A stretch of 63,613 nt of DNA, the filler included. It is 5 parts of 5 records of this genome, joined end to end, with 100 filler letters (N's around TTAATTAATTAA, not from the genome) between each part and the next. Parts side by side here need not be neighbours in the genome. Positions count along the whole stretch, not along the records: positions 1 to 19,972 come from SRR31156797_1039; 4 more parts are not named here. The stretch is one strand, 5' to 3'. Position 1 is the stretch's first letter. Every line of letters starts with the position of its first letter. The notes beneath the pieces are model-generated. The model ran no database searches and was not told the origin of the DNA. It worked only from the letters and a program-made list of their open reading frames with translations. This document shows positions 1-63,613 of this stretch, one piece after another. The position numbers and the translations under genes were made by a program.

Positions 1-427
1 TAATCCAAAATACATCATCCTTTCGTAATTATAGTTAACTTTCAAAATCCATATCTAAATAAAATAAATTTTAGATTATAGATTCATCAGTTACTATTTT
101 ATTTTTTATATATAAAATATTTTGCGACATTATATAAAAGCTATAATATTTTAGCCGCAATCTTTTTATACGAAAGCTTTGTGTTTTGCATTAACTTCTT
201 ATGTTCTGATTATACAACCCAATGTACAGATTGAGAATATAAAGAAAATAAGTAAAATATTAAAGATAATAAAATAAATTAAGTTATTTTTTTATCAATC
301 GCAAAATATCAAAGTTTCGTTCACCACATTCACCATTTATACCTTATTTCACTAGTTTTTATTGCTCTTTACTATATCATAAATTTAAAAAAAATAAAAA
401 AATAAATTTATTTTTTTTATTATTCTA

Positions 428-1099
428 TCATATATATTTATATAAATGTGTCGGCCGGCCGACAGTTCCATATTCTATTTCCAGCTTAATCTCACCTGTA
501 GATTCCAAATATTCCAAATAACGTCTAATCGTTACTTTAGTCAAAGATAATTCAACAGCTATTTCTTCACTGGTGTAATATTTAGAATTCTCCTTTAGGA
601 AATTCCGCACTCTATCAAGTGTTCTCTTATGCAAGCCTTTTTGAATTCCTATATTAGAATTTACTTTTGAATTTCCCAGAAATATTTTATCAAGCTCTGA
701 TTGCTTTAACTGCTCTTTTTCGTTCAAAATATCATGACGCTCTAAATAATTACTTAATGATTTTTTTAACCTCTCATATTCAAATGGTTTTACGAGATAA
801 TCAAACGCTCCCATTTTTAAAACTTCATCAACAGTTTCAATCTCTTTAGATGCAGTAACTAAAATAACATCAGCTGAAATTTTTCTTTTCCTCATCTCTT
901 TAAGAAATTTAACTCCGTCTAGTTTAGGCATATATACATCTAATATAATCAAATCGACTTCTTTTCTGCTGCAAAATTCTAATCCTTCCAAGCCATTTGC
1001 AGCTTGCCCGATCACTTTGAAAGAGTCAAGACTTTCGATATACCTTTTGTTTAATTGAGAAACCATAGGATCATCTTCGACAATAAGAACACTAATCAT
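428..1099 (-). CDS. CitB/DcuR-family response regulator (REC + HTH)
   Basis: Receiver motifs (VEDD, LDVYMP, KPF); C-terminal HTH ending TIRRYLEYL...GRP, typical of CitB/DcuR; overlaps the upstream sensor kinase gene. Confidence 0.9.
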   Translation of the reverse strand: MISVLIVEDDPMVSQLNKRYIESLDSFKVIGQAANGLEGLEFCSRKEVDLIILDVYMPKLDGVKFLKEMRKRKISADVILVTASKEIETVDEVLKMGAFDYLVKPFEYERLKKSLSNYLERHDILNEKEQLKQSELDKIFLGNSKVNSNIGIQKGLHKRTLDRVRNFLKENSKYYTSEEIAVELSLTKVTIRRYLEYLESTGEIKLEIEYGTVGRPTHLYKYI

Positions 1100-2720
1100 A
1101 ATTTTTTTCTCCTTGGATATTTTTTAAGTTCTTTGGAATAATAATATTAAAATAAGTTCCGATCCCCTTATCAGAATTAACTTTTATCTCCCCGTTTAAA
1201 CTCTTTACAACTCTTTTTACCAAATCAAGTCCTACACCCTTACTATCTTTTTTCGTTGTATAACCTCGTTCAAATATTTTTTCTAACTTTTTATTACTTA
1301 TTCCTATGCCATTATCTTCTATATCAATTTCAATAAATTTATTTGTTTCAAGTATTTTTAAATAAACAATTTTTTCCTCATTGGAAGTTTGAGATACTGC
1401 TTCAAATGCATTTTCAAGAAGATTTCCCAGTATTGTTACAAATACATGATTATTAATATCAGTATCATTTATATAATAACTATCTTCATTTATTTCCAGA
1501 TCTATATTCAGTTCCTTAGCTCTACTTATTTTTCCTAATAATAATCCTGCAATAGTTGGTTCTTTAACCCTTGAAGTTACTAGGCTAAGATTTTCCTCTT
1601 GATTTTCCGAAACGCTTTTTATATATTTTTTAGCTTCATCTATCTCTTTTAGATGAAGTAATCCCAGTATCACATGCAGTTTATTACTAAATTCATGTGT
1701 ATTGGCTCTTAGTGCTTCTATTATCTGTTTAACTCCGGTTACTTCTTCTGCTAAATTCGTAAATTCTGTTTTATCTCTAAAAGTTGCCATAGCACCGACT
1801 ATTTTGCCGTTATTTTTTATTGGAACTCTGTTTGCCAAAATAATAGTATTATTCACTATCATCTCTTTGTCATATTCTACTTCACCGTTTCTCAAGACAT
1901 TGGGAAGTTGTGTTGTATCAAAATAATCTAGTATCTTTTTACCTAAAAGATCTTTTTTATTATACTGATTATCAAGCTGGATTATTTTTAGTGCCGCTTC
2001 ATTTATTAATGTAATATTTTCATTATTATCTATTGCAATGATTCCTTCACTAATTGCTTCTAACATTCCGGTTTTATCATTATAAAGTTTTGCAATTTCT
2101 TCAGGTTCCAGTCCTAATAAACTTTTTTTGATACTTGCAGTTAGAAATACCGTACCAACTGTACCAATCATAAAACCAATAAAAGCAAATAAAAACAGGT
2201 TTGCTGTTGCTACTTTCATTGATTTATTTACACTTTCTTCCAGTGTTCCTACTGACACAAAACCTATTTGCTTATACTCATAATAAATAGGAGTAAAAGC
2301 TCTAAATGATATTCCTAAAGTCCCCTCTCCTCTTGAGATATAAGTTTCTCCTTTTTCCAAAACTCTGCTTTCATCTCCACCTCTAAATTTTTCGCCTATA
2401 CGGCTCGGATTAGGATGTGAGTATCTTGTACCATTCATATCAGCTACGACTATAAATTTTATATTCTCCAAATGTTTCGTCAACTCTTCGATATAAACTT
2501 GAATTTCTCCATTCGTATCTTTTTGCAATAGTTTTTCTCTTATAAGAGGTGTTTTTGCAACTATTTCAGCAGTATTCATAACATTTATCTCTACTTTATT
2601 ATGAATTTCATTAGATATCCATCGTACTAAAAAAGGTAAAATAAAGGATATGGAGATAAAAAGTACTCCTGTAATCATAATAGAAATTTTGGTTTGAAGT
2701 GTCATAATTTTCTTTTTCAT
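1092..2720 (-). CDS. CitA/DcuS-family sensor histidine kinase (sCache, PAS, SpoOB-type His, HATPase)
   Basis: Two TM segments flanking RYSHP...IG..F.GGD sensor domain; LRANTHEFSNKLH phospho-His box; GNLLENAFEA, DNGIGI, GVGL ATPase boxes. Confidence 0.9.
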   Translation of the reverse strand: MKKKIMTLQTKISIMITGVLFISISFILPFLVRWISNEIHNKVEINVMNTAEIVAKTPLIREKLLQKDTNGEIQVYIEELTKHLENIKFIVVADMNGTRYSHPNPSRIGEKFRGGDESRVLEKGETYISRGEGTLGISFRAFTPIYYEYKQIGFVSVGTLEESVNKSMKVATANLFLFAFIGFMIGTVGTVFLTASIKKSLLGLEPEEIAKLYNDKTGMLEAISEGIIAIDNNENITLINEAALKIIQLDNQYNKKDLLGKKILDYFDTTQLPNVLRNGEVEYDKEMIVNNTIILANRVPIKNNGKIVGAMATFRDKTEFTNLAEEVTGVKQIIEALRANTHEFSNKLHVILGLLHLKEIDEAKKYIKSVSENQEENLSLVTSRVKEPTIAGLLLGKISRAKELNIDLEINEDSYYINDTDINNHVFVTILGNLLENAFEAVSQTSNEEKIVYLKILETNKFIEIDIEDNGIGISNKKLEKIFERGYTTKKDSKGVGLDLVKRVVKSLNGEIKVNSDKGIGTYFNIIIPKNLKNIQGEKNYD

Positions 2721-2812
2721 CTTTTCCTCACTTCATAAAAAATATGTCTCTAAATTTTTTCATTATATATAAAAAAACCATTCCAACACTAGATTAGAAT
2801 GGTTAATATTTA

Positions 2813-3115
2813 TTATTTAAAAATACGACTAAGAATAACTTCTAAGTACACTTTAAGCTCACGTAAAAACTCAATTTTGGCTTCATCCGCTTCGTCCTTA
2901 GCAGAAGCACCTGTAGAAGAAGCTAGCTCACTAACATATTTCACAGGGAGATACCAAGACAAAATGCTAGAGATAAAAAACATCGCCATATAATGTTTTT
3001 CCTCATATTCAAACTCATCAAAGTATGCTTTATATTTTATACAATCAAAATATGTCATAGCCACCGCTATCAAACAACCAACAGCATAAAAGTTAATAAT
3101 TTTTGATATCAACAT
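2813..3115 (-). CDS. small hypothetical membrane protein (~100 aa)
   Basis: ORF with SD AGAGGTG just upstream of ATG at 3115; two hydrophobic stretches; followed by a hairpin and T-run on the minus strand (~2771-2804). Confidence 0.6.
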   Translation of the reverse strand: MLISKIINFYAVGCLIAVAMTYFDCIKYKAYFDEFEYEEKHYMAMFFISSILSWYLPVKYVSELASSTGASAKDEADEAKIEFLRELKVYLEVILSRIFK

Positions 3116-3360
3116 TCGCACCTCTTTAATTTTTTATTCAAAATATAATACCATAAATAAGATAATTTTGTAAACTTATTCTTAAAATTTCTTTAATAAA
3201 TTTATCTATATTTATTTTTAGTTATCTTTTGACTAGATATAAATTTTCTTAAAATATTAACTAATGATTTTTTAATCGCTTTAAAGTATAATTAATTTGG
3301 TAATAAACACATCTTATCTACTAAACAGATAATCTTAAAAAATATATAGGGAGGTTTATC

Positions 3361-4899
3361 ATGAAAAAACATTTTTATAAAATTCTATTCTTACTATTTA
3401 CTCTATCGAGTTTAAGTTTTGCGAACTCACTCTCTACAAATATCGAACTAGATCACCCTCTCATTATTGCAAATGAAAAAAATATTATTTACGCTGTAAT
3501 TAAACTAAACGCTATAACTATCAAAGAGGAGAATATGCCGGAAAGACCTAAACTTAATCTTAGTTTAGTCATTGACAGATCAGGCTCTATGGATGAGAAG
3601 GGCAAGATGGAGTATGCTAAACAAGCAGCAAAATCACTTGTTGACTTCTTAGAAATAAAAGATATTTTATCAATAGTAGAATATGATGACCAAATTTCTG
3701 TATTATGGCCTGCTTCACCTGTTGAACGACCTAATATAGTTAAAAGCCATATCAGCGAGCTTTATCCCAGAGGTAGTACTAATCTAACAGGTGGAATGAT
3801 GGAGGGAGTAAGTGAAGTAAACAAAAATATGGATAATGAGAAATTAAATCGAGTCATTCTATTATCTGACGGATTAGCGAATATGGGGATTCAAGATCCT
3901 AATAAAATTAAAAAACTGGTTCAAAAAGCAAAAGCCGGCGGTGTAAGAATCTCTACAATGGGCCTAGGTCTTGATTATAATGAAGATTTAATGCTTGCAA
4001 TTGCAGAACATGGTGGTGGAAATTATTATTTTATAGAGAATCCTAAACAAATGAGAAGAATATTTGAACAAGAGATCAACACACTTTTTACAACTGTAGC
4101 AAAAGATATTACAATTACTTTTAACTTTTCTTCAAATATTAAATCAATTGAAACATTTGGTTATATTTCGCAAACAAAAAATAATAATCTAAATATTGAT
4201 ATAGAAAACCTCTATTCCGGTGAAAGCAGAACTATTTTAATCAGGATGGAAATTGAACCTGATAGTAAAGAGGAGTTAGAACTAGGAGAGTTTCAAATAA
4301 AATATTTTGACATAGACAAAGATTCGGATAATAGCACTATGCAAAATTTATCAGTAACAACAACCACAGATGAAACTCTCTATAAGAAATCAACTAACAA
4401 AGAAATTGAATCAGAAGCTCTATTAATAGAAGCTGACAAAAAACATGAGGAATATATAAAATTATACGAACAGGGAAATAAAGAAGATGCTATTGAAAAC
4501 ATTAAGATTTTAGAAAAAGAATTACTTGATAAAAATTCATCACTAAACAACGTAGAACTTTCTAAAAAAATCGAAGCATTGAAAATGGAAAGTGAAGAGA
4601 TCGAAGCAGCTGATGAAAGCTTTGATCAAAGACAAATATATCTAAAGAAAAGTAAACAACGTTTCTACGGAGGTAAAAAAGGTCAAAGAAGTAAGTATAT
4701 TCAACAACAAGGTATGCAAGGTTATGATATAGAAGTCTTACAAGAAGCACTGCAAAAATCCGGATTCTATAACGGTGATATTGATGGGATGTTCACAGAA
4801 GAAGTTAAAGAAGCTGTTATAGAGTTCCAACAATCAAAAGGTTTAACACCTGATGGTATTGCAGGACCAGCTACATTGAAAGCATTGGGAATTTATTAA
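3361..4899 (+). CDS. secreted VWA-domain protein with C-terminal peptidoglycan-binding (PG_binding_1) domain
   Basis: SD GGGAGG; signal peptide ending SFA; MIDAS DRSGS, LLSDG, GGGNYYF; C-terminus LQEALQKSGFY.G.IDG...FQQSKGLTPDGIAGPAT. Confidence 0.85.
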   Translation: MKKHFYKILFLLFTLSSLSFANSLSTNIELDHPLIIANEKNIIYAVIKLNAITIKEENMPERPKLNLSLVIDRSGSMDEKGKMEYAKQAAKSLVDFLEIKDILSIVEYDDQISVLWPASPVERPNIVKSHISELYPRGSTNLTGGMMEGVSEVNKNMDNEKLNRVILLSDGLANMGIQDPNKIKKLVQKAKAGGVRISTMGLGLDYNEDLMLAIAEHGGGNYYFIENPKQMRRIFEQEINTLFTTVAKDITITFNFSSNIKSIETFGYISQTKNNNLNIDIENLYSGESRTILIRMEIEPDSKEELELGEFQIKYFDIDKDSDNSTMQNLSVTTTTDETLYKKSTNKEIESEALLIEADKKHEEYIKLYEQGNKEDAIENIKILEKELLDKNSSLNNVELSKKIEALKMESEEIEAADESFDQRQIYLKKSKQRFYGGKKGQRSKYIQQQGMQGYDIEVLQEALQKSGFYNGDIDGMFTEEVKEAVIEFQQSKGLTPDGIAGPATLKALGIY

Positions 4900-4910
4900 T
4901 TTTCCAGACT

Positions 4911-4943
4911 AAAGAATCGGGTATCTTATCCGATTCTTTTTTT
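4911..4943 (+). terminator. intrinsic terminator
   Basis: AAAGAATCGG...CCGATTCTTT stem followed by a T-run. Confidence 0.8.
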
Positions 4944-5055
4944 ATTTACATTATTTTTTCTTCTAAAACTTAATAAATCTTTGAATAATTCTACCAATAT
5001 GAAGTATAATAGAATTGATGCTTAATATTTTTTATTTTTTTTAGAAAGGATTTTT

Positions 5056-6147
5056 ATGAAGAAACAATTAATCATATTATTTATGCTCACATTCTCGCTA
5101 ATCTCTTTAGGAAAAATAAATATCTCATTTATAAATCCCGGCAGATCAGACGAAACATTTTGGGTGATGGTGTCAGAGTTTATGAAAGCCTCTGCTGAAG
5201 ACCTTGAAATTGAACTTGAGGTAATTTATGCTGAGCGTAACTTTTTAAGCGCTGTAACTATTATGAGGGAACTTGTAAGCAGAGATAATAAGCCTGATTA
5301 TGTTGTGATTGTTAACGAAAAACTTATTGCCCCCAGACTATTAAAAATTTCCGAAGAAGAGAATATAAAAACATTTATGATATTAAATGATCTTACACCA
5401 GAGCAAAAATTAGAAGAGGGAATACCGAGAGTAAAACATAAAAACTGGCTTGGAAGTTTGATCCCAAATAATGACGACGCAGGTTATATGATCGCTGATT
5501 CTCTAATTAAAAAAGCTAATGAAGTAAAAGGCAAGGGAATTCAAAATATGATTGCCATAGCAGGAAATAGAGTTACCCCTGCTTCTGTTCAGAGAGTAGA
5601 TGGATTACGAAGAGCTATTAATGAGAACTCAAATGTTAACCTACTACAAATATTATATGCAGAATGGAATGAAAATGAAGCATATATTATGACTAATGGA
5701 ATGCTAAATAGATATGACAAGATTGACATGATCTGGGCTATAAATGACCCGACAGCATTCGGAGCTATAAAAGCTATCGAAGAGGAAAATAAAGTGCCGG
5801 GTAAGGATATCCTAATCAGTGGCTTAAACTGGTCAAATGACGCCATTAAGAAGATTAAAGATGGAAAGATGCTTAGTACTATTGGAGGACATTTCATGGT
5901 AGGTGGCTGGTCAATGGTTATACTCCGAGATTATCATGAAGGAATTGATTTCATAAGTGATGAGAAAACTACAAAATTAGAAGTAAATGTATTTGGGATT
6001 ATCGATTCATCAAACGCTGATAATTATATTAATAATTTTGGTGATTCAAATTGGAGTAAAATTGATTTTAGATATTTTTCTAAGCATTATAACAATAATC
6101 TTGATAACTATGACTTTAGTTTGGATAGGATATTAGAGCAATTTTAA
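5056..6147 (+). CDS. periplasmic substrate-binding protein, type 1 (RbsB/LacI-like fold), with no permease nearby
   Basis: N-terminal signal; INPG..ETFW, IWAINDPTAFGA, GKDILISG, GGHF motifs of sugar-binding-like PBPs. Confidence 0.8.
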   Translation: MKKQLIILFMLTFSLISLGKINISFINPGRSDETFWVMVSEFMKASAEDLEIELEVIYAERNFLSAVTIMRELVSRDNKPDYVVIVNEKLIAPRLLKISEEENIKTFMILNDLTPEQKLEEGIPRVKHKNWLGSLIPNNDDAGYMIADSLIKKANEVKGKGIQNMIAIAGNRVTPASVQRVDGLRRAINENSNVNLLQILYAEWNENEAYIMTNGMLNRYDKIDMIWAINDPTAFGAIKAIEEENKVPGKDILISGLNWSNDAIKKIKDGKMLSTIGGHFMVGGWSMVILRDYHEGIDFISDEKTTKLEVNVFGIIDSSNADNYINNFGDSNWSKIDFRYFSKHYNNNLDNYDFSLDRILEQF

Positions 6148-6164
6148 ATATTATCAAAATAATA

Positions 6165-6200
6165 GAAGATGATTTCTGTGTCTACAGTGTCATCTTTTTT
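6165..6200 (+). terminator. probable intrinsic terminator
   Basis: AAGATGA...TCATCTT stem followed by a T-run. Confidence 0.55.
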
Positions 6201-6386
6201 ATTTTATCATACTATTTTCCCGCATAATTGATTAGAGTTTTTCCTATATAATTTTCATATTAAGCTATAAAATCATTTTGTGTGAAATAACCTATCAATA
6301 TAGAATAATATATTGATTTAATTCACTATTAAATATATAATTGTATGTGAAAATAAATAAGTAAGTATCAGGACTGGAGGAGCAAG

Positions 6387-9300
6387 ATGATTAAAATTTC
6401 AGGTTACAAACTCTCCGAAATAATTTATAAAGGTTGGAACTCAATCGTATATAGAGCCAAAGATATTGAAAATAATAAAAATGTTATTATAAAGGTTTTT
6501 TCGAAAGAAAAAGCTACTGGAGATGACATTGCTCGTTTCAGAAGAGAGTTCGCAATTACTGCCTCTTTTGATTACAATGGTATAATTAAGGTATTTAAAT
6601 TAGAAAACATCAATAATACTCTAGGAATTATTATGGAGGATTTTAATGGTATTTCTCTTGAGGAAATATTAGAAAAACGTAAAATTTCGCCAAAAGAGCT
6701 GTTAGAACTTTCAATATCAATTGCAAATAGTCTTGGTCATATTCATGAAAATCAAATCATACATAAAGATGTAAATTTGTCTAATATTCTATGGAATGAT
6801 ACTACTAAGCAAGTTAAAATAATTGATTTTGGAATCTCAACAGAACTATCGAGGGAAAACTTAGAAATTAAAAATCTAAACGTACTAGAAGGTTCCCTTC
6901 ATTACATTTCTCCTGAGCAAACTGGAAGAATGAATAAAACTCTTGATTATCGTACTGATTTTTATTCATTAGGTGTTACTTTTTATAAATTAATCACTGG
7001 TAAACTTCCTTTTGAAAGTAATGATACTATGGAGTTAGTTCATAGCCATATTGCAATTGAGCCTACTCCTATTATTAATATAGAGCATAATAATTGGACA
7101 AATAAAAATGAAAAAACAGCTTATAGTATGCTTTCTCAAATTATTAATAAATTAATGTCAAAAACTCCTGAAAAAAGATATCAAAGCTCATTTGGCTTGG
7201 TTCACGATTTGGAAGAGTGTCTTAAATTAGTTAATCATCAAAGCGAAATTCAAAAGCATTTTATTCCTGGAGCAAAGGATATTACTGAACGATTTCAAAT
7301 ACCTCAAAAGTTATACGGGCGTGACACAGAAATTGAATCTTTAATGAATGCATTTAATAGAATTAAAGTTGGCGGCAAAGAGTTATTGCTTGTATCAGGA
7401 CGTTCAGGCATTGGAAAATCAGCATTGATTAATGAAATACATAAACCAGTAATAGAAAAACGCGGTTACTTCATTAAAGGAAAATTTGATCAATTTAAAA
7501 GAGATATTCCATATTCTGCATTTGGAATAGCGATTTCCAAATTAATTGAGCAAATCCTCGTGAGTGATAATAGTGTTATTTCATATTGGAAAGAAAGAAT
7601 ATTGAATAAACTCGGAATTAACGGACAAATTATTATTGATATGGTTCCTGAACTTCAATTATTAATAGGAAATCAACCTCCGTTGAAAAAATTGGGTCTT
7701 GATGAGACAAGAAACCGTTTTGTTTTAACTGTACAAAATTTCGTTAGAGCATTAGGTGACCCCAAGCATCCTGTTGTAATATTCCTTGATGATTTACAAT
7801 GGGCAGATTTAGCTTCACTTAAACTGATCGAGCTAACTATAAGTGACGTAAACGTTAAAGGTTTATTAATCATCGGTGCTTATCGAGATAATGAAATTAA
7901 TGAAATCCATCCTTTAACTGACACAATTGAAGAGATAAAAAAAGAAAACAAAAGATTAAAAGAGTTAGGATTAATTAATCAAGAGCTTATTACTAATATC
8001 TTAATTGAACCTCTTAATTTTGATAATGTTCTTGAACTAACTAGTGAAACTCTGTATAGGGAGAAAGATGAAATTCAGCAATTTGCTGGACTATGTTATA
8101 AAAAAACAAATGGAAATCCGTTTTTCCTCAATCAACTATTACTAGAATTATATAGAAATAGTATTGTTAATTTTAATTACAAATCAGGTTGTTGGATATG
8201 GAATGAAAAAATGCTAACGACATATCGTATCACGGATAATGTAGTTGAATTAATGGAAGATAAAATCAAGACTCTCTCTAATAAATCACAAAATCTTATC
8301 AAGCTTGCTGCATGTGCAGGAAATAGTTTTAATTTGAATACTCTTGCAATCATTAGTAATATGAGTGCAAGAGAAACAGCTACAGATTTATGGAAAATCT
8401 TAAAGACAGGTCTTATAGAACCAAAGGATGAGAATTACAAATATATCGATATAGGAAACTCCAATGATAATCTAGAATTCAATCCAAAGTATGCTTTCAT
8501 TCATGATCGAGTTCAACAAGCTGGATATTCTATGATATCAGATAATGAAAAACAAAAAATTCATGTTAGTATAGCTAGACTTATGCTTAACGAACTAGAT
8601 ATTTCAGATAATTTTGAAATCGATAAAATTTCTAAAATTGATGATGAAATATTTGAAATAATAAATCATTTCAACAAAGGAATTAGTGTAATTAATGATC
8701 CACATGAAAAAAATATTATTTTGAAACTAAATTTAAAAGCTGGAAAAAAAGCGATGACTTCAAATGCATACAGACCTGCACTAAATTATTTCAAAACATG
8801 TTTTAAACTTCTCGAAGAGAATTATTGGTCTGAAAACTATTCTTTCACAATGAGCCTATATGTTAACGCCTTAGAAGCAGCATATTACAATTTTGATTTT
8901 GAATTAATAGACAAATTATCAAGTACTATTCTTGATAATACGAGAACTATCTTTGATGAAGTTCCAGTTTATGAAATCCTAATGAAAAGTTTTTCGGCAC
9001 AACATAAACTTGATCAAGTTGTTTTGACTGGAAGTGAAATTTTAAAAAAATTAGGTTTAACTTTACCACATAAACCAAGCAAATTACATTTATTAAAAGA
9101 ATTTTTTAAAACAAAAAAAATTCTAAAAGGAAAATCTATTGATGACTTATATAATTTACCATTAATATCAAATAAAGAAGCTCTTGCAAAATGTGATGTT
9201 TTGGGTACCATGCTTACTTCTGCATATTTTGCAAGACCAGATTTAGCACCTTTGCTTAGTTTGAAATTGATGCAGTTGGCAATTCAATTCGGGAATTATC

Positions 9301-12300
9301 CTAAATCTCATATATACCCTTTTTATGGAGCTATGAGTCTTGCGATAAGTAAAGATTATGAAACATGTTACCAATTTGGTGAACTTGGATTAAGATTATC
9401 TCAAAAGGAAGAGTTTAGAGAATCAAGAGCTAGAAATATTTTGATGTTTTATACTATGAATCATCATTGGAAAAAACCATTAAGAGAATCTGTAGAAGCT
9501 CTGCATGAAGGATTTCAAGCTGCACTGGAAGTAGGAGATTTGGAATATGCATGTTTATGTCTTCATGTGCCTGGTTATCATGGCATTCATGCAGGTTTAG
9601 AGCTTAGTGAACACGCTAAACAAATGGACCATCATAGAGAACAGATGATACATCTAAAAAATAAAACTATTCTTAAAATATTTGGTTTGAGTAGGCAGGC
9701 GGCAGCCTCATTAATGGGGGAAACTGATAACCCATATATAATCTCAGGTAAATTTTTTAGAGAAGAAACTGATATTGAACTTTGTAAAAAAGCTAATGCT
9801 AAAACTACTATAGGGGCCTTTTATCAATGGAAAATTATTCTGGGATATTTATTTGCAAAATATGATCTGGCGCTTGAAAATGATAATAATATTCAGGAAT
9901 ATAAAAAAGCTATGCTTGGTCTTGCTCATATGCCTATGAATTACTTATATTCTTCCTTGACGCGGCTTGCATTATATGAGACTGCAACAGTGAAGGAAAG
10001 AAAAAAATATTTGAAAGTGGTTCTTAAAAATCAAAAAACTTTAAAAACATGGGCAAAACACTCACCCAACAACCATCTGCATAAATGGCATTTAGTAGAA
10101 GCTGAACTGGCTAAAACCAGAGATCAGTTTAAAGATGCAATTCATCACTATGAAGCTGCAATAGAACTTGCTAGGGGAAATATGTGTTCATTGGAAGAAG
10201 CGCAAGCTTGTGAACTTTATGCTAAATTCTGGGAGAAAAATGGAAATAGCAAGTTTGAACAACTCTATATCCTGGAAGCTCATTCGACTTTTGAAAAATG
10301 GGGCGCAAAGGCTAAGAGTAAACAGCTGGAAACTCTTTACCCGGACTATTTACTTAAGGCAGAGCGTAGTAATATTGGAACAATAAATATTCCAAATACT
10401 ACATTGATAGATACAAATATTGCGTCTACTAATATTTTAGATCTATTTTCAAGTCAAAAAGCATTTCAAACTATTTCGAATGAAATAAATTTGAATAAAC
10501 TTCTTACTAAAATTATGGCAGTTGTTATCGAAAATGCCGGAGCTGAAAAAGGAGCCTTAATCTTACCAAAAGAAAAAATATGGAATATAGAAGTTATCGG
10601 AAATACTAAAACCAAAGAAAATAAATTAGTTAATAGTATTCCTTTATTTATAAATGCAAATGATAAAATTGAAGGAATAGAAAATGAAGAAAACTCTTTA
10701 ATCTCTAAAAATATTGTAAAATATGTCATAAATACTAATGATACTATCATCCTTGATAATGCTTGGAAATCAGGAAACTTTAGCAATGATAAATATATCT
10801 CCAATAATAAAGTTAAATCTGTGTTATGTATACCATTACTAAATCAAAGTGAATTAATTGCTGTTTTATATTTGGAAAACAATCTTGCTAATAGTGTTTT
10901 TACTCCTGATAGAATACAGGTTTTAAAATTACTTTCATCACAGGCAGCAATCTCAATAAAAAATGCAACTCTTTATTCTAAATTAAGGAAATCAGAAAAT
11001 AAGTTTAGAAGTATTTTTGAAAATGCAGGTGTTGGAATTTTCCAAACAACTTTAAGTGGTAAACTATTAACGGTTAATCAGGCTGGAGCGTCATTACTTA
11101 AATATAATTCCCCGTTAGAGGCAATAAATCTAATTGAAAACATGTCTGAAAACCTTTATGTTGATTCTTTCAGAAGAGAAGAGTTTGTTCAATTAGTTCA
11201 AGAAAACGGAATAGTTAAAAATTTCGAGTTTGAGTGCTGGCGTAAAGATAAAAGTATAATTACAGCATCTATCAATGCTCATTTAGTAAAAGACGAAAAG
11301 GGTGAAATTAAGTATTTAGAAGGCATCTTTGAAGATATTACGAAGAAAAAATTAGCTGATAAATATAAAATAGATAAAGAAGTGGCTGAAGCATCTACAA
11401 AAGCAAAAAGTGATTTTCTTGCCAATATGAGTCATGAAATTCGAACTCCGATGAATGCTGTTATTGGTTTATCTGAGTTAGCATTAAAGGCAGAAATCAA
11501 ACCTAAACAAAAAGACTATCTTAAAAAAATAAACAATTCTGCACAGGGTTTACTTCGAATAATTAATGAAATTCTAGATTATTCGAAAATTGAAGCTGGT
11601 AAAATGAGTATAGAAAATGTTCCTTTTACATTTAATGAGATTATGGAAACAATTGAATTTTCGATTGGATTAACTGCTTCGAAAAAAAATATTGATTTAG
11701 TATTTGATATTTCAGATGAAATCCCAGATTATCTTATTGGTGATCCAGTTAGGCTCGGACAAATATTAATCAATTTAGCAGGTAATGCTGTCAAATTTAC
11801 TGATAAAGGTAAAATTACTATATCATCTGAGATAATTGAAAATAATAACGAGTCTATAAAATTATTATTCTCAGTAAAAGATACGGGTATTGGAATGAAA
11901 GAAGAACAACTTCAAAAGTTATTCCGATCATTTCAACAAGCTGACACAACTATTAGTAGAAAATACGGTGGTACTGGATTAGGTTTAGCGATTTCAAAAC
12001 AGCTTGTTAATATGATGAATGGAACTATCAATGTTGAAAGTGAATTTGGGAAAGGAAGTCTTTTTACTTTTGAATTGAGCTTTGGTATTACAACAGAAAT
12101 CGAGACTTTAAATTTCTATAAAAATGAAAGTCCGCTACACGAATTAAATCAAATAAAAGGCGCATCTATTCTTTTGGCAGAAGATAATCCAATAAACCAA
12201 CAAATTTCTAAAGAATTTATAGAAAATATGGGGCTAAATGTTGAGATTGCTGAAAATGGTTTAGCAGCCGTTGAGAGTGTAAAAAAGAAAACTTTTGATC

Positions 12301-13196
12301 TTGTTTTAATGGATATTCAGCTTCCAGAATTAGATGGCCTCGAAGCTACAAAACTGATTCGAAAACTAGGTTTTACTAAACTACCTATTATTGCAATGAC
12401 AGCACACGCATTAAGTGAAGATAGAGAACGAAGTCTTGAAGCAGGTATGAATGCCCACCTAACAAAACCTATTGAAGCTGATAAATTACGAGAAACTCTT
12501 ATAAAATGGCTTCCAAAGATAAAAATTGAAGATAGTATATTACAAAAGGGCAAACTAAATATTGATGTCCCAGAAAATAAGAATTTTGAATTACCCGAAA
12601 TAGATGTTTTAGATATCAAGCAAGGATTAAAAAATTCTGGTGGAGTTAAGAAAAGATATCATAATTTATTGCGTGAATTCACTAAATTATATATAAATAC
12701 ACCAACTACTTTGGAAAATTTTATTAATCAGAATGATATTAGACTAGCTAAAAAAGAAGTCCATTCCTTTAGGGGTGCTGCTCAACAACTAGGAGCAAAT
12801 ATATTGGGGGATAAAGCTTTTGCGCTAGAATCAATTCTTAATTCTGATTATTCAAATGAATCTAACGAGACTTTTTTAGCTTTTAAAGAAGCGCATAATA
12901 TGCTCTTTCTAAAACTAGTAGATTTTTATAGTTTGAATTCTTTTTATCATAAAAAAGTCACTGATATAACTGAAAATAATTTAGAGAATAATTTGAGTAT
13001 ATTCAAAGAAGAAATCAATATTTTACTAGAGTTTCTGGAAACCGGAAATTCTAGAGCAGAAAAAATTGCAAATGACATTTTTACTAAGATAAATAATTCT
13101 TCTCTAAAAGAAAATTTTAAATATATTATACTTGATATAGAAAATGTTGAATTTAATAACGCTATAAAAAGAATACACAAAATCAAACACGATTAA
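6387..13196 (+). CDS. multidomain hybrid kinase: Ser/Thr kinase + AAA/STAND ATPase + helical repeats + GAF + PAS + HisKA/HATPase + REC + HPt
   Basis: HKDVNLSN/IIDFG/YISPEQTGRMN kinase motifs; GRSGIGKS Walker A and FLDDLQWAD Walker B; KSVLCIPL..LYLENN GAF; FLANMSHEIRTPMN; GGTGLGL; LMDIQLP receiver; VHSFRGAA HPt. Confidence 0.93.
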   Translation: MIKISGYKLSEIIYKGWNSIVYRAKDIENNKNVIIKVFSKEKATGDDIARFRREFAITASFDYNGIIKVFKLENINNTLGIIMEDFNGISLEEILEKRKISPKELLELSISIANSLGHIHENQIIHKDVNLSNILWNDTTKQVKIIDFGISTELSRENLEIKNLNVLEGSLHYISPEQTGRMNKTLDYRTDFYSLGVTFYKLITGKLPFESNDTMELVHSHIAIEPTPIINIEHNNWTNKNEKTAYSMLSQIINKLMSKTPEKRYQSSFGLVHDLEECLKLVNHQSEIQKHFIPGAKDITERFQIPQKLYGRDTEIESLMNAFNRIKVGGKELLLVSGRSGIGKSALINEIHKPVIEKRGYFIKGKFDQFKRDIPYSAFGIAISKLIEQILVSDNSVISYWKERILNKLGINGQIIIDMVPELQLLIGNQPPLKKLGLDETRNRFVLTVQNFVRALGDPKHPVVIFLDDLQWADLASLKLIELTISDVNVKGLLIIGAYRDNEINEIHPLTDTIEEIKKENKRLKELGLINQELITNILIEPLNFDNVLELTSETLYREKDEIQQFAGLCYKKTNGNPFFLNQLLLELYRNSIVNFNYKSGCWIWNEKMLTTYRITDNVVELMEDKIKTLSNKSQNLIKLAACAGNSFNLNTLAIISNMSARETATDLWKILKTGLIEPKDENYKYIDIGNSNDNLEFNPKYAFIHDRVQQAGYSMISDNEKQKIHVSIARLMLNELDISDNFEIDKISKIDDEIFEIINHFNKGISVINDPHEKNIILKLNLKAGKKAMTSNAYRPALNYFKTCFKLLEENYWSENYSFTMSLYVNALEAAYYNFDFELIDKLSSTILDNTRTIFDEVPVYEILMKSFSAQHKLDQVVLTGSEILKKLGLTLPHKPSKLHLLKEFFKTKKILKGKSIDDLYNLPLISNKEALAKCDVLGTMLTSAYFARPDLAPLLSLKLMQLAIQFGNYPKSHIYPFYGAMSLAISKDYETCYQFGELGLRLSQKEEFRESRARNILMFYTMNHHWKKPLRESVEALHEGFQAALEVGDLEYACLCLHVPGYHGIHAGLELSEHAKQMDHHREQMIHLKNKTILKIFGLSRQAAASLMGETDNPYIISGKFFREETDIELCKKANAKTTIGAFYQWKIILGYLFAKYDLALENDNNIQEYKKAMLGLAHMPMNYLYSSLTRLALYETATVKERKKYLKVVLKNQKTLKTWAKHSPNNHLHKWHLVEAELAKTRDQFKDAIHHYEAAIELARGNMCSLEEAQACELYAKFWEKNGNSKFEQLYILEAHSTFEKWGAKAKSKQLETLYPDYLLKAERSNIGTINIPNTTLIDTNIASTNILDLFSSQKAFQTISNEINLNKLLTKIMAVVIENAGAEKGALILPKEKIWNIEVIGNTKTKENKLVNSIPLFINANDKIEGIENEENSLISKNIVKYVINTNDTIILDNAWKSGNFSNDKYISNNKVKSVLCIPLLNQSELIAVLYLENNLANSVFTPDRIQVLKLLSSQAAISIKNATLYSKLRKSENKFRSIFENAGVGIFQTTLSGKLLTVNQAGASLLKYNSPLEAINLIENMSENLYVDSFRREEFVQLVQENGIVKNFEFECWRKDKSIITASINAHLVKDEKGEIKYLEGIFEDITKKKLADKYKIDKEVAEASTKAKSDFLANMSHEIRTPMNAVIGLSELALKAEIKPKQKDYLKKINNSAQGLLRIINEILDYSKIEAGKMSIENVPFTFNEIMETIEFSIGLTASKKNIDLVFDISDEIPDYLIGDPVRLGQILINLAGNAVKFTDKGKITISSEIIENNNESIKLLFSVKDTGIGMKEEQLQKLFRSFQQADTTISRKYGGTGLGLAISKQLVNMMNGTINVESEFGKGSLFTFELSFGITTEIETLNFYKNESPLHELNQIKGASILLAEDNPINQQISKEFIENMGLNVEIAENGLAAVESVKKKTFDLVLMDIQLPELDGLEATKLIRKLGFTKLPIIAMTAHALSEDRERSLEAGMNAHLTKPIEADKLRETLIKWLPKIKIEDSILQKGKLNIDVPENKNFELPEIDVLDIKQGLKNSGGVKKRYHNLLREFTKLYINTPTTLENFINQNDIRLAKKEVHSFRGAAQQLGANILGDKAFALESILNSDYSNESNETFLAFKEAHNMLFLKLVDFYSLNSFYHKKVTDITENNLENNLSIFKEEINILLEFLETGNSRAEKIANDIFTKINNSSLKENFKYIILDIENVEFNNAIKRIHKIKHD

Positions 13197-13335
13197 TAAT
13201 TTTACTCAAACTTTATGCAAATGTTCATTAATTTGTTACTTTTTATATATAATATGGCGGGTCAATGCATAATTTACTACTTTTGACACTTGACTTTTTT
13301 TACAAATCAAGTGTCTCGATCTAATAGGGGGAAAT

Positions 13336-16300
13336 ATGATTGAAACTAAGAATGACACACAAATGCACAAACTGTATGAACGACTTATTGCAATTTCAAA
13401 AGAATTCGAAAAAGATAAATTCAAGAAAGAAATTGTAGATTCAATAACTGGAATTGTCAATATTAGGATTAAAAACTACTCTAAAGGAATATTAGTCATA
13501 ATTAAAGATCAAAAAATTAACATTCATAAAGATTATGAAAAAGAACCAGAACTTAATAGTTCCATTGTAGTATTCAATTCGAGCGATGATCTTAAAAACT
13601 TTTTATCAGATAACGATACTAATCAAGCAATAAATATGTATACTGAGGGCAATCCTGCTCATTTTGCATATTTTAATTATTTACTAAATGCTATCGCATT
13701 TAATACTCGTAAAGATGAATTTGAGAAAAAAATTAAGGCAGATGCTATTCGCAAATTTGATTATAGTACTAACACTGGAAAACCAGAAAGAGATATGCGA
13801 AATTCTAGAATAAGCGGAAGACTTCAAGCTGACAAAGTTGATGAAGGTGTTAAATATTTAAATGATCCTTATCTTTCTGAATACACTATTGAAAATTTCC
13901 CAAGACTTATGAAATTCAAAGAAGATTATATACATAAAACACCTAAAATAACCGCTGAATACGGTGAACTTCTAACAGATTTTTATCTTAATTCAACTGA
14001 CAAAACTAATAATAAATACTACATAAACCCTGAAACAAATAAACCATGGAATCCTTTATTACGATCAGCTTCCGCTTTTAATTATGTAATGAAAAATAAA
14101 AAGCCAATTATACGAGATGGTGATCTTCTTGCAGGAACAATGACGCCAGACAAAATTTGCGGAAGTGTAGGACAGCCATATACTATAGGATGGAAAATTT
14201 GGGGAGATTTAAAGTTAATTGACATTAGAGAAAACGATCGATTTAGTATTGAAGAAACAACTAAAGAGATTCTTCATAGAAAAGTTTTTCCGTTCTGGAT
14301 GGATAAACATGTCGAAGCTATTTGGAAAACAAAAGTTGATAGAGATTCTTCGTATCTAAAAATATTTAACCGGAATTTCTTCACGATTCCTTGGGGACTA
14401 GTTTCAATTAATCCTAGCTCTCCCGGACTTGATACCGTTATAAAAAGAGGGCTAAAAGGTATCAGAGAGGATATCTATGCTAAAATCACTGAAGTAGAAA
14501 AACAAAGTGACAGTGATGACACAGAGGATAAATTAGCAAATCTAAAGGCAATGGAAAAAGTCATTATTGGAATTTCTGAATATAGTGAACATCTAAAAAA
14601 TCATATTAATGAAATCCGTTATGGTATCATTAACGAAAAGGATATAAAAGAAGAGGATAAAAAACAAAGAGAAAAAGAAATTGATGAAATTTATAAAGTT
14701 TTATGTAACGTTCCTGAGAAACCTGCTGAGACTCTTCATGAAGCAATACAAACATTATGGATTATGTTCATTGGTATTGGATTAGATAGTATGGATGATT
14801 CTTTATCAGTTGGTAGGCTTGATCAAATTCTACAACCTTATTTTGAAGCTGATATTAAAAAAATATTAGCTGATGGAAATAAAAATATCGAAGACTATAT
14901 AGAAAATGCTATTGAGCTTATCGGATGTTTCTTTATGAGATTAAACAGTCATAGATTAGCAGCAGATACGCAAACAAGTGAACAAAATTCCGGCGCTCCT
15001 GCCGTTTCTTCAATAGTTGTTGGTGGTATTAGCCGAGATGGAAAAGATGCCGTTAATGATATGACATATATCATATTGAAAGTTGCTGAAATGTTATGTA
15101 CAGATGACCCTGATATGGATGCTAGATATTCAGACAAAGTAAATAGTGACACATACTTGAAGAGATTATGTGAAGTTAATTACCTGACTGGTGGTTCTCC
15201 TGCTATTCATAACGATACACAGGTGATTAAAGGATGGAAAGAGAATAATCCTGACTGGCCAATTGAGGATTTAAGAGATTGGGTACCGTGTGGTTGTGTC
15301 GAACCTGTTATCTACGGAAAACACCTTGCTGCTCCCGGGGATTTAGATAGTTGTTTAGTTGTTCCTTTAGAAATGGCTCTTAACAACGGTAGATATCCAA
15401 GCTGGCCGGATGAAAAATTGGGTCCTGAAACCGGAGAAGTTATTTCATTTAAATCATTTGATGATTTTCTTGCTGCTTTTAAAAAGCAATTCATTTTCTT
15501 ATATGAAAATGCTATCAAAGATGGTTCGCATAAAATACTTGAAGCTCAAAAACAAGCTATGCCTTCTCCTCTTTTTTCTCTATTAACTGAGGGATGTCTG
15601 GATAAATCAAAAGGTGTACTTGATGGAGCTGCGAAATATAATACAGCAGGAGCTTCATTAATCGGACTTTCTGATGTGATAGATTCATTACTCGCTATCA
15701 AGCACTTTGTATTTTCAGAAAAAATTGATGAAAACTCTAAAAATATAAAATTTGAGCAACTAAAATCGGCTATTGACGATAATTATGATAGTTTTGAAGG
15801 AAGAAAAGTTTATAAACAAGTAAGATACGATGCTCCAAAATTTGGATCAAATAGCACAGAAGCTAGAGAAATGGCTAACAAAATTTTACATATGGTTAGT
15901 GACTATCTACATGATGATCAACCTTTAGAAATTGAACGTGAAAGAAGAATAATCAGAGGTGGTAAGTATACATCTGGATATAGAACTAATAGTAATCATG
16001 TTTTCTTCGGTTCTATTACTGGTGCTCTCCCATCTGGTAGAAGAGCTGGTGAGCCGTTTACATCTGGACTAACACCTAGTCCGTCAGCTTCAACAAATAT
16101 AGTTGATAATTTAATCGATGTAGCAGCACTTAACCCAGCACATACAGAGAATAGTTTTTCATTTAACGTTCGAATTTCTTTTTCCCACCTACATACTCAT
16201 AAAGAGAAAGTTGATATTATGTCTGATTACTTAAAAGCTTTCTTTGAAAAAGGCGGAATGCAGGTTCAACTGAATATGGTTGATACTGAAACTCTAGTAG

Positions 16301-16428
16301 ATGCAATGGCAAATCCAAAAAAATATCCTGATTTAATTGTAAGAATCTCTGGATATACTGGTTACTATACTAGGCTTAATACAGCTCTTCAATTAGAAAT
16401 AATTAAGAGAACCCAGTTTTCTATTTAA
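13336..16428 (+). CDS. glycyl radical enzyme (PFL-like family) with ~130-aa N-terminal extension; substrate unknown
   Basis: C-terminal glycyl loop LIVRISGY; Cys loop CGCVEP; GRLDQ, GGMQVQLN, LPSGRRAGEP motifs. Confidence 0.9.
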   Translation: MIETKNDTQMHKLYERLIAISKEFEKDKFKKEIVDSITGIVNIRIKNYSKGILVIIKDQKINIHKDYEKEPELNSSIVVFNSSDDLKNFLSDNDTNQAINMYTEGNPAHFAYFNYLLNAIAFNTRKDEFEKKIKADAIRKFDYSTNTGKPERDMRNSRISGRLQADKVDEGVKYLNDPYLSEYTIENFPRLMKFKEDYIHKTPKITAEYGELLTDFYLNSTDKTNNKYYINPETNKPWNPLLRSASAFNYVMKNKKPIIRDGDLLAGTMTPDKICGSVGQPYTIGWKIWGDLKLIDIRENDRFSIEETTKEILHRKVFPFWMDKHVEAIWKTKVDRDSSYLKIFNRNFFTIPWGLVSINPSSPGLDTVIKRGLKGIREDIYAKITEVEKQSDSDDTEDKLANLKAMEKVIIGISEYSEHLKNHINEIRYGIINEKDIKEEDKKQREKEIDEIYKVLCNVPEKPAETLHEAIQTLWIMFIGIGLDSMDDSLSVGRLDQILQPYFEADIKKILADGNKNIEDYIENAIELIGCFFMRLNSHRLAADTQTSEQNSGAPAVSSIVVGGISRDGKDAVNDMTYIILKVAEMLCTDDPDMDARYSDKVNSDTYLKRLCEVNYLTGGSPAIHNDTQVIKGWKENNPDWPIEDLRDWVPCGCVEPVIYGKHLAAPGDLDSCLVVPLEMALNNGRYPSWPDEKLGPETGEVISFKSFDDFLAAFKKQFIFLYENAIKDGSHKILEAQKQAMPSPLFSLLTEGCLDKSKGVLDGAAKYNTAGASLIGLSDVIDSLLAIKHFVFSEKIDENSKNIKFEQLKSAIDDNYDSFEGRKVYKQVRYDAPKFGSNSTEAREMANKILHMVSDYLHDDQPLEIERERRIIRGGKYTSGYRTNSNHVFFGSITGALPSGRRAGEPFTSGLTPSPSASTNIVDNLIDVAALNPAHTENSFSFNVRISFSHLHTHKEKVDIMSDYLKAFFEKGGMQVQLNMVDTETLVDAMANPKKYPDLIVRISGYTGYYTRLNTALQLEIIKRTQFSI

Positions 16429-16447
16429 AATTTATTATAATTTTTTC

Positions 16448-16475
16448 TTGACTTTTATTTTTAATGTGGTAGAAT
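16448..16475 (+). promoter_or_regulatory. sigma70-type promoter for the aro leader
   Basis: TTGACT (16448-16453), 16-nt spacer, extended -10 TG-n-TAGAAT (16467-16475). Confidence 0.7.
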
Positions 16476-16536
16476 CCTCATAAGAAATAAAACTAATAGA
16501 TTTAGATTTTAATTAATTGAAAAAGGAGGCACAACA

Positions 16537-16641
16537 ATGAATTCAGTAAGATTTACTTGGTGGTATTATTATAATGAAAACTTCAACCAATCAAATATAA
16601 ATGAATCGGGTTTATTCATTGTAATGCCAAGTATCAATTGA
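16537..16641 (+). CDS. aromatic amino acid leader peptide (34 aa, MNSVRFTWWYYYNENFNQSNINESGLFIVMPSIN)
   Basis: Strong SD AAGGAGG at 16523-16529; run of F-T-W-W-Y-Y-Y codons; lies directly upstream of DAHP synthase and of two terminators; too short for the ORF track. Confidence 0.85.
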   Translation: MNSVRFTWWYYYNENFNQSNINESGLFIVMPSIN

Positions 16642-16709
16642 TAATTTGATACTAATAATTAATTAAACACATAATTTTGTAATATAATTTTAGTTTGTGT
16701 ATAGAGTTT

Positions 16710-16738
16710 AAACCTGTTCTTAATGAACAGGTTTTTTT
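16710..16738 (+). terminator. attenuator terminator 1 in the aro leader
   Basis: AAACCTGTTC-ttaat-GAACAGGTTT followed by a T-run. Confidence 0.85.
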
Positions 16739-16766
16739 ATTTCCCAAACAATATCAGTGTAGTTGT

Positions 16767-16817
16767 AAGCCGATTCAATGTGAAAGTATTTAACTTTCCG
16801 TAGAATCGGCTTTTTTT
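16767..16817 (+). terminator. attenuator terminator 2 in the aro leader
   Basis: AAGCCGATTC...GAATCGGCTT outer stem, inner GAAAG/CTTTC pairing, then a 7-T run. Confidence 0.75.
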
Positions 16818-16855
16818 ATTAATAAATAATTTAAAATTTTATAGAGGTGATTAAG

Positions 16856-17872
16856 ATGGTAGTAAAAATGAGAGAAAATAGTGAAAGAGTGGATATTGAA
16901 AAGGTAATCGAGAGAGCAGCAAAATTTAACTGTAATGTACATGAATCACAAATGGAAGAGATAATAGTACTGCATATTCATGGTGATACGAGCAAAGTTA
17001 CTATGCAGGAATTTGAAGAGTTATCAAATGTAGAAAAAGTAATGAGAATACAGGAACCATTTAAAAAAGCAAATAGAAAATCACATCCTGCTGATTCAGT
17101 AATTGAAGTAGGGGACATCAAAATCGGTGGTGGCAGCTTCGTAGTAATGGCAGGGCCTTGCTCAGTAGAATCAGAGGATCAAATAAATGAAGTAGCTGAT
17201 GCAGTGAAAAGCTCAGGTGCACAAGTTTTACGAGGGGGAGCATTTAAGCCAAGAACATCTCCATACGCATTTCAGGGAATGGAGCTTGAGGGGCTTGATT
17301 TACTTAAGAAAGCGAGAAATAAAACAGGACTTCCAATTGTTACTGAGATTATGTCTGTTGATATGATCGATAAATTCGTAGAAGAGGTTGATATAATTCA
17401 AGTTGGCGCTAGAAATATGCAGAATTTTCATCTGTTAAAAGAGTTAGGAAAAACTAATAAACCTATCTTACTAAAGAGAGGAATGTCAGCAACTATTCAG
17501 GAATTAATAATGTCGGCTGAATACATTATGGCAGGCGGAAATAATAATGTTATATTATGTGAAAGAGGTATAAGAACATTTGAAACTTTCACAAGAAATA
17601 CTCTTGACCTAAGTGCTGTTCCTGCAATCAAGGAATTAACGCACCTACCTATCATAATAGATCCAAGTCATGCAACCGGTAAGAGATCAATGGTGGATTC
17701 ATTAGCTAAAGCAGCAGCGGCAGTTGGTGCAGATGGACTAATGATAGAAGTACACAATGATCCGGAGAATGCTTTATGCGACGGTCCGCAATCTCTTCGA
17801 CCAGAAGAGTTTGATAAAGTTATGCAGGGAGTTGGGCAAATATTACCAATAGTTGGAAAGCAGATGGCTTAA
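16856..17872 (+). CDS. aroF: 3-deoxy-7-phosphoheptulonate (DAHP) synthase, type I-beta with N-terminal regulatory domain
   Basis: [47 protein letters not shown] motifs; SD AGAGGTG before ATG 16856. Confidence 0.95.
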
Positions 17873-17882
17873 AAATAAAATC

Positions 17883-17908
17883 AGGGCGTATGCTCAAACA
17901 TACGCCCT
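17883..17908. terminator. terminator hairpin between convergent aroF and oppF
   Basis: Perfect 10-bp stem AGGGCGTATG/CATACGCCCT flanked by A/T runs. Confidence 0.8.
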
Positions 17909-17915
17909 AAAAAAA

Positions 17916-18926
17916 TTATATCTCTTTATATCTAAAACAGCTAACTTCATGACCATCAGAAACAGTTTCCATTTGAGGTTCAATTTCTGTTTTGCATATA
18001 TCTGTTGCAAATGGACATCTTGTATGAAATCTACATCCCGGAGGTATCTCTGAAGCAGAAGGAATTTCTCCTTTTATATTCACTTCTTTAAACTTATTAA
18101 CTTTTCCAGCTTTTGTTTCGCATACAGCTTGGATTAGCGCCTTAGTATATGGATGTTTGGGATTATCAATCACTTCATCCGGAGTACCAATCTCCACTAT
18201 TTTCCCCAGATACATGACAGCTATTCTATCTGTAAAATATCTGGCAGTAGACAGATCATGAGTTATATATAAATATGTTAAATTTAACTCTTGCTGCAGT
18301 TCTTTAAACATTTGCAGTATTTCAGCTTTTGTTGACAGATCAATCATTGATACAGGTTCATCGGCTACTAATAGTTTCGGTGACAGTATAAGCGCTCTGG
18401 CAGTAGCCGCCCTCTGTCTTTGACCACCTGATAACATATGTGGGTATCGATCAATAAATTCATCTACAGGAGTTAATTTTACATCTGTTAAAGCTTGCTT
18501 AATTAAGTCATATCGTTTCTTTCTATCAGCTTCGATTTTATGAATAAGAAGAGCCTCTTCCAGAACGTTTTTTATTTTAAATCTGGGATTCATTGAGGCA
18601 TATGGATCTTGAAATATCATCTGAACTTCTTCTCGATATTTTGCTGTTCTTTCTTTATCAACTTTTGTTACATTTTCGCCATTAAAATATATATCGCCAT
18701 CTGTTGCTTCATGAAGTTTCATTATAAGTCTGGCAGTAGTTGATTTACCGCAACCTGATTCACCTATCAGGCCCAAAACTTCACCTCTTTTGATTTCAAA
18801 TGAAATGCCGTCAACAGCTCGAACAAATTTATGTTCTCCTTTGATTACTTCTGTTATATTTCTTCTAATAGGAAACCACTTCTTTAAATTTTTAACTTCT
18901 ATTAAAGTCTCATTATTATTTCTCAT
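17916..18926 (-). CDS. oppF: oligopeptide/dipeptide ABC transporter ATP-binding protein (OppF-like)
   Basis: GESGCGKS, LSGGQRQR, ADEP, HPYT, GCRFHTRC C-terminal motif; exact start uncertain (18926-18953). Confidence 0.9.
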   Translation of the reverse strand: MRNNNETLIEVKNLKKWFPIRRNITEVIKGEHKFVRAVDGISFEIKRGEVLGLIGESGCGKSTTARLIMKLHEATDGDIYFNGENVTKVDKERTAKYREEVQMIFQDPYASMNPRFKIKNVLEEALLIHKIEADRKKRYDLIKQALTDVKLTPVDEFIDRYPHMLSGGQRQRAATARALILSPKLLVADEPVSMIDLSTKAEILQMFKELQQELNLTYLYITHDLSTARYFTDRIAVMYLGKIVEIGTPDEVIDNPKHPYTKALIQAVCETKAGKVNKFKEVNIKGEIPSASEIPPGCRFHTRCPFATDICKTEIEPQMETVSDGHEVSCFRYKEI

Positions 18927-19896
18927 CCTCATAACACCTCCAGCATGCAACAAAATGTTCTTTCTCTAACTCTTTTAATGGAGGTATTTTTTCCTTACAA
19001 ATATCCATCGCAACATCACATCTGGGATGAAATCTGCATCCACTAGGAGGTTCAAGTAAATCCGGTGGCGTTCCCGGGATAAACTCCAGTTTTTCAACTT
19101 TTTCATGAAGTTTCGGTGTTGCAGCGAGAAGTTTTTTTGTATATGGATGCATAGGCCCTTGTTCACCATAAATTTGAGTATTAGTTCCTATCTCTGCAAT
19201 TTTACCTGCATACATTACACATATTCTATCTGCTACTTCAGCCTCAGCTGCGAGATCATGAGTAATGAATATAAATGATAGTTTCAGCTTTTCTTTCAGG
19301 TCTTTTAGCAAATTAATTATTTGAGCCTGTACAACTACATCAAGGGCAGTTGTTGGTTCATCACAAATAATAATTTTCGGCTCTAAAAAAAGCGCTAAAG
19401 CAATTACAACTCTTTGTTTTTGACCTCCTGATAATTCATGCGGATATCTTTTTAGAATATCAGAACTTAAACCTACATATTCAAGATATTTAATCATTAT
19501 CTCTTTTGCTTCTTTTTTCTTTATTCCTTTATGTTTTTTCAAGGTTTCATACATCTGCTTCTCAATAGTAAATACAGGTGTCATAGAGTTCATCGCACCC
19601 TGAAAAACCATAGATATTTTTTTCCATCTGACTTGATTCCGCATCTCTTTCTCATTAAGTTCCGTTATATCCAGTCCGTCAACTATAATCTGCCCGTCAA
19701 CTATCTCACCTGGAGGTGCCGGCATCTTAATAAGTGAAAACCCTGTTGTAGTTTTACCACAGCCTGATTCTCCTACCAAGCCAAGTGTTTCACCTTCATA
19801 AAGATAAAAACTGATATCATCTACAGCTTTTACACTTCCCTTATCGATATGATAATACATCTTTAAATTTTTAACGTCTAATATTTTATTTTTCAT
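18916..19896 (-). CDS. oppD: oligopeptide/dipeptide ABC transporter ATP-binding protein (OppD-like)
   Basis: GESGCGKT, YPHELSGGQKQR, DEPTTALDV, GCRFHPRC. Confidence 0.9.
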   Translation of the reverse strand: MKNKILDVKNLKMYYHIDKGSVKAVDDISFYLYEGETLGLVGESGCGKTTTGFSLIKMPAPPGEIVDGQIIVDGLDITELNEKEMRNQVRWKKISMVFQGAMNSMTPVFTIEKQMYETLKKHKGIKKKEAKEIMIKYLEYVGLSSDILKRYPHELSGGQKQRVVIALALFLEPKIIICDEPTTALDVVVQAQIINLLKDLKEKLKLSFIFITHDLAAEAEVADRICVMYAGKIAEIGTNTQIYGEQGPMHPYTKKLLAATPKLHEKVEKLEFIPGTPPDLLEPPSGCRFHPRCDVAMDICKEKIPPLKELEKEHFVACWRCYEDEK

Positions 19897-19972
19897 AAAT
19901 TTCACCATTTTCTTATTCTGTTTAAAATTTAAAACATTACAAACCTTGCCTACGCGGCAAACTGCGCGAACC

Positions 19973-20072
19973 NNNNNNNNNNNNNNNNNNNNNNNNNNNN
20001 NNNNNNNNNNNNNNNNTTAATTAATTAANNNNNNNNNNNNNNNNNNNNNNNNNNNNNNNNNNNNNNNNNNNN
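19973..20072. other. artificial contig linker (N run + TTAATTAATTAA six-frame stop)
   Basis: Identical 100-nt construct occurs four times in the window. Confidence 0.98.
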
Positions 20073-20099
20073 ATAATTAACAGCTTAACTAACCTTAAT

Positions 20100-20124
20100 G
20101 TCGGTTGCTGAGCGATGTCGAAGC
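20100..20124 (-). repeat. REP-like palindrome (CTTCGAC...GCTCAG family)
   Basis: Reverse complement GCTTCGACATCGCTCAGCAACCGAC matches the copies at 56860-56973. Confidence 0.65.
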
Positions 20125-20142
20125 ATAATGGTTAAAACAAAA

Positions 20143-22224
20143 TTATGCGCAGTTCAATGGAATTGATACTCTGAAGGTTGTTCCTTTTTTGAGTTCAGAT
20201 GTAACCTGAATATCTCCTTTAAGCATAGAAATTATTTCTTTGCTGAGAGTTAATCCTAGTCCAACACCATCAAAGAATTTTTGGTTGTTTTGGCGAACAG
20301 TTCTAAATGGTTCAAATATGTTTTCAAGTTCTTCTTCTGAAATTCCTATTCCCGTATCAGAAATAATAAAATCAATGTTACCGCCATTTTCCTCGCAGGA
20401 AAATTGAATTGATCCTTTTTCTGTAAACTTTATTGCATTACTAAGTAAGTTTGAAAGTACTTGAGATAACCTCGAAAAGTCTGAGCAAATATTAAGATTT
20501 TTCATGCCCTGGTCGCAATTAAAAATGAAATCAAGGTTCTTTTCTTTAGCCAACTTGCTATTCTTTTTGGCAATTTTCTTTACAAGGTTATATACACTGT
20601 TTTTTTCAAAATTGAGTTGAAACTGGTTTGAATTTATCCTGGATAAGTCAATAATGTCATCAATGAGATTAATCAATCGAATTCCGTTTTCATTAATAAG
20701 CTTAATGTATTCAGCTACATCTTCGCTTACTCCTTCTTTGTCTAGCAATGAACTGAATCCCACAATAGCATTCATTGGTGTGCGTATTTCATGCGATATG
20801 TTGGATAAAAACGCAGACTTTAATCTGTCAGATTCTTCTGCTTTTTCTTTGGCTTCTCTAAGTTTTTTCTCTGTTTTTTTATGTTCTTCGTTCTCTTTTA
20901 TTAAGTGATAAGTTCTTTGTTGAACTCGAACTTCAAGCATATTGTTTGCTTTCTCTAGCGATTTTTGGAGTTTGCTATTGGTTTTACTTCTAAGAAAAAT
21001 CGAAAGCGTGATAAATACTAAAATGATTATAATAAATCCCGCAGTCATAATATAGTTGCGGTTTTTAATGATAGATAAGTCTTTTTTGATAATTTTATTT
21101 TGCAACAAAGCTTGTGACTTTTCCAACTCCTGAACCTTATATTTGACCTCAAGATCTGCTATTTTTTTCATTCTTTGACTGGATACAACAGAGTCTTGCA
21201 TTTGAGCATAGAGCTTATATTTTTCCAGGCTTTTTTCGAATTGCTTGAGGTCTTGATAAATCAAAGACTCGATGTAGTAAATTTCTATGATGGTTTTGGC
21301 CAGTTTTGATTGTTTGGCATATTTGTTTCCTAACCTTAAATAACGCAGAGCCTTATCATATTTTGCTTCGATATAGTAAGTTTTACCGATGTTTTTGTAT
21401 GTAATGGCGCTCAAGTTAATAATACCAAGTGAAGTGCTAAGTTTTAAAGATTCAAAATAATAATAAATCGCACTGTCTGTTTTATAGATGTCACGATAAA
21501 CGTTTCCGATGTTATTAAGAATAGCGCACCTTCTCTCTTGTAATGTTAGCTCTTCGGGCTCATATTGCATTGCTTTTTTGTAGTAAACCAAAGCACTATC
21601 GTTTTTCTTCTGAAACCAATAGTATGAGCCAATTGAGTTATATATGGTGGCTAAAAAATCGGTGTTTATTTCCAGCGCCAGTCTTTCAGCATTTGAATAA
21701 TATGATATTGCTTTTGGGTAGTCGTTTAACAATCTGTAAGTAATTCCAAGATTATTAAGCACTTTGATTTTTCCTAAAGTATCTTCCAGAAATTTATACT
21801 TATCAAGTGCTTTGAGATAATTGGCTAAAGCTTTATCGCATTTGCCTTTATATCTATAAATAGAGCCAAGTTGAGTTATACAGTTTGCGATTCCCAAAGA
21901 ATCGTTTTGACTTTTGTAAATGGCCAGTGCTTCATTAAACTTCACATATGCGCTGTCATTTTCACCTTTGAGTTGTTCGGTGATGGCTATTTCATATAAG
22001 AAATCAGCCATTAGCACACTATCTTTTTGTTTTTGAGCTAATTTAAAAGAATCAAAATAATTTAGAATCTGCTGCGAAATGGTTGTTAGATCTTTTTGGT
22101 GATCAGTTTTATTGTCTGCAAAAGAGTAAGTGCTAAATGCGAAAAAGCAAAGCATTACAATAACGCTACGCAAAATGCTACTTAACCTCGTCGTCAATAC
22201 AAGACCTCTATTGATATTCAGCAC
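20143..22224 (-). CDS. TPR-repeat sensor histidine kinase
   Basis: Signal/TM, several TPRs (LNNLG..Y, YNSIG, LNNIG), TM, AFLSNISHEIRTPMN, NLLSNAIKFT, GVGLGL. Confidence 0.9.
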   Translation of the reverse strand: MLNINRGLVLTTRLSSILRSVIVMLCFFAFSTYSFADNKTDHQKDLTTISQQILNYFDSFKLAQKQKDSVLMADFLYEIAITEQLKGENDSAYVKFNEALAIYKSQNDSLGIANCITQLGSIYRYKGKCDKALANYLKALDKYKFLEDTLGKIKVLNNLGITYRLLNDYPKAISYYSNAERLALEINTDFLATIYNSIGSYYWFQKKNDSALVYYKKAMQYEPEELTLQERRCAILNNIGNVYRDIYKTDSAIYYYFESLKLSTSLGIINLSAITYKNIGKTYYIEAKYDKALRYLRLGNKYAKQSKLAKTIIEIYYIESLIYQDLKQFEKSLEKYKLYAQMQDSVVSSQRMKKIADLEVKYKVQELEKSQALLQNKIIKKDLSIIKNRNYIMTAGFIIIILVFITLSIFLRSKTNSKLQKSLEKANNMLEVRVQQRTYHLIKENEEHKKTEKKLREAKEKAEESDRLKSAFLSNISHEIRTPMNAIVGFSSLLDKEGVSEDVAEYIKLINENGIRLINLIDDIIDLSRINSNQFQLNFEKNSVYNLVKKIAKKNSKLAKEKNLDFIFNCDQGMKNLNICSDFSRLSQVLSNLLSNAIKFTEKGSIQFSCEENGGNIDFIISDTGIGISEEELENIFEPFRTVRQNNQKFFDGVGLGLTLSKEIISMLKGDIQVTSELKKGTTFRVSIPLNCA

Positions 22225-22340
22225 GTATGAAATGTTTGTTAGTTGGTTATAAGTTCTATACGGGAATGAATGTAAACAAGTTTCGTGCCGATGAATAGCT
22301 CTTTTGTGAATATTGAATTGTTTAGAGAGATTTTTAAAAG

Positions 22341-23375
22341 TTATATTTTGATTTTTCTAATCAGAAATTTCCAAACACAAGGATAAAATAGAATTTGAGG
22401 TTTATTAATAAGATTATGTAAAATTTTAAATTTATTTAATTTAGCTCTTTTGATTGCTTGAAAACAGATGTCGAAAAGATGTGAATAATACACACATTTT
22501 ACAGAATGAATACTAGTTGTCTCTGTGACTTTTTCTTTTTCAAGAAATTTAAAGAGCAACATGTGAAATTGTTTAATAGCAGCTTTAAATTCTTTATAAG
22601 TTGCATCTTGAGGGATTCGATTACACAAAAATTTTGTCTCTCTATGCGAGATGTTTAATTGGAAATAAGAATTTAATCTTATTTGGCAGGATTTTACAAA
22701 ATTTTGATTCTGGATACTATTAAACTTATAACTAACACTTTCTTGATTTATTCTAACCAGATATAGTGATTTTTTTATAGTGTTCAGTTTTATTCCATTG
22801 AGCAACATTCTTCCCCACAATTCTGAATCTTCAGTATGTATAGCATTCGATTCTAAGGAGTATTTAAACTTTTTAAAAACAGATGTTTTACCTAGTAGAG
22901 GAGCATGTGCAATTGGAGTATAAAAAAATGAGGCAAAAAAGGTGCTTGTTGGATTTGAGTTCACCCACTGATATTCGCGTATAAATTTCCCCTTTTCATT
23001 AATATATTTAATGCCACATGAAATTATGTCGATTTCAGGATTTGATTTCAAAAAGTTGTATTCCGTTTCTATTCTTTTTCGTAGTGAGATGTCATCTGCA
23101 TCCATTCGTGCAATATATTCTCCTTTGGCTAAATCAATTCCTTTATTGAGTGTGCGAATGAGTTTTATGTTTGTTTCATTATGAATTACTCGTATTCGAG
23201 TGTCCTTTTGAGCATAACTTTCAAGAATTTCTGGAGTATTATCGTCTGAACCATCGTTTATACAAATAATTTCAAGGTTTCTATAAGTTTGAGCAATTAT
23301 TGAATCTAAAGCATCAGGTAAAAATTGCTGTGCATTGTAGCAGGGTAATATTACAGAAACTAGTGGATTCTCCAT
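22341..23375 (-). CDS. glycosyltransferase family 2
   Basis: VSVILPCYN, INDGSDD, ARMDADD. Confidence 0.92.
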   Translation of the reverse strand: MENPLVSVILPCYNAQQFLPDALDSIIAQTYRNLEIICINDGSDDNTPEILESYAQKDTRIRVIHNETNIKLIRTLNKGIDLAKGEYIARMDADDISLRKRIETEYNFLKSNPEIDIISCGIKYINEKGKFIREYQWVNSNPTSTFFASFFYTPIAHAPLLGKTSVFKKFKYSLESNAIHTEDSELWGRMLLNGIKLNTIKKSLYLVRINQESVSYKFNSIQNQNFVKSCQIRLNSYFQLNISHRETKFLCNRIPQDATYKEFKAAIKQFHMLLFKFLEKEKVTETTSIHSVKCVYYSHLFDICFQAIKRAKLNKFKILHNLINKPQILFYPCVWKFLIRKIKI

Positions 23376-24310
23376 AATCCGATCTTTTTCTTTAAATAGA
23401 AACGAATTAAACCATTATTAGGGTATAATACAAGTGCTAACAGGATTAAGAGCGGGTTTTTATTGATCATAAATTTATGTAAGTAATAATTACCCAAGGC
23501 CTTTCGTTTTGTATTGCCACTTATAAGACTATATCGTTTTTTTAGAATTGGGTTTAATTTTGATATTGAGGTGTTTTTACCATTGAAATAGTAATCAGAA
23601 AATGTTTTTATCGGGTAATATTTATTCTTTGAATCAATTAAAGCTTGCTCTTCATCTATTAACTGATTTTTATTGGTTTTTACAGACACCTTTGTAACAT
23701 GAGGGGGGGAGTTTAGTATAATATACTTTCTTGCTGCTTCAACTAATACAAATGGAGCAGGTAAAAGGTTAGTATGAAAATATCTGTAGGAATGCTCCGT
23801 ATGTCCAAAACGTTTATATTTTGCGAAAACTTCATGCCATCCACCCACTTTTTGAAGCCCCTCTTTTGTATAAAAACTGAAATATGCACCTGCTTTAGAT
23901 GCATGCGTTATTATCGTTTTATTAAACTTTTCTCGTTTTATTATTCTTTCACGAATCATTGTAGCGATGGTAAGGTGAGGTAAGTTTAAATCTTTACTTA
24001 AGTTAATGTGAAAATCAAAAATTTTTGGTTCAATTAATTCAACATCATCCTCAATAAAAAAATAGTACTTATAATCTGGAAACTTAGCTAAAACTCTGTT
24101 TTTTGATATTCCAACTCCTTCTCTTTCATCTGAATGAATTAGCGGAATATCATATTTATCACAAAATTCAATGTATTCTTTTTCATGGCCATCAAGAGCC
24201 ATTAAGAAATCATAACTGTCATTTGAATGACAAAACTGTAAAAACGGGATGATGTTTTTTTTTACTTCTGGCAGTCTTTTACATGTAGTTATACAAACTA
24301 GTGCTGACAT
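23360..24310 (-). CDS. putative glycosyltransferase (GT-A fold, GT2-like)
   Basis: CITTCKR, GVGISKN, FIEDDV DxD-like motif, VGGWHE; located within the glycan cluster. Confidence 0.7.
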   Translation of the reverse strand: MSALVCITTCKRLPEVKKNIIPFLQFCHSNDSYDFLMALDGHEKEYIEFCDKYDIPLIHSDEREGVGISKNRVLAKFPDYKYYFFIEDDVELIEPKIFDFHINLSKDLNLPHLTIATMIRERIIKREKFNKTIITHASKAGAYFSFYTKEGLQKVGGWHEVFAKYKRFGHTEHSYRYFHTNLLPAPFVLVEAARKYIILNSPPHVTKVSVKTNKNQLIDEEQALIDSKNKYYPIKTFSDYYFNGKNTSISKLNPILKKRYSLISGNTKRKALGNYYLHKFMINKNPLLILLALVLYPNNGLIRFYLKKKIGLWRIH

Positions 24311-24886
24311 TTATTTAATTTTTTTTAAAAGTTTGGCAGGAACACCTCCAAATACAGAATATGGTTCTGTATTTGTATTTAAAACGCTTCCCGCCGCAAT
24401 AACTGAGCCCGTTTTAATAGTTACACCATCTAATATGGAGCAACTATGAGCGATCCAAACATTATCTTCAATGGTGATTCCTTTTTCAGTAGAACCTGAA
24501 TATCTTATGGGTTTATCGGTATTATCAAAAATATGGTTTTGTGGGACAACCATAGTATGTCCAGCCATTAAAACATTATTGCCAATTTTTGTTCCCCCCT
24601 GACCATATATTATACAATATGGATTTATTGTACAATTATTACCAATTTCAACATCTCCTCCATAAGTGTATATAATTACTCCATCCCTGATATGGGTGTT
24701 ATTGCCGATTTTAATTTTTCCTCCCCAGACACAAGCAATTTTAACATTCTTTCCGATTGAAACATTCTTTTCTATTTTTATGTCAGGGTGAAATGATAAA
24801 GAAAGCTTACGTAAATTTGAGTTTAGCTTATTTTTTAAGTCTAACGTTTTATAGATAAATTTTCTATATAGTCCTCTCTTCATCAA
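24311..24886 (-). CDS. hexapeptide-repeat sugar O-acyltransferase
   Basis: Left-handed beta-helix repeats; IEDNVWI, GSVIAAGSV, GGVPAK. Confidence 0.9.
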   Translation of the reverse strand: MMKRGLYRKFIYKTLDLKNKLNSNLRKLSLSFHPDIKIEKNVSIGKNVKIACVWGGKIKIGNNTHIRDGVIIYTYGGDVEIGNNCTINPYCIIYGQGGTKIGNNVLMAGHTMVVPQNHIFDNTDKPIRYSGSTEKGITIEDNVWIAHSCSILDGVTIKTGSVIAAGSVLNTNTEPYSVFGGVPAKLLKKIK

Positions 24887-24892
24887 AATTGT

Positions 24893-25618
24893 TTATTTAT
24901 AGTTATTGTTTACAAAAACTAGATTTTCTCCAAAATTATAGAAGTTAAAATCATATTTTGAAATAGCTTTATTTAAAGCTTCACTACAACCTGGTTTTTT
25001 CTCGTCATGTACTTCGATAATTAAAATTCTCACTTTAGGTAACCATTCTTGATAGTTATATGTAAACAACTCTTTTTCTGCCCCTTCTATATCTATTTTT
25101 AAAATATCAATTATATCATAAGCTGTTTCGTCTAGAATATTCTTTATTGTGAGAACCTCAACATCAGCATCTTCTTTTTTATCTGTTTCTACAGTTATGA
25201 AGCTCCATTTTTCATCATTTGGATTTTGAATTTTCAGATATGTATTCTTATACCACAGACCCTTATTTATTGTAGTAATCCTTTTTTTATTTTTAGTGTG
25301 TTTTTTTAATAGGTTAAAGTTTGACTTTTCTGGTTCAATGGCAAAAATTTCAGCAGTTTTAAATTTTTTATTCAAGTATAAACTCGAGAATCCAGTATTT
25401 GCACCAGCATCTATAATCAGTTTTGGATTAAAGTCAATTTTTATATCATATTCCTTATGAAGAAATATTTGAATAAAAACCTTTTTATCAGAAGTTTGCT
25501 TGCGTAGTTTTACATGAAAGAAAACCAGCCTAAAATATAGAAATCTAATCTGAAAATAAACCTTGGATATAAGAGGCAACAATTTTTTTGGAATTATTTT
25601 TTTCAGTCGATGTTTCAT
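24893..25618 (-). CDS. FkbM-family methyltransferase
   Basis: IDAGANTG, IEP, LKIDIEGAE, IEVH. Confidence 0.9.
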   Translation of the reverse strand: MKHRLKKIIPKKLLPLISKVYFQIRFLYFRLVFFHVKLRKQTSDKKVFIQIFLHKEYDIKIDFNPKLIIDAGANTGFSSLYLNKKFKTAEIFAIEPEKSNFNLLKKHTKNKKRITTINKGLWYKNTYLKIQNPNDEKWSFITVETDKKEDADVEVLTIKNILDETAYDIIDILKIDIEGAEKELFTYNYQEWLPKVRILIIEVHDEKKPGCSEALNKAISKYDFNFYNFGENLVFVNNNYK

Positions 25619-25634
25619 AAATGATTTGAAATAA

Positions 25635-26531
25635 TTAGTCTATGGGTAAAAGATAACGATTAATTAGCTTTAGATCATTAAATTTTCTTGCAAAAATAGC
25701 ATTTGATTCATTAAAAGACCTAATATCCTTTTCATCTATCATTTCAGGATGTTTATTGCCTTTCACCCAACGAATATATCTTAGGTTATCGTTTTCAATT
25801 TTATTTTGGAAACTCTTATTATTCAACAAAATGCTTTGAAAAAACATTTCTTCCGGATGTAATGCACGCTTATGAAACTTTAAGTATTTCGGGTTGTCTT
25901 CAATAAACTTTAATATATAAGCAATGGCTTCTCTAGACATATTCCACCATTGAGAGGAATAATATGGTTTCATATTATACGGAAAAACTCTCCTTGGCGC
26001 CCCAAGAGAATTAAACCAAAGAAATAAATTCAATATTTTGCCTTTGAATGACATTTTGTGCTTTATTTCTTTCCATGGGAAGTGCGTTTCCATTTTACCC
26101 AAAACATTGTAATTAAAATATCTAATACGAGTGTCCCCTTTGTAATTAAGTTCTTCAATAGGGAAAGGCTTGTAGTCTATGTAGTTAGCTTCCCTGTTTT
26201 TTTCAATAATACTAACGATTTCTTCAATGTTTTTAATGGGGAAATCCTGACCACTAATTAGAATAAAATAGTCAAATTCCCGATTAAAGGCTTCCCTTAA
26301 GATATCTAATGTGGCATAAATATAGGTAATACTCGAATATATAATCTTTTGAGATTGGGTTATATAGTCAATAGAGACATTGTTTTGATCAAAAGAGTTT
26401 TTAAATTCAGATAGATTGCATCTTTTATCTAAATGAAGGAATATTCCTGTATTTGGATTGTTTAAACTCTGAATTAGTTTGTTCAGTTGTTCGGGGTTTT
26501 TATGCGCTAAGATTAGAAATGCAATTTTCAT
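25635..26531 (-). CDS. beta-1,6-N-acetylglucosaminyltransferase-like (core-2/I-branching, GT14)
   Basis: AFLILAHK, HLD, ISGQDFPIK, SQWW, PEEMFFQS, FARKF. Confidence 0.88.
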   Translation of the reverse strand: MKIAFLILAHKNPEQLNKLIQSLNNPNTGIFLHLDKRCNLSEFKNSFDQNNVSIDYITQSQKIIYSSITYIYATLDILREAFNREFDYFILISGQDFPIKNIEEIVSIIEKNREANYIDYKPFPIEELNYKGDTRIRYFNYNVLGKMETHFPWKEIKHKMSFKGKILNLFLWFNSLGAPRRVFPYNMKPYYSSQWWNMSREAIAYILKFIEDNPKYLKFHKRALHPEEMFFQSILLNNKSFQNKIENDNLRYIRWVKGNKHPEMIDEKDIRSFNESNAIFARKFNDLKLINRYLLPID

Positions 26532-26549
26532 ATGTCCCAAAAATATCAA

Positions 26550-27200
26550 CTACAGGAAAATTTCCTTATTCTCTATTATTTTCTCCTTAGGCCAGTCCCA
26601 CCAATTTAGTTGTTGGAGTTCATCAATTTTTTCTTGGTTAAATCTAAATTTAATTACCTTGCCCGGATTACCCCCGACAATGGCATAAGGAGGAATGTCT
26701 TTTGTAATAACAGAACCAGCGCCAATTACAGCGCCATTCCCAACTTTAACACCAGACATAATTGTTACATTTACACCAATCCAAACATCATTTCCAATTT
26801 CTACTGGCCCTTTTGAGATTATTTCGTCTTTAATATTTTGTTTAAAAATATTCCTTCCAATGTAATATGTTGTAGTTTTATTGTAATCATGAAAATATTC
26901 TTGTACAGTCATGTTTCTTGCAATAGAGCAAAAGTTTCCAATTTTTATCGGATTAAGTCCAGAGAGAAGGAAAATTCCTGGCCCCCAAAGAGATGTGTAT
27001 CTCCCAATTTCTATTTTTCCACTAATTTCACTTCGATAGATTTTTGCACCTTCAGATATTTCCACATTGCCATATATTCTGGATCGTTTAATAAATGCCG
27101 AAGGATGTATTACTGCGGATTCATCTATTCGATTGAAGGAATCGATGAATTTTAAAAGTTTATCTGCAGTTTTTCGTTTTATTTTTTTGTATATACTCAT
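26550..27200 (-). CDS. CatB/Vat-related O-acetyltransferase
   Basis: IGNFCSIA, IGNDVWIG, GAVIGAGSVITKD.PPYAIVGGNP, WWDW. Confidence 0.88.
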   Translation of the reverse strand: MSIYKKIKRKTADKLLKFIDSFNRIDESAVIHPSAFIKRSRIYGNVEISEGAKIYRSEISGKIEIGRYTSLWGPGIFLLSGLNPIKIGNFCSIARNMTVQEYFHDYNKTTTYYIGRNIFKQNIKDEIISKGPVEIGNDVWIGVNVTIMSGVKVGNGAVIGAGSVITKDIPPYAIVGGNPGKVIKFRFNQEKIDELQQLNWWDWPKEKIIENKEIFL

Positions 27201-28417
27201 TCATTTTCAGATATTTCCTTAGCAAATTTAGCGTAATTTGTTTGGGAATTGAAATTTGAGTTATAAAAGTCAATAATCTTATCAGATGAAAATGGTTTTT
27301 TTTCGAGGTTAACAGATAATTTTTGTGCTATTGAATCTATGCTTTCTTCTTGTTTTAGGAGAACACCAGTTGTATTAGTCACTATTTCTGGAACACCATT
27401 AACTCCAACGGCTATAATTGGAATCCCATAACTTATAGCTTCCATCATGCTAACGGGTAGCCCTTCTGAAAGGCTTAGGGATATAAAAAAATGCACATTA
27501 TGTGTTTTATAAAAATCATGTACTTTTCTATTGGGTTGCTGTCCCATTAACGATATTTTGATAAAGGGGGGTAATGATTTGCATTTTTTTTCAACATTTG
27601 AAAATTCTGGGCCATCACCAAAATGAACCCAGTGTATTGGTTTGTTAATTATTTTTAAAATATCAGGTATTAGATTTAGCCTTTTGAACGATTCCATTCT
27701 GGCACAAGATAATATGATTGGCATTTCATCTTTGTTGTTTTTGTATTCCTGATTATTTTGAGGTGCAACTCCTAAATATGAGATCCGTAGTTTTTTGTGC
27801 AGAATTATTGGAAGTTTATTTTTTAAGTATACAAATCCATGATTGCTTATACAGTGGATTTGATTTGTAATTTTGTATTTAGAAATTCGAAATGGACTTA
27901 GATTACCTATACTTCTGTCATCATATAAATCAAAACCATGAGCTCTTGTAACAATTGAAGATTTTTTGAGTTTTTTCCTTATCATGCTAAGTCCCAATAA
28001 TGTATTATCAGACCAATAAGTATAGAAAGTAGGATTCTTAGGATTGATTTTATCAAGCCATTCATTTATTTGTTTTGATAATAAATTAGAGTTCAGCCAA
28101 TAATACAAATAGTGTTTCAAATTTATAAAATATCTTAGGCCATGCTTTGTGTAAATTGATTCTTTGATAATAGCAAATAAGGCATGTGATAATTTAATTG
28201 GGTTAGTTTTTTTTAGATTTACTTGATTGTTTACCAGAGTATCCACAATAGTGACATTTCTGGGTGTTTCTCTAATTTCATCTGATTTTTTTTGGGGAAA
28301 TACATAAATCTTTTCAAACTCTAAAGCAAGAAAATTAATCTCATCTTCTAGAAAAGGTTCTCCTTTTCTTCCATATGGGAATTCTCCTGTAAATAGTAGA
28401 AGCTCTTTTTTCTGCAT
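27197..28417 (-). CDS. glycosyltransferase family 4
   Basis: FPYG..EPFLEDE, RAHGFDLY, SEGLPVSMMEA, GVPEIV. Confidence 0.9.
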   Translation of the reverse strand: MQKKELLLFTGEFPYGRKGEPFLEDEINFLALEFEKIYVFPQKKSDEIRETPRNVTIVDTLVNNQVNLKKTNPIKLSHALFAIIKESIYTKHGLRYFINLKHYLYYWLNSNLLSKQINEWLDKINPKNPTFYTYWSDNTLLGLSMIRKKLKKSSIVTRAHGFDLYDDRSIGNLSPFRISKYKITNQIHCISNHGFVYLKNKLPIILHKKLRISYLGVAPQNNQEYKNNKDEMPIILSCARMESFKRLNLIPDILKIINKPIHWVHFGDGPEFSNVEKKCKSLPPFIKISLMGQQPNRKVHDFYKTHNVHFFISLSLSEGLPVSMMEAISYGIPIIAVGVNGVPEIVTNTTGVLLKQEESIDSIAQKLSVNLEKKPFSSDKIIDFYNSNFNSQTNYAKFAKEISENE

Positions 28418-29127
28418 TAATTGCCTATTCTGAGTTTATATTTAATCTTTTCCCAGAGAGATGTTTTTTTTGTAATATGATTAAAGAAATTTAAAACTTC
28501 CTTTTTAAAACAAAGCAAGTACTGATAGTCAAAGGGTTCTGTATAAATAGTGTATGAGCACATCTCCTTAATAAAAAAGTCATTTTTGAACAAAGTTGCT
28601 GCTAATTCGGGCAAATGTATAGGTTGATCAATAATTTGTAAGAGTTTTGGATCATTTTTATGTAACCAATCCTGATAGAATGGGAAAGGAATGTGAATGA
28701 ACATAAAGCCCTCAGGTTTTAAGACTTTGTGAAGTTTTGAAAATAAAATGGTGTGTTTTTCGATTGGTATATGCTCAATGACATCTGGTAAAACAATAAC
28801 ATCATATTCCCCTGTTAGTTCAATTTCAGTAACGTCTGCTGCGGTAAATGTTGCGTTTGAGTATTTATTATATATTGATTTTGCAATTTCAATACTTTTA
28901 TCACTTAAATCGTAAGCATTTAATTTTCCATTTTTTGATAGCTGTTTAAGGATTAAGCCTGTTTGAGTCCCAATTCCACAACCAATCTCCAATACACTGT
29001 GATGTGGTTTTAAACCGAAATCAATTAGTTTTGAAAGAATACTTTTATGTCTTTGATTTACACCTGTTTTTTTTTGTCTGATTGAATATTCATTGTAATA
29101 TTCTTTAACTTCTTTTGAATTTTCCAT
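28417..29127 (-). CDS. class I SAM-dependent methyltransferase
   Basis: VLEIGCGIG, YDLS, DVIEHIP, LKPEG. Confidence 0.88.
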   Translation of the reverse strand: MENSKEVKEYYNEYSIRQKKTGVNQRHKSILSKLIDFGLKPHHSVLEIGCGIGTQTGLILKQLSKNGKLNAYDLSDKSIEIAKSIYNKYSNATFTAADVTEIELTGEYDVIVLPDVIEHIPIEKHTILFSKLHKVLKPEGFMFIHIPFPFYQDWLHKNDPKLLQIIDQPIHLPELAATLFKNDFFIKEMCSYTIYTEPFDYQYLLCFKKEVLNFFNHITKKTSLWEKIKYKLRIGN

Positions 29128-30451
29128 ACAATATATTTCTAATCTTTTTAATATCATTTAAAGATACAATAAAAAAACCTATTGCCTTTTCTGTACTTAT
29201 CTTTAAGGAGTTATAGAATACGACGAGAAAAATAGTAATGTAAACGATGCTTGTTATTACAGATGCTGCTATAATCCCATGTGTTGGAATAAAAATAAGA
29301 TCTAGAACTACTGTAAAAGCAAATCCAATACTTGTTGCAATAAGATTATATTTTAGTTTGTTTAATGAAATTAGATATTGTGCAAATATTTTAGTTGAAG
29401 CCGAAAAGAGAATTCCAGGTAAAAGAATTAAGAAAAGTATAACAGAGGGCTCAAAACTTTCACCATAAATAAATGGTATTAGATATTGAGCCGTAGGTAA
29501 TAATAGTAAAACTATTAAGAGTAATAATGAGAAATTTATTTTTGAATATAGCTTTAAGTAGTGTTTTTTTTGTTCTTGGTTTGAGGAGGTAAGATGTGGT
29601 AGCAGAACCATCATTAATGTATTAGAAAAAACCATCAGTAAAGTTGCAAGATTTGCAGCTAAAGAATAGTATCCCAACTCAGCTGCAGTACAATAACTAT
29701 TGATTACCCATAGATCAAACCTATAATTGAAAAAATTCAATAGAATGCTAAGATGACCAATAAAAATGAAGACTATAAATGGTTTATATTCTTTACTAAA
29801 TGAAAATTTGAAGGAAATTGATTGTTTTAAACGAATGAATGATACAATGAAGTAAAGGCTGATGATAAATAGGATTATATCATAGATAATTAATATAAAC
29901 ATCAATCCTTCCTGAATTATTCCTTTATTAAGTAAAATAAAAATCAATGAATAAAGGATAATACCAAGCATGGAATTTAATAAAGCGACAAAATTTGTTT
30001 TTCTGAAATTTTTCAGGCCATTATAAAATGCGCTAAAAATACTATTTAGAAAGGTTAACGAGAAAGCTGAAAGTAAGAAAAATCTATAGAACCAATCATT
30101 ATACCCTTGCGGGTATAATAGCTTATTTAAAATTTTTGATTCTCCGGAAAAAAGAATTATTAAAAAAGATAAAATGAGTCCTATAAAGAAGTGTATCAAA
30201 GAAATACCTATTATTTTATTTCGAGAAATTTCATTTTTAGAAATAAAATATGTAATCCCCGTATTAATGCTAAAGCCAAAGAAAAGAACAAACAAGTTAA
30301 CATCAGCAAGAAGTATAGCATAGGCTCCCTTTCCTTCCGGACCTAAAATTCTGGTGACAATAACACCCACAATAAAACCAATAGCCTGAACTAATAGTTG
30401 AGTTCCAAATGTGAATGCAATATCTTTATTTATCTTTGAATTTGTTGGCAT
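29105..30451 (-). CDS. Wzx-like oligosaccharide flippase
   Basis: About 12 hydrophobic segments; RILGPEGKG, YRFD, GYYSLA, IPTHGIIAA. Confidence 0.88.
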   Translation of the reverse strand: MPTNSKINKDIAFTFGTQLLVQAIGFIVGVIVTRILGPEGKGAYAILLADVNLFVLFFGFSINTGITYFISKNEISRNKIIGISLIHFFIGLILSFLIILFSGESKILNKLLYPQGYNDWFYRFFLLSAFSLTFLNSIFSAFYNGLKNFRKTNFVALLNSMLGIILYSLIFILLNKGIIQEGLMFILIIYDIILFIISLYFIVSFIRLKQSISFKFSFSKEYKPFIVFIFIGHLSILLNFFNYRFDLWVINSYCTAAELGYYSLAANLATLLMVFSNTLMMVLLPHLTSSNQEQKKHYLKLYSKINFSLLLLIVLLLLPTAQYLIPFIYGESFEPSVILFLILLPGILFSASTKIFAQYLISLNKLKYNLIATSIGFAFTVVLDLIFIPTHGIIAASVITSIVYITIFLVVFYNSLKISTEKAIGFFIVSLNDIKKIRNILYGKFKRS

Positions 30452-30467
30452 AGTATTTTATAAGATG

Positions 30468-30475
30468 CAAATATA
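30468..30475 (-). promoter_or_regulatory. Bacteroidota -7 promoter element (TAnnTTTG)
   Basis: TATATTTG on the minus strand ~17 nt upstream of the flippase ATG. Confidence 0.5.
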
Positions 30476-30546
30476 CATTTACTCTAATAATTATTTAATT
30501 TAGCATAAAACAAAATATTCTGCATTCAATTAACAATAAAAATATA

Positions 30547-33500
30547 ATGAGACTATTATTAGCTGTTTTATTATTCTTCTGTCTCAATTCGTTTTCACAA
30601 GTGTCAACTGATAATCTTGTTGTATGGTACAATGCTGATAGTATTTCAATTAGCTCAGGAAATAATATTGATACATTATATGATATGAGTGGCAACAATT
30701 ATCATGCTTTTCAAGATAACTTGAGCAATCAACCTGTTTTTGAAGCTATTGGGCTAGATGGAAATCAAAGTATTTTATTTGATGGGAATGATGTGCTAAA
30801 TACGCCTTCTTTATCCTTAAATACAACAGAAGTTTTTTTTGTATGTAAGGGGTTTGATGTGTCAAATAAGTATTTTGGATTTGGTAATGGGTATTACGTG
30901 AATTTTTTAACAACAGGGAGGTCAATTTTGTATTTAGAGGGTTCTAACTATAGGTATTTTAATCCTCTACAAGATAATAATATAATGCAACTTCATAATT
31001 TTGGTTTTGTAGATGGTGTTGCTGATAATATTAATACATTTATTAGAATAAATACAGAAGATTTGGAAGTTGCAAATGGTCAAGTTTCCGGATATTTTAC
31101 ATTAGATAATCTTAAGATTGGTGGAGGGGCTTTAAATGGTTATATATCAGAAATATTAGTTTATGATACCATTTTAACGCCAGCTCAGAGAATTGAAGTT
31201 GAAAACTATCTTATGAATAAGTATGCTCCTCCATTTTCTTTTTCTGTTGATACTATTTATCGTAATAGTTTTTGTGATACATGTTTTACTGTAGAAGATT
31301 ATTATGATAGTATTCTTTGGTCTACAGGTCAAACGACTCAAACATTGTGTGTAAGTAATTCAGGATTTTATTGGGTTGATTTATATGATGTCTTCGGAAG
31401 GCATATTGTTGATAGTGTATATGTTGAATTTCCTGATATTGGAATTGAAAATTCAACCATTTGCTTAGGGGATTCGATTAAAGTAAAACCTGGTTTATCT
31501 GATGAGTTTACATTAGAGTGGTATAATGGATCAAATCAGGATAGTATTTTTATAGATAGTTCAGGGGAGTTTTGGGTAAAGATTACGGATTCAGATTTGT
31601 GCTCAGACACTTCTTTTTTTAATGTTTATGTTGATAGTTTTGCGGTTGGAAAACTTTTTGAGGTTGATACGATAGACCTTTGTAGCGGCAATGAGATTCC
31701 AATATCTGATAAAGTAGATATCGAATCATATTTTTGGTTGCCTGGAGGGATTACTGATAGTGTTTTTTATGTTGAGAATTCAGGATGGCATTTCTTAGTT
31801 GCAACAAACAATAATAGCTGTGAAGTGCTTGACTCAATTTATGTTAATATCATTGGGGTTGCACCTACACCTCAATTTGAAATAGTAGACACTTGTTTTG
31901 GCGCTTTAACTTCCTTTTTTGATCAAACGGAACCTGCCGATAGCGTAGCTGAATGGATCTGGATTTTCAATAATAATGACTCTTTATTTATAGAAAACCC
32001 TCAATATTTATTTTCAGATACAGGGATGAATAAAGTTGAACTAGTTGTTAAGTCTTTTGGTAACTGTAGTAATTCAATAACAAAGTATCTAACTATTAAA
32101 CCTGTTTCTATACCACTATTTGAATATTATTTGCCTTGCTCAAATAATGAATCATTATTTACAAATTTAACAGAATTGCCAACAGGTAATAGTATCGTAG
32201 ATTTTGAATGGGAAATAGATGATCAGATTGTTTCAACGGATACAAATTTAGTTTATGTTTTTGAAGAGACGGGCACCTACAAGGTACGCTTGAGATCGAC
32301 TCTTTCCAATGGATGTGTAAATGAATACCTAGATAGTATATCTGTTGAGAGTTCTTATCCCTTACCTGAATTTGTTGATTTAATTTCCCCCTTGGAGAAT
32401 TATATAAATTTCTCAGATAGTGTTGAGTTTGTATGGAATAACTATGCGGAATTCTTTATTTATAATTTAATTATTTCTGCAGATTCATCTTTTAATGATG
32501 TTATAAGTACTTATTCTTTGGAAAATCAATCTTCACATACAATTGAATATCCTTTACTTTACGATACAATTTACTGGAGGTTAGACATTGTTAATACTTG
32601 CGGGGATGATATTTCTTCCAGAAAATGTATAATCATAAATTATGATTTAGCTCAAGTTTCTACCTTGAAAGCATGGTACAATGCTGATTCGATAATAGAA
32701 TCTGGTCTGCAAATAAGTCAACTTTACGATTTGAGTGGTAATGAAAATCATGCAACTCAAACTGAAGAAAGTGAAATGCCTGTTTTCGAATTAAATAATG
32801 GTTTAGCAAATCCAGGGATTAAATTTAATGGAGGTCAAAATTTGAATACACCTGACTTTAACTTAAGTGATGTGGAAATTATAGGAATAATAGAAGGATT
32901 TGATATTGCTAATAAAATATTTGGTTTTGGAAATGGATATTGGGTGAACTTTAATGCATTCAATGACAGGTCGATAGTTTATTTAAATAGCAACAATTAT
33001 CAATATTATTCTTCAGGATTATTTGATAGTGTTCCTTTAATACATAATTTTTCAATTCTTGATGGTTTTGCAGATTGTGATTCATGTTTTCTTGAACTAA
33101 ATGGAAATAGACAATCAAAATTGAATTCTGCAAATAGTACTCCTTTTACCCTTAATAATTTAAATATTGGGGCAAATAGTCTTAGAGGAATAATTAGTGA
33201 ACTTTTAGTTTTTGATAGTTTATTAGATGAGAAGGATCGTTTTTTTATTAATAATTATTTACGGCAAAAATACACTCCTCCAGTAAATCTTCTTTTCAAC
33301 ATTATCATTTCCTACGGGTTCCCTGACACCATCATTACAACTGCGAACAAACCCTGGTTCACCTCCTACCAATGGAACACATCTGAAAATGATACACTTT
33401 CCACACTTACCGTTTCCGAACCCGGCACGTACGCCGTTAAAGTTACCGACATTTTCGGTTTCGAAAGTTCGGACTCATTGAAAGTAAGATATCCGGAATT

Positions 33501-35712
33501 TAATTTGTGGAGTGATCGTAGCATTTGTTTGGGTGATACGCTGACCTGGGATTTGGATGCGAAGGGACCATATAGCTACGAGTGGAGCACAGGTGCAACG
33601 GATACGGCCATTCTGATTTTTGAAGCCGGAACTTATACAGTCACACTTACAGATACTATGGGAAACCAATGGTCGCCAGAGCCAATAGTCATTTCCGTTG
33701 ATAGTTTCCCTGTGAATGCGACGCTTGGTCCGGATTTAATGCTTTGTGCCGGAAACCGCCTTGAATTGGAAGTTGGCCAGGATGAAGCAGTCGAGTTTCT
33801 CTGGCAGGATGGATCTACACTACCATATTACCGGATTGATGAGGCAGAAGAAGTAAGTGTGCAGGTTACAAATAGTATTGGTTGTGTAGCTTTTGATACC
33901 ATTCAGGTAGATGTGGCTGGTGTCGCGCCTAAGGCAGATTTTAGTTTTAGTTCTACTTGTAGGGATGTTTCAGTTCAATTTACTGATTTGTCTGAAACCT
34001 ATGAAGGAGCTATCATAGAGAGTTACAACTGGGATTTTGCCGGCTATGGAGCTTCAACTGATCAGAATCCGGAATATGCTTTTCCAGACACTGGAGTGGT
34101 AGAAGTGACCTTATTTATTGAAACTGACGAGGGTTGTGATAATGATACTTCCATTGCATTAGATATCCATGAACTTCCACAAGCTGCTTTTTCAACATTG
34201 CAGGCATGTGAAAATGCAACTGTACAAATGAGTAATACTTCAATATCTGTAGATGGCAGCATTGTCGGCAATCAATGGCTGGTTGATGGGTCTAGCTATG
34301 ATGTGTCAGATCCATTGCATACGTTTAGTTCTTCCGGAATTGTTGACGCTAGATTAATTGTAGTTACTGAATATGATTGTCCGGATACCGTATATCACCA
34401 AATTACTGTTAAGCCTGCTCCTGTGGCGGACTTTACCAATGATGTGGGTTGTATTGGCGAAGCCGTTTACTTTTCTAATCTGTCCTCAACTAATTTGAAT
34501 CAACAATTTACATCGCAATGGCAATTTGGAGATTTGGGTAGCAGCACAGATCAAAATCCATTTTTTATTTTTGAAACAATTGAAGATCAAAATGTGCAAT
34601 TGGTAGTTCGTCAATTAGCAGATGGTTGTACCGATACTTTAAGTAAAATAATAGAAATTCATAACCTACCCGAGGCTTCTGTACCCGAGCAAACAGGTTG
34701 CGAAGAGGCTGAAAATTTGCTACTTCACAATACTAGTTGGGGCGAAGGAGAGGAGTTTGGATCGATTGTTTGGCAGTTCGCAGATACTGTTTTGATGGGA
34801 GAAGCACCAGTTTATAATGTTTCTGAGGCAGGTATTTATAATCTACTTTTAAAAGTTAAAAATGCTTCTGGATGTGAAGATACCCTTAGCTACGAATATG
34901 TAGTAAATGAGAGTCCGGAGATATCATTCGCGCCATTGAGCGACACAACATTTTTCCCAACCACGATTGCTTTAGACAATACATCTGACCCTGCTCAATG
35001 GAACTGGTATGTGAATGGAAATCAGTTTAGTACAGAACAAAGCCCAAATTTGGATATTGATTCAGCAGGTCTATACATTATAAGTCTTCAGGGTGTGAAC
35101 GAAAATGGCTGCGAAGGTTCATATGCTGATACGACTTTAGCGCTTTCGCCTTTTATTGATGGTGGAATTGTAGAATGCAGAGCAATTATAAACGAAGGAA
35201 GACTTTATGTGTCAGTTGATTTAGTGAACTTAGGTACCAAAAGTGTTTTAAATCCTGAGCTAAGGATGACCTTGAGTAACGGACAAATTTTTGCTGAAAC
35301 CATGGCAGGAGTGCTATATGCTGGAGAAGCAAAAACTTATACATTTAAGACACAGTATTTCATCCCTGAAGACGAGTCATTACGTTGGTTAACGATAGAC
35401 TTAAATTATGAATTAGATCAGGCTAAGGATAATAACACATGTACTTTTATATTTGGTGATGAGCCTGTAATATATAAGCCTTATCCTAATCCGGCAGGCT
35501 CTTTTGTTAAAGTTGATTTTACAGCAAATGAACCAGGTACCGTTAAACTTCGCATGTTTGACTTGATGGGACAACTAGTTTTGGAAGAAACAAGAGAAGC
35601 CGTTATTGGGTTAAATAGATTAGAAATCCCAAATCCGGCGCCAAGTGGTGGAGTTCATACGCTTGAAGTAGAGGTGAATGGAAATCGTAAAACTTTTAGG
35701 ATTATATTATAG
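30547..35712 (+). CDS. large secreted surface protein: two LamG/concanavalin-like domains, Ig-like/PKD repeats, T9SS type A C-terminal domain
   Basis: Signal peptide ending FS-Q; duplicated WYNADS...YD.SGN..HA.Q...ISE.LV.D domain; WSTG and W.FG PKD-type repeats; C-terminal YPNP...FDLMGQLV sorting domain. Confidence 0.85.
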   Translation: MRLLLAVLLFFCLNSFSQVSTDNLVVWYNADSISISSGNNIDTLYDMSGNNYHAFQDNLSNQPVFEAIGLDGNQSILFDGNDVLNTPSLSLNTTEVFFVCKGFDVSNKYFGFGNGYYVNFLTTGRSILYLEGSNYRYFNPLQDNNIMQLHNFGFVDGVADNINTFIRINTEDLEVANGQVSGYFTLDNLKIGGGALNGYISEILVYDTILTPAQRIEVENYLMNKYAPPFSFSVDTIYRNSFCDTCFTVEDYYDSILWSTGQTTQTLCVSNSGFYWVDLYDVFGRHIVDSVYVEFPDIGIENSTICLGDSIKVKPGLSDEFTLEWYNGSNQDSIFIDSSGEFWVKITDSDLCSDTSFFNVYVDSFAVGKLFEVDTIDLCSGNEIPISDKVDIESYFWLPGGITDSVFYVENSGWHFLVATNNNSCEVLDSIYVNIIGVAPTPQFEIVDTCFGALTSFFDQTEPADSVAEWIWIFNNNDSLFIENPQYLFSDTGMNKVELVVKSFGNCSNSITKYLTIKPVSIPLFEYYLPCSNNESLFTNLTELPTGNSIVDFEWEIDDQIVSTDTNLVYVFEETGTYKVRLRSTLSNGCVNEYLDSISVESSYPLPEFVDLISPLENYINFSDSVEFVWNNYAEFFIYNLIISADSSFNDVISTYSLENQSSHTIEYPLLYDTIYWRLDIVNTCGDDISSRKCIIINYDLAQVSTLKAWYNADSIIESGLQISQLYDLSGNENHATQTEESEMPVFELNNGLANPGIKFNGGQNLNTPDFNLSDVEIIGIIEGFDIANKIFGFGNGYWVNFNAFNDRSIVYLNSNNYQYYSSGLFDSVPLIHNFSILDGFADCDSCFLELNGNRQSKLNSANSTPFTLNNLNIGANSLRGIISELLVFDSLLDEKDRFFINNYLRQKYTPPVNLLFNIIISYGFPDTIITTANKPWFTSYQWNTSENDTLSTLTVSEPGTYAVKVTDIFGFESSDSLKVRYPEFNLWSDRSICLGDTLTWDLDAKGPYSYEWSTGATDTAILIFEAGTYTVTLTDTMGNQWSPEPIVISVDSFPVNATLGPDLMLCAGNRLELEVGQDEAVEFLWQDGSTLPYYRIDEAEEVSVQVTNSIGCVAFDTIQVDVAGVAPKADFSFSSTCRDVSVQFTDLSETYEGAIIESYNWDFAGYGASTDQNPEYAFPDTGVVEVTLFIETDEGCDNDTSIALDIHELPQAAFSTLQACENATVQMSNTSISVDGSIVGNQWLVDGSSYDVSDPLHTFSSSGIVDARLIVVTEYDCPDTVYHQITVKPAPVADFTNDVGCIGEAVYFSNLSSTNLNQQFTSQWQFGDLGSSTDQNPFFIFETIEDQNVQLVVRQLADGCTDTLSKIIEIHNLPEASVPEQTGCEEAENLLLHNTSWGEGEEFGSIVWQFADTVLMGEAPVYNVSEAGIYNLLLKVKNASGCEDTLSYEYVVNESPEISFAPLSDTTFFPTTIALDNTSDPAQWNWYVNGNQFSTEQSPNLDIDSAGLYIISLQGVNENGCEGSYADTTLALSPFIDGGIVECRAIINEGRLYVSVDLVNLGTKSVLNPELRMTLSNGQIFAETMAGVLYAGEAKTYTFKTQYFIPEDESLRWLTIDLNYELDQAKDNNTCTFIFGDEPVIYKPYPNPAGSFVKVDFTANEPGTVKLRMFDLMGQLVLEETREAVIGLNRLEIPNPAPSGGVHTLEVEVNGNRKTFRIIL

Positions 35713-35728
35713 TGTTTCAGGTATGCAA

Positions 35729-35766
35729 GTTTCAAGTTTCAGGTTTCAGGTTTCAAGTTTGACGTT
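35729..35766 (+). repeat. GTTTCA(A/G) heptamer tandem array
   Basis: GTTTCAA GTTTCAG GTTTCAG GTTTCAA GTTTGAC just after the stop codon. Confidence 0.85.
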
Positions 35767-35791
35767 TGACGTTTCATGAATATGGTTGACG
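35767..35791 (+). mobile_element. terminus of a multicopy element, probably an IS3-family inverted repeat
   Basis: TGACGTTTCATGAATATGGTTGACG is identical at three contig ends; starts with TG as IS3-family ends do. Confidence 0.6.
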
Positions 35792-35891
35792 NNNNNNNNN
35801 NNNNNNNNNNNNNNNNNNNNNNNNNNNNNNNNNNNTTAATTAATTAANNNNNNNNNNNNNNNNNNNNNNNNNNNNNNNNNNNNNNNNNNNN
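35792..35891. other. artificial contig linker
   Basis: N run + TTAATTAATTAA. Confidence 0.98.
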
Positions 35892-35907
35892 ACTAAGTGA
35901 CTTAAGA

Positions 35908-35943
35908 GACAGAAGTCAGAATACAGAAGACAGAAAACAGAAA
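35908..35943 (+). repeat. CAGAA-core heptamer tandem array
   Basis: GACAGAA GTCAGAA TACAGAA GACAGAA AACAGAA; related array at 46736-46759. Confidence 0.75.
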
Positions 35944-36002
35944 AAAAAGATATAAGTGTAAGTCAATATTTTTTGGGTAGTAAATTTTTAAGTATACAAT
36001 AA

Positions 36003-37214
36003 ATGAAAGGTCAAAACTGGCACAAATTTCCGATCCTATTTAGTCTTTACATAGCTCAGTCTATTCCAATGAGCTTTTTCTCAACGGTAGTGCCAGTAAT
36101 CATGAGACAGGAAAACTATTCGCTCGAATCCATTGGGCTGCTACAATTAGTTAAACTTCCCTGGATTCTGAAATTTCTATGGGCTCCAATGATCGATAAG
36201 AAAGCCCGTAACAGTAACGACCTCAAGCGATGGATCATTGGTTCTGAAATATTCTACGCAGTAATTATTTTTGCCATAGGATTCTTGAGTCTACAAACTG
36301 ACTTCCAGATGATTGTCATATTGATGATTATTGCCTTCACAGCTTCAGCTACCCAGGATATTGCCACAGATGCTTTTGCCGTTTTAGTATTAAAGAAAAC
36401 TGAACGTTCGCTGGGAAACAGCATCCAATCTGCCGGATCATTTGTAGGTAGTCTGATGGGTACCGGTGTACTTTTAATTGCCTATTACTATTTGGGATGG
36501 CAAGCCCTTTTATGGATGCTGGCAGGTTTCGTTGTTTTTGCTATTGCGCCATTACCACTTTTCAGAAAGAAAAGTCCAATCCCGAAAGCTGAAGTTGAGT
36601 CCATTAATCCGAGTGTAGCTATCAAATTTTTCACCCAAAAAGGGATGTGGAAAAGGCTCATCTTACTTTTCACCTATTACTCAGGAATTATTGGAATGCT
36701 TGCAATGCTCAAACCATATATGGTTGATCTGGGATATACAGTCAAAGAAATTGGAGTAATGTCCGGCATTTTTGGTACTGCTGTTGCAGCCGGATCAGCA
36801 TTTCTAGGTGGATTTATTCAAAAACGTATAGGCAGAAGAAATGCATTAAAATCATTCGCCATCATCAACTTATTGGTCACGCTTTATTTTATATTAATAT
36901 CATTAAATCAACCAACAACAGCACAAATTTACACAGGAATTGCAATTCTTTGGGGTGCATACGGTTTCTCAAGTGTTACTATTTATACTACATCAATGGA
37001 TGTGGTTAGAAAAGGATACGAAGGGACTGATTTTACCGTTCAAATTGTAATTTCGCACCTTAGTGGAATTATTTTTGCCGTATTAAGTGGTAAATTAGCC
37101 GGAGCATTAGGCTACACTGGGCTATTTGCTTCAGAAGCTGTTTTTGCACTTATAGCCATATTTGTGGTGTTTTTCATATTACATAAAAACAATGATTATG
37201 CAAATTTCAAATGA
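36003..37214 (+). CDS. MFS transporter (AmpG/RhtX/FptX-like)
   Basis: LYIAQSIP, LPWILKFLWAP, ATQDIATDA motifs; about 12 TM segments. Confidence 0.88.
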   Translation: MKGQNWHKFPILFSLYIAQSIPMSFFSTVVPVIMRQENYSLESIGLLQLVKLPWILKFLWAPMIDKKARNSNDLKRWIIGSEIFYAVIIFAIGFLSLQTDFQMIVILMIIAFTASATQDIATDAFAVLVLKKTERSLGNSIQSAGSFVGSLMGTGVLLIAYYYLGWQALLWMLAGFVVFAIAPLPLFRKKSPIPKAEVESINPSVAIKFFTQKGMWKRLILLFTYYSGIIGMLAMLKPYMVDLGYTVKEIGVMSGIFGTAVAAGSAFLGGFIQKRIGRRNALKSFAIINLLVTLYFILISLNQPTTAQIYTGIAILWGAYGFSSVTIYTTSMDVVRKGYEGTDFTVQIVISHLSGIIFAVLSGKLAGALGYTGLFASEAVFALIAIFVVFFILHKNNDYANFK

Positions 37215-38574
37215 ACTCATAAATAAATATAACGTACCTGTACCAAGGTATACCAGCTATCCTCCAGCTAATCATTTTGAGGATTTTTCAGATGGACAAT
37301 ACATGGATATGCTCATCGAATCCAATTTATTGATGCCTGAGCTGATTTCCATTTATATTCATATTCCGTTTTGCAATAAAATGTGTTTCTATTGCGGATG
37401 TAATGCCTGCCATATTGGTGATGGTCAGTTGGTTAAACCCTACATTGATGCCCTTAAAAAAGAAATATCAATGGTAAGTGCACATTTAGATAAAAGACGA
37501 AAAGTTGCCCAAATACACTATGGTGGCGGAACGCCGAATGCCATTCCATCAGAATTTATTCAGGAATTAAATGCTTACTTATTTGAAACATTTGAGTTTA
37601 TTAACAATCCTGAAATTGCCATTGAAACGCATCCCGGTTATATAGACGAAGCATACATTACTGATTTGAAAAATGCTAAATTTAATAGGTTTAGTATGGG
37701 CATACAGGATTTTAATAAGGAAGTATTAAAAACTGTAAATCGTGAGCCGGCAAGAATGCCTGTAAAAGACATTATGGAACTCATGAAAAGTAATGCCTCA
37801 AATATTGCTGTAAACCTCGATTTTATATATGGGTTACCTCATCAAACCACATCAAGCTTTTTGGTGAGCATGGAAAAAGCACTTGAATTACAACCAGATA
37901 GACTGGTTACCTTCTCATATGCACATGTGCCATGGGTTAAAAAGCAACAAAAAATACTTGAAAAGGCTGGATTACCCTCTAGCGAAGCTAAAATGGATAT
38001 GTTCCTTGCTGCTTATCACTTTCTGGAGCATGGCGGTTACAACCCAATAGGTTTAGACCACTTTGTACGCGACAATGATGAATTATACATTGCATTGCAA
38101 AACAAGCAATTGCATCGAAATTTCCAGGGATATGCTACACGCAGGACAACCGGTCAGGTTTATGCCTTTGGAGCTTCTGCCATTAGTCAAACTGAAAATG
38201 GTTACGCTCAAAACGAAAAAGGTACCAGGTCATATATTGACAAAATAGAAAATGGTAAATTTGCAACAGTAAGTGGAATGCGTGTAACAGCTGATCAAAT
38301 AAAGGTACGGGAAGTTATCACTTATGTAATGTGCAATAAAGAACTCAACTGGGATAACATAGCCAAAGAATTTGATATTGAGACGGATGAACTCAAAACA
38401 CATGTTGTTCCAGATCATACTGCCATGGAACTATTTGAAAAAGATGGATTAATACAACCTACCCAGAATGGTTTTAAAGTAACAAATACTGGATCATTGT
38501 TCATCAGAAATATTGCAGCTGCGCTTGATCCTGCATATAAAGCTCAAAAGAATAAGTATTCAAAATCTGTATAA
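37198..38574 (+). CDS. hemN: oxygen-independent coproporphyrinogen III oxidase/dehydrogenase
   Basis: PRYTSYP, HIPFC...CFYCGC radical SAM motif, GGGTP, DFIYGLP, RNFQGY. Confidence 0.93.
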   Translation: MQISNELINKYNVPVPRYTSYPPANHFEDFSDGQYMDMLIESNLLMPELISIYIHIPFCNKMCFYCGCNACHIGDGQLVKPYIDALKKEISMVSAHLDKRRKVAQIHYGGGTPNAIPSEFIQELNAYLFETFEFINNPEIAIETHPGYIDEAYITDLKNAKFNRFSMGIQDFNKEVLKTVNREPARMPVKDIMELMKSNASNIAVNLDFIYGLPHQTTSSFLVSMEKALELQPDRLVTFSYAHVPWVKKQQKILEKAGLPSSEAKMDMFLAAYHFLEHGGYNPIGLDHFVRDNDELYIALQNKQLHRNFQGYATRRTTGQVYAFGASAISQTENGYAQNEKGTRSYIDKIENGKFATVSGMRVTADQIKVREVITYVMCNKELNWDNIAKEFDIETDELKTHVVPDHTAMELFEKDGLIQPTQNGFKVTNTGSLFIRNIAAALDPAYKAQKNKYSKSV

Positions 38575-39951
38575 ATGTCAGAACCTACTCAAATACAAAA
38601 AGACATCACTATTATTGGAGCCGGAATCACCGGACTCTCACTAGCCTATTACCTCAAAAAGAAAGATTTTAATGTAGCAGTAGTTGATAAAGCAGATAGT
38701 GTTGGTGGAGTGATACATACATTGGAAAAAAATGGGTTTCTTTTCGAAACCGGACCAAATACAGGCGTGCTCTCCAATGCTGAACTAGCTGAACTGTTTG
38801 AAGAGTTAGATAACGTTGAGCTCGAAACAGCCAATGAGGATTCCAAAAAGCGATGGATCATGAAAAACAATCGTTTCAGAGCCATTCCTTCTGGTTTGAT
38901 TGGCGGTATAAAAACGCCCCTGTTTACATTTAAGGATAAATTGAGAATACTAGGAGAACCCTGGCGCAAGCCCGGTACAGATCCAAATGAATCATTGGCA
39001 TCAATGGTGCGTCGTAGAATGGGAAAATCATTTTTAGACTATGCAGTTGACCCGTTTATTTCTGGGATTTATGCCGGTGACCCTGAAAAAATCATCCCTA
39101 AATATGCACTTCCTAAACTTTATAACCTGGAGCAAGAATATGGTAGTTTTATCAAAGGCGCTATCAGAAAAAGAAAAGAGCCCAAAACGGACCGCGATCT
39201 TAAAGCTACCAAAGAAGTTTTTAGTGCTAAAGATGGCTTGGAGCATTTAGTTAAAGCATTGGCAGCAGCCATTTCCCATGAAAATATTTACTTAAATTGT
39301 AAAGAAGATACGATTCAGCCTTTGGATAGAGGATTTAAAACTACTTTTAAAAGCACCGAAGATAAACAAATTGAGATAGTTAGTGACAAAGTAATTTCCA
39401 CGATACCAGCTCATGAATTGCCGAATTTACTCCCATTTCTGATTGAAGAACAACTCAAGCCAATTACTGATTTAGAATATGCAAAGGTTGTTCAGGTAGT
39501 ACTGGGTTATAAAAAATGGAATGGTATTGAATTAGATGCCTTTGGCGGTCTGATTCCTAAGTTGGAGAATAAAAAAATACTAGGTATTCTTTTTCCTTCC
39601 TCCATTTTTGCTAACCGAGCTCCTAAAGAAGGTGCGCTATTATCAGTTTTTATGGGTGGAATAAGGCATCCTGAAATAATAGATCTAACTGATGATCAAC
39701 TACTTGACATAGCTCTTGAAGAGGTTGAAAAAGCATTAAATGAAAACCAGAAACCTGATCTGGAGCATGTATTCCGCTATCGACATGCAATTCCACAATA
39801 CACCATAACTTCACCTGAAAGGTTAAAGGCAATTGAAGAGATTGAACAAAAATATCCGGGATTAATTTTAGCCGGTAACATCAGAGACGGTATTGGGATG
39901 GCAGATAGAGTAAAACAAGCGGCAGAAATAAGTAAAAACATCATTGCATAA
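38575..39951 (+). CDS. hemG: protoporphyrinogen oxidase (HemY-type flavoprotein)
   Basis: IIGAGITGL FAD motif, FETGPN, GIYAGD, AIPQY; located between hemN and hemH. Confidence 0.88.
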   Translation: MSEPTQIQKDITIIGAGITGLSLAYYLKKKDFNVAVVDKADSVGGVIHTLEKNGFLFETGPNTGVLSNAELAELFEELDNVELETANEDSKKRWIMKNNRFRAIPSGLIGGIKTPLFTFKDKLRILGEPWRKPGTDPNESLASMVRRRMGKSFLDYAVDPFISGIYAGDPEKIIPKYALPKLYNLEQEYGSFIKGAIRKRKEPKTDRDLKATKEVFSAKDGLEHLVKALAAAISHENIYLNCKEDTIQPLDRGFKTTFKSTEDKQIEIVSDKVISTIPAHELPNLLPFLIEEQLKPITDLEYAKVVQVVLGYKKWNGIELDAFGGLIPKLENKKILGILFPSSIFANRAPKEGALLSVFMGGIRHPEIIDLTDDQLLDIALEEVEKALNENQKPDLEHVFRYRHAIPQYTITSPERLKAIEEIEQKYPGLILAGNIRDGIGMADRVKQAAEISKNIIA

Positions 39952-40958
39952 TGCAACGAAAGAAGGCTTTAATACTAGTTAATACAGGAACTCCCGACAA
40001 ACCAACAGTTGGAAGTGTGCGCAAATATTTATTCCAATTTTTGAATGATAAGCGTGTAATCGATTTACCATGGTTAGGTAGATTTTTATTGGTTAACCTG
40101 ATTATTGTTCCATTTAGAGCGCCAAAATCCACAAAGTTATACAAAAGACTATGGACAAAGGATGGCTCTCCCCTACTCATTCATTTGAATGAACTGACTG
40201 AAAAAGTGCAAAATGCATTGGCCGAAACGCATGATGTTTATGGTGCTATGCGCTATGGCAAACCTTCTTTCAAAAAACTGCTGCACGAAATAAAAGATAA
40301 TAACTACGAAGAGATAAAAGTGCTTCCACTTTTTCCTCAATATGCCACTTCAACCACCGAATCAATTGCAGATATTTTGAACAAAGCGCAGCAGAAATAC
40401 AAGCTAGCTGAGAGTATTCAATTCATCCGACAGTTTTACGATAACCGATACTTTGTTAAATCATTTGTAGAAAATATTCAAAAATATGATCCTGAAAAAT
40501 ACGACCATATTGTATTTTCATTCCATGGTTTACCAAACAGACAAGTAAACAAACTACACCCTGGAATAAATGCAGAGACTTGCCCTTGTGTTGAGGCACT
40601 TCCGGTGCATGGAAAATATTGCTACAAAGCCACTTGCTACCATTCCGCTAGATTATTAGCTAATCAATTGAATTTGAAAGAAGAAGATTATACCATTTCA
40701 TTTCAATCCCGTTTGTCTAAAAACTGGTTAACACCATTTACAGATGAAACATTAACAAACCTAGCAAAGTCAGGTAAAAAGAATATTTTAATTATAGCTC
40801 CTTCCTTTGTGGCCGATTGTCTTGAAACTATTATTGAGTTAAAGTATGAATATGCAGAATTGTTTAAACAAAATGGTGGTAAAAACCTTACAATGGTAGA
40901 AAGTTTGAATTCATCTGATAATTGGGTTGAAACAATAAAAATATTGTCATTGAAGTAA
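39951..40958 (+). CDS. hemH: ferrochelatase
   Basis: LVNTGTP, FL.D.RVID, GSPL, MRYG.P, PLFPQY, FSFHGLP, FQSR, FVADCLET. Confidence 0.95.
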   Translation: MQRKKALILVNTGTPDKPTVGSVRKYLFQFLNDKRVIDLPWLGRFLLVNLIIVPFRAPKSTKLYKRLWTKDGSPLLIHLNELTEKVQNALAETHDVYGAMRYGKPSFKKLLHEIKDNNYEEIKVLPLFPQYATSTTESIADILNKAQQKYKLAESIQFIRQFYDNRYFVKSFVENIQKYDPEKYDHIVFSFHGLPNRQVNKLHPGINAETCPCVEALPVHGKYCYKATCYHSARLLANQLNLKEEDYTISFQSRLSKNWLTPFTDETLTNLAKSGKKNILIIAPSFVADCLETIIELKYEYAELFKQNGGKNLTMVESLNSSDNWVETIKILSLK

Positions 40959-40966
40959 TTAAAATG

Positions 40967-40974
40967 TAACTTTG
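40967..40974 (+). promoter_or_regulatory. Bacteroidota -7 promoter element
   Basis: TAACTTTG upstream of the 41086 ORF. Confidence 0.45.
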
Positions 40975-41085
40975 CAAAGATTTTAGGAATCATTAACATT
41001 TCAACTCTCTACAAATAAGTTAATTAAAATCAGTCTAAATTATTGCACAGTATTTGTATAAGTAACCTGAACCATACTAAATAAT

Positions 41086-43545
41086 ATGATATATACCAAA
41101 GATTTATCTAAAACTGCATTTATTGCGCCTGATAGCAAATACACTTTTGAAGATCTCTTAAGAGGTGTTTCTTACTATGCAGAACACACGAAAAATTGCA
41201 AAGCTGACAAAGTAGCCATTTTTGCAAAAAACAGCGTTCATTGGGTATTTTCTTTTTATGCCGGATGGCACACCAATCATACAATCGTGCCAATCGACTT
41301 TCTTTCTAGTAAAGAAGATATATTACACATTCTAAATGATTGTAAACCCGGTTTGGTATTTTACGATGAAACAACTGTCGATTTATTAAAAGAATCCGTT
41401 TCTGAAATAGAATTCGATATTGATATACAAGAACTTAGTAAAGACTCTCAATTTACAAATGAACCAGCCAAATGGGAAGACCCAAAAGATGAAGAAAAAA
41501 CCGCTGTGATTATATACACATCCGGTACAACAGGTTCACCCAAAGGTGTTGAATTATCATATACAAACCTTAAGGCCAATATTATCGCCGTTTCAGAAAC
41601 TGTACCCATTTATAAAGAAGATCAGCAAGTATTAATGCTACTTCCATTACACCATATCTTTCCGCTTGCTGGTTCTATGCTTATGCCCTTATACATTGGA
41701 GGAACAGTTGTAGAATCACCTTCAATGCAATCAGCAGATTTATTGCGTACATTCAATCAAAATCAAATTGGTTTAATGATTGGCGTACCCAAATTATATA
41801 AACTACTTTACCAGGGTATTAGTGATAAAATCAATAAAAGCTTTATAGGTAAGGTGCTATTTTCAATGGTTAAAACTTTTAAAGCAAGAGGGCTTGCAAG
41901 AAAAATTTTTAAACAAGTACATGTTAAGTTTGGTGGAAATCTCACCTACCTTATCAGTGGTGGTGCGAAACTGGAAGAAGATGTTGCCAAATTTTTCCAT
42001 GCATTAGGTTTTACCGTTTTGGAAGGATTTGGCATGACTGAATCTGCTCCAATGATTACCTTTACCCGCCCCGGAAGATTTAAAGCAGGATCAGCCGGAC
42101 AGGTCTTACCAGGAATGACAATGGCTATCAAGGAAGGAGAAATCATTGCCAAAGGTCCGAATGTAATGAAAGGTTATTATAAAAGACCTGAGGAGACAGC
42201 TGACGTAATTAAGGACGGTTGGTTACATACTGGTGATTTAGGAAAAATTGATAAAAAAGGAAACTTATTTATCACTGGTCGTAAAAAAGACATCATTATT
42301 TTGCCCAGTGGGAAGAATATAAACCCGGTATTACTTGAGCATAAGCTAGAAAAAGACCCTCATGTATCTGAGGCAGCACTATTTTTACATAAAAACTTCT
42401 TACACGCCCTGATTATTCCTGATTTAGAAAAACTTAGTGAGGATAGTGTAGAAAATATTGATTTGCATTTCAGAAAGCAAGTACTTCCAAAATTCAATAA
42501 AGAAGTTACCTCCTTTAAACGAATTATGAAATTTGCTTTAATCAAAGCAGAGTTACCAAGAACAAGGTTAGGGAAAATACAACGATTCAAACTTCCTGAA
42601 TTATTTGAACAACCAACAGATAGCATTATTGATATTAAAGGCCATGCTGAAAGTGAAGAATACATTGTAATCAAATCATTTATTGAGCAGCAGGTTGATA
42701 TGACGGTAAATCCAAATCATCATCTTGAATTTGATATAGCCATGGATTCGCTGGATAAGCTTACTCTAATGGAATTTATAGATCGTACATTCGGTGTCAA
42801 ATTCGATGAAGAAAAGCTTAGGAAGTTTCCTTCAGTTGGGAAAATGGCAGAATATATTAAGCATAACAAGCTATTCCAAAAAATTGAAATGCCCGATTGG
42901 TCAAGCATTATCAAAGAGAAGGTCAATATTAAATTACCAAAATCATGGTTTAGTCAGGTGCTTCTAATAAAAGGATTAAAGTATTTATTCTTGTTCTTAT
43001 TCAGGCTAAAAAGTAAAGGAAAAGAGAATATACCGGAAGGACCAGCTATTATTGCACCAAACCACCAAAGTTATTTGGACGCTTTATTTGCTACAGCATT
43101 TTTACAGAATAAAGAACTGCGCCAAACATTCTTTTACGCAAAAAGGAAGCATGTGAAATCCAAGTTCATGAGTTTCATGGCAGGTAAACACAATGTAATC
43201 GTGGTTGACTTAGCTGATGGATTGAAAGAATCCATTCAAAAATTAGCTACAGCATTAAAAGAAAATAAAAAAGTAGTAATATTCCCTGAAGGAACGCGTA
43301 CCAGCAATGGTAAAATTGGAGATTTTAAAAAGACATTTGCTATTTTGAGTAAAGAATTGGATGTACCAATCGTTCCAGTAGCAATTGATGGAGCCTATAG
43401 GGCCTTACCACGTGGGAAAAAAATCCCAAGACTTTTCACAAAAGTAGTAGTAACTTATATGCCTCCTGTATATCCGGGTGATCAAGGCTTTGAAGAATTA
43501 GCAGATAAAGTAAAAACACAAATTGAAGAGAAAGTATGTGCATAA
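41086..43545 (+). CDS. long-chain acyl-AMP ligase + carrier protein (ACP) + lysophospholipid acyltransferase fusion
   Basis: YTSGTTGSPKG, GFGMTE, GWLHTGD (AMP-binding); MDSL (PPant Ser); NHQSYLD and FPEGTR (PlsC). Confidence 0.9.
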   Translation: MIYTKDLSKTAFIAPDSKYTFEDLLRGVSYYAEHTKNCKADKVAIFAKNSVHWVFSFYAGWHTNHTIVPIDFLSSKEDILHILNDCKPGLVFYDETTVDLLKESVSEIEFDIDIQELSKDSQFTNEPAKWEDPKDEEKTAVIIYTSGTTGSPKGVELSYTNLKANIIAVSETVPIYKEDQQVLMLLPLHHIFPLAGSMLMPLYIGGTVVESPSMQSADLLRTFNQNQIGLMIGVPKLYKLLYQGISDKINKSFIGKVLFSMVKTFKARGLARKIFKQVHVKFGGNLTYLISGGAKLEEDVAKFFHALGFTVLEGFGMTESAPMITFTRPGRFKAGSAGQVLPGMTMAIKEGEIIAKGPNVMKGYYKRPEETADVIKDGWLHTGDLGKIDKKGNLFITGRKKDIIILPSGKNINPVLLEHKLEKDPHVSEAALFLHKNFLHALIIPDLEKLSEDSVENIDLHFRKQVLPKFNKEVTSFKRIMKFALIKAELPRTRLGKIQRFKLPELFEQPTDSIIDIKGHAESEEYIVIKSFIEQQVDMTVNPNHHLEFDIAMDSLDKLTLMEFIDRTFGVKFDEEKLRKFPSVGKMAEYIKHNKLFQKIEMPDWSSIIKEKVNIKLPKSWFSQVLLIKGLKYLFLFLFRLKSKGKENIPEGPAIIAPNHQSYLDALFATAFLQNKELRQTFFYAKRKHVKSKFMSFMAGKHNVIVVDLADGLKESIQKLATALKENKKVVIFPEGTRTSNGKIGDFKKTFAILSKELDVPIVPVAIDGAYRALPRGKKIPRLFTKVVVTYMPPVYPGDQGFEELADKVKTQIEEKVCA

Positions 43546-43565
43546 AATGAACTCGCATAAATCAA

Positions 43566-43598
43566 AAAGCCTGTTTTCATTTGAAAGCAGGCTTTTTT
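43566..43598 (+). terminator. intrinsic terminator
   Basis: AAAGCCTGTTTTCA-tt-TGAAAGCAGGCTTT followed by a T-run. Confidence 0.8.
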
Positions 43599-43627
43599 AT
43601 TCCCAATCTTTATTTCTTCTTTGATCC

Positions 43628-43830
43628 CCAACTAGCGTCCGCTTGTGCTTTTTTATTTAATATGCTAGAACTAATTAGGCACAAGGCACAAGTGAACGCT
43701 CAGTTGAAGAGAATTGACTTTCGCTACTATTTAATATTTCTCGCCACGACGCAGCGATAAAAAAAACGCCACGAGCGCAACGTGTTATTGCGTTGCGAAC
43801 GTTGTGCCTTCGTGGCGACCGCTGCGTGAA
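43628..43830. repeat. cluster of REP-like palindromic repeats
   Basis: AGCGTCCGCTTGTGC / GCACAAGTGAACGCT inverted pair; GCCACG..CGCAACG / CGTTGCG..CGTGGC nested inverted repeats similar to 54743-54832. Confidence 0.65.
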
Positions 43831-44025
43831 ATATAATTTCCAAACGTCATATATTAGTATTACCTCCTGTGCGAAGCTTAAAAAGTCACATCATTTTCAA
43901 ATACTTTTTGGACATTATCTGCCTAAAATCGAACACTTTTATGCCAATCTCAAATTTTTGATCTGATTCATATATCTTTAATGTTCAAAATGACTCTAAG
44001 TCTTACAATTATTAAATATTCAGCA

Positions 44026-45618
44026 ATGAAAAAGTTCACCATTTTATTCTTAATCGTTTTATTATCAACATTTAATCTCGCTTTCTCACAGCAAGATCCG
44101 GTTGTTCAAAAAATTATTGAAATTGGCAAAACCGATAACCAATCCATGCAACATCTGGACATTTTAACCAATCGATTTGGTGGCCGCCCTATTGGTTCTG
44201 ATGCTTATGAAAATGCTGCAGAATGGGCTGCTTATAAATTTAAGCAATGGGGAATGGAAGTTGAAATGGATGAAGTGGGCGAACTACCTGTTGGATTTAA
44301 TCGTGGTCCGTGGTTTGGTAAACTTTTGGGAGAAAATGCAATGGACTTGCATTTCGCAACTCCGTCTTACACATCGGGAACAAAAGGCGTGCAAAGAGGA
44401 CATGTACTCATAGAACCTAAAACGCAAGCCCAATTCGATGGTATGAAAGGCAAACTGAAAGGTGCGTGGGTATTGGTAACAGGGCATAATAATGGATTCC
44501 CTATTGATTGGTCTGCAAAAGGTGATAGCATTCGTGCTGAAGCAATTAAAGAGAATACAGAAATCGAAAAAGAGAATTGGGCTATTCGTCGTGAAAATTG
44601 GAAAAATCGAAAAACAAACATAAAACCCAAAGAACTACTTCCCTATACAGACGAACCTGCCGTATTCTATAAAGATATGGTTGAAGCAGGCGTGCTTGGA
44701 TTCATCCAATCATCAAAAGTGCCCATTACAGCTTTGTACGATAGAAAAAACATCAATGACTTAACTTTTGAGACCTTACCAACTGTGCCTGACATTAAAC
44801 TGGACGAGCATCAATACAAGATCATTGAGCAGATGGCTAAGGAAAGAAGATATTTCCAATTGGAGTTTGATATCAGAAACCATTTTAAAATGGGTCCGGT
44901 AAAATATCACAATGTCATTGGTATTATTCGTGGAACTGAATTCCCTGATGAATATGTAATTATGGGCGGACATTTGGATGCTTATGATGTAGCCACAGGT
45001 GGAGTTGACGATGGTTCAGGTGTAACCCCAATTATGGAGGCAGCTCGTTTGATAATGAAAGCTGGTGGAAAACCTAAACGCACCATACTGGTTTGTTTAT
45101 GGGCAGGCGAAGAGTTTGGTTTACTAGGGTCGACACATTGGGTAGAAGAAAATGCCGATAAACTGGATAAAATCTCAAACATGTTCAACCGCGATAGTGG
45201 ACCGGAAGCTCCCGTAGGAATTAGTGTAACTGAAGCCATGCGCGCTGATATGGAAAAAATATGCGAACCAATAAACGATATTAACCCTGATTTCCCATTT
45301 GAAATCAAAGAACGAAAACCCAGACAAGTACCCAAAGAACCATGGGGTACAGACAGTGGACCATTCGCAGTGAAAGCAGTTCCTACCATGTCATTTTCAT
45401 TGGAAGATGTAAAAGGATATGATTTCAGCTACATGGAAATTTGGCATACCGAAAGAGACACGTACGACAAAAGCATACCTGAATATCAGGAACATGCAGC
45501 TATTGTAAACGCAGTGGTTGTCTACGGAATCGCCAATCTGGATCATTTACTTGACCGTGAAGGATATTATATCACCGAAGAACAGAAACAAAAAGAGAAA
45601 AAAAAGAAAAAGAAATAG
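44026..45618 (+). CDS. M28 family metallopeptidase (carboxypeptidase Q-like), secreted
   Basis: Signal peptide; GGHLD, DDGSG, GEEFGL, WHTERD zinc-ligand motifs. Confidence 0.9.
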   Translation: MKKFTILFLIVLLSTFNLAFSQQDPVVQKIIEIGKTDNQSMQHLDILTNRFGGRPIGSDAYENAAEWAAYKFKQWGMEVEMDEVGELPVGFNRGPWFGKLLGENAMDLHFATPSYTSGTKGVQRGHVLIEPKTQAQFDGMKGKLKGAWVLVTGHNNGFPIDWSAKGDSIRAEAIKENTEIEKENWAIRRENWKNRKTNIKPKELLPYTDEPAVFYKDMVEAGVLGFIQSSKVPITALYDRKNINDLTFETLPTVPDIKLDEHQYKIIEQMAKERRYFQLEFDIRNHFKMGPVKYHNVIGIIRGTEFPDEYVIMGGHLDAYDVATGGVDDGSGVTPIMEAARLIMKAGGKPKRTILVCLWAGEEFGLLGSTHWVEENADKLDKISNMFNRDSGPEAPVGISVTEAMRADMEKICEPINDINPDFPFEIKERKPRQVPKEPWGTDSGPFAVKAVPTMSFSLEDVKGYDFSYMEIWHTERDTYDKSIPEYQEHAAIVNAVVVYGIANLDHLLDREGYYITEEQKQKEKKKKKK

Positions 45619-45649
45619 GTTTCAAGTTTCAGGTTTCAAGTTTAACGTT
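45619..45649 (+). repeat. GTTTCA(A/G) heptamer tandem array
   Basis: GTTTCAA GTTTCAG GTTTCAA GTTTAAC immediately after the TAG stop. Confidence 0.85.
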
Positions 45650-45674
45650 TGACGTTTCATGAATATGGTTGACG
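45650..45674 (+). mobile_element. second copy of the IS-like terminus
   Basis: Identical to 35767-35791; the contig breaks at the same base. Confidence 0.6.
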
Positions 45675-45774
45675 NNNNNNNNNNNNNNNNNNNNNNNNNN
45701 NNNNNNNNNNNNNNNNNNTTAATTAATTAANNNNNNNNNNNNNNNNNNNNNNNNNNNNNNNNNNNNNNNNNNNN
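45675..45774. other. artificial contig linker
   Basis: N run + TTAATTAATTAA. Confidence 0.98.
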
Positions 45775-45802
45775 TAGCGTCAACCATATTCATGAAACGT
45801 CA
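45775..45802 (-). mobile_element. third copy of the IS-like terminus (reverse orientation)
   Basis: TAGCGTCAACCATATTCATGAAACGTCA is the reverse complement of the other two copies plus 3 nt; followed by CTGAAAC/TTGAAAC heptamers to 45833. Confidence 0.6.
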
Positions 45803-45867
45803 AAGTAATAACCTGAAACCTGAAACTTGAAACAAACCGCCAGTTTAGGTCAGAAGAAAGATAAAGT

Positions 45868-46665
45868 TTACAACCCCAGTGCTAAAGCAACGATCTCCGC
45901 CACATCATAATTTTTAATCTCTTCTTCCTTATTGTGGGCTTTAAGACCGTCAGTGATCATAGTCATACAGAATGGGCAGGCTGTAGCAACTACTTTTGCT
46001 CCGGTTGCCAAGGCTTGCTCAGTGCGCATATCATAAACCTCACGATCGCCATGCTCGGCTTCTTTAAACATTTGTGCTCCTCCGGCACCACAACATAGTG
46101 CTTTACTTCTATTTGGATTAATTTCCATTGGTTGCGAAGCGACTTTAGAGATGACATTTCGTGGGGCTTCGTATTCGTCATTTATTCTACCCAAATAGCA
46201 AGGGTCGTGGAAAGTAATGGATGAGTTTTCTAATATTTTTTTATCTACTTTTCCCGGATTTTCATCTAGTAGTTTAATTAAAAATTGCGTATGGTGCACC
46301 ACATCATAGTGTCCACCCAAATCAGGATACTCATTTTTGAATGTGTTATAGCAATGTGGGCAAATTGTGATGATTTTCTTTACCTCATAACTGTTCATGG
46401 TTTCAATAACCTGCATGGCCTGCATTTGGAAGAGCATTTCGTTGCCAGCTCTTCGTGCTGGATCGCCTGTGCATGTCTCTTCAGTTCCTAAAACAGCAAA
46501 ATCTACATTAAAGTGTAAAAGGATTTTTGCAAATGCACGGCTCACTTTTTTGTAGCGATCGTCATACGCTCCGGCACATCCAATCCATAGCAAGTATTCT
46601 GGTTTTTCTCCTTTGGCTGCCAAATCAGCCATTACAGGTATATTTAATTTTGTTGTATCAGTCAT
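45868..46665 (-). CDS. CCG-domain Fe-S oxidoreductase subunit (FadF/HdrB-like C-terminal part)
   Basis: WIGCAG, ETCTGDPARRAGNE, CPHC, HDPCYLGR, CCGAGG, ACPFC. Confidence 0.88.
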   Translation of the reverse strand: MTDTTKLNIPVMADLAAKGEKPEYLLWIGCAGAYDDRYKKVSRAFAKILLHFNVDFAVLGTEETCTGDPARRAGNEMLFQMQAMQVIETMNSYEVKKIITICPHCYNTFKNEYPDLGGHYDVVHHTQFLIKLLDENPGKVDKKILENSSITFHDPCYLGRINDEYEAPRNVISKVASQPMEINPNRSKALCCGAGGAQMFKEAEHGDREVYDMRTEQALATGAKVVATACPFCMTMITDGLKAHNKEEEIKNYDVAEIVALALGL

Positions 46666-46735
46666 TGTTTTGATTTATTAACGGTTAAAGACCTTCAGAG
46701 GTATTTCTTTTTGTGTATATCGCTTAGTAACTTTT

Positions 46736-46804
46736 AGAATACAGAATACAGAAGTCAGATTTTAAATGAATCGCTGATCTGTCATCTGTTATCTGTCATC
46801 TGTT
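46736..46804. repeat. inverted pair of heptamer arrays
   Basis: AGAATAC AGAATAC AGAAGTC ... ATCTGTC ATCTGTT ATCTGTC ATCTGTT. Confidence 0.75.
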
Positions 46805-46876
46805 TTCTTTTAAATATTATTTTTTATCTTCATTTATCTTGCTTGTTAGTTGAATTCCAGTAAATTAAAACCTTGC

Positions 46877-48169
46877 TTACTCCGCCCATTTCATTCTGTC
46901 CTCTGGCGAGTATTGCCATGGCGCACCATTGTTTTCAATGTTTGTTAGCATCATTGAAATTTCGCCTGGTGCTTTGGCTTGCTCCAATACCAAATATCGA
47001 CGCATTTCGAGTATCAATTCAGGTTGATTTATATTAATTGGGCATTCAATTACACACGCATTGCATGTAGTGCAGGCCCAAAGTTCTTCTTCTGTAATAT
47101 AATCATTGATAAGCATTTTGCCATCGGTGGCATCCTTTCCCTCTTTGATTAATTGATAACCGCGCTCTTTCATTCGTGCCCGTGTATCTACCATAATTTT
47201 ACGGGGCGATAATTTTTTGCCGGTTTGATTGGCTGGACAAACAGAGGTGCAGCGTCCGCATTGCGTGCACGATAAGCTATCCAGGTAGTTTTTCCATGTG
47301 ATATGCTCTGCATCGCTTACGCCAAAACTTGCAAGTTCCTCTGGTGGCGGTACTGTTGCTGCATCGGGATTCATCATGGCTTCCACTTCTGCTTTGACAT
47401 CCTGCATTGTATTCATTTTTCCAATAGGAGTTAATCTACTTGTATACACATTGGGTAATGATGTAAATACATGAAAGTGTTTGGAGTATGGTAAAATATT
47501 GGCAAACAAGAAGATTAAAATGATATGTGCCCACCAATTTATTTCATGGATTAAATATAGTTGTGAATAGGACATTCCTTCAGGAAATAATCCATATAAA
47601 AAGGCACTTACGGGATAAATTCCTTCGATATTCGATTCAGAAACAGCCAAACCATAGTAACCTAAATTCATTCCTAAAAGTGATACCATTAAAAGGAAAA
47701 TCATAGTAAGAGCTAAAATCGCATCCTGCTTCGATTTCTTTTTGATTTCAACTCCTTTGAATCGTTTAATATTCAAAAATATGCGCCGGAGTAAAAAAAT
47801 CACAATGGCAATTAATACAATAGCACCAAAAACATCACCAGAACCTATAATGATGTCGTATACCGGACCGAGTAAACCCATTGCCCGATGCGTGCCAAGT
47901 AAACCATCTATGACCATTTCAATGCTTCCAATTGTGATAACTACAAAGCCCCAGAATACTAATGCATGGAGGAGCCCAGTAAATGGCCAGCGAAAAATCT
48001 TGCTCTGACCAAAGGCTACAACAAATAATTTGTTAAGTCTTTTGCCTGTGTCAGCAATTTTAAAAGCCGGACGCGTTAATTTAAATAATAGATAAATGCG
48101 GTAGAAACTATAGGATAAGATTCCAAGTGTGATTAAAAGTACCGTTGCAAAAATGATTTGTTTGATCAT
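46877..48169 (-). CDS. membrane Fe-S oxidoreductase subunit (FadF-like N-terminal part, 4Fe-4S dicluster)
   Basis: TM helices with HALVFWGF, WWAH, SKHFH; CTQCGRC...CP and CTTCNAC...CP. Confidence 0.88.
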   Translation of the reverse strand: MIKQIIFATVLLITLGILSYSFYRIYLLFKLTRPAFKIADTGKRLNKLFVVAFGQSKIFRWPFTGLLHALVFWGFVVITIGSIEMVIDGLLGTHRAMGLLGPVYDIIIGSGDVFGAIVLIAIVIFLLRRIFLNIKRFKGVEIKKKSKQDAILALTMIFLLMVSLLGMNLGYYGLAVSESNIEGIYPVSAFLYGLFPEGMSYSQLYLIHEINWWAHIILIFLFANILPYSKHFHVFTSLPNVYTSRLTPIGKMNTMQDVKAEVEAMMNPDAATVPPPEELASFGVSDAEHITWKNYLDSLSCTQCGRCTSVCPANQTGKKLSPRKIMVDTRARMKERGYQLIKEGKDATDGKMLINDYITEEELWACTTCNACVIECPININQPELILEMRRYLVLEQAKAPGEISMMLTNIENNGAPWQYSPEDRMKWAE

Positions 48170-48448
48170 GGTTATTAATATATGCAGATTTATACGAACT
48201 TACATATTTTTATTGAAAACTTGAATCGAAAAAGTGAAAAAAGCGCATGCAAAAGGTCTAATTCAGACTCATTCTGATTAAATTTTAAACCATTAAACCA
48301 TTAAAAAATTACGATAATTAAGTATTTCATTAAGAGGATGTTACTTAGATTAAAAGAACATGTAAATAACTCCTCCTTTATTGCAATCACCTTTAATATA
48401 TACCGTTCCTGGCGCAAGTATTTGACTTCTGCGTGCACACACTTTATA

Positions 48449-48530
48449 ACTCAATCCACCCAATCAACTTAATCCACCCAATTAACTCAATTACTTAATC
48501 AACACAATCACCCAATCAACTTAATCACCA
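48449..48530. repeat. degenerate 8-9-nt tandem repeat (AATCAACTC/AATCCACCC-like)
   Basis: aactcaatccacccaatcaacttaatccacccaattaactcaattacttaatcaacacaatcacccaatcaacttaatcacc. Confidence 0.7.
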
Positions 48531-48570
48531 AAAATTCAAACAAATCCTTACCTTCGCAAAAACAAATTTT

Positions 48571-49263
48571 ATGGACAAACCTGAAATTATATACAGAGAC
48601 GAATATCTAGTTGCTATTAATAAACCGGTCGACCTGCCTGTTCATAAGAATAGTCACATGGCAAATGATGCAAATTATTTGACAAAATGGGCTGGTCAGT
48701 ATTTTGATTGTTCTGTATATAATGTGCATCGACTCGACGCAAAAACCTCAGGTGTTGTTTTAATGGCTTTCTCCTCTGAAATTGCCGGAAAACTTACTCA
48801 ACAATTTGAGAGAGGACTGGTAAATAAAAAGTATGTGGCTTTAGTTCGTGAATTTCCCGGTGAAAAAGGATTGTTGGATAAACCGGTTATGAATAAGCGA
48901 AAGGGCAAACTTGTACCTGCCAAAACTGTTTTTAATACGGTTCGTACTATTCAAACAGATATTACTTATAAAACATTTGAGAGTATTAAACTCAGTTTGG
49001 TTGAACTACGGCCGCATACGGGAAAATGGCATCAGTTACGTCAACATATGGCATTAGAGCGAAATGATATTGTAGGAGACAATCATCATGGCGATCGAAC
49101 TATGAATCATATCATTGAGGTGCGTACTGGTATTAAACGTTTGATGCTACATGCACAGTCTTTAGTTTTCAATCATCCCATCACTGAGCAAGATGTGTTG
49201 TTAGAAACAGAGCTTCCAAATGATTTTAAATTAATGTTCGAATTACTCCAAATTGGGCAATAA
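48571..49263 (+). CDS. RluA-family pseudouridine synthase (TruC-like)
   Basis: INKP, VHRLDAKTSG catalytic Asp motif, TGKWHQLRQH, IVGD, LMLHA. Confidence 0.88.
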   Translation: MDKPEIIYRDEYLVAINKPVDLPVHKNSHMANDANYLTKWAGQYFDCSVYNVHRLDAKTSGVVLMAFSSEIAGKLTQQFERGLVNKKYVALVREFPGEKGLLDKPVMNKRKGKLVPAKTVFNTVRTIQTDITYKTFESIKLSLVELRPHTGKWHQLRQHMALERNDIVGDNHHGDRTMNHIIEVRTGIKRLMLHAQSLVFNHPITEQDVLLETELPNDFKLMFELLQIGQ

Positions 49264-49348
49264 TACCCTTTGAATTGGCCTCCTTATTACGTATTTTAGA
49301 GAAAAGAAAAATTTTTTTAATACTCAAAAATTGAAAGAGAGGCTAATC

Positions 49349-51544
49349 ATGAAAAAAATTCAGGAATTAGATAAGATTGCCATTACGGTAAAATCACATA
49401 AACTATTACAACAGCTTCTACAGGAAAATCCTGAACTTGAACAAATAATGCGTAATGCCAAAAATGAAACTGAGGCTCTCATTGGTGTGCAGCAATGGGT
49501 GATGGGAATTTTACAAACTAGTAGCAAAACTGCTATTAAATATTACAATCGCGAATACCAGGGACATGATGCGCTGAAAAAACTAAAGTGGAAAGAAATA
49601 GCTGCAATTCGCATTCTGGATTATATCGACAATGCCGGGCGAGTTTTTAAAGATCAAAATTTAAGAGGTGAAGATGCCGTTAGTAATCCAATTAAGTTGA
49701 TTTGGTTGGCAGTAAATCATGGTACAGGTGGTGCTAAACCATTCTTTTTTGAAGATATGCTGCATCTTTTTAGGCAATTGACTGAGAAAGAAAAGCGTGT
49801 GATGCCAACACGCGAAGATGTTGAAAAATGGATGGAACGATATCCTTCTGGAATGGATCCTCGGATTATTAAACTTCGTGAAGAAAATCGCGATCGGATA
49901 ATCAACATACTCATAGATAAAATGGATGCTGGGGAGATTAAAAGCAATAAGTATTCATTTAAAAATGAAATGTCTCGTGAGCAAAAGTTTCTGCAAATGC
50001 TTAAATGGTGGGATGATCATGTGTTTCATCTCCAATTTGCAGTACGTTCACCTGATTTGTTAAACGAATTACTGGGGGAATCATTAGACCCAGATACCAT
50101 GAAGGTATTGTATGAAGCTGAAGAACAAGGGATTCCGTTTTTTGTAAATCCGTATTATTTATCCTTACTTCATGTAAGAGTGCCATATTTCGCAATTGGT
50201 GCTGATTTAGCCATTCGTTATTATGTAGTTTATAGTAAGCAACTTATTGATGAGTTTGGGCATATTGTGGCATGGGAAAAAGAGGATTTAGTTAAACCGG
50301 GTGAGCCTAATGCAGCGGGGTGGTTATTGCCGTCTCAGCATAACGTTCACCGCCGATACCCCGAAGTAGCTATTTTAATTCCGGATACCATGGGACGTGC
50401 GTGTGGAGGATTGTGTGCAAGCTGTCAGCGTATGTACGATTTTCAAAGTGGTCATTTGAATTTTAACCTTGATAAATTGAAACCCGATGGAACCTGGGAG
50501 GAACGTTTGCAAAAATATATGGATTACTTTGAAAAGGATACGCAATTGCGCGATATCCTGATTACAGGTGGTGATGCATTGATGAGTACAGATAAAACTT
50601 TAGAGCGTATTCTCGATGCTATTTTAGATATGACAAGGCGCAAAGCAGCTGCTAATAAAAAACGCAAGGATGGAGAAAAATATGCAGAGATGCTGCGTAT
50701 CCGATTAGGAACACGATTGCCAGTTTATTTGCCTCAAAGAGTCACGCCTGAGTTAATTGAGATGCTAGCAGATTTTAAAAAGAAAGCTTCAAAGATTGGA
50801 TTAAAACAGTTTGTGATTCAAACGCATTTTGAATCGCCAATGGAAATCACACCTGAAGTAAAGAAAGCAATAGATATGCTTATTCGCGCAGGATGGACAG
50901 TTACAAATCAGCATGTCTTTACATCAGCATCATCACGCAGAGGACATACTGCAAAACTGCGTAAAGATTTAAATGATGTGGGTATTTTGACATATTATAC
51001 TTTCAGTGTGAAAGGCTACATGGAAAATAATTTCAACTTTGCTACCAATGCCCGAGCTATGCAAGAGCAAATGGAGGAAAAAGTATTTGGTGCAATCCCT
51101 GAAGAATATTACGAACAGATCAAAACTTTCCCTGAAAATGCTGAAAATATGGTGGCTAATATTGAGAAAATCAGGGCCAAAGCTGATATTCCATTCTTAG
51201 GAACTGATAGAAACGTACTTAATCTCCCGGGAGTGGGGAAGAGCCTGACATTTAGAGTGATTGGTATTACCAGATATGGTCGCCGAATTTTAGAGTTTGA
51301 CCATGATGGAACGCGGACCCACAGCCCAATTATTCATGATATGGGTCGTATTGTAATTATTGAATCCAAGTCAATTAGCGAATACTTGCAGCAATTGAGT
51401 GATTTTGGGGAAAAAGTATCAGAATACGAAAGCTTGTATGGTTATTCTATCGGAGAAACAGAAAACAGGTTGTCAATTTATGATTATCCCGAGTATGAAT
51501 TTGCCACATGTGAAGAAATGACAAATTTGGAATTAGTGACGTGA
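49349..51544 (+). CDS. long KamA-family (lysine 2,3-aminomutase-like) radical SAM protein
   Basis: HRRYP, CGGLCASCQR (CxxxCxxC), ILITGGDAL, RIRLGTRLPVYLPQR, QTHF, NQ; SD-like AGAGAGG before ATG 49349. Confidence 0.85.
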   Translation: MKKIQELDKIAITVKSHKLLQQLLQENPELEQIMRNAKNETEALIGVQQWVMGILQTSSKTAIKYYNREYQGHDALKKLKWKEIAAIRILDYIDNAGRVFKDQNLRGEDAVSNPIKLIWLAVNHGTGGAKPFFFEDMLHLFRQLTEKEKRVMPTREDVEKWMERYPSGMDPRIIKLREENRDRIINILIDKMDAGEIKSNKYSFKNEMSREQKFLQMLKWWDDHVFHLQFAVRSPDLLNELLGESLDPDTMKVLYEAEEQGIPFFVNPYYLSLLHVRVPYFAIGADLAIRYYVVYSKQLIDEFGHIVAWEKEDLVKPGEPNAAGWLLPSQHNVHRRYPEVAILIPDTMGRACGGLCASCQRMYDFQSGHLNFNLDKLKPDGTWEERLQKYMDYFEKDTQLRDILITGGDALMSTDKTLERILDAILDMTRRKAAANKKRKDGEKYAEMLRIRLGTRLPVYLPQRVTPELIEMLADFKKKASKIGLKQFVIQTHFESPMEITPEVKKAIDMLIRAGWTVTNQHVFTSASSRRGHTAKLRKDLNDVGILTYYTFSVKGYMENNFNFATNARAMQEQMEEKVFGAIPEEYYEQIKTFPENAENMVANIEKIRAKADIPFLGTDRNVLNLPGVGKSLTFRVIGITRYGRRILEFDHDGTRTHSPIIHDMGRIVIIESKSISEYLQQLSDFGEKVSEYESLYGYSIGETENRLSIYDYPEYEFATCEEMTNLELVT

Positions 51545-51549
51545 GTGTA

Positions 51550-51890
51550 CCACGCAAAGAGCGCAAAGGATTCGCAAGGAACGCAAAGAATAGAATGTAT
51601 TCAGCGACGCGACATTGCGATGAGCGAAGCGAAGCGGTCATTGAGCAAAGCTGAAATGAAGCAAGCTTTTTCAGAGTACTCGTACAGGTAATTTGAAGCA
51701 GATTAACTACGTTGAGCTCCCTATGGTCGGTTGCTTCACTTCGTTACCATTGACAGAATTCTTGTAAGAAGCTGGAAATAAGAAGTGAGGGCTTCGCTTT
51801 GAGCGAAACCCTCATTGAACGCCACTATGTATTCTGTCATTATTCTCATTATACTTCCCAAAAGTTTGGGAGGTGAGGACTCGCAATGAT
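51550..51890. repeat. mixed REP-like intergenic repeats and hairpins
   Basis: CGCAAAG/CGCAAGG x4 (51553-51588); degenerate GACATTGCGA...GCAATGA-type arms; hairpin TGAGGGCTTCGCT/AGCGAAACCCTCA (51786-51814). Confidence 0.6.
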
Positions 51891-52230
51891 GCATCGCTGA
51901 TTTATTTAGTATTGTCTTAGTTTTTCAAATAAAAGTAGGCATATTCAACCCCAAAGTCCAATATTCCCATTTCCCATATTTAGTTCTTGCTAATTTACCG
52001 ATTATCAAAATTTTATAAGGCTCTCAATAACCCAAAGCCATTAAGTTTTTCCTGTTTATTGAATTAGTCAACCCTGTTTTTTTTTGACTTCGTAAACGAT
52101 TTCAATCATTTATTTTTTGTTTTCACCGATTAACAATTAATTTTGCTTGTTTTAAAACATAAAATTGTTGTAAATACCACATTTTTAGATATAAAACAAT
52201 AAAACTAGTGATCAAACTAACTTATTTACT

Positions 52231-54666
52231 ATGAGAAAGAAACTGTTATCATTATTGATGCTGACCGCAGCACCATTTGTAACCATGGCAAGTGAGGCTG
52301 ACCTTGTAATTCCTGATAGCGTAAAGGACAAAGGAATTCTTTATTGGGGATTTTTAATTACCGTTTTAGGTTTTGCTTTTGGTTTATACCAATTCCTAAA
52401 AGTTAAGAAATTGGGTGCCCACAAATCTATGCTTGATGTAGCAAAAGTGATTTATGAAACCGGAAAAACTTATCTAATTCAACAAGGTAAATTCTTGTTT
52501 ATCCTTTTCTTATTTATTGGTTCTGCTGTGGCATTCTATTTTGGCTTTCTTTCTGATGCCAATTTTGGATTTGGCGGTGTCGCAATGATTTTAGGATGGA
52601 CCATTATTGGTATCCTTGGATCATATAGTGTAGCCTGGTTCGGTATAAGAATGAATACGCTGGCTAACTCAAGAATGGCATTTGCATCTTTGGAGAGAAA
52701 ACCAATTAAATTATTGAACATTCCATTGAATGCGGGTATGAGTATTGGTGTAGTGCTTATCTCTTTAGAGCTAATCATTATGCTTATCATCTTACTTTTC
52801 GTTCCTGGTGAATACGCCGGAGCAAGTTTCATCGGATTCGCAATTGGTGAATCATTAGGAGCTTCTGCATTACGTATCGCTGGTGGAATCTTTACTAAAA
52901 TTGCGGATATTGGTTCTGACCTGATGAAAGTGATTTTCAAAATTGGAGAGGATGATCCACGTAACCCCGGTACTATTGCTGACTGTGTTGGTGATAATGC
53001 TGGAGATAGCGTTGGGCCAACTGCTGATGGTTTTGAAACTTATGGTGTAACAGGTGTTGCATTGATTTCATTTATATTATTAGCTGTACCTGATTTAGCT
53101 CACCAAACAGAACTGTTAGTTTGGATTTTCGCTATGCGTATCCTAATGATTATTACTTCTGTAGTTTCTTTCTGGATTAACGGAGCAATAAGCAAAGCAA
53201 GATACACAGGAAAAGATGAATTAGACTTTGAACAACCATTAACAAGCTTGGTTTGGATTACTTCCATTCTGTCAATTATTGTAACTTTTGCGATTAGTTA
53301 TTTCCTAATCGGACATCTTGAAAATAACCTTTGGATGACATTGTCAATAATTATTAGTGCAGGTACACTTGGTGCTGCTCTTATTCCAGAGTTTACTAAA
53401 ATATTTACAAGTCCTAAATCAAAACACGTGAATGAAGTAGTAGAGGCCTCTAAAAAAGGTGGTGCTTCATTGAATATCCTTTCAGGTTTGGTTGCAGGAA
53501 ACTTCTCTGCCTTTTGGAAAGGTATGGTATTCTTTGTTCTGATGTTAATTGCATATTTTGCAAGTACTGAAGGTTTAGATTCAATTATGATTTATCCATC
53601 AATTTTTGCATTTGGATTGGTAGCATTTGGTATGTTAGGAATGGGACCCGTTACAATTGCAGTTGATAGTTACGGACCCGTAACTGATAATGCTCAATCA
53701 ATTTATGAGTTATCACTAATTGAAGAAACTGAAGGAGTTGATGCAGAGATCGAGAAAGAATTTGGTTTCAAACCAGATTACGAAAAAGCGAAATATTACC
53801 TTGAGGCCAATGATGGAGCGGGTAATACATTTAAAGCTACTGCCAAACCGGTATTGATTGGTACTGCGGTAGTGGGTGCTACAACTATGATCTTTTCATT
53901 GATTCTTGTAATTAAGCATACGCTACATATTGAACCAGAACAAATTCTGAACCTATTGAATCCATTTACAATTCTTGGATTTATTCTTGGTGGTGCTGTT
54001 ATTTACTGGTTTACAGGCGCTTCAATTCAAGCTGTTACAACAGGTGCTAGTCGTGCTGTTGAGTATATTAAGAAAAACATTAATCTTGATCCGGACGCAC
54101 CTAAAAAAGCAGATACTGCTAAATCAAAAGAGGTGGTTCAGATTTGTACGGTATATGCACAGAAAGGTATGTACAATATCTTTATTGCTATTTTCTCTTT
54201 TGCTTTAGCCTTTGCATTTTTATCTGCACCAGGATATATTCCGGAAGCAGGAGGTAAAGTTGACTTAGCTTTATTAGCTCCAGTATCATTATTTGTAAGT
54301 TACCTTATTTCAATTGCTATTTTCGGACTTTATCAGGCAATATTCATGGCTAATGCCGGTGGATCTTGGGATAATGCCAAAAAAGTTGTTGAGGTAGATA
54401 TGCAAGAAAAAGGAACAGATTTACATGCTGCAGCTGTAGTTGGTGATACAGTTGGTGATCCTTTTAAAGATACTTCATCAGTTTCATTAAATCCAATTAT
54501 TAAGTTTACTACATTATTTGGGCTATTGGCAATGGAGATTGCAATTGCAGAATCATTCTTTGATATTGCACCATACATTGGAATTGCATTTTTAGTTGTT
54601 GCGTTATTCTTTGTATACCGTTCATTCTATGGAATGCGTATCGGTGGAAAACAAGCAAAAGCTTAA
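52231..54666 (+). CDS. hppA: membrane-bound pyrophosphatase, divergent clade
   Basis: GGIFTKIADIGSDL, EDDPRNPGTIADCVGDNAGD, DSYGPVTDNA, GNTFKA, WDNAKK, GDTVGDPFKDT. Confidence 0.93.
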   Translation: MRKKLLSLLMLTAAPFVTMASEADLVIPDSVKDKGILYWGFLITVLGFAFGLYQFLKVKKLGAHKSMLDVAKVIYETGKTYLIQQGKFLFILFLFIGSAVAFYFGFLSDANFGFGGVAMILGWTIIGILGSYSVAWFGIRMNTLANSRMAFASLERKPIKLLNIPLNAGMSIGVVLISLELIIMLIILLFVPGEYAGASFIGFAIGESLGASALRIAGGIFTKIADIGSDLMKVIFKIGEDDPRNPGTIADCVGDNAGDSVGPTADGFETYGVTGVALISFILLAVPDLAHQTELLVWIFAMRILMIITSVVSFWINGAISKARYTGKDELDFEQPLTSLVWITSILSIIVTFAISYFLIGHLENNLWMTLSIIISAGTLGAALIPEFTKIFTSPKSKHVNEVVEASKKGGASLNILSGLVAGNFSAFWKGMVFFVLMLIAYFASTEGLDSIMIYPSIFAFGLVAFGMLGMGPVTIAVDSYGPVTDNAQSIYELSLIEETEGVDAEIEKEFGFKPDYEKAKYYLEANDGAGNTFKATAKPVLIGTAVVGATTMIFSLILVIKHTLHIEPEQILNLLNPFTILGFILGGAVIYWFTGASIQAVTTGASRAVEYIKKNINLDPDAPKKADTAKSKEVVQICTVYAQKGMYNIFIAIFSFALAFAFLSAPGYIPEAGGKVDLALLAPVSLFVSYLISIAIFGLYQAIFMANAGGSWDNAKKVVEVDMQEKGTDLHAAAVVGDTVGDPFKDTSSVSLNPIIKFTTLFGLLAMEIAIAESFFDIAPYIGIAFLVVALFFVYRSFYGMRIGGKQAKA

Positions 54667-54688
54667 TTTCAAATTATATAGGTTTCAA

Positions 54689-54718
54689 GTCGCTTCAGTT
54701 TTGGAGCGGCTTTTTTTT
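54689..54718 (+). terminator. intrinsic terminator
   Basis: GTCGCTTCA...TGGAGCGGC stem followed by a T-run. Confidence 0.7.
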
Positions 54719-54742
54719 GCAATAATGCTACTAATAATTATT

Positions 54743-54832
54743 TCACGCAACGTTCGCAACGAAGACGCAACGTTCGCAAAGCTATTAACTCGTTGCGCTC
54801 GCAGCGTAAGTATTCTTGGCGTTCGTTGCGAG
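54743..54832. repeat. CGCAACG/CGTTGCG nested inverted repeat
   Basis: CGCAACG TT CGCAACG AAGA CGCAACG TT CGCAAAG ... CGTTGCG ... CGTTGCGAGA; related to 43742-43828 and 51553-51588. Confidence 0.7.
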
Positions 54833-55098
54833 AAATTGAATTTTGATTTCTTGGAAAATGATTTTTTAGCAACCTTTTATTATGTAGAGTTTTCAATTTA
54901 TACATATCTCTATAGTACATTAGCGTAACCTGTTTCTTAGCATTTCATTAATAAATATTGTCATTTTGATTTGTAATATCAAAACAGTCTGTTATTTTTG
55001 ATGTGGAAGAAAAAACAGAATTAAGCGGAAATGTTTCATTATGAGATATTTCCGGTTTTTTTCTTAAATAATGCAAACGTTTGTTAAAAGTATATATC

Positions 55099-56613
55099 AT
55101 GAGAGATTGTGAAATTTCCTTAAATCCAAACAAACTTGTTCGCTACTTAAAAAAGCCAGCGTGCGAGTTTACAAGAAATGACCTTATTCAATACATCGAA
55201 GATAACGAAATTGAAATGATTAATTTTCGTTATGTGGGTGAAGATGGGCGCTTGAAAACATTAACCTTCGTTATTACAGGTAAAGAGCATCTGGAATCGA
55301 TTCTTACCAGCGGTGAAAGAGTTGATGGTAGCTCATTATTTTCTTTTGTTGAAGCAGGATCGTCTGATTTGTATGTAGTACCTCGGTACAAAACTGCTTT
55401 TGTAAACCCCTTTAGTGAAAGACCAAGTTTAGATATACTTTGTGCATTTTATACCAATGAAGGACAACCTTTAGAGTCTGCTCCTGAATATATCCTTAAA
55501 AAAGCGCATAAGGAGTTTAAAGAGAAAACCGGATATCATTTCCGAGCTATGGGAGAGTTGGAATATTACCTGATGATGCCTAAGGAGCATGGTAATCTTT
55601 ATCCGGCAAGAGACCAGGCAGGTTATCATGAGTCAGGGCCATTCAGTAACTTCCAGTCATTTAAAGATGAAGCCATGGAGCTAATTGCAATGGCAGGGGG
55701 TAAAATTAAGTATGGACATTCTGAGGTTGGTAACTTTACCGACGATAAATATATTTATGAACAACAGGAAATAGAATTTTTACCCGTAGAAGCTGAAGAT
55801 GCTGTTGATCAGTTAGTAGTGGCTAAATGGATTTTACGGATGCTTGCCAATGAGTATGGTTTGCTATTAAGTTTTGCGCCTAAAATTACAGTCGGAAAAG
55901 CGGGAAGTGGGTTACATATTCACATGCAGCTTCAAAAAGACGGTCACAATATGATGGTTGAGAATGGAGCATTGAGTACTGATGCCAGAAAAATGATCGC
56001 CGGAATACTTGATTTAGCTGAACCACTGACAGCCTTTGGTAATACAATTCCAACTTCATACTTAAGACTTGTACCACATCAGGAAGCACCCACAAATATT
56101 TGTTGGGGTGATCGAAACAGATCAGTACTTATTCGTGTGCCGTTAGGATGGTTAGGTGCAGCAAATAAAATGGCAGCTTTAGAGAATCCACAAGATAAAA
56201 ATCTAAAAGCTTTAAATGAAATTAAACAAACGATAGAGTTGCGTTCAGGTGATGGATCGGCTGATTTATACCATTTTATGGCTGGAATAATTGTGGCAGC
56301 ACAGCATGGACTTCAGATGGATAATAGCCTTGAAATAGCTGAGAAACTTTATATGGATGTGAATATTTTCGATGAGGAGCATAAAGATAAATTGGCTCAA
56401 TTAGAGGGCTTACCAACATCATGCTACGAGTCAGCTGAAGCATTAGAGAAAAATCGCTCTTACTTTGAAGACAATGGAATATTTCCTGCCGGCGTAATTG
56501 ATCGTTTCGTTGATCATCTCAAAGCATATGAAGATAAAGACTTGAGCGAACGATTATACGGTAAAAATGATGAAATTGCCAAATTGGTAGAAGATTACCT
56601 ACATCATATGTAG
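55099..56613 (+). CDS. glnA: glutamine synthetase (GSI-like)
   Basis: VDGSS, GELEYY, HSEV, QQEI, FAPK, GSGLHIH, SYLRLVPHQEAP, RNRS.LIRVP, IELR. Confidence 0.9.
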   Translation: MRDCEISLNPNKLVRYLKKPACEFTRNDLIQYIEDNEIEMINFRYVGEDGRLKTLTFVITGKEHLESILTSGERVDGSSLFSFVEAGSSDLYVVPRYKTAFVNPFSERPSLDILCAFYTNEGQPLESAPEYILKKAHKEFKEKTGYHFRAMGELEYYLMMPKEHGNLYPARDQAGYHESGPFSNFQSFKDEAMELIAMAGGKIKYGHSEVGNFTDDKYIYEQQEIEFLPVEAEDAVDQLVVAKWILRMLANEYGLLLSFAPKITVGKAGSGLHIHMQLQKDGHNMMVENGALSTDARKMIAGILDLAEPLTAFGNTIPTSYLRLVPHQEAPTNICWGDRNRSVLIRVPLGWLGAANKMAALENPQDKNLKALNEIKQTIELRSGDGSADLYHFMAGIIVAAQHGLQMDNSLEIAEKLYMDVNIFDEEHKDKLAQLEGLPTSCYESAEALEKNRSYFEDNGIFPAGVIDRFVDHLKAYEDKDLSERLYGKNDEIAKLVEDYLHHM

Positions 56614-56643
56614 GATTTATGTATCGGTTAATATATAAATTGG

Positions 56644-56678
56644 AACTCCTGTGCATTATTTGTACGGGAGTTTTTTTT
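56644..56678 (+). terminator. intrinsic terminator of glnA
   Basis: AACTCCTGTGCA/TGTACGGGAGTT stem followed by a T-run. Confidence 0.8.
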
Positions 56679-56680
56679 AA

Positions 56681-57040
56681 TGGATCTTGGATGTTAGATC
56701 TTAGATGTTGGATAAATGGCAGGTGAAATTAGCTTGAAAATAGATTTTCATATAATCTGTAATTTCCTGATATTGATGTGGATTACGCCTATTTTGCTAT
56801 GAAATTTTCCTTGGTAAAGGGATAAGCAAAATTGTATAATAAATCAAGAGGTTCAACTCCCCTTCGACAAGGCTCAGGGTCCGAATCAGGGAAGGTCACC
56901 CTTCGACTCCGCTCAGGGAACACTCCTCGAATCAAAGATCTAATATCCACACTTCGACTATCCTCAGTGACCGATCCAAATATCCAATATCTCAGATCCT
57001 AGATCCAATATCTAATATCCGATATCCAATATCTTAGATC
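56681..57040. repeat. inverted heptamer arrays enclosing three CTTCGAC...CTCAG REP-like units
   Basis: (T)GGATCT/TAGATGT-type array at 56681-56713; complementary ATATCCA/AGATCCT array at 56973-57040; REP units at 56860-56880, 56899-56920 and 56949-56973. Confidence 0.75.
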
Positions 57041-57097
57041 AAAAAGAAAAGGCCACCCTTTCGAGTAGCCTTTGAAATATTTATAGTTAAAACTATT

Positions 57098-58186
57098 TTA
57101 CATCATGCCTGGCATACCACCACCCATGCCACCCATTCCGGCAGCAGCAGCTGCGGCAGCAGCATCAGCTTCATCATCTTTTTCTTCTACAAGTACTGCT
57201 TCAGTTGTTAAGAACATACCAGCAATAGAAGCTGCGTTCTCAAGTGCAATACGAGTTACTTTTGTTGGGTCAATTACACCAGTTTCAAGTAGGTTTTGGT
57301 ATTCGTCTATACGTGCATTGTAACCAAAATCACCTTTTCCTTCTCTTACTTTTTGTACAACTACAGCACCTTCTTTTCCTGAGTTGAATACGATTTGACG
57401 CAATGGCTCTTCAATTGCGCGTTTTACAATTCCGATACCAGTTGTTTCGTCTTCGTTTTCTCCTTTAAGGTCTTCTAGAGCCTCGATAGCGCGAATGTAG
57501 GCTACACCACCACCAGGAACAATTCCTTCTTCTACAGCAGCGCGAGTTGCACTTAGTGCGTCATCTACACGGTCTTTTTTCTCTTTCATTTCTACTTCTG
57601 AAGCAGCTCCAACATAAAGAACAGCTACACCACCAGCTAATTTAGCCAGGCGTTCTTGTAGTTTTTCTTTATCGTAGTCTGAAGTAGAGTTTTCAATTTG
57701 CTGTTTGATTTGGGCTACGCGAGCGTCAATTTGAGCTTTTTCACCAGCACCGTTTACAACAGTAGTATTTTCTTTATCAATAGTTACTTTTTCAGCAGAT
57801 CCAAGCATATCAAGTGTTGCACCTTCTAATTTCATACCTTTCTCTTCAGAAATAACTGTACCACCAGTTAAAACAGCGATATCTTCCAGCATTTCTTTTC
57901 TGCGGTCTCCAAATCCAGGAGCTTTAACCGCAGCAACTTTTAATGAACCACGTAAGCGGTTTACAACAAGCGTTGCAAGTGCTTCGCCATCTACATCTTC
58001 AGCAATAATTAACAATGGACGACCTGATTGAGCTGCAGGCTCAAGGATTGGCATAAGATCTTTCATTGTTGAGATTTTCTTGTCGTGGATCAAAATGTAT
58101 GGATTCTCCAAATCAGCTTCCATTTTTTCAGTGTTCGTAACGAAATATGGAGAAATGTAACCACGGTCAAACTGCATACCTTCAAC
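57098..58186 (-). CDS. groL: chaperonin GroEL (5'-truncated at the contig end)
   Basis: [43 protein letters not shown]-terminal GGM repeats; the frame runs into the N gap. Confidence 0.97.
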
Positions 58187-58286
58187 NNNNNNNNNNNNNN
58201 NNNNNNNNNNNNNNNNNNNNNNNNNNNNNNTTAATTAATTAANNNNNNNNNNNNNNNNNNNNNNNNNNNNNNNNNNNNNNNNNNNN
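58187..58286. other. artificial contig linker
   Basis: N run + TTAATTAATTAA. Confidence 0.98.
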
Positions 58287-58433
58287 AAAATACTCTTCAA
58301 CTTTCTTTTTATCCATTACTGCCATTGATAATAATAAAATAAAGAAAGTTAATAATAATGACATTAAGTCACCAAACTGTACTAGCCATCCAGGTAGACA
58401 TTTTGGGCACTCAGGACATTTATCTTTTCCCAT
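58287..58433 (-). CDS. motB: flagellar stator protein MotB (3'-truncated)
   Basis: CPECPKCLPGWLVQFGDLMSLLLTFFILL: conserved W..F.D TM motif; directly downstream of motA. Confidence 0.9.
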
Positions 58434-58445
58434 ACAAATCCAATT

Positions 58446-59201
58446 CTATTCTGCAATATCAACTAAAATTGAGTTTAATTGCATTTTTATATTTCCAATT
58501 GACTCTTCTGCTGCAATCATTGTTGTACCTTTGATTATAACTTCATAGGCATCCATTTCTTTTTTGTGTTTTTGTGTTAATTTACTTTCAAAAAGACCTG
58601 CGAAAAGTGTACCTAAAAGAGCACCATACATTGTTGTTAATAAGGCAACTGCCATAGCTGGACCAACAGAAGCGGGGTCAGATAAATTTGCAAGCATTGC
58701 AACTAGACCAACTAGTGTACCAATCATTCCCATTGAACCTGCTGTACCACCAATATTTCCAAAGATACCAATCATTGTACTATGTCTTTTATCAATGAAT
58801 TCAAGTTTAGTTTCCAATAGAGGTTGAAGAGTTTCAGCTTTTGTCCCATCAACTAGTAATTGGAAAGCTTCTTTAAAAAATGCATTTTTCTCTTCTAAAA
58901 CTTTTTGTTCAATATGCATTACACCATGTTTTTTTATCTCTGTAGCATAAAAAGTAATTTTTTCAACCAATTCAGGTAAGGGTTCAACTGATGTTTCATT
59001 TATAGCAATCTTCAATGCAGGACTTATTCTTTTTAAATCTGCAGTTTCAAATTGCCCTGCTGTTACTGCCATAGTTCCACCAAATACAATAACGACAGAA
59101 GGGATATCAATATATGGACCGAATCCTACACCACCTAAAATAATTGCAAGGGCAATTAATGCCCATCCACCTGCTAATCCTCCAACTGTACTCTTATCCA
59201 T
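58446..59201 (-). CDS. motA: flagellar stator protein MotA/PomA
   Basis: MDKST, IVFGGT, GMIGTLVGLV.ML, GPAMAVALLTTMYG. Confidence 0.92.
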   Translation of the reverse strand: MDKSTVGGLAGGWALIALAIILGGVGFGPYIDIPSVVIVFGGTMAVTAGQFETADLKRISPALKIAINETSVEPLPELVEKITFYATEIKKHGVMHIEQKVLEEKNAFFKEAFQLLVDGTKAETLQPLLETKLEFIDKRHSTMIGIFGNIGGTAGSMGMIGTLVGLVAMLANLSDPASVGPAMAVALLTTMYGALLGTLFAGLFESKLTQKHKKEMDAYEVIIKGTTMIAAEESIGNIKMQLNSILVDIAE

Positions 59202-59204
59202 CTG

Positions 59205-60098
59205 CTATAATCCTATGTGACTAAGTTTTGTTGCGTCGTTGCCAATATTTTTTATTTTTAAACCAAATTTACCTTCAACAATAACAGCCTCACCTTCACC
59301 AATTTTAACACCATTTACTAAAATATCTAAAGGTTCATTTACCATTTGTTCTAACTCAATAATCTCACCAATATCCCATCTAAGAATATCTTTAAGTAAG
59401 AAATTTTTTGTTCCTAATCTTACACTTAACTTCAATTTAATATTAAAAAGAAGTTGTAAATTTTGTTCTGCTTCTTCTGAAAGTAAAGAACTTAGTCCCA
59501 TTGATGAGTTAGGTACACTTGGCGATACTGCTGCAGGTGCAGTTTGACTTGAAGAGGAACTAACAAGTATATCACCACCTGCTCCACCAGTAATTTCACT
59601 CAAGTAAGGTAAAGATAAACTATCAAAAGATACATAAATTGGTAGTTTTTCATTGTCTAAAGTTAAATCAAAAATATATCTATGTGGTTCATCTTCAATA
59701 TTTTTACAATCTTTAATCGAAGCACTTAAAACTTCTGATTTAATTGCTGTAATATCTGTAAAACCTTGTGCATTTACAGTTGTACATAAACTTCCACAAA
59801 TGTTTGAAACAATTTCATTTACCGCATCAACTATTTCATCATCAATGTGTTCTTTTAAATCTCCCATACCACCTAGCATGAAAAATTCAAATTTAGTTGC
59901 AGTAATTGTAGGAATATAAAACTCCCATTTCATTGATATATCTGCAAAATCAAATTTTGCTGAAACTTGTATACACTGCGAATCATCTAAACCATCATCA
60001 ACTTTACTAACAGAGTCTATTGAGACACTTTTAGAAAGTAGTTGCTCTAATGTATTTGATAGTTCATCTTTAAAAAAACTAGATAAATCAGATGCCAA
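59205..60098 (-). CDS. fliY: flagellar switch protein FliY (CheC-like + SpoA domain)
   Basis: EIVSNICGS CheC-like motif; C-terminal LSVRLG...IIELEQ...PLDILVNG..IGEGE SpoA domain. Confidence 0.75.
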   Translation of the reverse strand: MASDLSSFFKDELSNTLEQLLSKSVSIDSVSKVDDGLDDSQCIQVSAKFDFADISMKWEFYIPTITATKFEFFMLGGMGDLKEHIDDEIVDAVNEIVSNICGSLCTTVNAQGFTDITAIKSEVLSASIKDCKNIEDEPHRYIFDLTLDNEKLPIYVSFDSLSLPYLSEITGGAGGDILVSSSSSQTAPAAVSPSVPNSSMGLSSLLSEEAEQNLQLLFNIKLKLSVRLGTKNFLLKDILRWDIGEIIELEQMVNEPLDILVNGVKIGEGEAVIVEGKFGLKIKNIGNDATKLSHIGL

Positions 60099-60120
60099 AA
60101 ACTATCCCTTACTTTTTATT

Positions 60121-60435
60121 TTAACCATTTTGTTGTTCAGCTTTTTCTATTTCACTTAAAAGCTGGGCTTTAACTCTCATCATATCTTCTGTTGGATATT
60201 TAAATTCTGCATCTCCTCTAGTAACCTTTACAAATAGGTCCTTAGAATTTCTGTTGTAGCCAAATTTAACATTATCTAAGATAACTTCATTAGTAGTCTC
60301 TGCAGGCTGAGAGTTCTTTTTATACTGCTCTTGATCAATAACTTTTTGGCTATCATCAACTTCTTGAACAGATTTTATTTTTTCAGCATGATTAACCTGT
60401 GCATTATCAATTTCTGCTATTTTTCCTAATTCCAT
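60121..60435 (-). CDS. FlaG-like small flagellar protein
   Basis: SD AGGAGG; VKFGYN...LFVKV...KYPTEDMM resembles the FlaG core. Confidence 0.6.
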   Translation of the reverse strand: MELGKIAEIDNAQVNHAEKIKSVQEVDDSQKVIDQEQYKKNSQPAETTNEVILDNVKFGYNRNSKDLFVKVTRGDAEFKYPTEDMMRVKAQLLSEIEKAEQQNG

Positions 60436-60534
60436 AATACCCTCCTATTTAGAAGTATAAAATTGATATATTATAGCAGAAAAAAATTAAATCTGAATAG
60501 AAAGGCTGGAAAATAAGAAAACAAATAATTATTT

Positions 60535-62553
60535 TTATAATGATTCTAATAACTCGTCAAAATTAACAATCTTGAAATCAATTAAGTCATCTGTGTATGC
60601 TTGATAAAAGTATTGTGTTGCACTAGACAACTTTAATTCTTGAATTAATTGTACACCAGTTAAGAAATCTGCACTTGGGTCATTTAAAATTGCTTTAATA
60701 AGTGAGATTTGAAGTGAAGCTTCATTATATTTATTTGCTTCTAAAAAAGCTGCAACAATTAAATACATTGTATATTTATCTTCAAGTTTATATTTTCTTT
60801 GAAGATTATCCAAAATTGTCAATGTCAACTCTGGATTATTTTTATGAAGTTCTCTAACTGCTCTAGTTCTTTGATATGAAGGACTTTTTTTACCTTCTAA
60901 AGATAAATCAGCTTTATAAAATAATCCAATTGCTTTTAATAAATCTATATAATATTTTGTAATTAACAAAGGTCCTTCTAGAAAATTGTTATTTATTTTT
61001 AAAGGTGTTGTATCTTGAAGTCTAGCAAAATATTGATAATCATTTTCCCCTTCTCTTCTTAAAGCAATTTTCATTAAATATATCAATGGGTCTTTATAAT
61101 TATCTAAAAATAAAGGGTGATGAATATCTACATTTCCATTTGAAAGGTCAATTAAATAATTCAAAGCTTTATTAAAAACTGTTGATTGATAAGTTAAAGC
61201 ATCAAACTTCATCTGCAAAGAATCATCTATAAAAATTTTATATAAAAGTTGCCCAAAATATTTATACATACCATCATCAGATTTAATATTTTGTTCAATA
61301 TATGCAATATCTTTTATCTTTACATTTATTCTTTTTGCACTCATTATTGTCATAACAGCATAGAGTTTATTACCTGGATTTAGTTTATAAGCCTTTGAGA
61401 AGTTTTTATAGGCATTGTGAAAATCATTTATTTGTGCATAACAAAGTGCTAGATTATAATAAATATATGAATTTGAATCATTTTTAATATAAGTTTTTAG
61501 TTTATCTACTCTTACAATTGGGTCTTCATTTATGATTTCAATAAATTTGGCATTATACTTAACCATATCCTCAAGACTTTCTACATTTTGTCTATCTTTA
61601 AAAATAAAACCTTTTGAAATATCATACATAATCTCTTCATAATCTGAGAAAATAAAAGGCGCAAAATAAAAAACAAAATCTTCTCTTCTTTCTTCACTAA
61701 ACTTAGTAACTGACTTTAGATATTCTTTTGTAGTATATTTGTTTTTATTGAAAAATATTTCTAATGGGTATTCTTTGTTTATTTTAAAATACTCTTTAAC
61801 ATGGTTGATTTCATCTAAATGATCTCTTAGTTTTTCTAACTGATTTGTTTTTAAATCTCTAAAAGTCATCAGCCATAAAATAAGATTAATTTTTTCTTGA
61901 TTTAGAGTTTCTGCTTTTGCTTTTTCTAGATGCTGTTCAGCTGAGCTGTAATCTTTTAATTTAAGATAAAGCATAGCTTTTTTTAACTCCATAGGAAATT
62001 CCATAGAGTTTAAAATTTTAAGTGCTCTTTCATAATCTCTTAAAAGAATATATGTATCTGAAACTAGCCTTTTTGAGTGTTCTGACAGGTTTTTAAACTT
62101 ACTTGTTACATCAATGATAGTTTCTAAATATTTTCTTTCTTTTGTGATTTGATATAGATAAAAACAAGCAGAAATATATGAATAAGTATTTGTTCTAGTT
62201 GCTTCTTTATAGTCAAAAATATTATTTAAATATAACAATGCATTTTCTTTTTGGTTTAATTTATAATATGCAATACCAATATTTAAAAAAGAAGGAATTT
62301 TTAATATAGTCGAAGTTTCTTTAAAAATCTTTATTGCAGGTATATATTCTTCTCTTTCCAGCATTAAAAGAGCTTTATTAAAATCTACTTGTAATTTGAA
62401 TTTATTTTGTGATTCTTTTAACTTGTCATATTTAAATAATATCTCTGGCTGAGATTCAATTGTATCATTAGCTAATGTTTTAATATTTATTAATAAAAAA
62501 ACAAATAAAAAAAAGTAATTTGATATTTTAAACCATTGTATTAACTTGTGCAT
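60535..62553 (-). CDS. TPR-containing exported protein in the flagellar cluster
   Basis: N-terminal signal/TM; TPR motifs (FLNIGIAYYKL, YYNLALCYAQI..F.NAY..F.KAY.LNP). Confidence 0.75.
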   Translation of the reverse strand: MHKLIQWFKISNYFFLFVFLLINIKTLANDTIESQPEILFKYDKLKESQNKFKLQVDFNKALLMLEREEYIPAIKIFKETSTILKIPSFLNIGIAYYKLNQKENALLYLNNIFDYKEATRTNTYSYISACFYLYQITKERKYLETIIDVTSKFKNLSEHSKRLVSDTYILLRDYERALKILNSMEFPMELKKAMLYLKLKDYSSAEQHLEKAKAETLNQEKINLILWLMTFRDLKTNQLEKLRDHLDEINHVKEYFKINKEYPLEIFFNKNKYTTKEYLKSVTKFSEERREDFVFYFAPFIFSDYEEIMYDISKGFIFKDRQNVESLEDMVKYNAKFIEIINEDPIVRVDKLKTYIKNDSNSYIYYNLALCYAQINDFHNAYKNFSKAYKLNPGNKLYAVMTIMSAKRINVKIKDIAYIEQNIKSDDGMYKYFGQLLYKIFIDDSLQMKFDALTYQSTVFNKALNYLIDLSNGNVDIHHPLFLDNYKDPLIYLMKIALRREGENDYQYFARLQDTTPLKINNNFLEGPLLITKYYIDLLKAIGLFYKADLSLEGKKSPSYQRTRAVRELHKNNPELTLTILDNLQRKYKLEDKYTMYLIVAAFLEANKYNEASLQISLIKAILNDPSADFLTGVQLIQELKLSSATQYFYQAYTDDLIDFKIVNFDELLESL

Positions 62554-62857
62554 AAAGCTCTTCTGCTCTTTTTTCTAAAGTTTCTAAATTATGTTTTAGT
62601 TCAGCATTTTCAAGTCTTAGTTTCTGTAAGTCATCTCTTGCAACTTGTAAATTGTCTTGATTTGTTTTAAGTGTACCGGCACTAACTTTTACTTGTTTGT
62701 CATATCTATCAATAACTTCTTGTAATTTTTTATTCTCTTGTTCCACAATATCTTTTTCTTCATTTACTTTTCTATACAAAGATTTATATACATTAGCACT
62801 TGAAAAAAAGTACATTAGTAAAACACCAATAATAACTATTAATAAAAAATTATCCAC
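62528..62857 (-). CDS. single-TM coiled-coil hypothetical protein
   Basis: Hydrophobic N-terminus followed by a heptad-rich E/K/Q/L helix; overlaps the TPR gene. Confidence 0.7.
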   Translation of the reverse strand: MDNFLLIVIIGVLLMYFFSSANVYKSLYRKVNEEKDIVEQENKKLQEVIDRYDKQVKVSAGTLKTNQDNLQVARDDLQKLRLENAELKHNLETLEKRAEELYAQVNTMV

Positions 62858-62883
62858 TTAATACCACCAATACAAATTTAAAA

Positions 62884-63180
62884 CTAAAGCATATTCTCTT
62901 CAAAGAAATATCTAACTACATTATCAGAATCCATAGCTTCTTGAACCCTAACTGCAAGTTTTTCGTCAATAACTATAATATCTCCAGTACCAATAATTCT
63001 TTTATTAACATAAATATCTCCACCTGTACCAGCAGCCTTATTTAAAGATAAAATATCTCCAGCACTCAAATCTAAAAACTCTTTAATTGTGATATGAGAA
63101 CTACCAAGCATTACATCTACAACAATTTCTGTATCAACTAATAAATCATAATCTCTTTCTGTAATTTCCATTGTTACCAC
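62884..63180 (-). CDS. fliN: flagellar switch protein FliN (SpoA domain)
   Basis: VDVMLG...GDILSL...DIYVN..IGTGDIIVIDEKLAVRV. Confidence 0.8.
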   Translation of the reverse strand: MVTMEITERDYDLLVDTEIVVDVMLGSSHITIKEFLDLSAGDILSLNKAAGTGGDIYVNKRIIGTGDIIVIDEKLAVRVQEAMDSDNVVRYFFEENML

Positions 63181-63258
63181 TCTTAAATTTTTTAAATTAT
63201 ATCATAAAAAATCATCAATTTAAATTATCTAAAATAAACTAATAATTTTCTGTTTCAC

Positions 63259-63613
63259 CTAAATCACTAAATCAAGTGATTCTAACATTGAGTTAACTTT
63301 TGCTTCTATATTGCCATCAAAATTGCCTAAATCACTGGCAATTACAACTCCACCTGCAGTTACATTTATATCTTCAACTAATTCGATAGAGTTTTCAAGA
63401 TTTAATTCATTTTTTAAAATTTCATAATCTTTTGGATTAAGATGTATTTTTATTTTTGATGCATTTTTTATTTTATCTAAAAGATGAGATATTGTTTGTT
63501 TTGCAATTTGTGCTGAGTTTTCACCAATTTCAATAGAAATAATCTTTTGTGCAATAGCAGTTGAAGTTTTTAAAAGCTTAGTTTCCATTTGAAAAGTTGC
63601 TTGCTCAAAAAAG
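63259..63613 (-). CDS. fliH: flagellar export protein FliH (5'-truncated at the window edge)
   Basis: IAQKII, IHLNPKDY, GGVVIASDLGNFDG; the frame stays open to the window end. Confidence 0.85.
   Translation of the reverse strand, partial: FFEQATFQMETKLLKTSTAIAQKIISIEIGENSAQIAKQTISHLLDKIKNASKIKIHLNPKDYEILKNELNLENSIELVEDINVTAGGVVIASDLGNFDGNIEAKVNSMLESLDLVI

Follow-up and report, generated by a model that had tools for sequence, protein, structure and literature searches.

A putative leader-peptide attenuator upstream of aroF, probably from a member of the Fusobacteriota, with kinship to a family of Trp leaders and candidate retuning towards Trp and Tyr

The window analysed here, a stretch of 63.6 kb, consists of several contigs with N spacers between them, and the locus of interest lies on the contig that occupies positions 1-19972. 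It comprises a putative promoter, a short leader ORF (uORF) preceded by a Shine-Dalgarno (SD) sequence and carrying a run of aromatic codons, several potential RNA helices, and aroF (Table 1). The promoter-like site, the SD sequence, the 34-codon ORF and the codon run all sit where a preliminary description of this DNA had placed them. That description also took the downstream gene to encode a DAHP synthase, and HMM and domain matches confirm this and identify the enzyme as type Iβ: NF006421 and TIGR01361 score above cut-off, PF00793 and PF18152 are both present, and the closest solved chains are 4grs and 1rzm. No aro gene lies downstream of aroF. New relative to the preliminary description are two hairpins with U tails, T1 and T2, and a strand within the uORF that is able to pair with either of them.

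Table 1. Features of the aroF leader region, in coordinates of the window; helices, promoter and regulatory roles are predictions
Feature	Position	Strand	Remarks
Sigma-70-type promoter, -35 TTGACT, extended -10 TG-n-TAGAAT	16448..16475	+	Putative, sequence match
Shine-Dalgarno AAGGAGG of leader ORF	16523..16529	+	7 nt ahead of ATG
Leader ORF, 34 codons, MNSVRFTWWYYY...	16537..16641	+	Without Pfam or NCBIfam family
Control codons F-T-W-W-Y-Y-Y (codons 6-12, TTT ACT TGG TGG TAT TAT TAT)	16552..16572	+	
1:2 helix of the RFTWWW family	16555-16561 able to pair with 16605-16611	+	-5.6 kcal/mol here
P1 left shoulder	16565..16581	+	Pairs with ~16607-16626, hiding the antiterminator core; duplex -12.2 kcal/mol
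Antiterminator strand AUGAAUCGGGUUUA	16601..16614	+	Complementary to the 5' arms of T1 (-11.2 kcal/mol) and T2 (-13.7 kcal/mol)
Putative re-initiation block	16614..16628	+	Pairs with 16528-16542 (SD end and start codon); -16.5 kcal/mol
Spacer hairpin across the leader stop codon	16630..16653	+	-8.0 kcal/mol
Terminator T1: 10-bp stem and U tract	16710..16738	+	-12.9 kcal/mol
Terminator T2: 10-bp outer stem, inner helices, U tract	16767..16817	+	-22.8 kcal/mol
aroF, type Iβ DAHP synthase with N-terminal ferredoxin-like regulatory domain	16856..17872	+	HMM and structure matches
Hairpin separating aroF from convergent oppF-like gene	17884..17915	.	Putative terminator; -17.2 kcal/mol

In a quick tree of 170 proteins, the present AroF clusters with 34 other rows; 5 of these are metagenome contigs, and every row of known phylum belongs to the Fusobacteriota. 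The SH-aLRT value of the group is 94, below the level starred by the tool. Based on this grouping, we consider the host of the contig to be probably a member of the Fusobacteriota. The OppF-like neighbour does not settle the lineage, being 71% identical to a protein of one Fusobacteriota genome and 70% to an Oceanotoga protein.

The promoter-like site (TTGACT and TAGAAT, 16 nt apart, with an extended TG) matches the consensus at 10 of 12 positions, and its -35 TTGAC is unchanged across 8 aligned leaders; taken alone, the call is weak, since similar sites are nearly as common in shuffled sequence (10 found against 6.4 expected). The aromatic run is far less easily produced by chance. When the intergenic region was shuffled 2000 times (dinucleotide-type), an SD-led uORF with at least 6 F/W/Y in 8 codons appeared only once, and among 4506 seven-residue windows of five long ORFs on the same contig none held at least 5 aromatic residues. 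The T-box RNA (RF00230), which the preliminary description could not find here, is indeed found neither at the gathering score nor among the 8 covariance-model matches with E<=10 in the region 16300-16950. No Rfam family reaches the gathering score anywhere in the 63.6-kb window, Trp_leader and Phe_leader give no match at this locus, and no Rfam match was found in 11 loci of the RFTWWW family described below. For comparison, the T-box model finds 40, 26 and 16 matches in three Bacillota genomes, versus 1 sub-threshold match and none in two Fusobacteriota genomes.

The leader is not confined to this contig. We collected 80 genome and 80 metagenome loci encoding AroF relatives, which together with the present locus gave 136 non-redundant loci with 450 nt upstream; 101 of these, the present one included, have a gap of at least 150 nt and form the set used for counting. 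An SD-led uORF with at least 6 F/W/Y in 8 codons precedes aroF at 44 of the 101 loci and none of 182 other genes at the same loci (shuffled sequence: 0.0004). With a threshold of at least 5 the numbers are 54/101 versus 1/182 (shuffles 0.006), and with at least 4 they are 68/101 versus 5/182 (shuffles 0.034); the single control gene passing at 5 is one that we take to be aroB. The conservation proposed as a check on the leader is thus borne out, and the contrast between 44 aroF loci and none of the controls makes leader-peptide attenuation very likely. Among the best 30 Fusobacteriota aroF loci, 29 could be scored, and a leader is present in 18 and absent from 11, the latter including the two nearest relatives of the present AroF. 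Clostridia carry aroF leaders as well, and the suggestion that such a mechanism would be unusual for the lineage is not supported.

In 91 such leaders, the aromatic codons follow the reading frame. Within the best 8-codon windows, which were selected on frame 0, Tyr counts in frames 0, +1 and +2 are 243/5/30 and Trp counts 31/2/6, while Phe is less frame-specific (237/118/92). Both Tyr codons are in use (TAT 138, TAC 105). The combinations found are F+Y in 54, F+W+Y in 36 and F only in 1, and a U-tailed hairpin lies ahead of aroF in 83 of the 91. A general antiterminator test gave a weak result, with an upstream strand pairing better than shuffled arms in only 20 of 79 aroF leaders. In 8 leaders of the Psychrilyobacter type, 4 variable codons are synonymous versus 2 non-synonymous. 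A second organism represented by a contig in sequencing run X1 differs at 7 positions in 96 nt of leader (16534-16629) versus 20 in 101 nt of aroF; its T1 3' arm is exact. Codons 15 and 21 hold the 4 leader differences that are listed, and the other 3, near piece ends, are unlisted. The present DNA may itself derive from run X1, which is no independent support for the window sequence. A further run (X2) covers 16300-16515 only. An apparent relation between a Trp codon in the leader and trpA in the genome (22/27 with W, 16/33 without; Fisher p 0.015) was dropped; the statistic ignores kinship and genome incompleteness, and three isolates are counter-examples.

A family closer to the present leader is found elsewhere. 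When 190 Fusobacteriota genomes were searched with its DNA, the matches fell mainly on its terminator region, and all 7 loci obtained in this way contain M..RFTWWW uORFs ahead of trpE or of an ABC binding-protein gene. As these 7 loci were found earlier and through the terminator region, they are independent of the pattern search that followed, in which a 16-nt pattern from the present leader gave 115 matches in 78 of the 190 genomes; 68 regions were examined, exact matches first. Of 101 distinct pattern matches in the loci examined, 43 lie in SD-led uORFs: 38 from Fusobacteriota, the present leader, and 4 from Bacillota that we judged to be chance frames and left out of the family. A search of 401 Bacillota genomes for the RFTWW pattern matched 55 genomes and gave no credible leader in the 30 loci examined. 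Conservation of RFTWW within the resulting family of 39 is partly built in, because the pattern with which we extended the set came from the present leader.

Downstream of the 38 Fusobacteriota leaders are trpE (12), trpS (5), and ABC binding-protein or other genes (21). An HMM check of 7 of these loci identified trpE at two (one above and one below cut-off), trpS at one, and TrpX-like genes (NF041285, below cut-off) at four. The present leader aligns end to end with the leaders of this family, and its antiterminator strand lines up with AUCAGGUUU of the family. Built from 24 members with the present leader left out, a model finds its best match in the whole window at 16543-16738, with 38.7 bits, an E of 9e-4 and a high composition bias of 28.8; trpS and Psychrilyobacter aroF leaders score 31-36 bits, and held-out core members 96-135. 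The present leader has the RFTWW core, the AUCAGGUUU-like strand, a T1 with CCUG core, T2 and the start-codon helix in common with the family. It has WWYYY in place of a run with a third Trp codon, and the gene that follows is aroF and not a Trp-specific one; 38 of the 39 members have Trp as their only control residue, and the present leader is the sole one found with WWYYY and ahead of aroF. On these sequences, the simplest reading is that an RFTWWW Trp leader may have been recruited to aroF and retuned with Tyr codons. An alternative history that we had drawn from an alignment, with T2 newly gained and a Psychrilyobacter-type first hairpin decayed, was dropped, as the closer RFTWWW family has both T1 and T2.

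Two hairpins are present in 32 of the 39 members, and the 7 with one are 5 trpS leaders and 2 WWC variants. The strand within the uORF is complementary to the 5' arm of T1 or of T2, and we compared these pairings with those to 77 control terminators, that is, other Fusobacteriota terminators from which arms identical to the family T1 type had been removed. The pairing with T1 is among the best 10% in 23 of 39 members (0.052 for the present leader), a result flattered by the exclusion of controls with that exact arm, and the pairing with T2 in 14 of 32 (0.000 here), neither count being one of independent cases because the members are related. The CCTG core of T1 is invariant in 22 aligned family leaders, and terminators of the ACCUGU type are seen behind ordinary genes as well (two loci). 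In the consensus fold of the family, the Thr-Trp codons pair with the antiterminator strand to form the 1:2 helix, with 96.8% of cells paired, and the T2 stem shows changes on both sides. The 1:2 and strand:T1 helices are conserved, yet their covariation does not exceed that of shuffles (110/500 and 500/500). The start-codon helix of the present leader reaches -16.5 kcal/mol versus a non-cognate mean of -5.6, and none of 36 non-cognate pairings equals it; it is cognate-specific in 19 of 37 family members (mean -12.6 versus -7.8). Such a helix is reminiscent of the way in which enteric leaders shut off re-initiation.

We modelled the switch by masking the ribosome footprint and folding truncated transcripts. 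When no RNA 5' of the ribosome is allowed to pair, stalls at codons 8-16 lead to a probability of 0.97 for strand:T1 and then 0.98 for strand:T2, while a stall at F6 gives 0.05 for T1, and a ribosome past codon 25 gives 0. If only the stretch from the SD to the ribosome is barred, strand:T1 forms at 0.2-0.5 for stalls at W9-Y12 and at 0.6-0.7 for F16, strand:T2 at 0.94-1.0 for W9-F16, and the F6 stall again has little effect (0.00 for T1, 0.00-0.12 for T2). With nothing barred behind the ribosome, the start-codon helix prevails and the present leader forms no antiterminator (0.00); the folding program cannot draw the pseudoknot that would allow both together. A work-around in which both strands of the start-codon helix were withdrawn was discarded as uninformative, as it gave antitermination in all states, even without a ribosome. 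The strand could pair with T1 and T2 at the same time in a nested fold, which is 12 kcal/mol worse than pairing with T2 when T1 refolds.

The same calculation was applied to the family, with the barred mode covering first-Trp and F stalls and the naked and stop states taken from the unbarred mode. Strand:T1 exceeds 0.5 in none of 33 non-redundant members as naked RNA, in 4 with the ribosome at the stop codon, in 14 with an unbarred first-Trp stall and in 32 with a barred one; for strand:T2 the corresponding numbers in 27 members are 0, 3, 8 and 20.

We thus suggest that the locus is likely to hold a ribosome-mediated transcription attenuator of aroF that belongs to, or derives from, the RFTWWW family of Fusobacteriota and has been retuned to Trp and Tyr. 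That the leader is an attenuator at all, as the preliminary description had proposed, we regard as very probable: relatives keep the codon run in a frame-specific manner, the leader has terminators as well as a competing strand, and no T-box match was found. Sensing of both Trp and Tyr is probable, a clear response to Phe is doubtful, and control of both terminators by the one shared strand is slightly favoured. The complementarity and the geometry are present in the sequence, while the switch, the opening of T1 ahead of T2, and the choice of amino acids sensed are inferred.

With an ample supply of charged tRNA-Trp and tRNA-Tyr, the ribosome would cross the antiterminator strand and then leave, upon which P1 and the start-codon helix would hide the strand and the polymerase would stop at T1 or, failing that, at T2. 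Under a shortage of Trp or Tyr, it would stall at codons 8-12 as a ribosome masking the left shoulder of P1, so that the freed strand could pair first with the 5' arm of T1. Once the polymerase has passed T1, the strand would shift to the stronger 5' arm of T2, and aroF would be transcribed; such sequential opening is suggested by the ability of one strand to pair with either arm. The Phe input would be weak or absent and carried by the single codon F16. It would rest mainly on F16 because F6, part of the RFTWW core, is shared with the leaders of the Trp-specific genes trpE and trpS, and an F6 stall leaves T1 closed.

The preliminary description had proposed that Phe, Trp and Tyr supply are all integrated; the Trp and Tyr parts of this are likely to stand, while the Phe part has become doubtful. 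An attenuator that weighs the three amino acids about equally is, in our view, rather unlikely. Codons 6-12 do hold all three types, F, W and Y occur near the run in 36 of the 91 aroF leaders, F16 lies within the stall range that opens both terminators (0.6-0.7 and 0.99, with the SD-to-ribosome stretch barred), and in barred mode an F stall opens T1 in 27 of the 33 family members; in the accessible text on C. glutamicum aroR, a single motif with two Phe codons gives Phe control (PMC11802643). Against this, F6 also occurs in Trp-only leaders, where sensing of Phe has no evident use, and stalling there yields just 0.00-0.05 for T1 in the present leader. Since 55 of the 91 aroF leaders have no W, sensing of all three is not the rule among them, and the same text describes aroR as unresponsive to Tyr despite its Tyr codon (PMC11802643). 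A Trp attenuator captured together with its promoter, with Tyr codons of no significance or an element in decay, and with T2 (or T1) acting constitutively, has a low probability. The Trp-only character of nearly all relatives would fit it, as would the greater length of the present leader compared with any relative, its weak 1:2 helix and the absence of a leader from the closest AroF relatives. It accounts poorly for three consecutive TAT codons that stand for W-Q/K-N exactly where a stalled ribosome must cover, and for a change in the strand (I23) that yields 8 contiguous pairs with T2. The second organism, moreover, conserves the leader more than aroF and, among the differences listed, shows none in codons 10-14 (the 3 near piece ends, of 7 in all, being unlisted).

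We give little credence to a ligand- or protein-controlled RNA switch, be it a riboswitch like the 'trpB motif' or an element bound by a TRAP/PyrR-like protein, with the uORF as a by-product. Pairing does constrain part of the WW sequence, and the 'trpB motif' is, in the portion of its description at hand, a strong riboswitch candidate whose P1 holds the antiterminator in its right shoulder (PMC11109978). The SD and in-frame start in all 39 members, the frame-specific enrichment of Tyr and Trp and the synonymous variation in the Psychrilyobacter-type leaders speak against this reading, and codon content tracks the downstream gene, with WWW before trp genes and WWYYY before aroF. Least probable by far, and close to negligible, is a small functional peptide or a chance ORF followed by constitutive terminators. 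While the N-terminal run is hydrophobic and promoter-like sites are common in such AT-rich DNA, length and sequence past the aromatic run are free to vary (16-57 aa), occurrence is limited to genes related to aroF and trp, and chance amounts to 1 in 2000.

The preferred reading, a retuned attenuator, matters for several reasons. Among the sources found, C. glutamicum is the one organism for which a test of leader-peptide control of a DAHP synthase is described, and for Acholeplasma there is a prediction; the idea as such is already published, contrary to the novelty first attached to it. What is new here is the probable Fusobacteriota origin of the contig, the resemblance of its leader to the 38 RFTWWW Trp leaders, and the putative retuning to WWYYY. 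The class of mechanism is decades old, which limits the surprise; aroF leaders are nonetheless common in Fusobacteriota and Clostridia, groups usually credited with T-boxes or undescribed. WWW before trp genes, and WWYYY and FRYWY before aroF, form a natural series for a change of specificity, and the family bears on whether two terminators that share one antiterminator sharpen the response. It also bears on the 'trpB motif' as an orphan riboswitch candidate. In the full-text literature searched, with most subscription papers and supplements outside it, leader peptides of aroF or trp genes in Fusobacteriota or clostridia are undescribed, and the same literature gave no description of one antiterminator serving tandem terminators; leaders of these kinds may be recorded in supplements. 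The RFTWWW family thus apparently is undescribed, unless it is identical with the 'trpB motif'.

We tentatively speculate that the Trp regulon of Fusobacteriota (the trpE operon, trpS and TrpX-like transporters) may be run by a portable leader-peptide attenuator, in which one strand opens two terminators successively as a double filter and a covarying helix closes the start of the uORF once a single round is over. This module would have moved to aroF and, with WWW changed to WWYYY, would answer to Trp and Tyr, perhaps Phe, and the 'trpB motif' would be at least partly this attenuator and not a riboswitch.

Leaders that respond to several amino acids are textbook knowledge, for example thrL and ilvGL, and Vitreschak et al. 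reportedly listed attenuators of proteobacteria in 2004. The tested precedent for the present locus is the aroR-aroF attenuator of C. glutamicum (Neshat et al. 2014), which, according to the accessible text, has the motif F-Y-F and responds to Phe and not to Tyr (PMC11802643, PMC4046766). Both systems place mixed aromatic codons ahead of a DAHP synthase gene and would work by ribosome stalling; aroR has F-Y-F and belongs to the Actinomycetota, in contrast to WWYYY, two terminators and a probable Fusobacteriota host here, and the likeness is one of function only. Because the Tyr codon of aroR is described there as being without a Tyr effect, codons alone do not prove sensing (PMC11802643). For the uORFC-13-1 motif, known from 24 sequences of Acholeplasma only, a uORF of aroF has been predicted (Brewer et al. 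2021, PMC8632094); in the available part of that report it too has an SD, one or more Phe codons and a terminator, and lies solely upstream of aroF. It has a Phe run and one terminator is described for it; its likeness to the present leader is again functional only. A further aroF element was predicted in Shewanella, in a paper whose accessible part cites a hypothesis of 1980 on E. coli (PMC2659441).

SRC-39-1, the 'trpB motif', is presented as a strong riboswitch candidate of Firmicutes and Fusobacteria, situated ahead of trpB and of genes for amino-acid ABC transporters (Narunsky et al. 2024, PMC11109978). Compared by description only, and from the part of the report at hand, it resembles the RFTWWW family in its taxa, its gene context and a P1 whose right shoulder contains an antiterminator, with a terminator following; unlike the RFTWWW leaders, it is described there without a uORF (PMC11109978). 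Genome 39 of this name appears, from the same partial material, to be a Streptococcus, uORFC-39-1 being found in Streptococcus only. TrpX-like genes of Bacilli have a different, F/Y-rich leader or T-boxes, and the 'trpB motif' may thus be that leader family of Bacilli; we consider its identity with the RFTWWW family conceivable and rather improbable.

T-box riboswitches (RF00230), common ahead of aromatic genes in Bacillota, likewise sense amino-acid supply, via tRNA, and control a terminator; the covariance model has no match at the present locus. In its architecture, the leader resembles trpL and pheL (PMC11802643) and thrL of E. coli, in which the control codons likewise pair with and hide the antiterminator strand, and an intrinsic terminator precedes the first gene. 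It differs from them in that its uORF extends 27 nt beyond the antiterminator, and in that two serial terminators share one strand.

In Psychrilyobacter-type genomes (L206, minus strand; L262/L263; L264/L265), an RFTWWW leader, that is, an upstream ORF (uORF) with Trp codons, precedes trpE, and a second one precedes trpS. The aromatic-codon FRYWY leader stands separately in these genomes, between trpA and aroF-tyrA, and has its own promoter. Judged from sequence, the trpE, trpS and aroF-tyrA leaders would form one regulon with three putative attenuators.

Leader peptides upstream of aroF are also seen in Clostridium and Romboutsia (loci L001, L005, L009, L013, L017 and L019-L024), where they are 38-57 aa long and share the core FSWG(Y/F); an AUGAGU strand that matches a terminator arm recurs in them, and T-boxes are abundant in the same genomes. 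In Bacilli, F/Y-rich uORFs (for example …YFFSYFR and …YYYYYYFPRR) precede genes for TrpX-like ABC binding proteins in L326 (1230-1454), L317, L319, L330, L331, L334, L340, L342 and L343, while other TrpX-like genes of Bacilli have T-boxes in place of the uORF. In L326, the terminator and the end of the uORF overlap with RF02863 (Rfam's 'Enterococcus sRNA 2410'), and this sRNA may therefore be an attenuated leader.

No leader peptide is present upstream of aroF in loci L162, L164, L176 and L178-L180; in L162 the gene is the first of what we take to be an aroF-tyrA-aroA-aroC-like run, its genes being tentatively named from their N-termini. The region upstream of these aroF copies is AT-rich and conserved within each group, but distinct from group to group, which suggests control by a DNA-binding protein.

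On the window's own aroF contig, no clear terminator was found between the glycyl radical enzyme gene and the aroF promoter. The enzyme reaches the cut-off of no named NCBIfam family, and the ORFs listed on its contig include no activating enzyme for it. By eye, the later contigs of the window appear Bacteroidota-like and Campylobacterota-like.

Other features of the window
Feature	Position	Remarks
Periplasmic binding protein gene	5056-6147	adjoins 2269-aa ORF
2269-aa ORF	6387-13196	by eye, translation resembles a hybrid histidine kinase of Ser/Thr kinase-ATPase-GAF-PAS type
Glycyl radical enzyme, 1030 aa	13336-16428	N-terminal extension of ~190 aa, then PFL-like domain
N spacers	19973-20072, 35792-35891, 45675-45774, 58187-58286	unrelated contigs on either side

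Among the leader variants, a Cys codon replaces a Trp codon in L282, L283 and L085 (forms WWC; FRYCY), possibly as further retuning or as decay. The transporter leaders L191, L192, L240 and L247-L249 carry CAGG twice within the uORF; since there are two copies, each of the successive terminators T1 and T2 may have a separate antiterminator module, and in this two-CAGG layout these leaders differ from that of the window.
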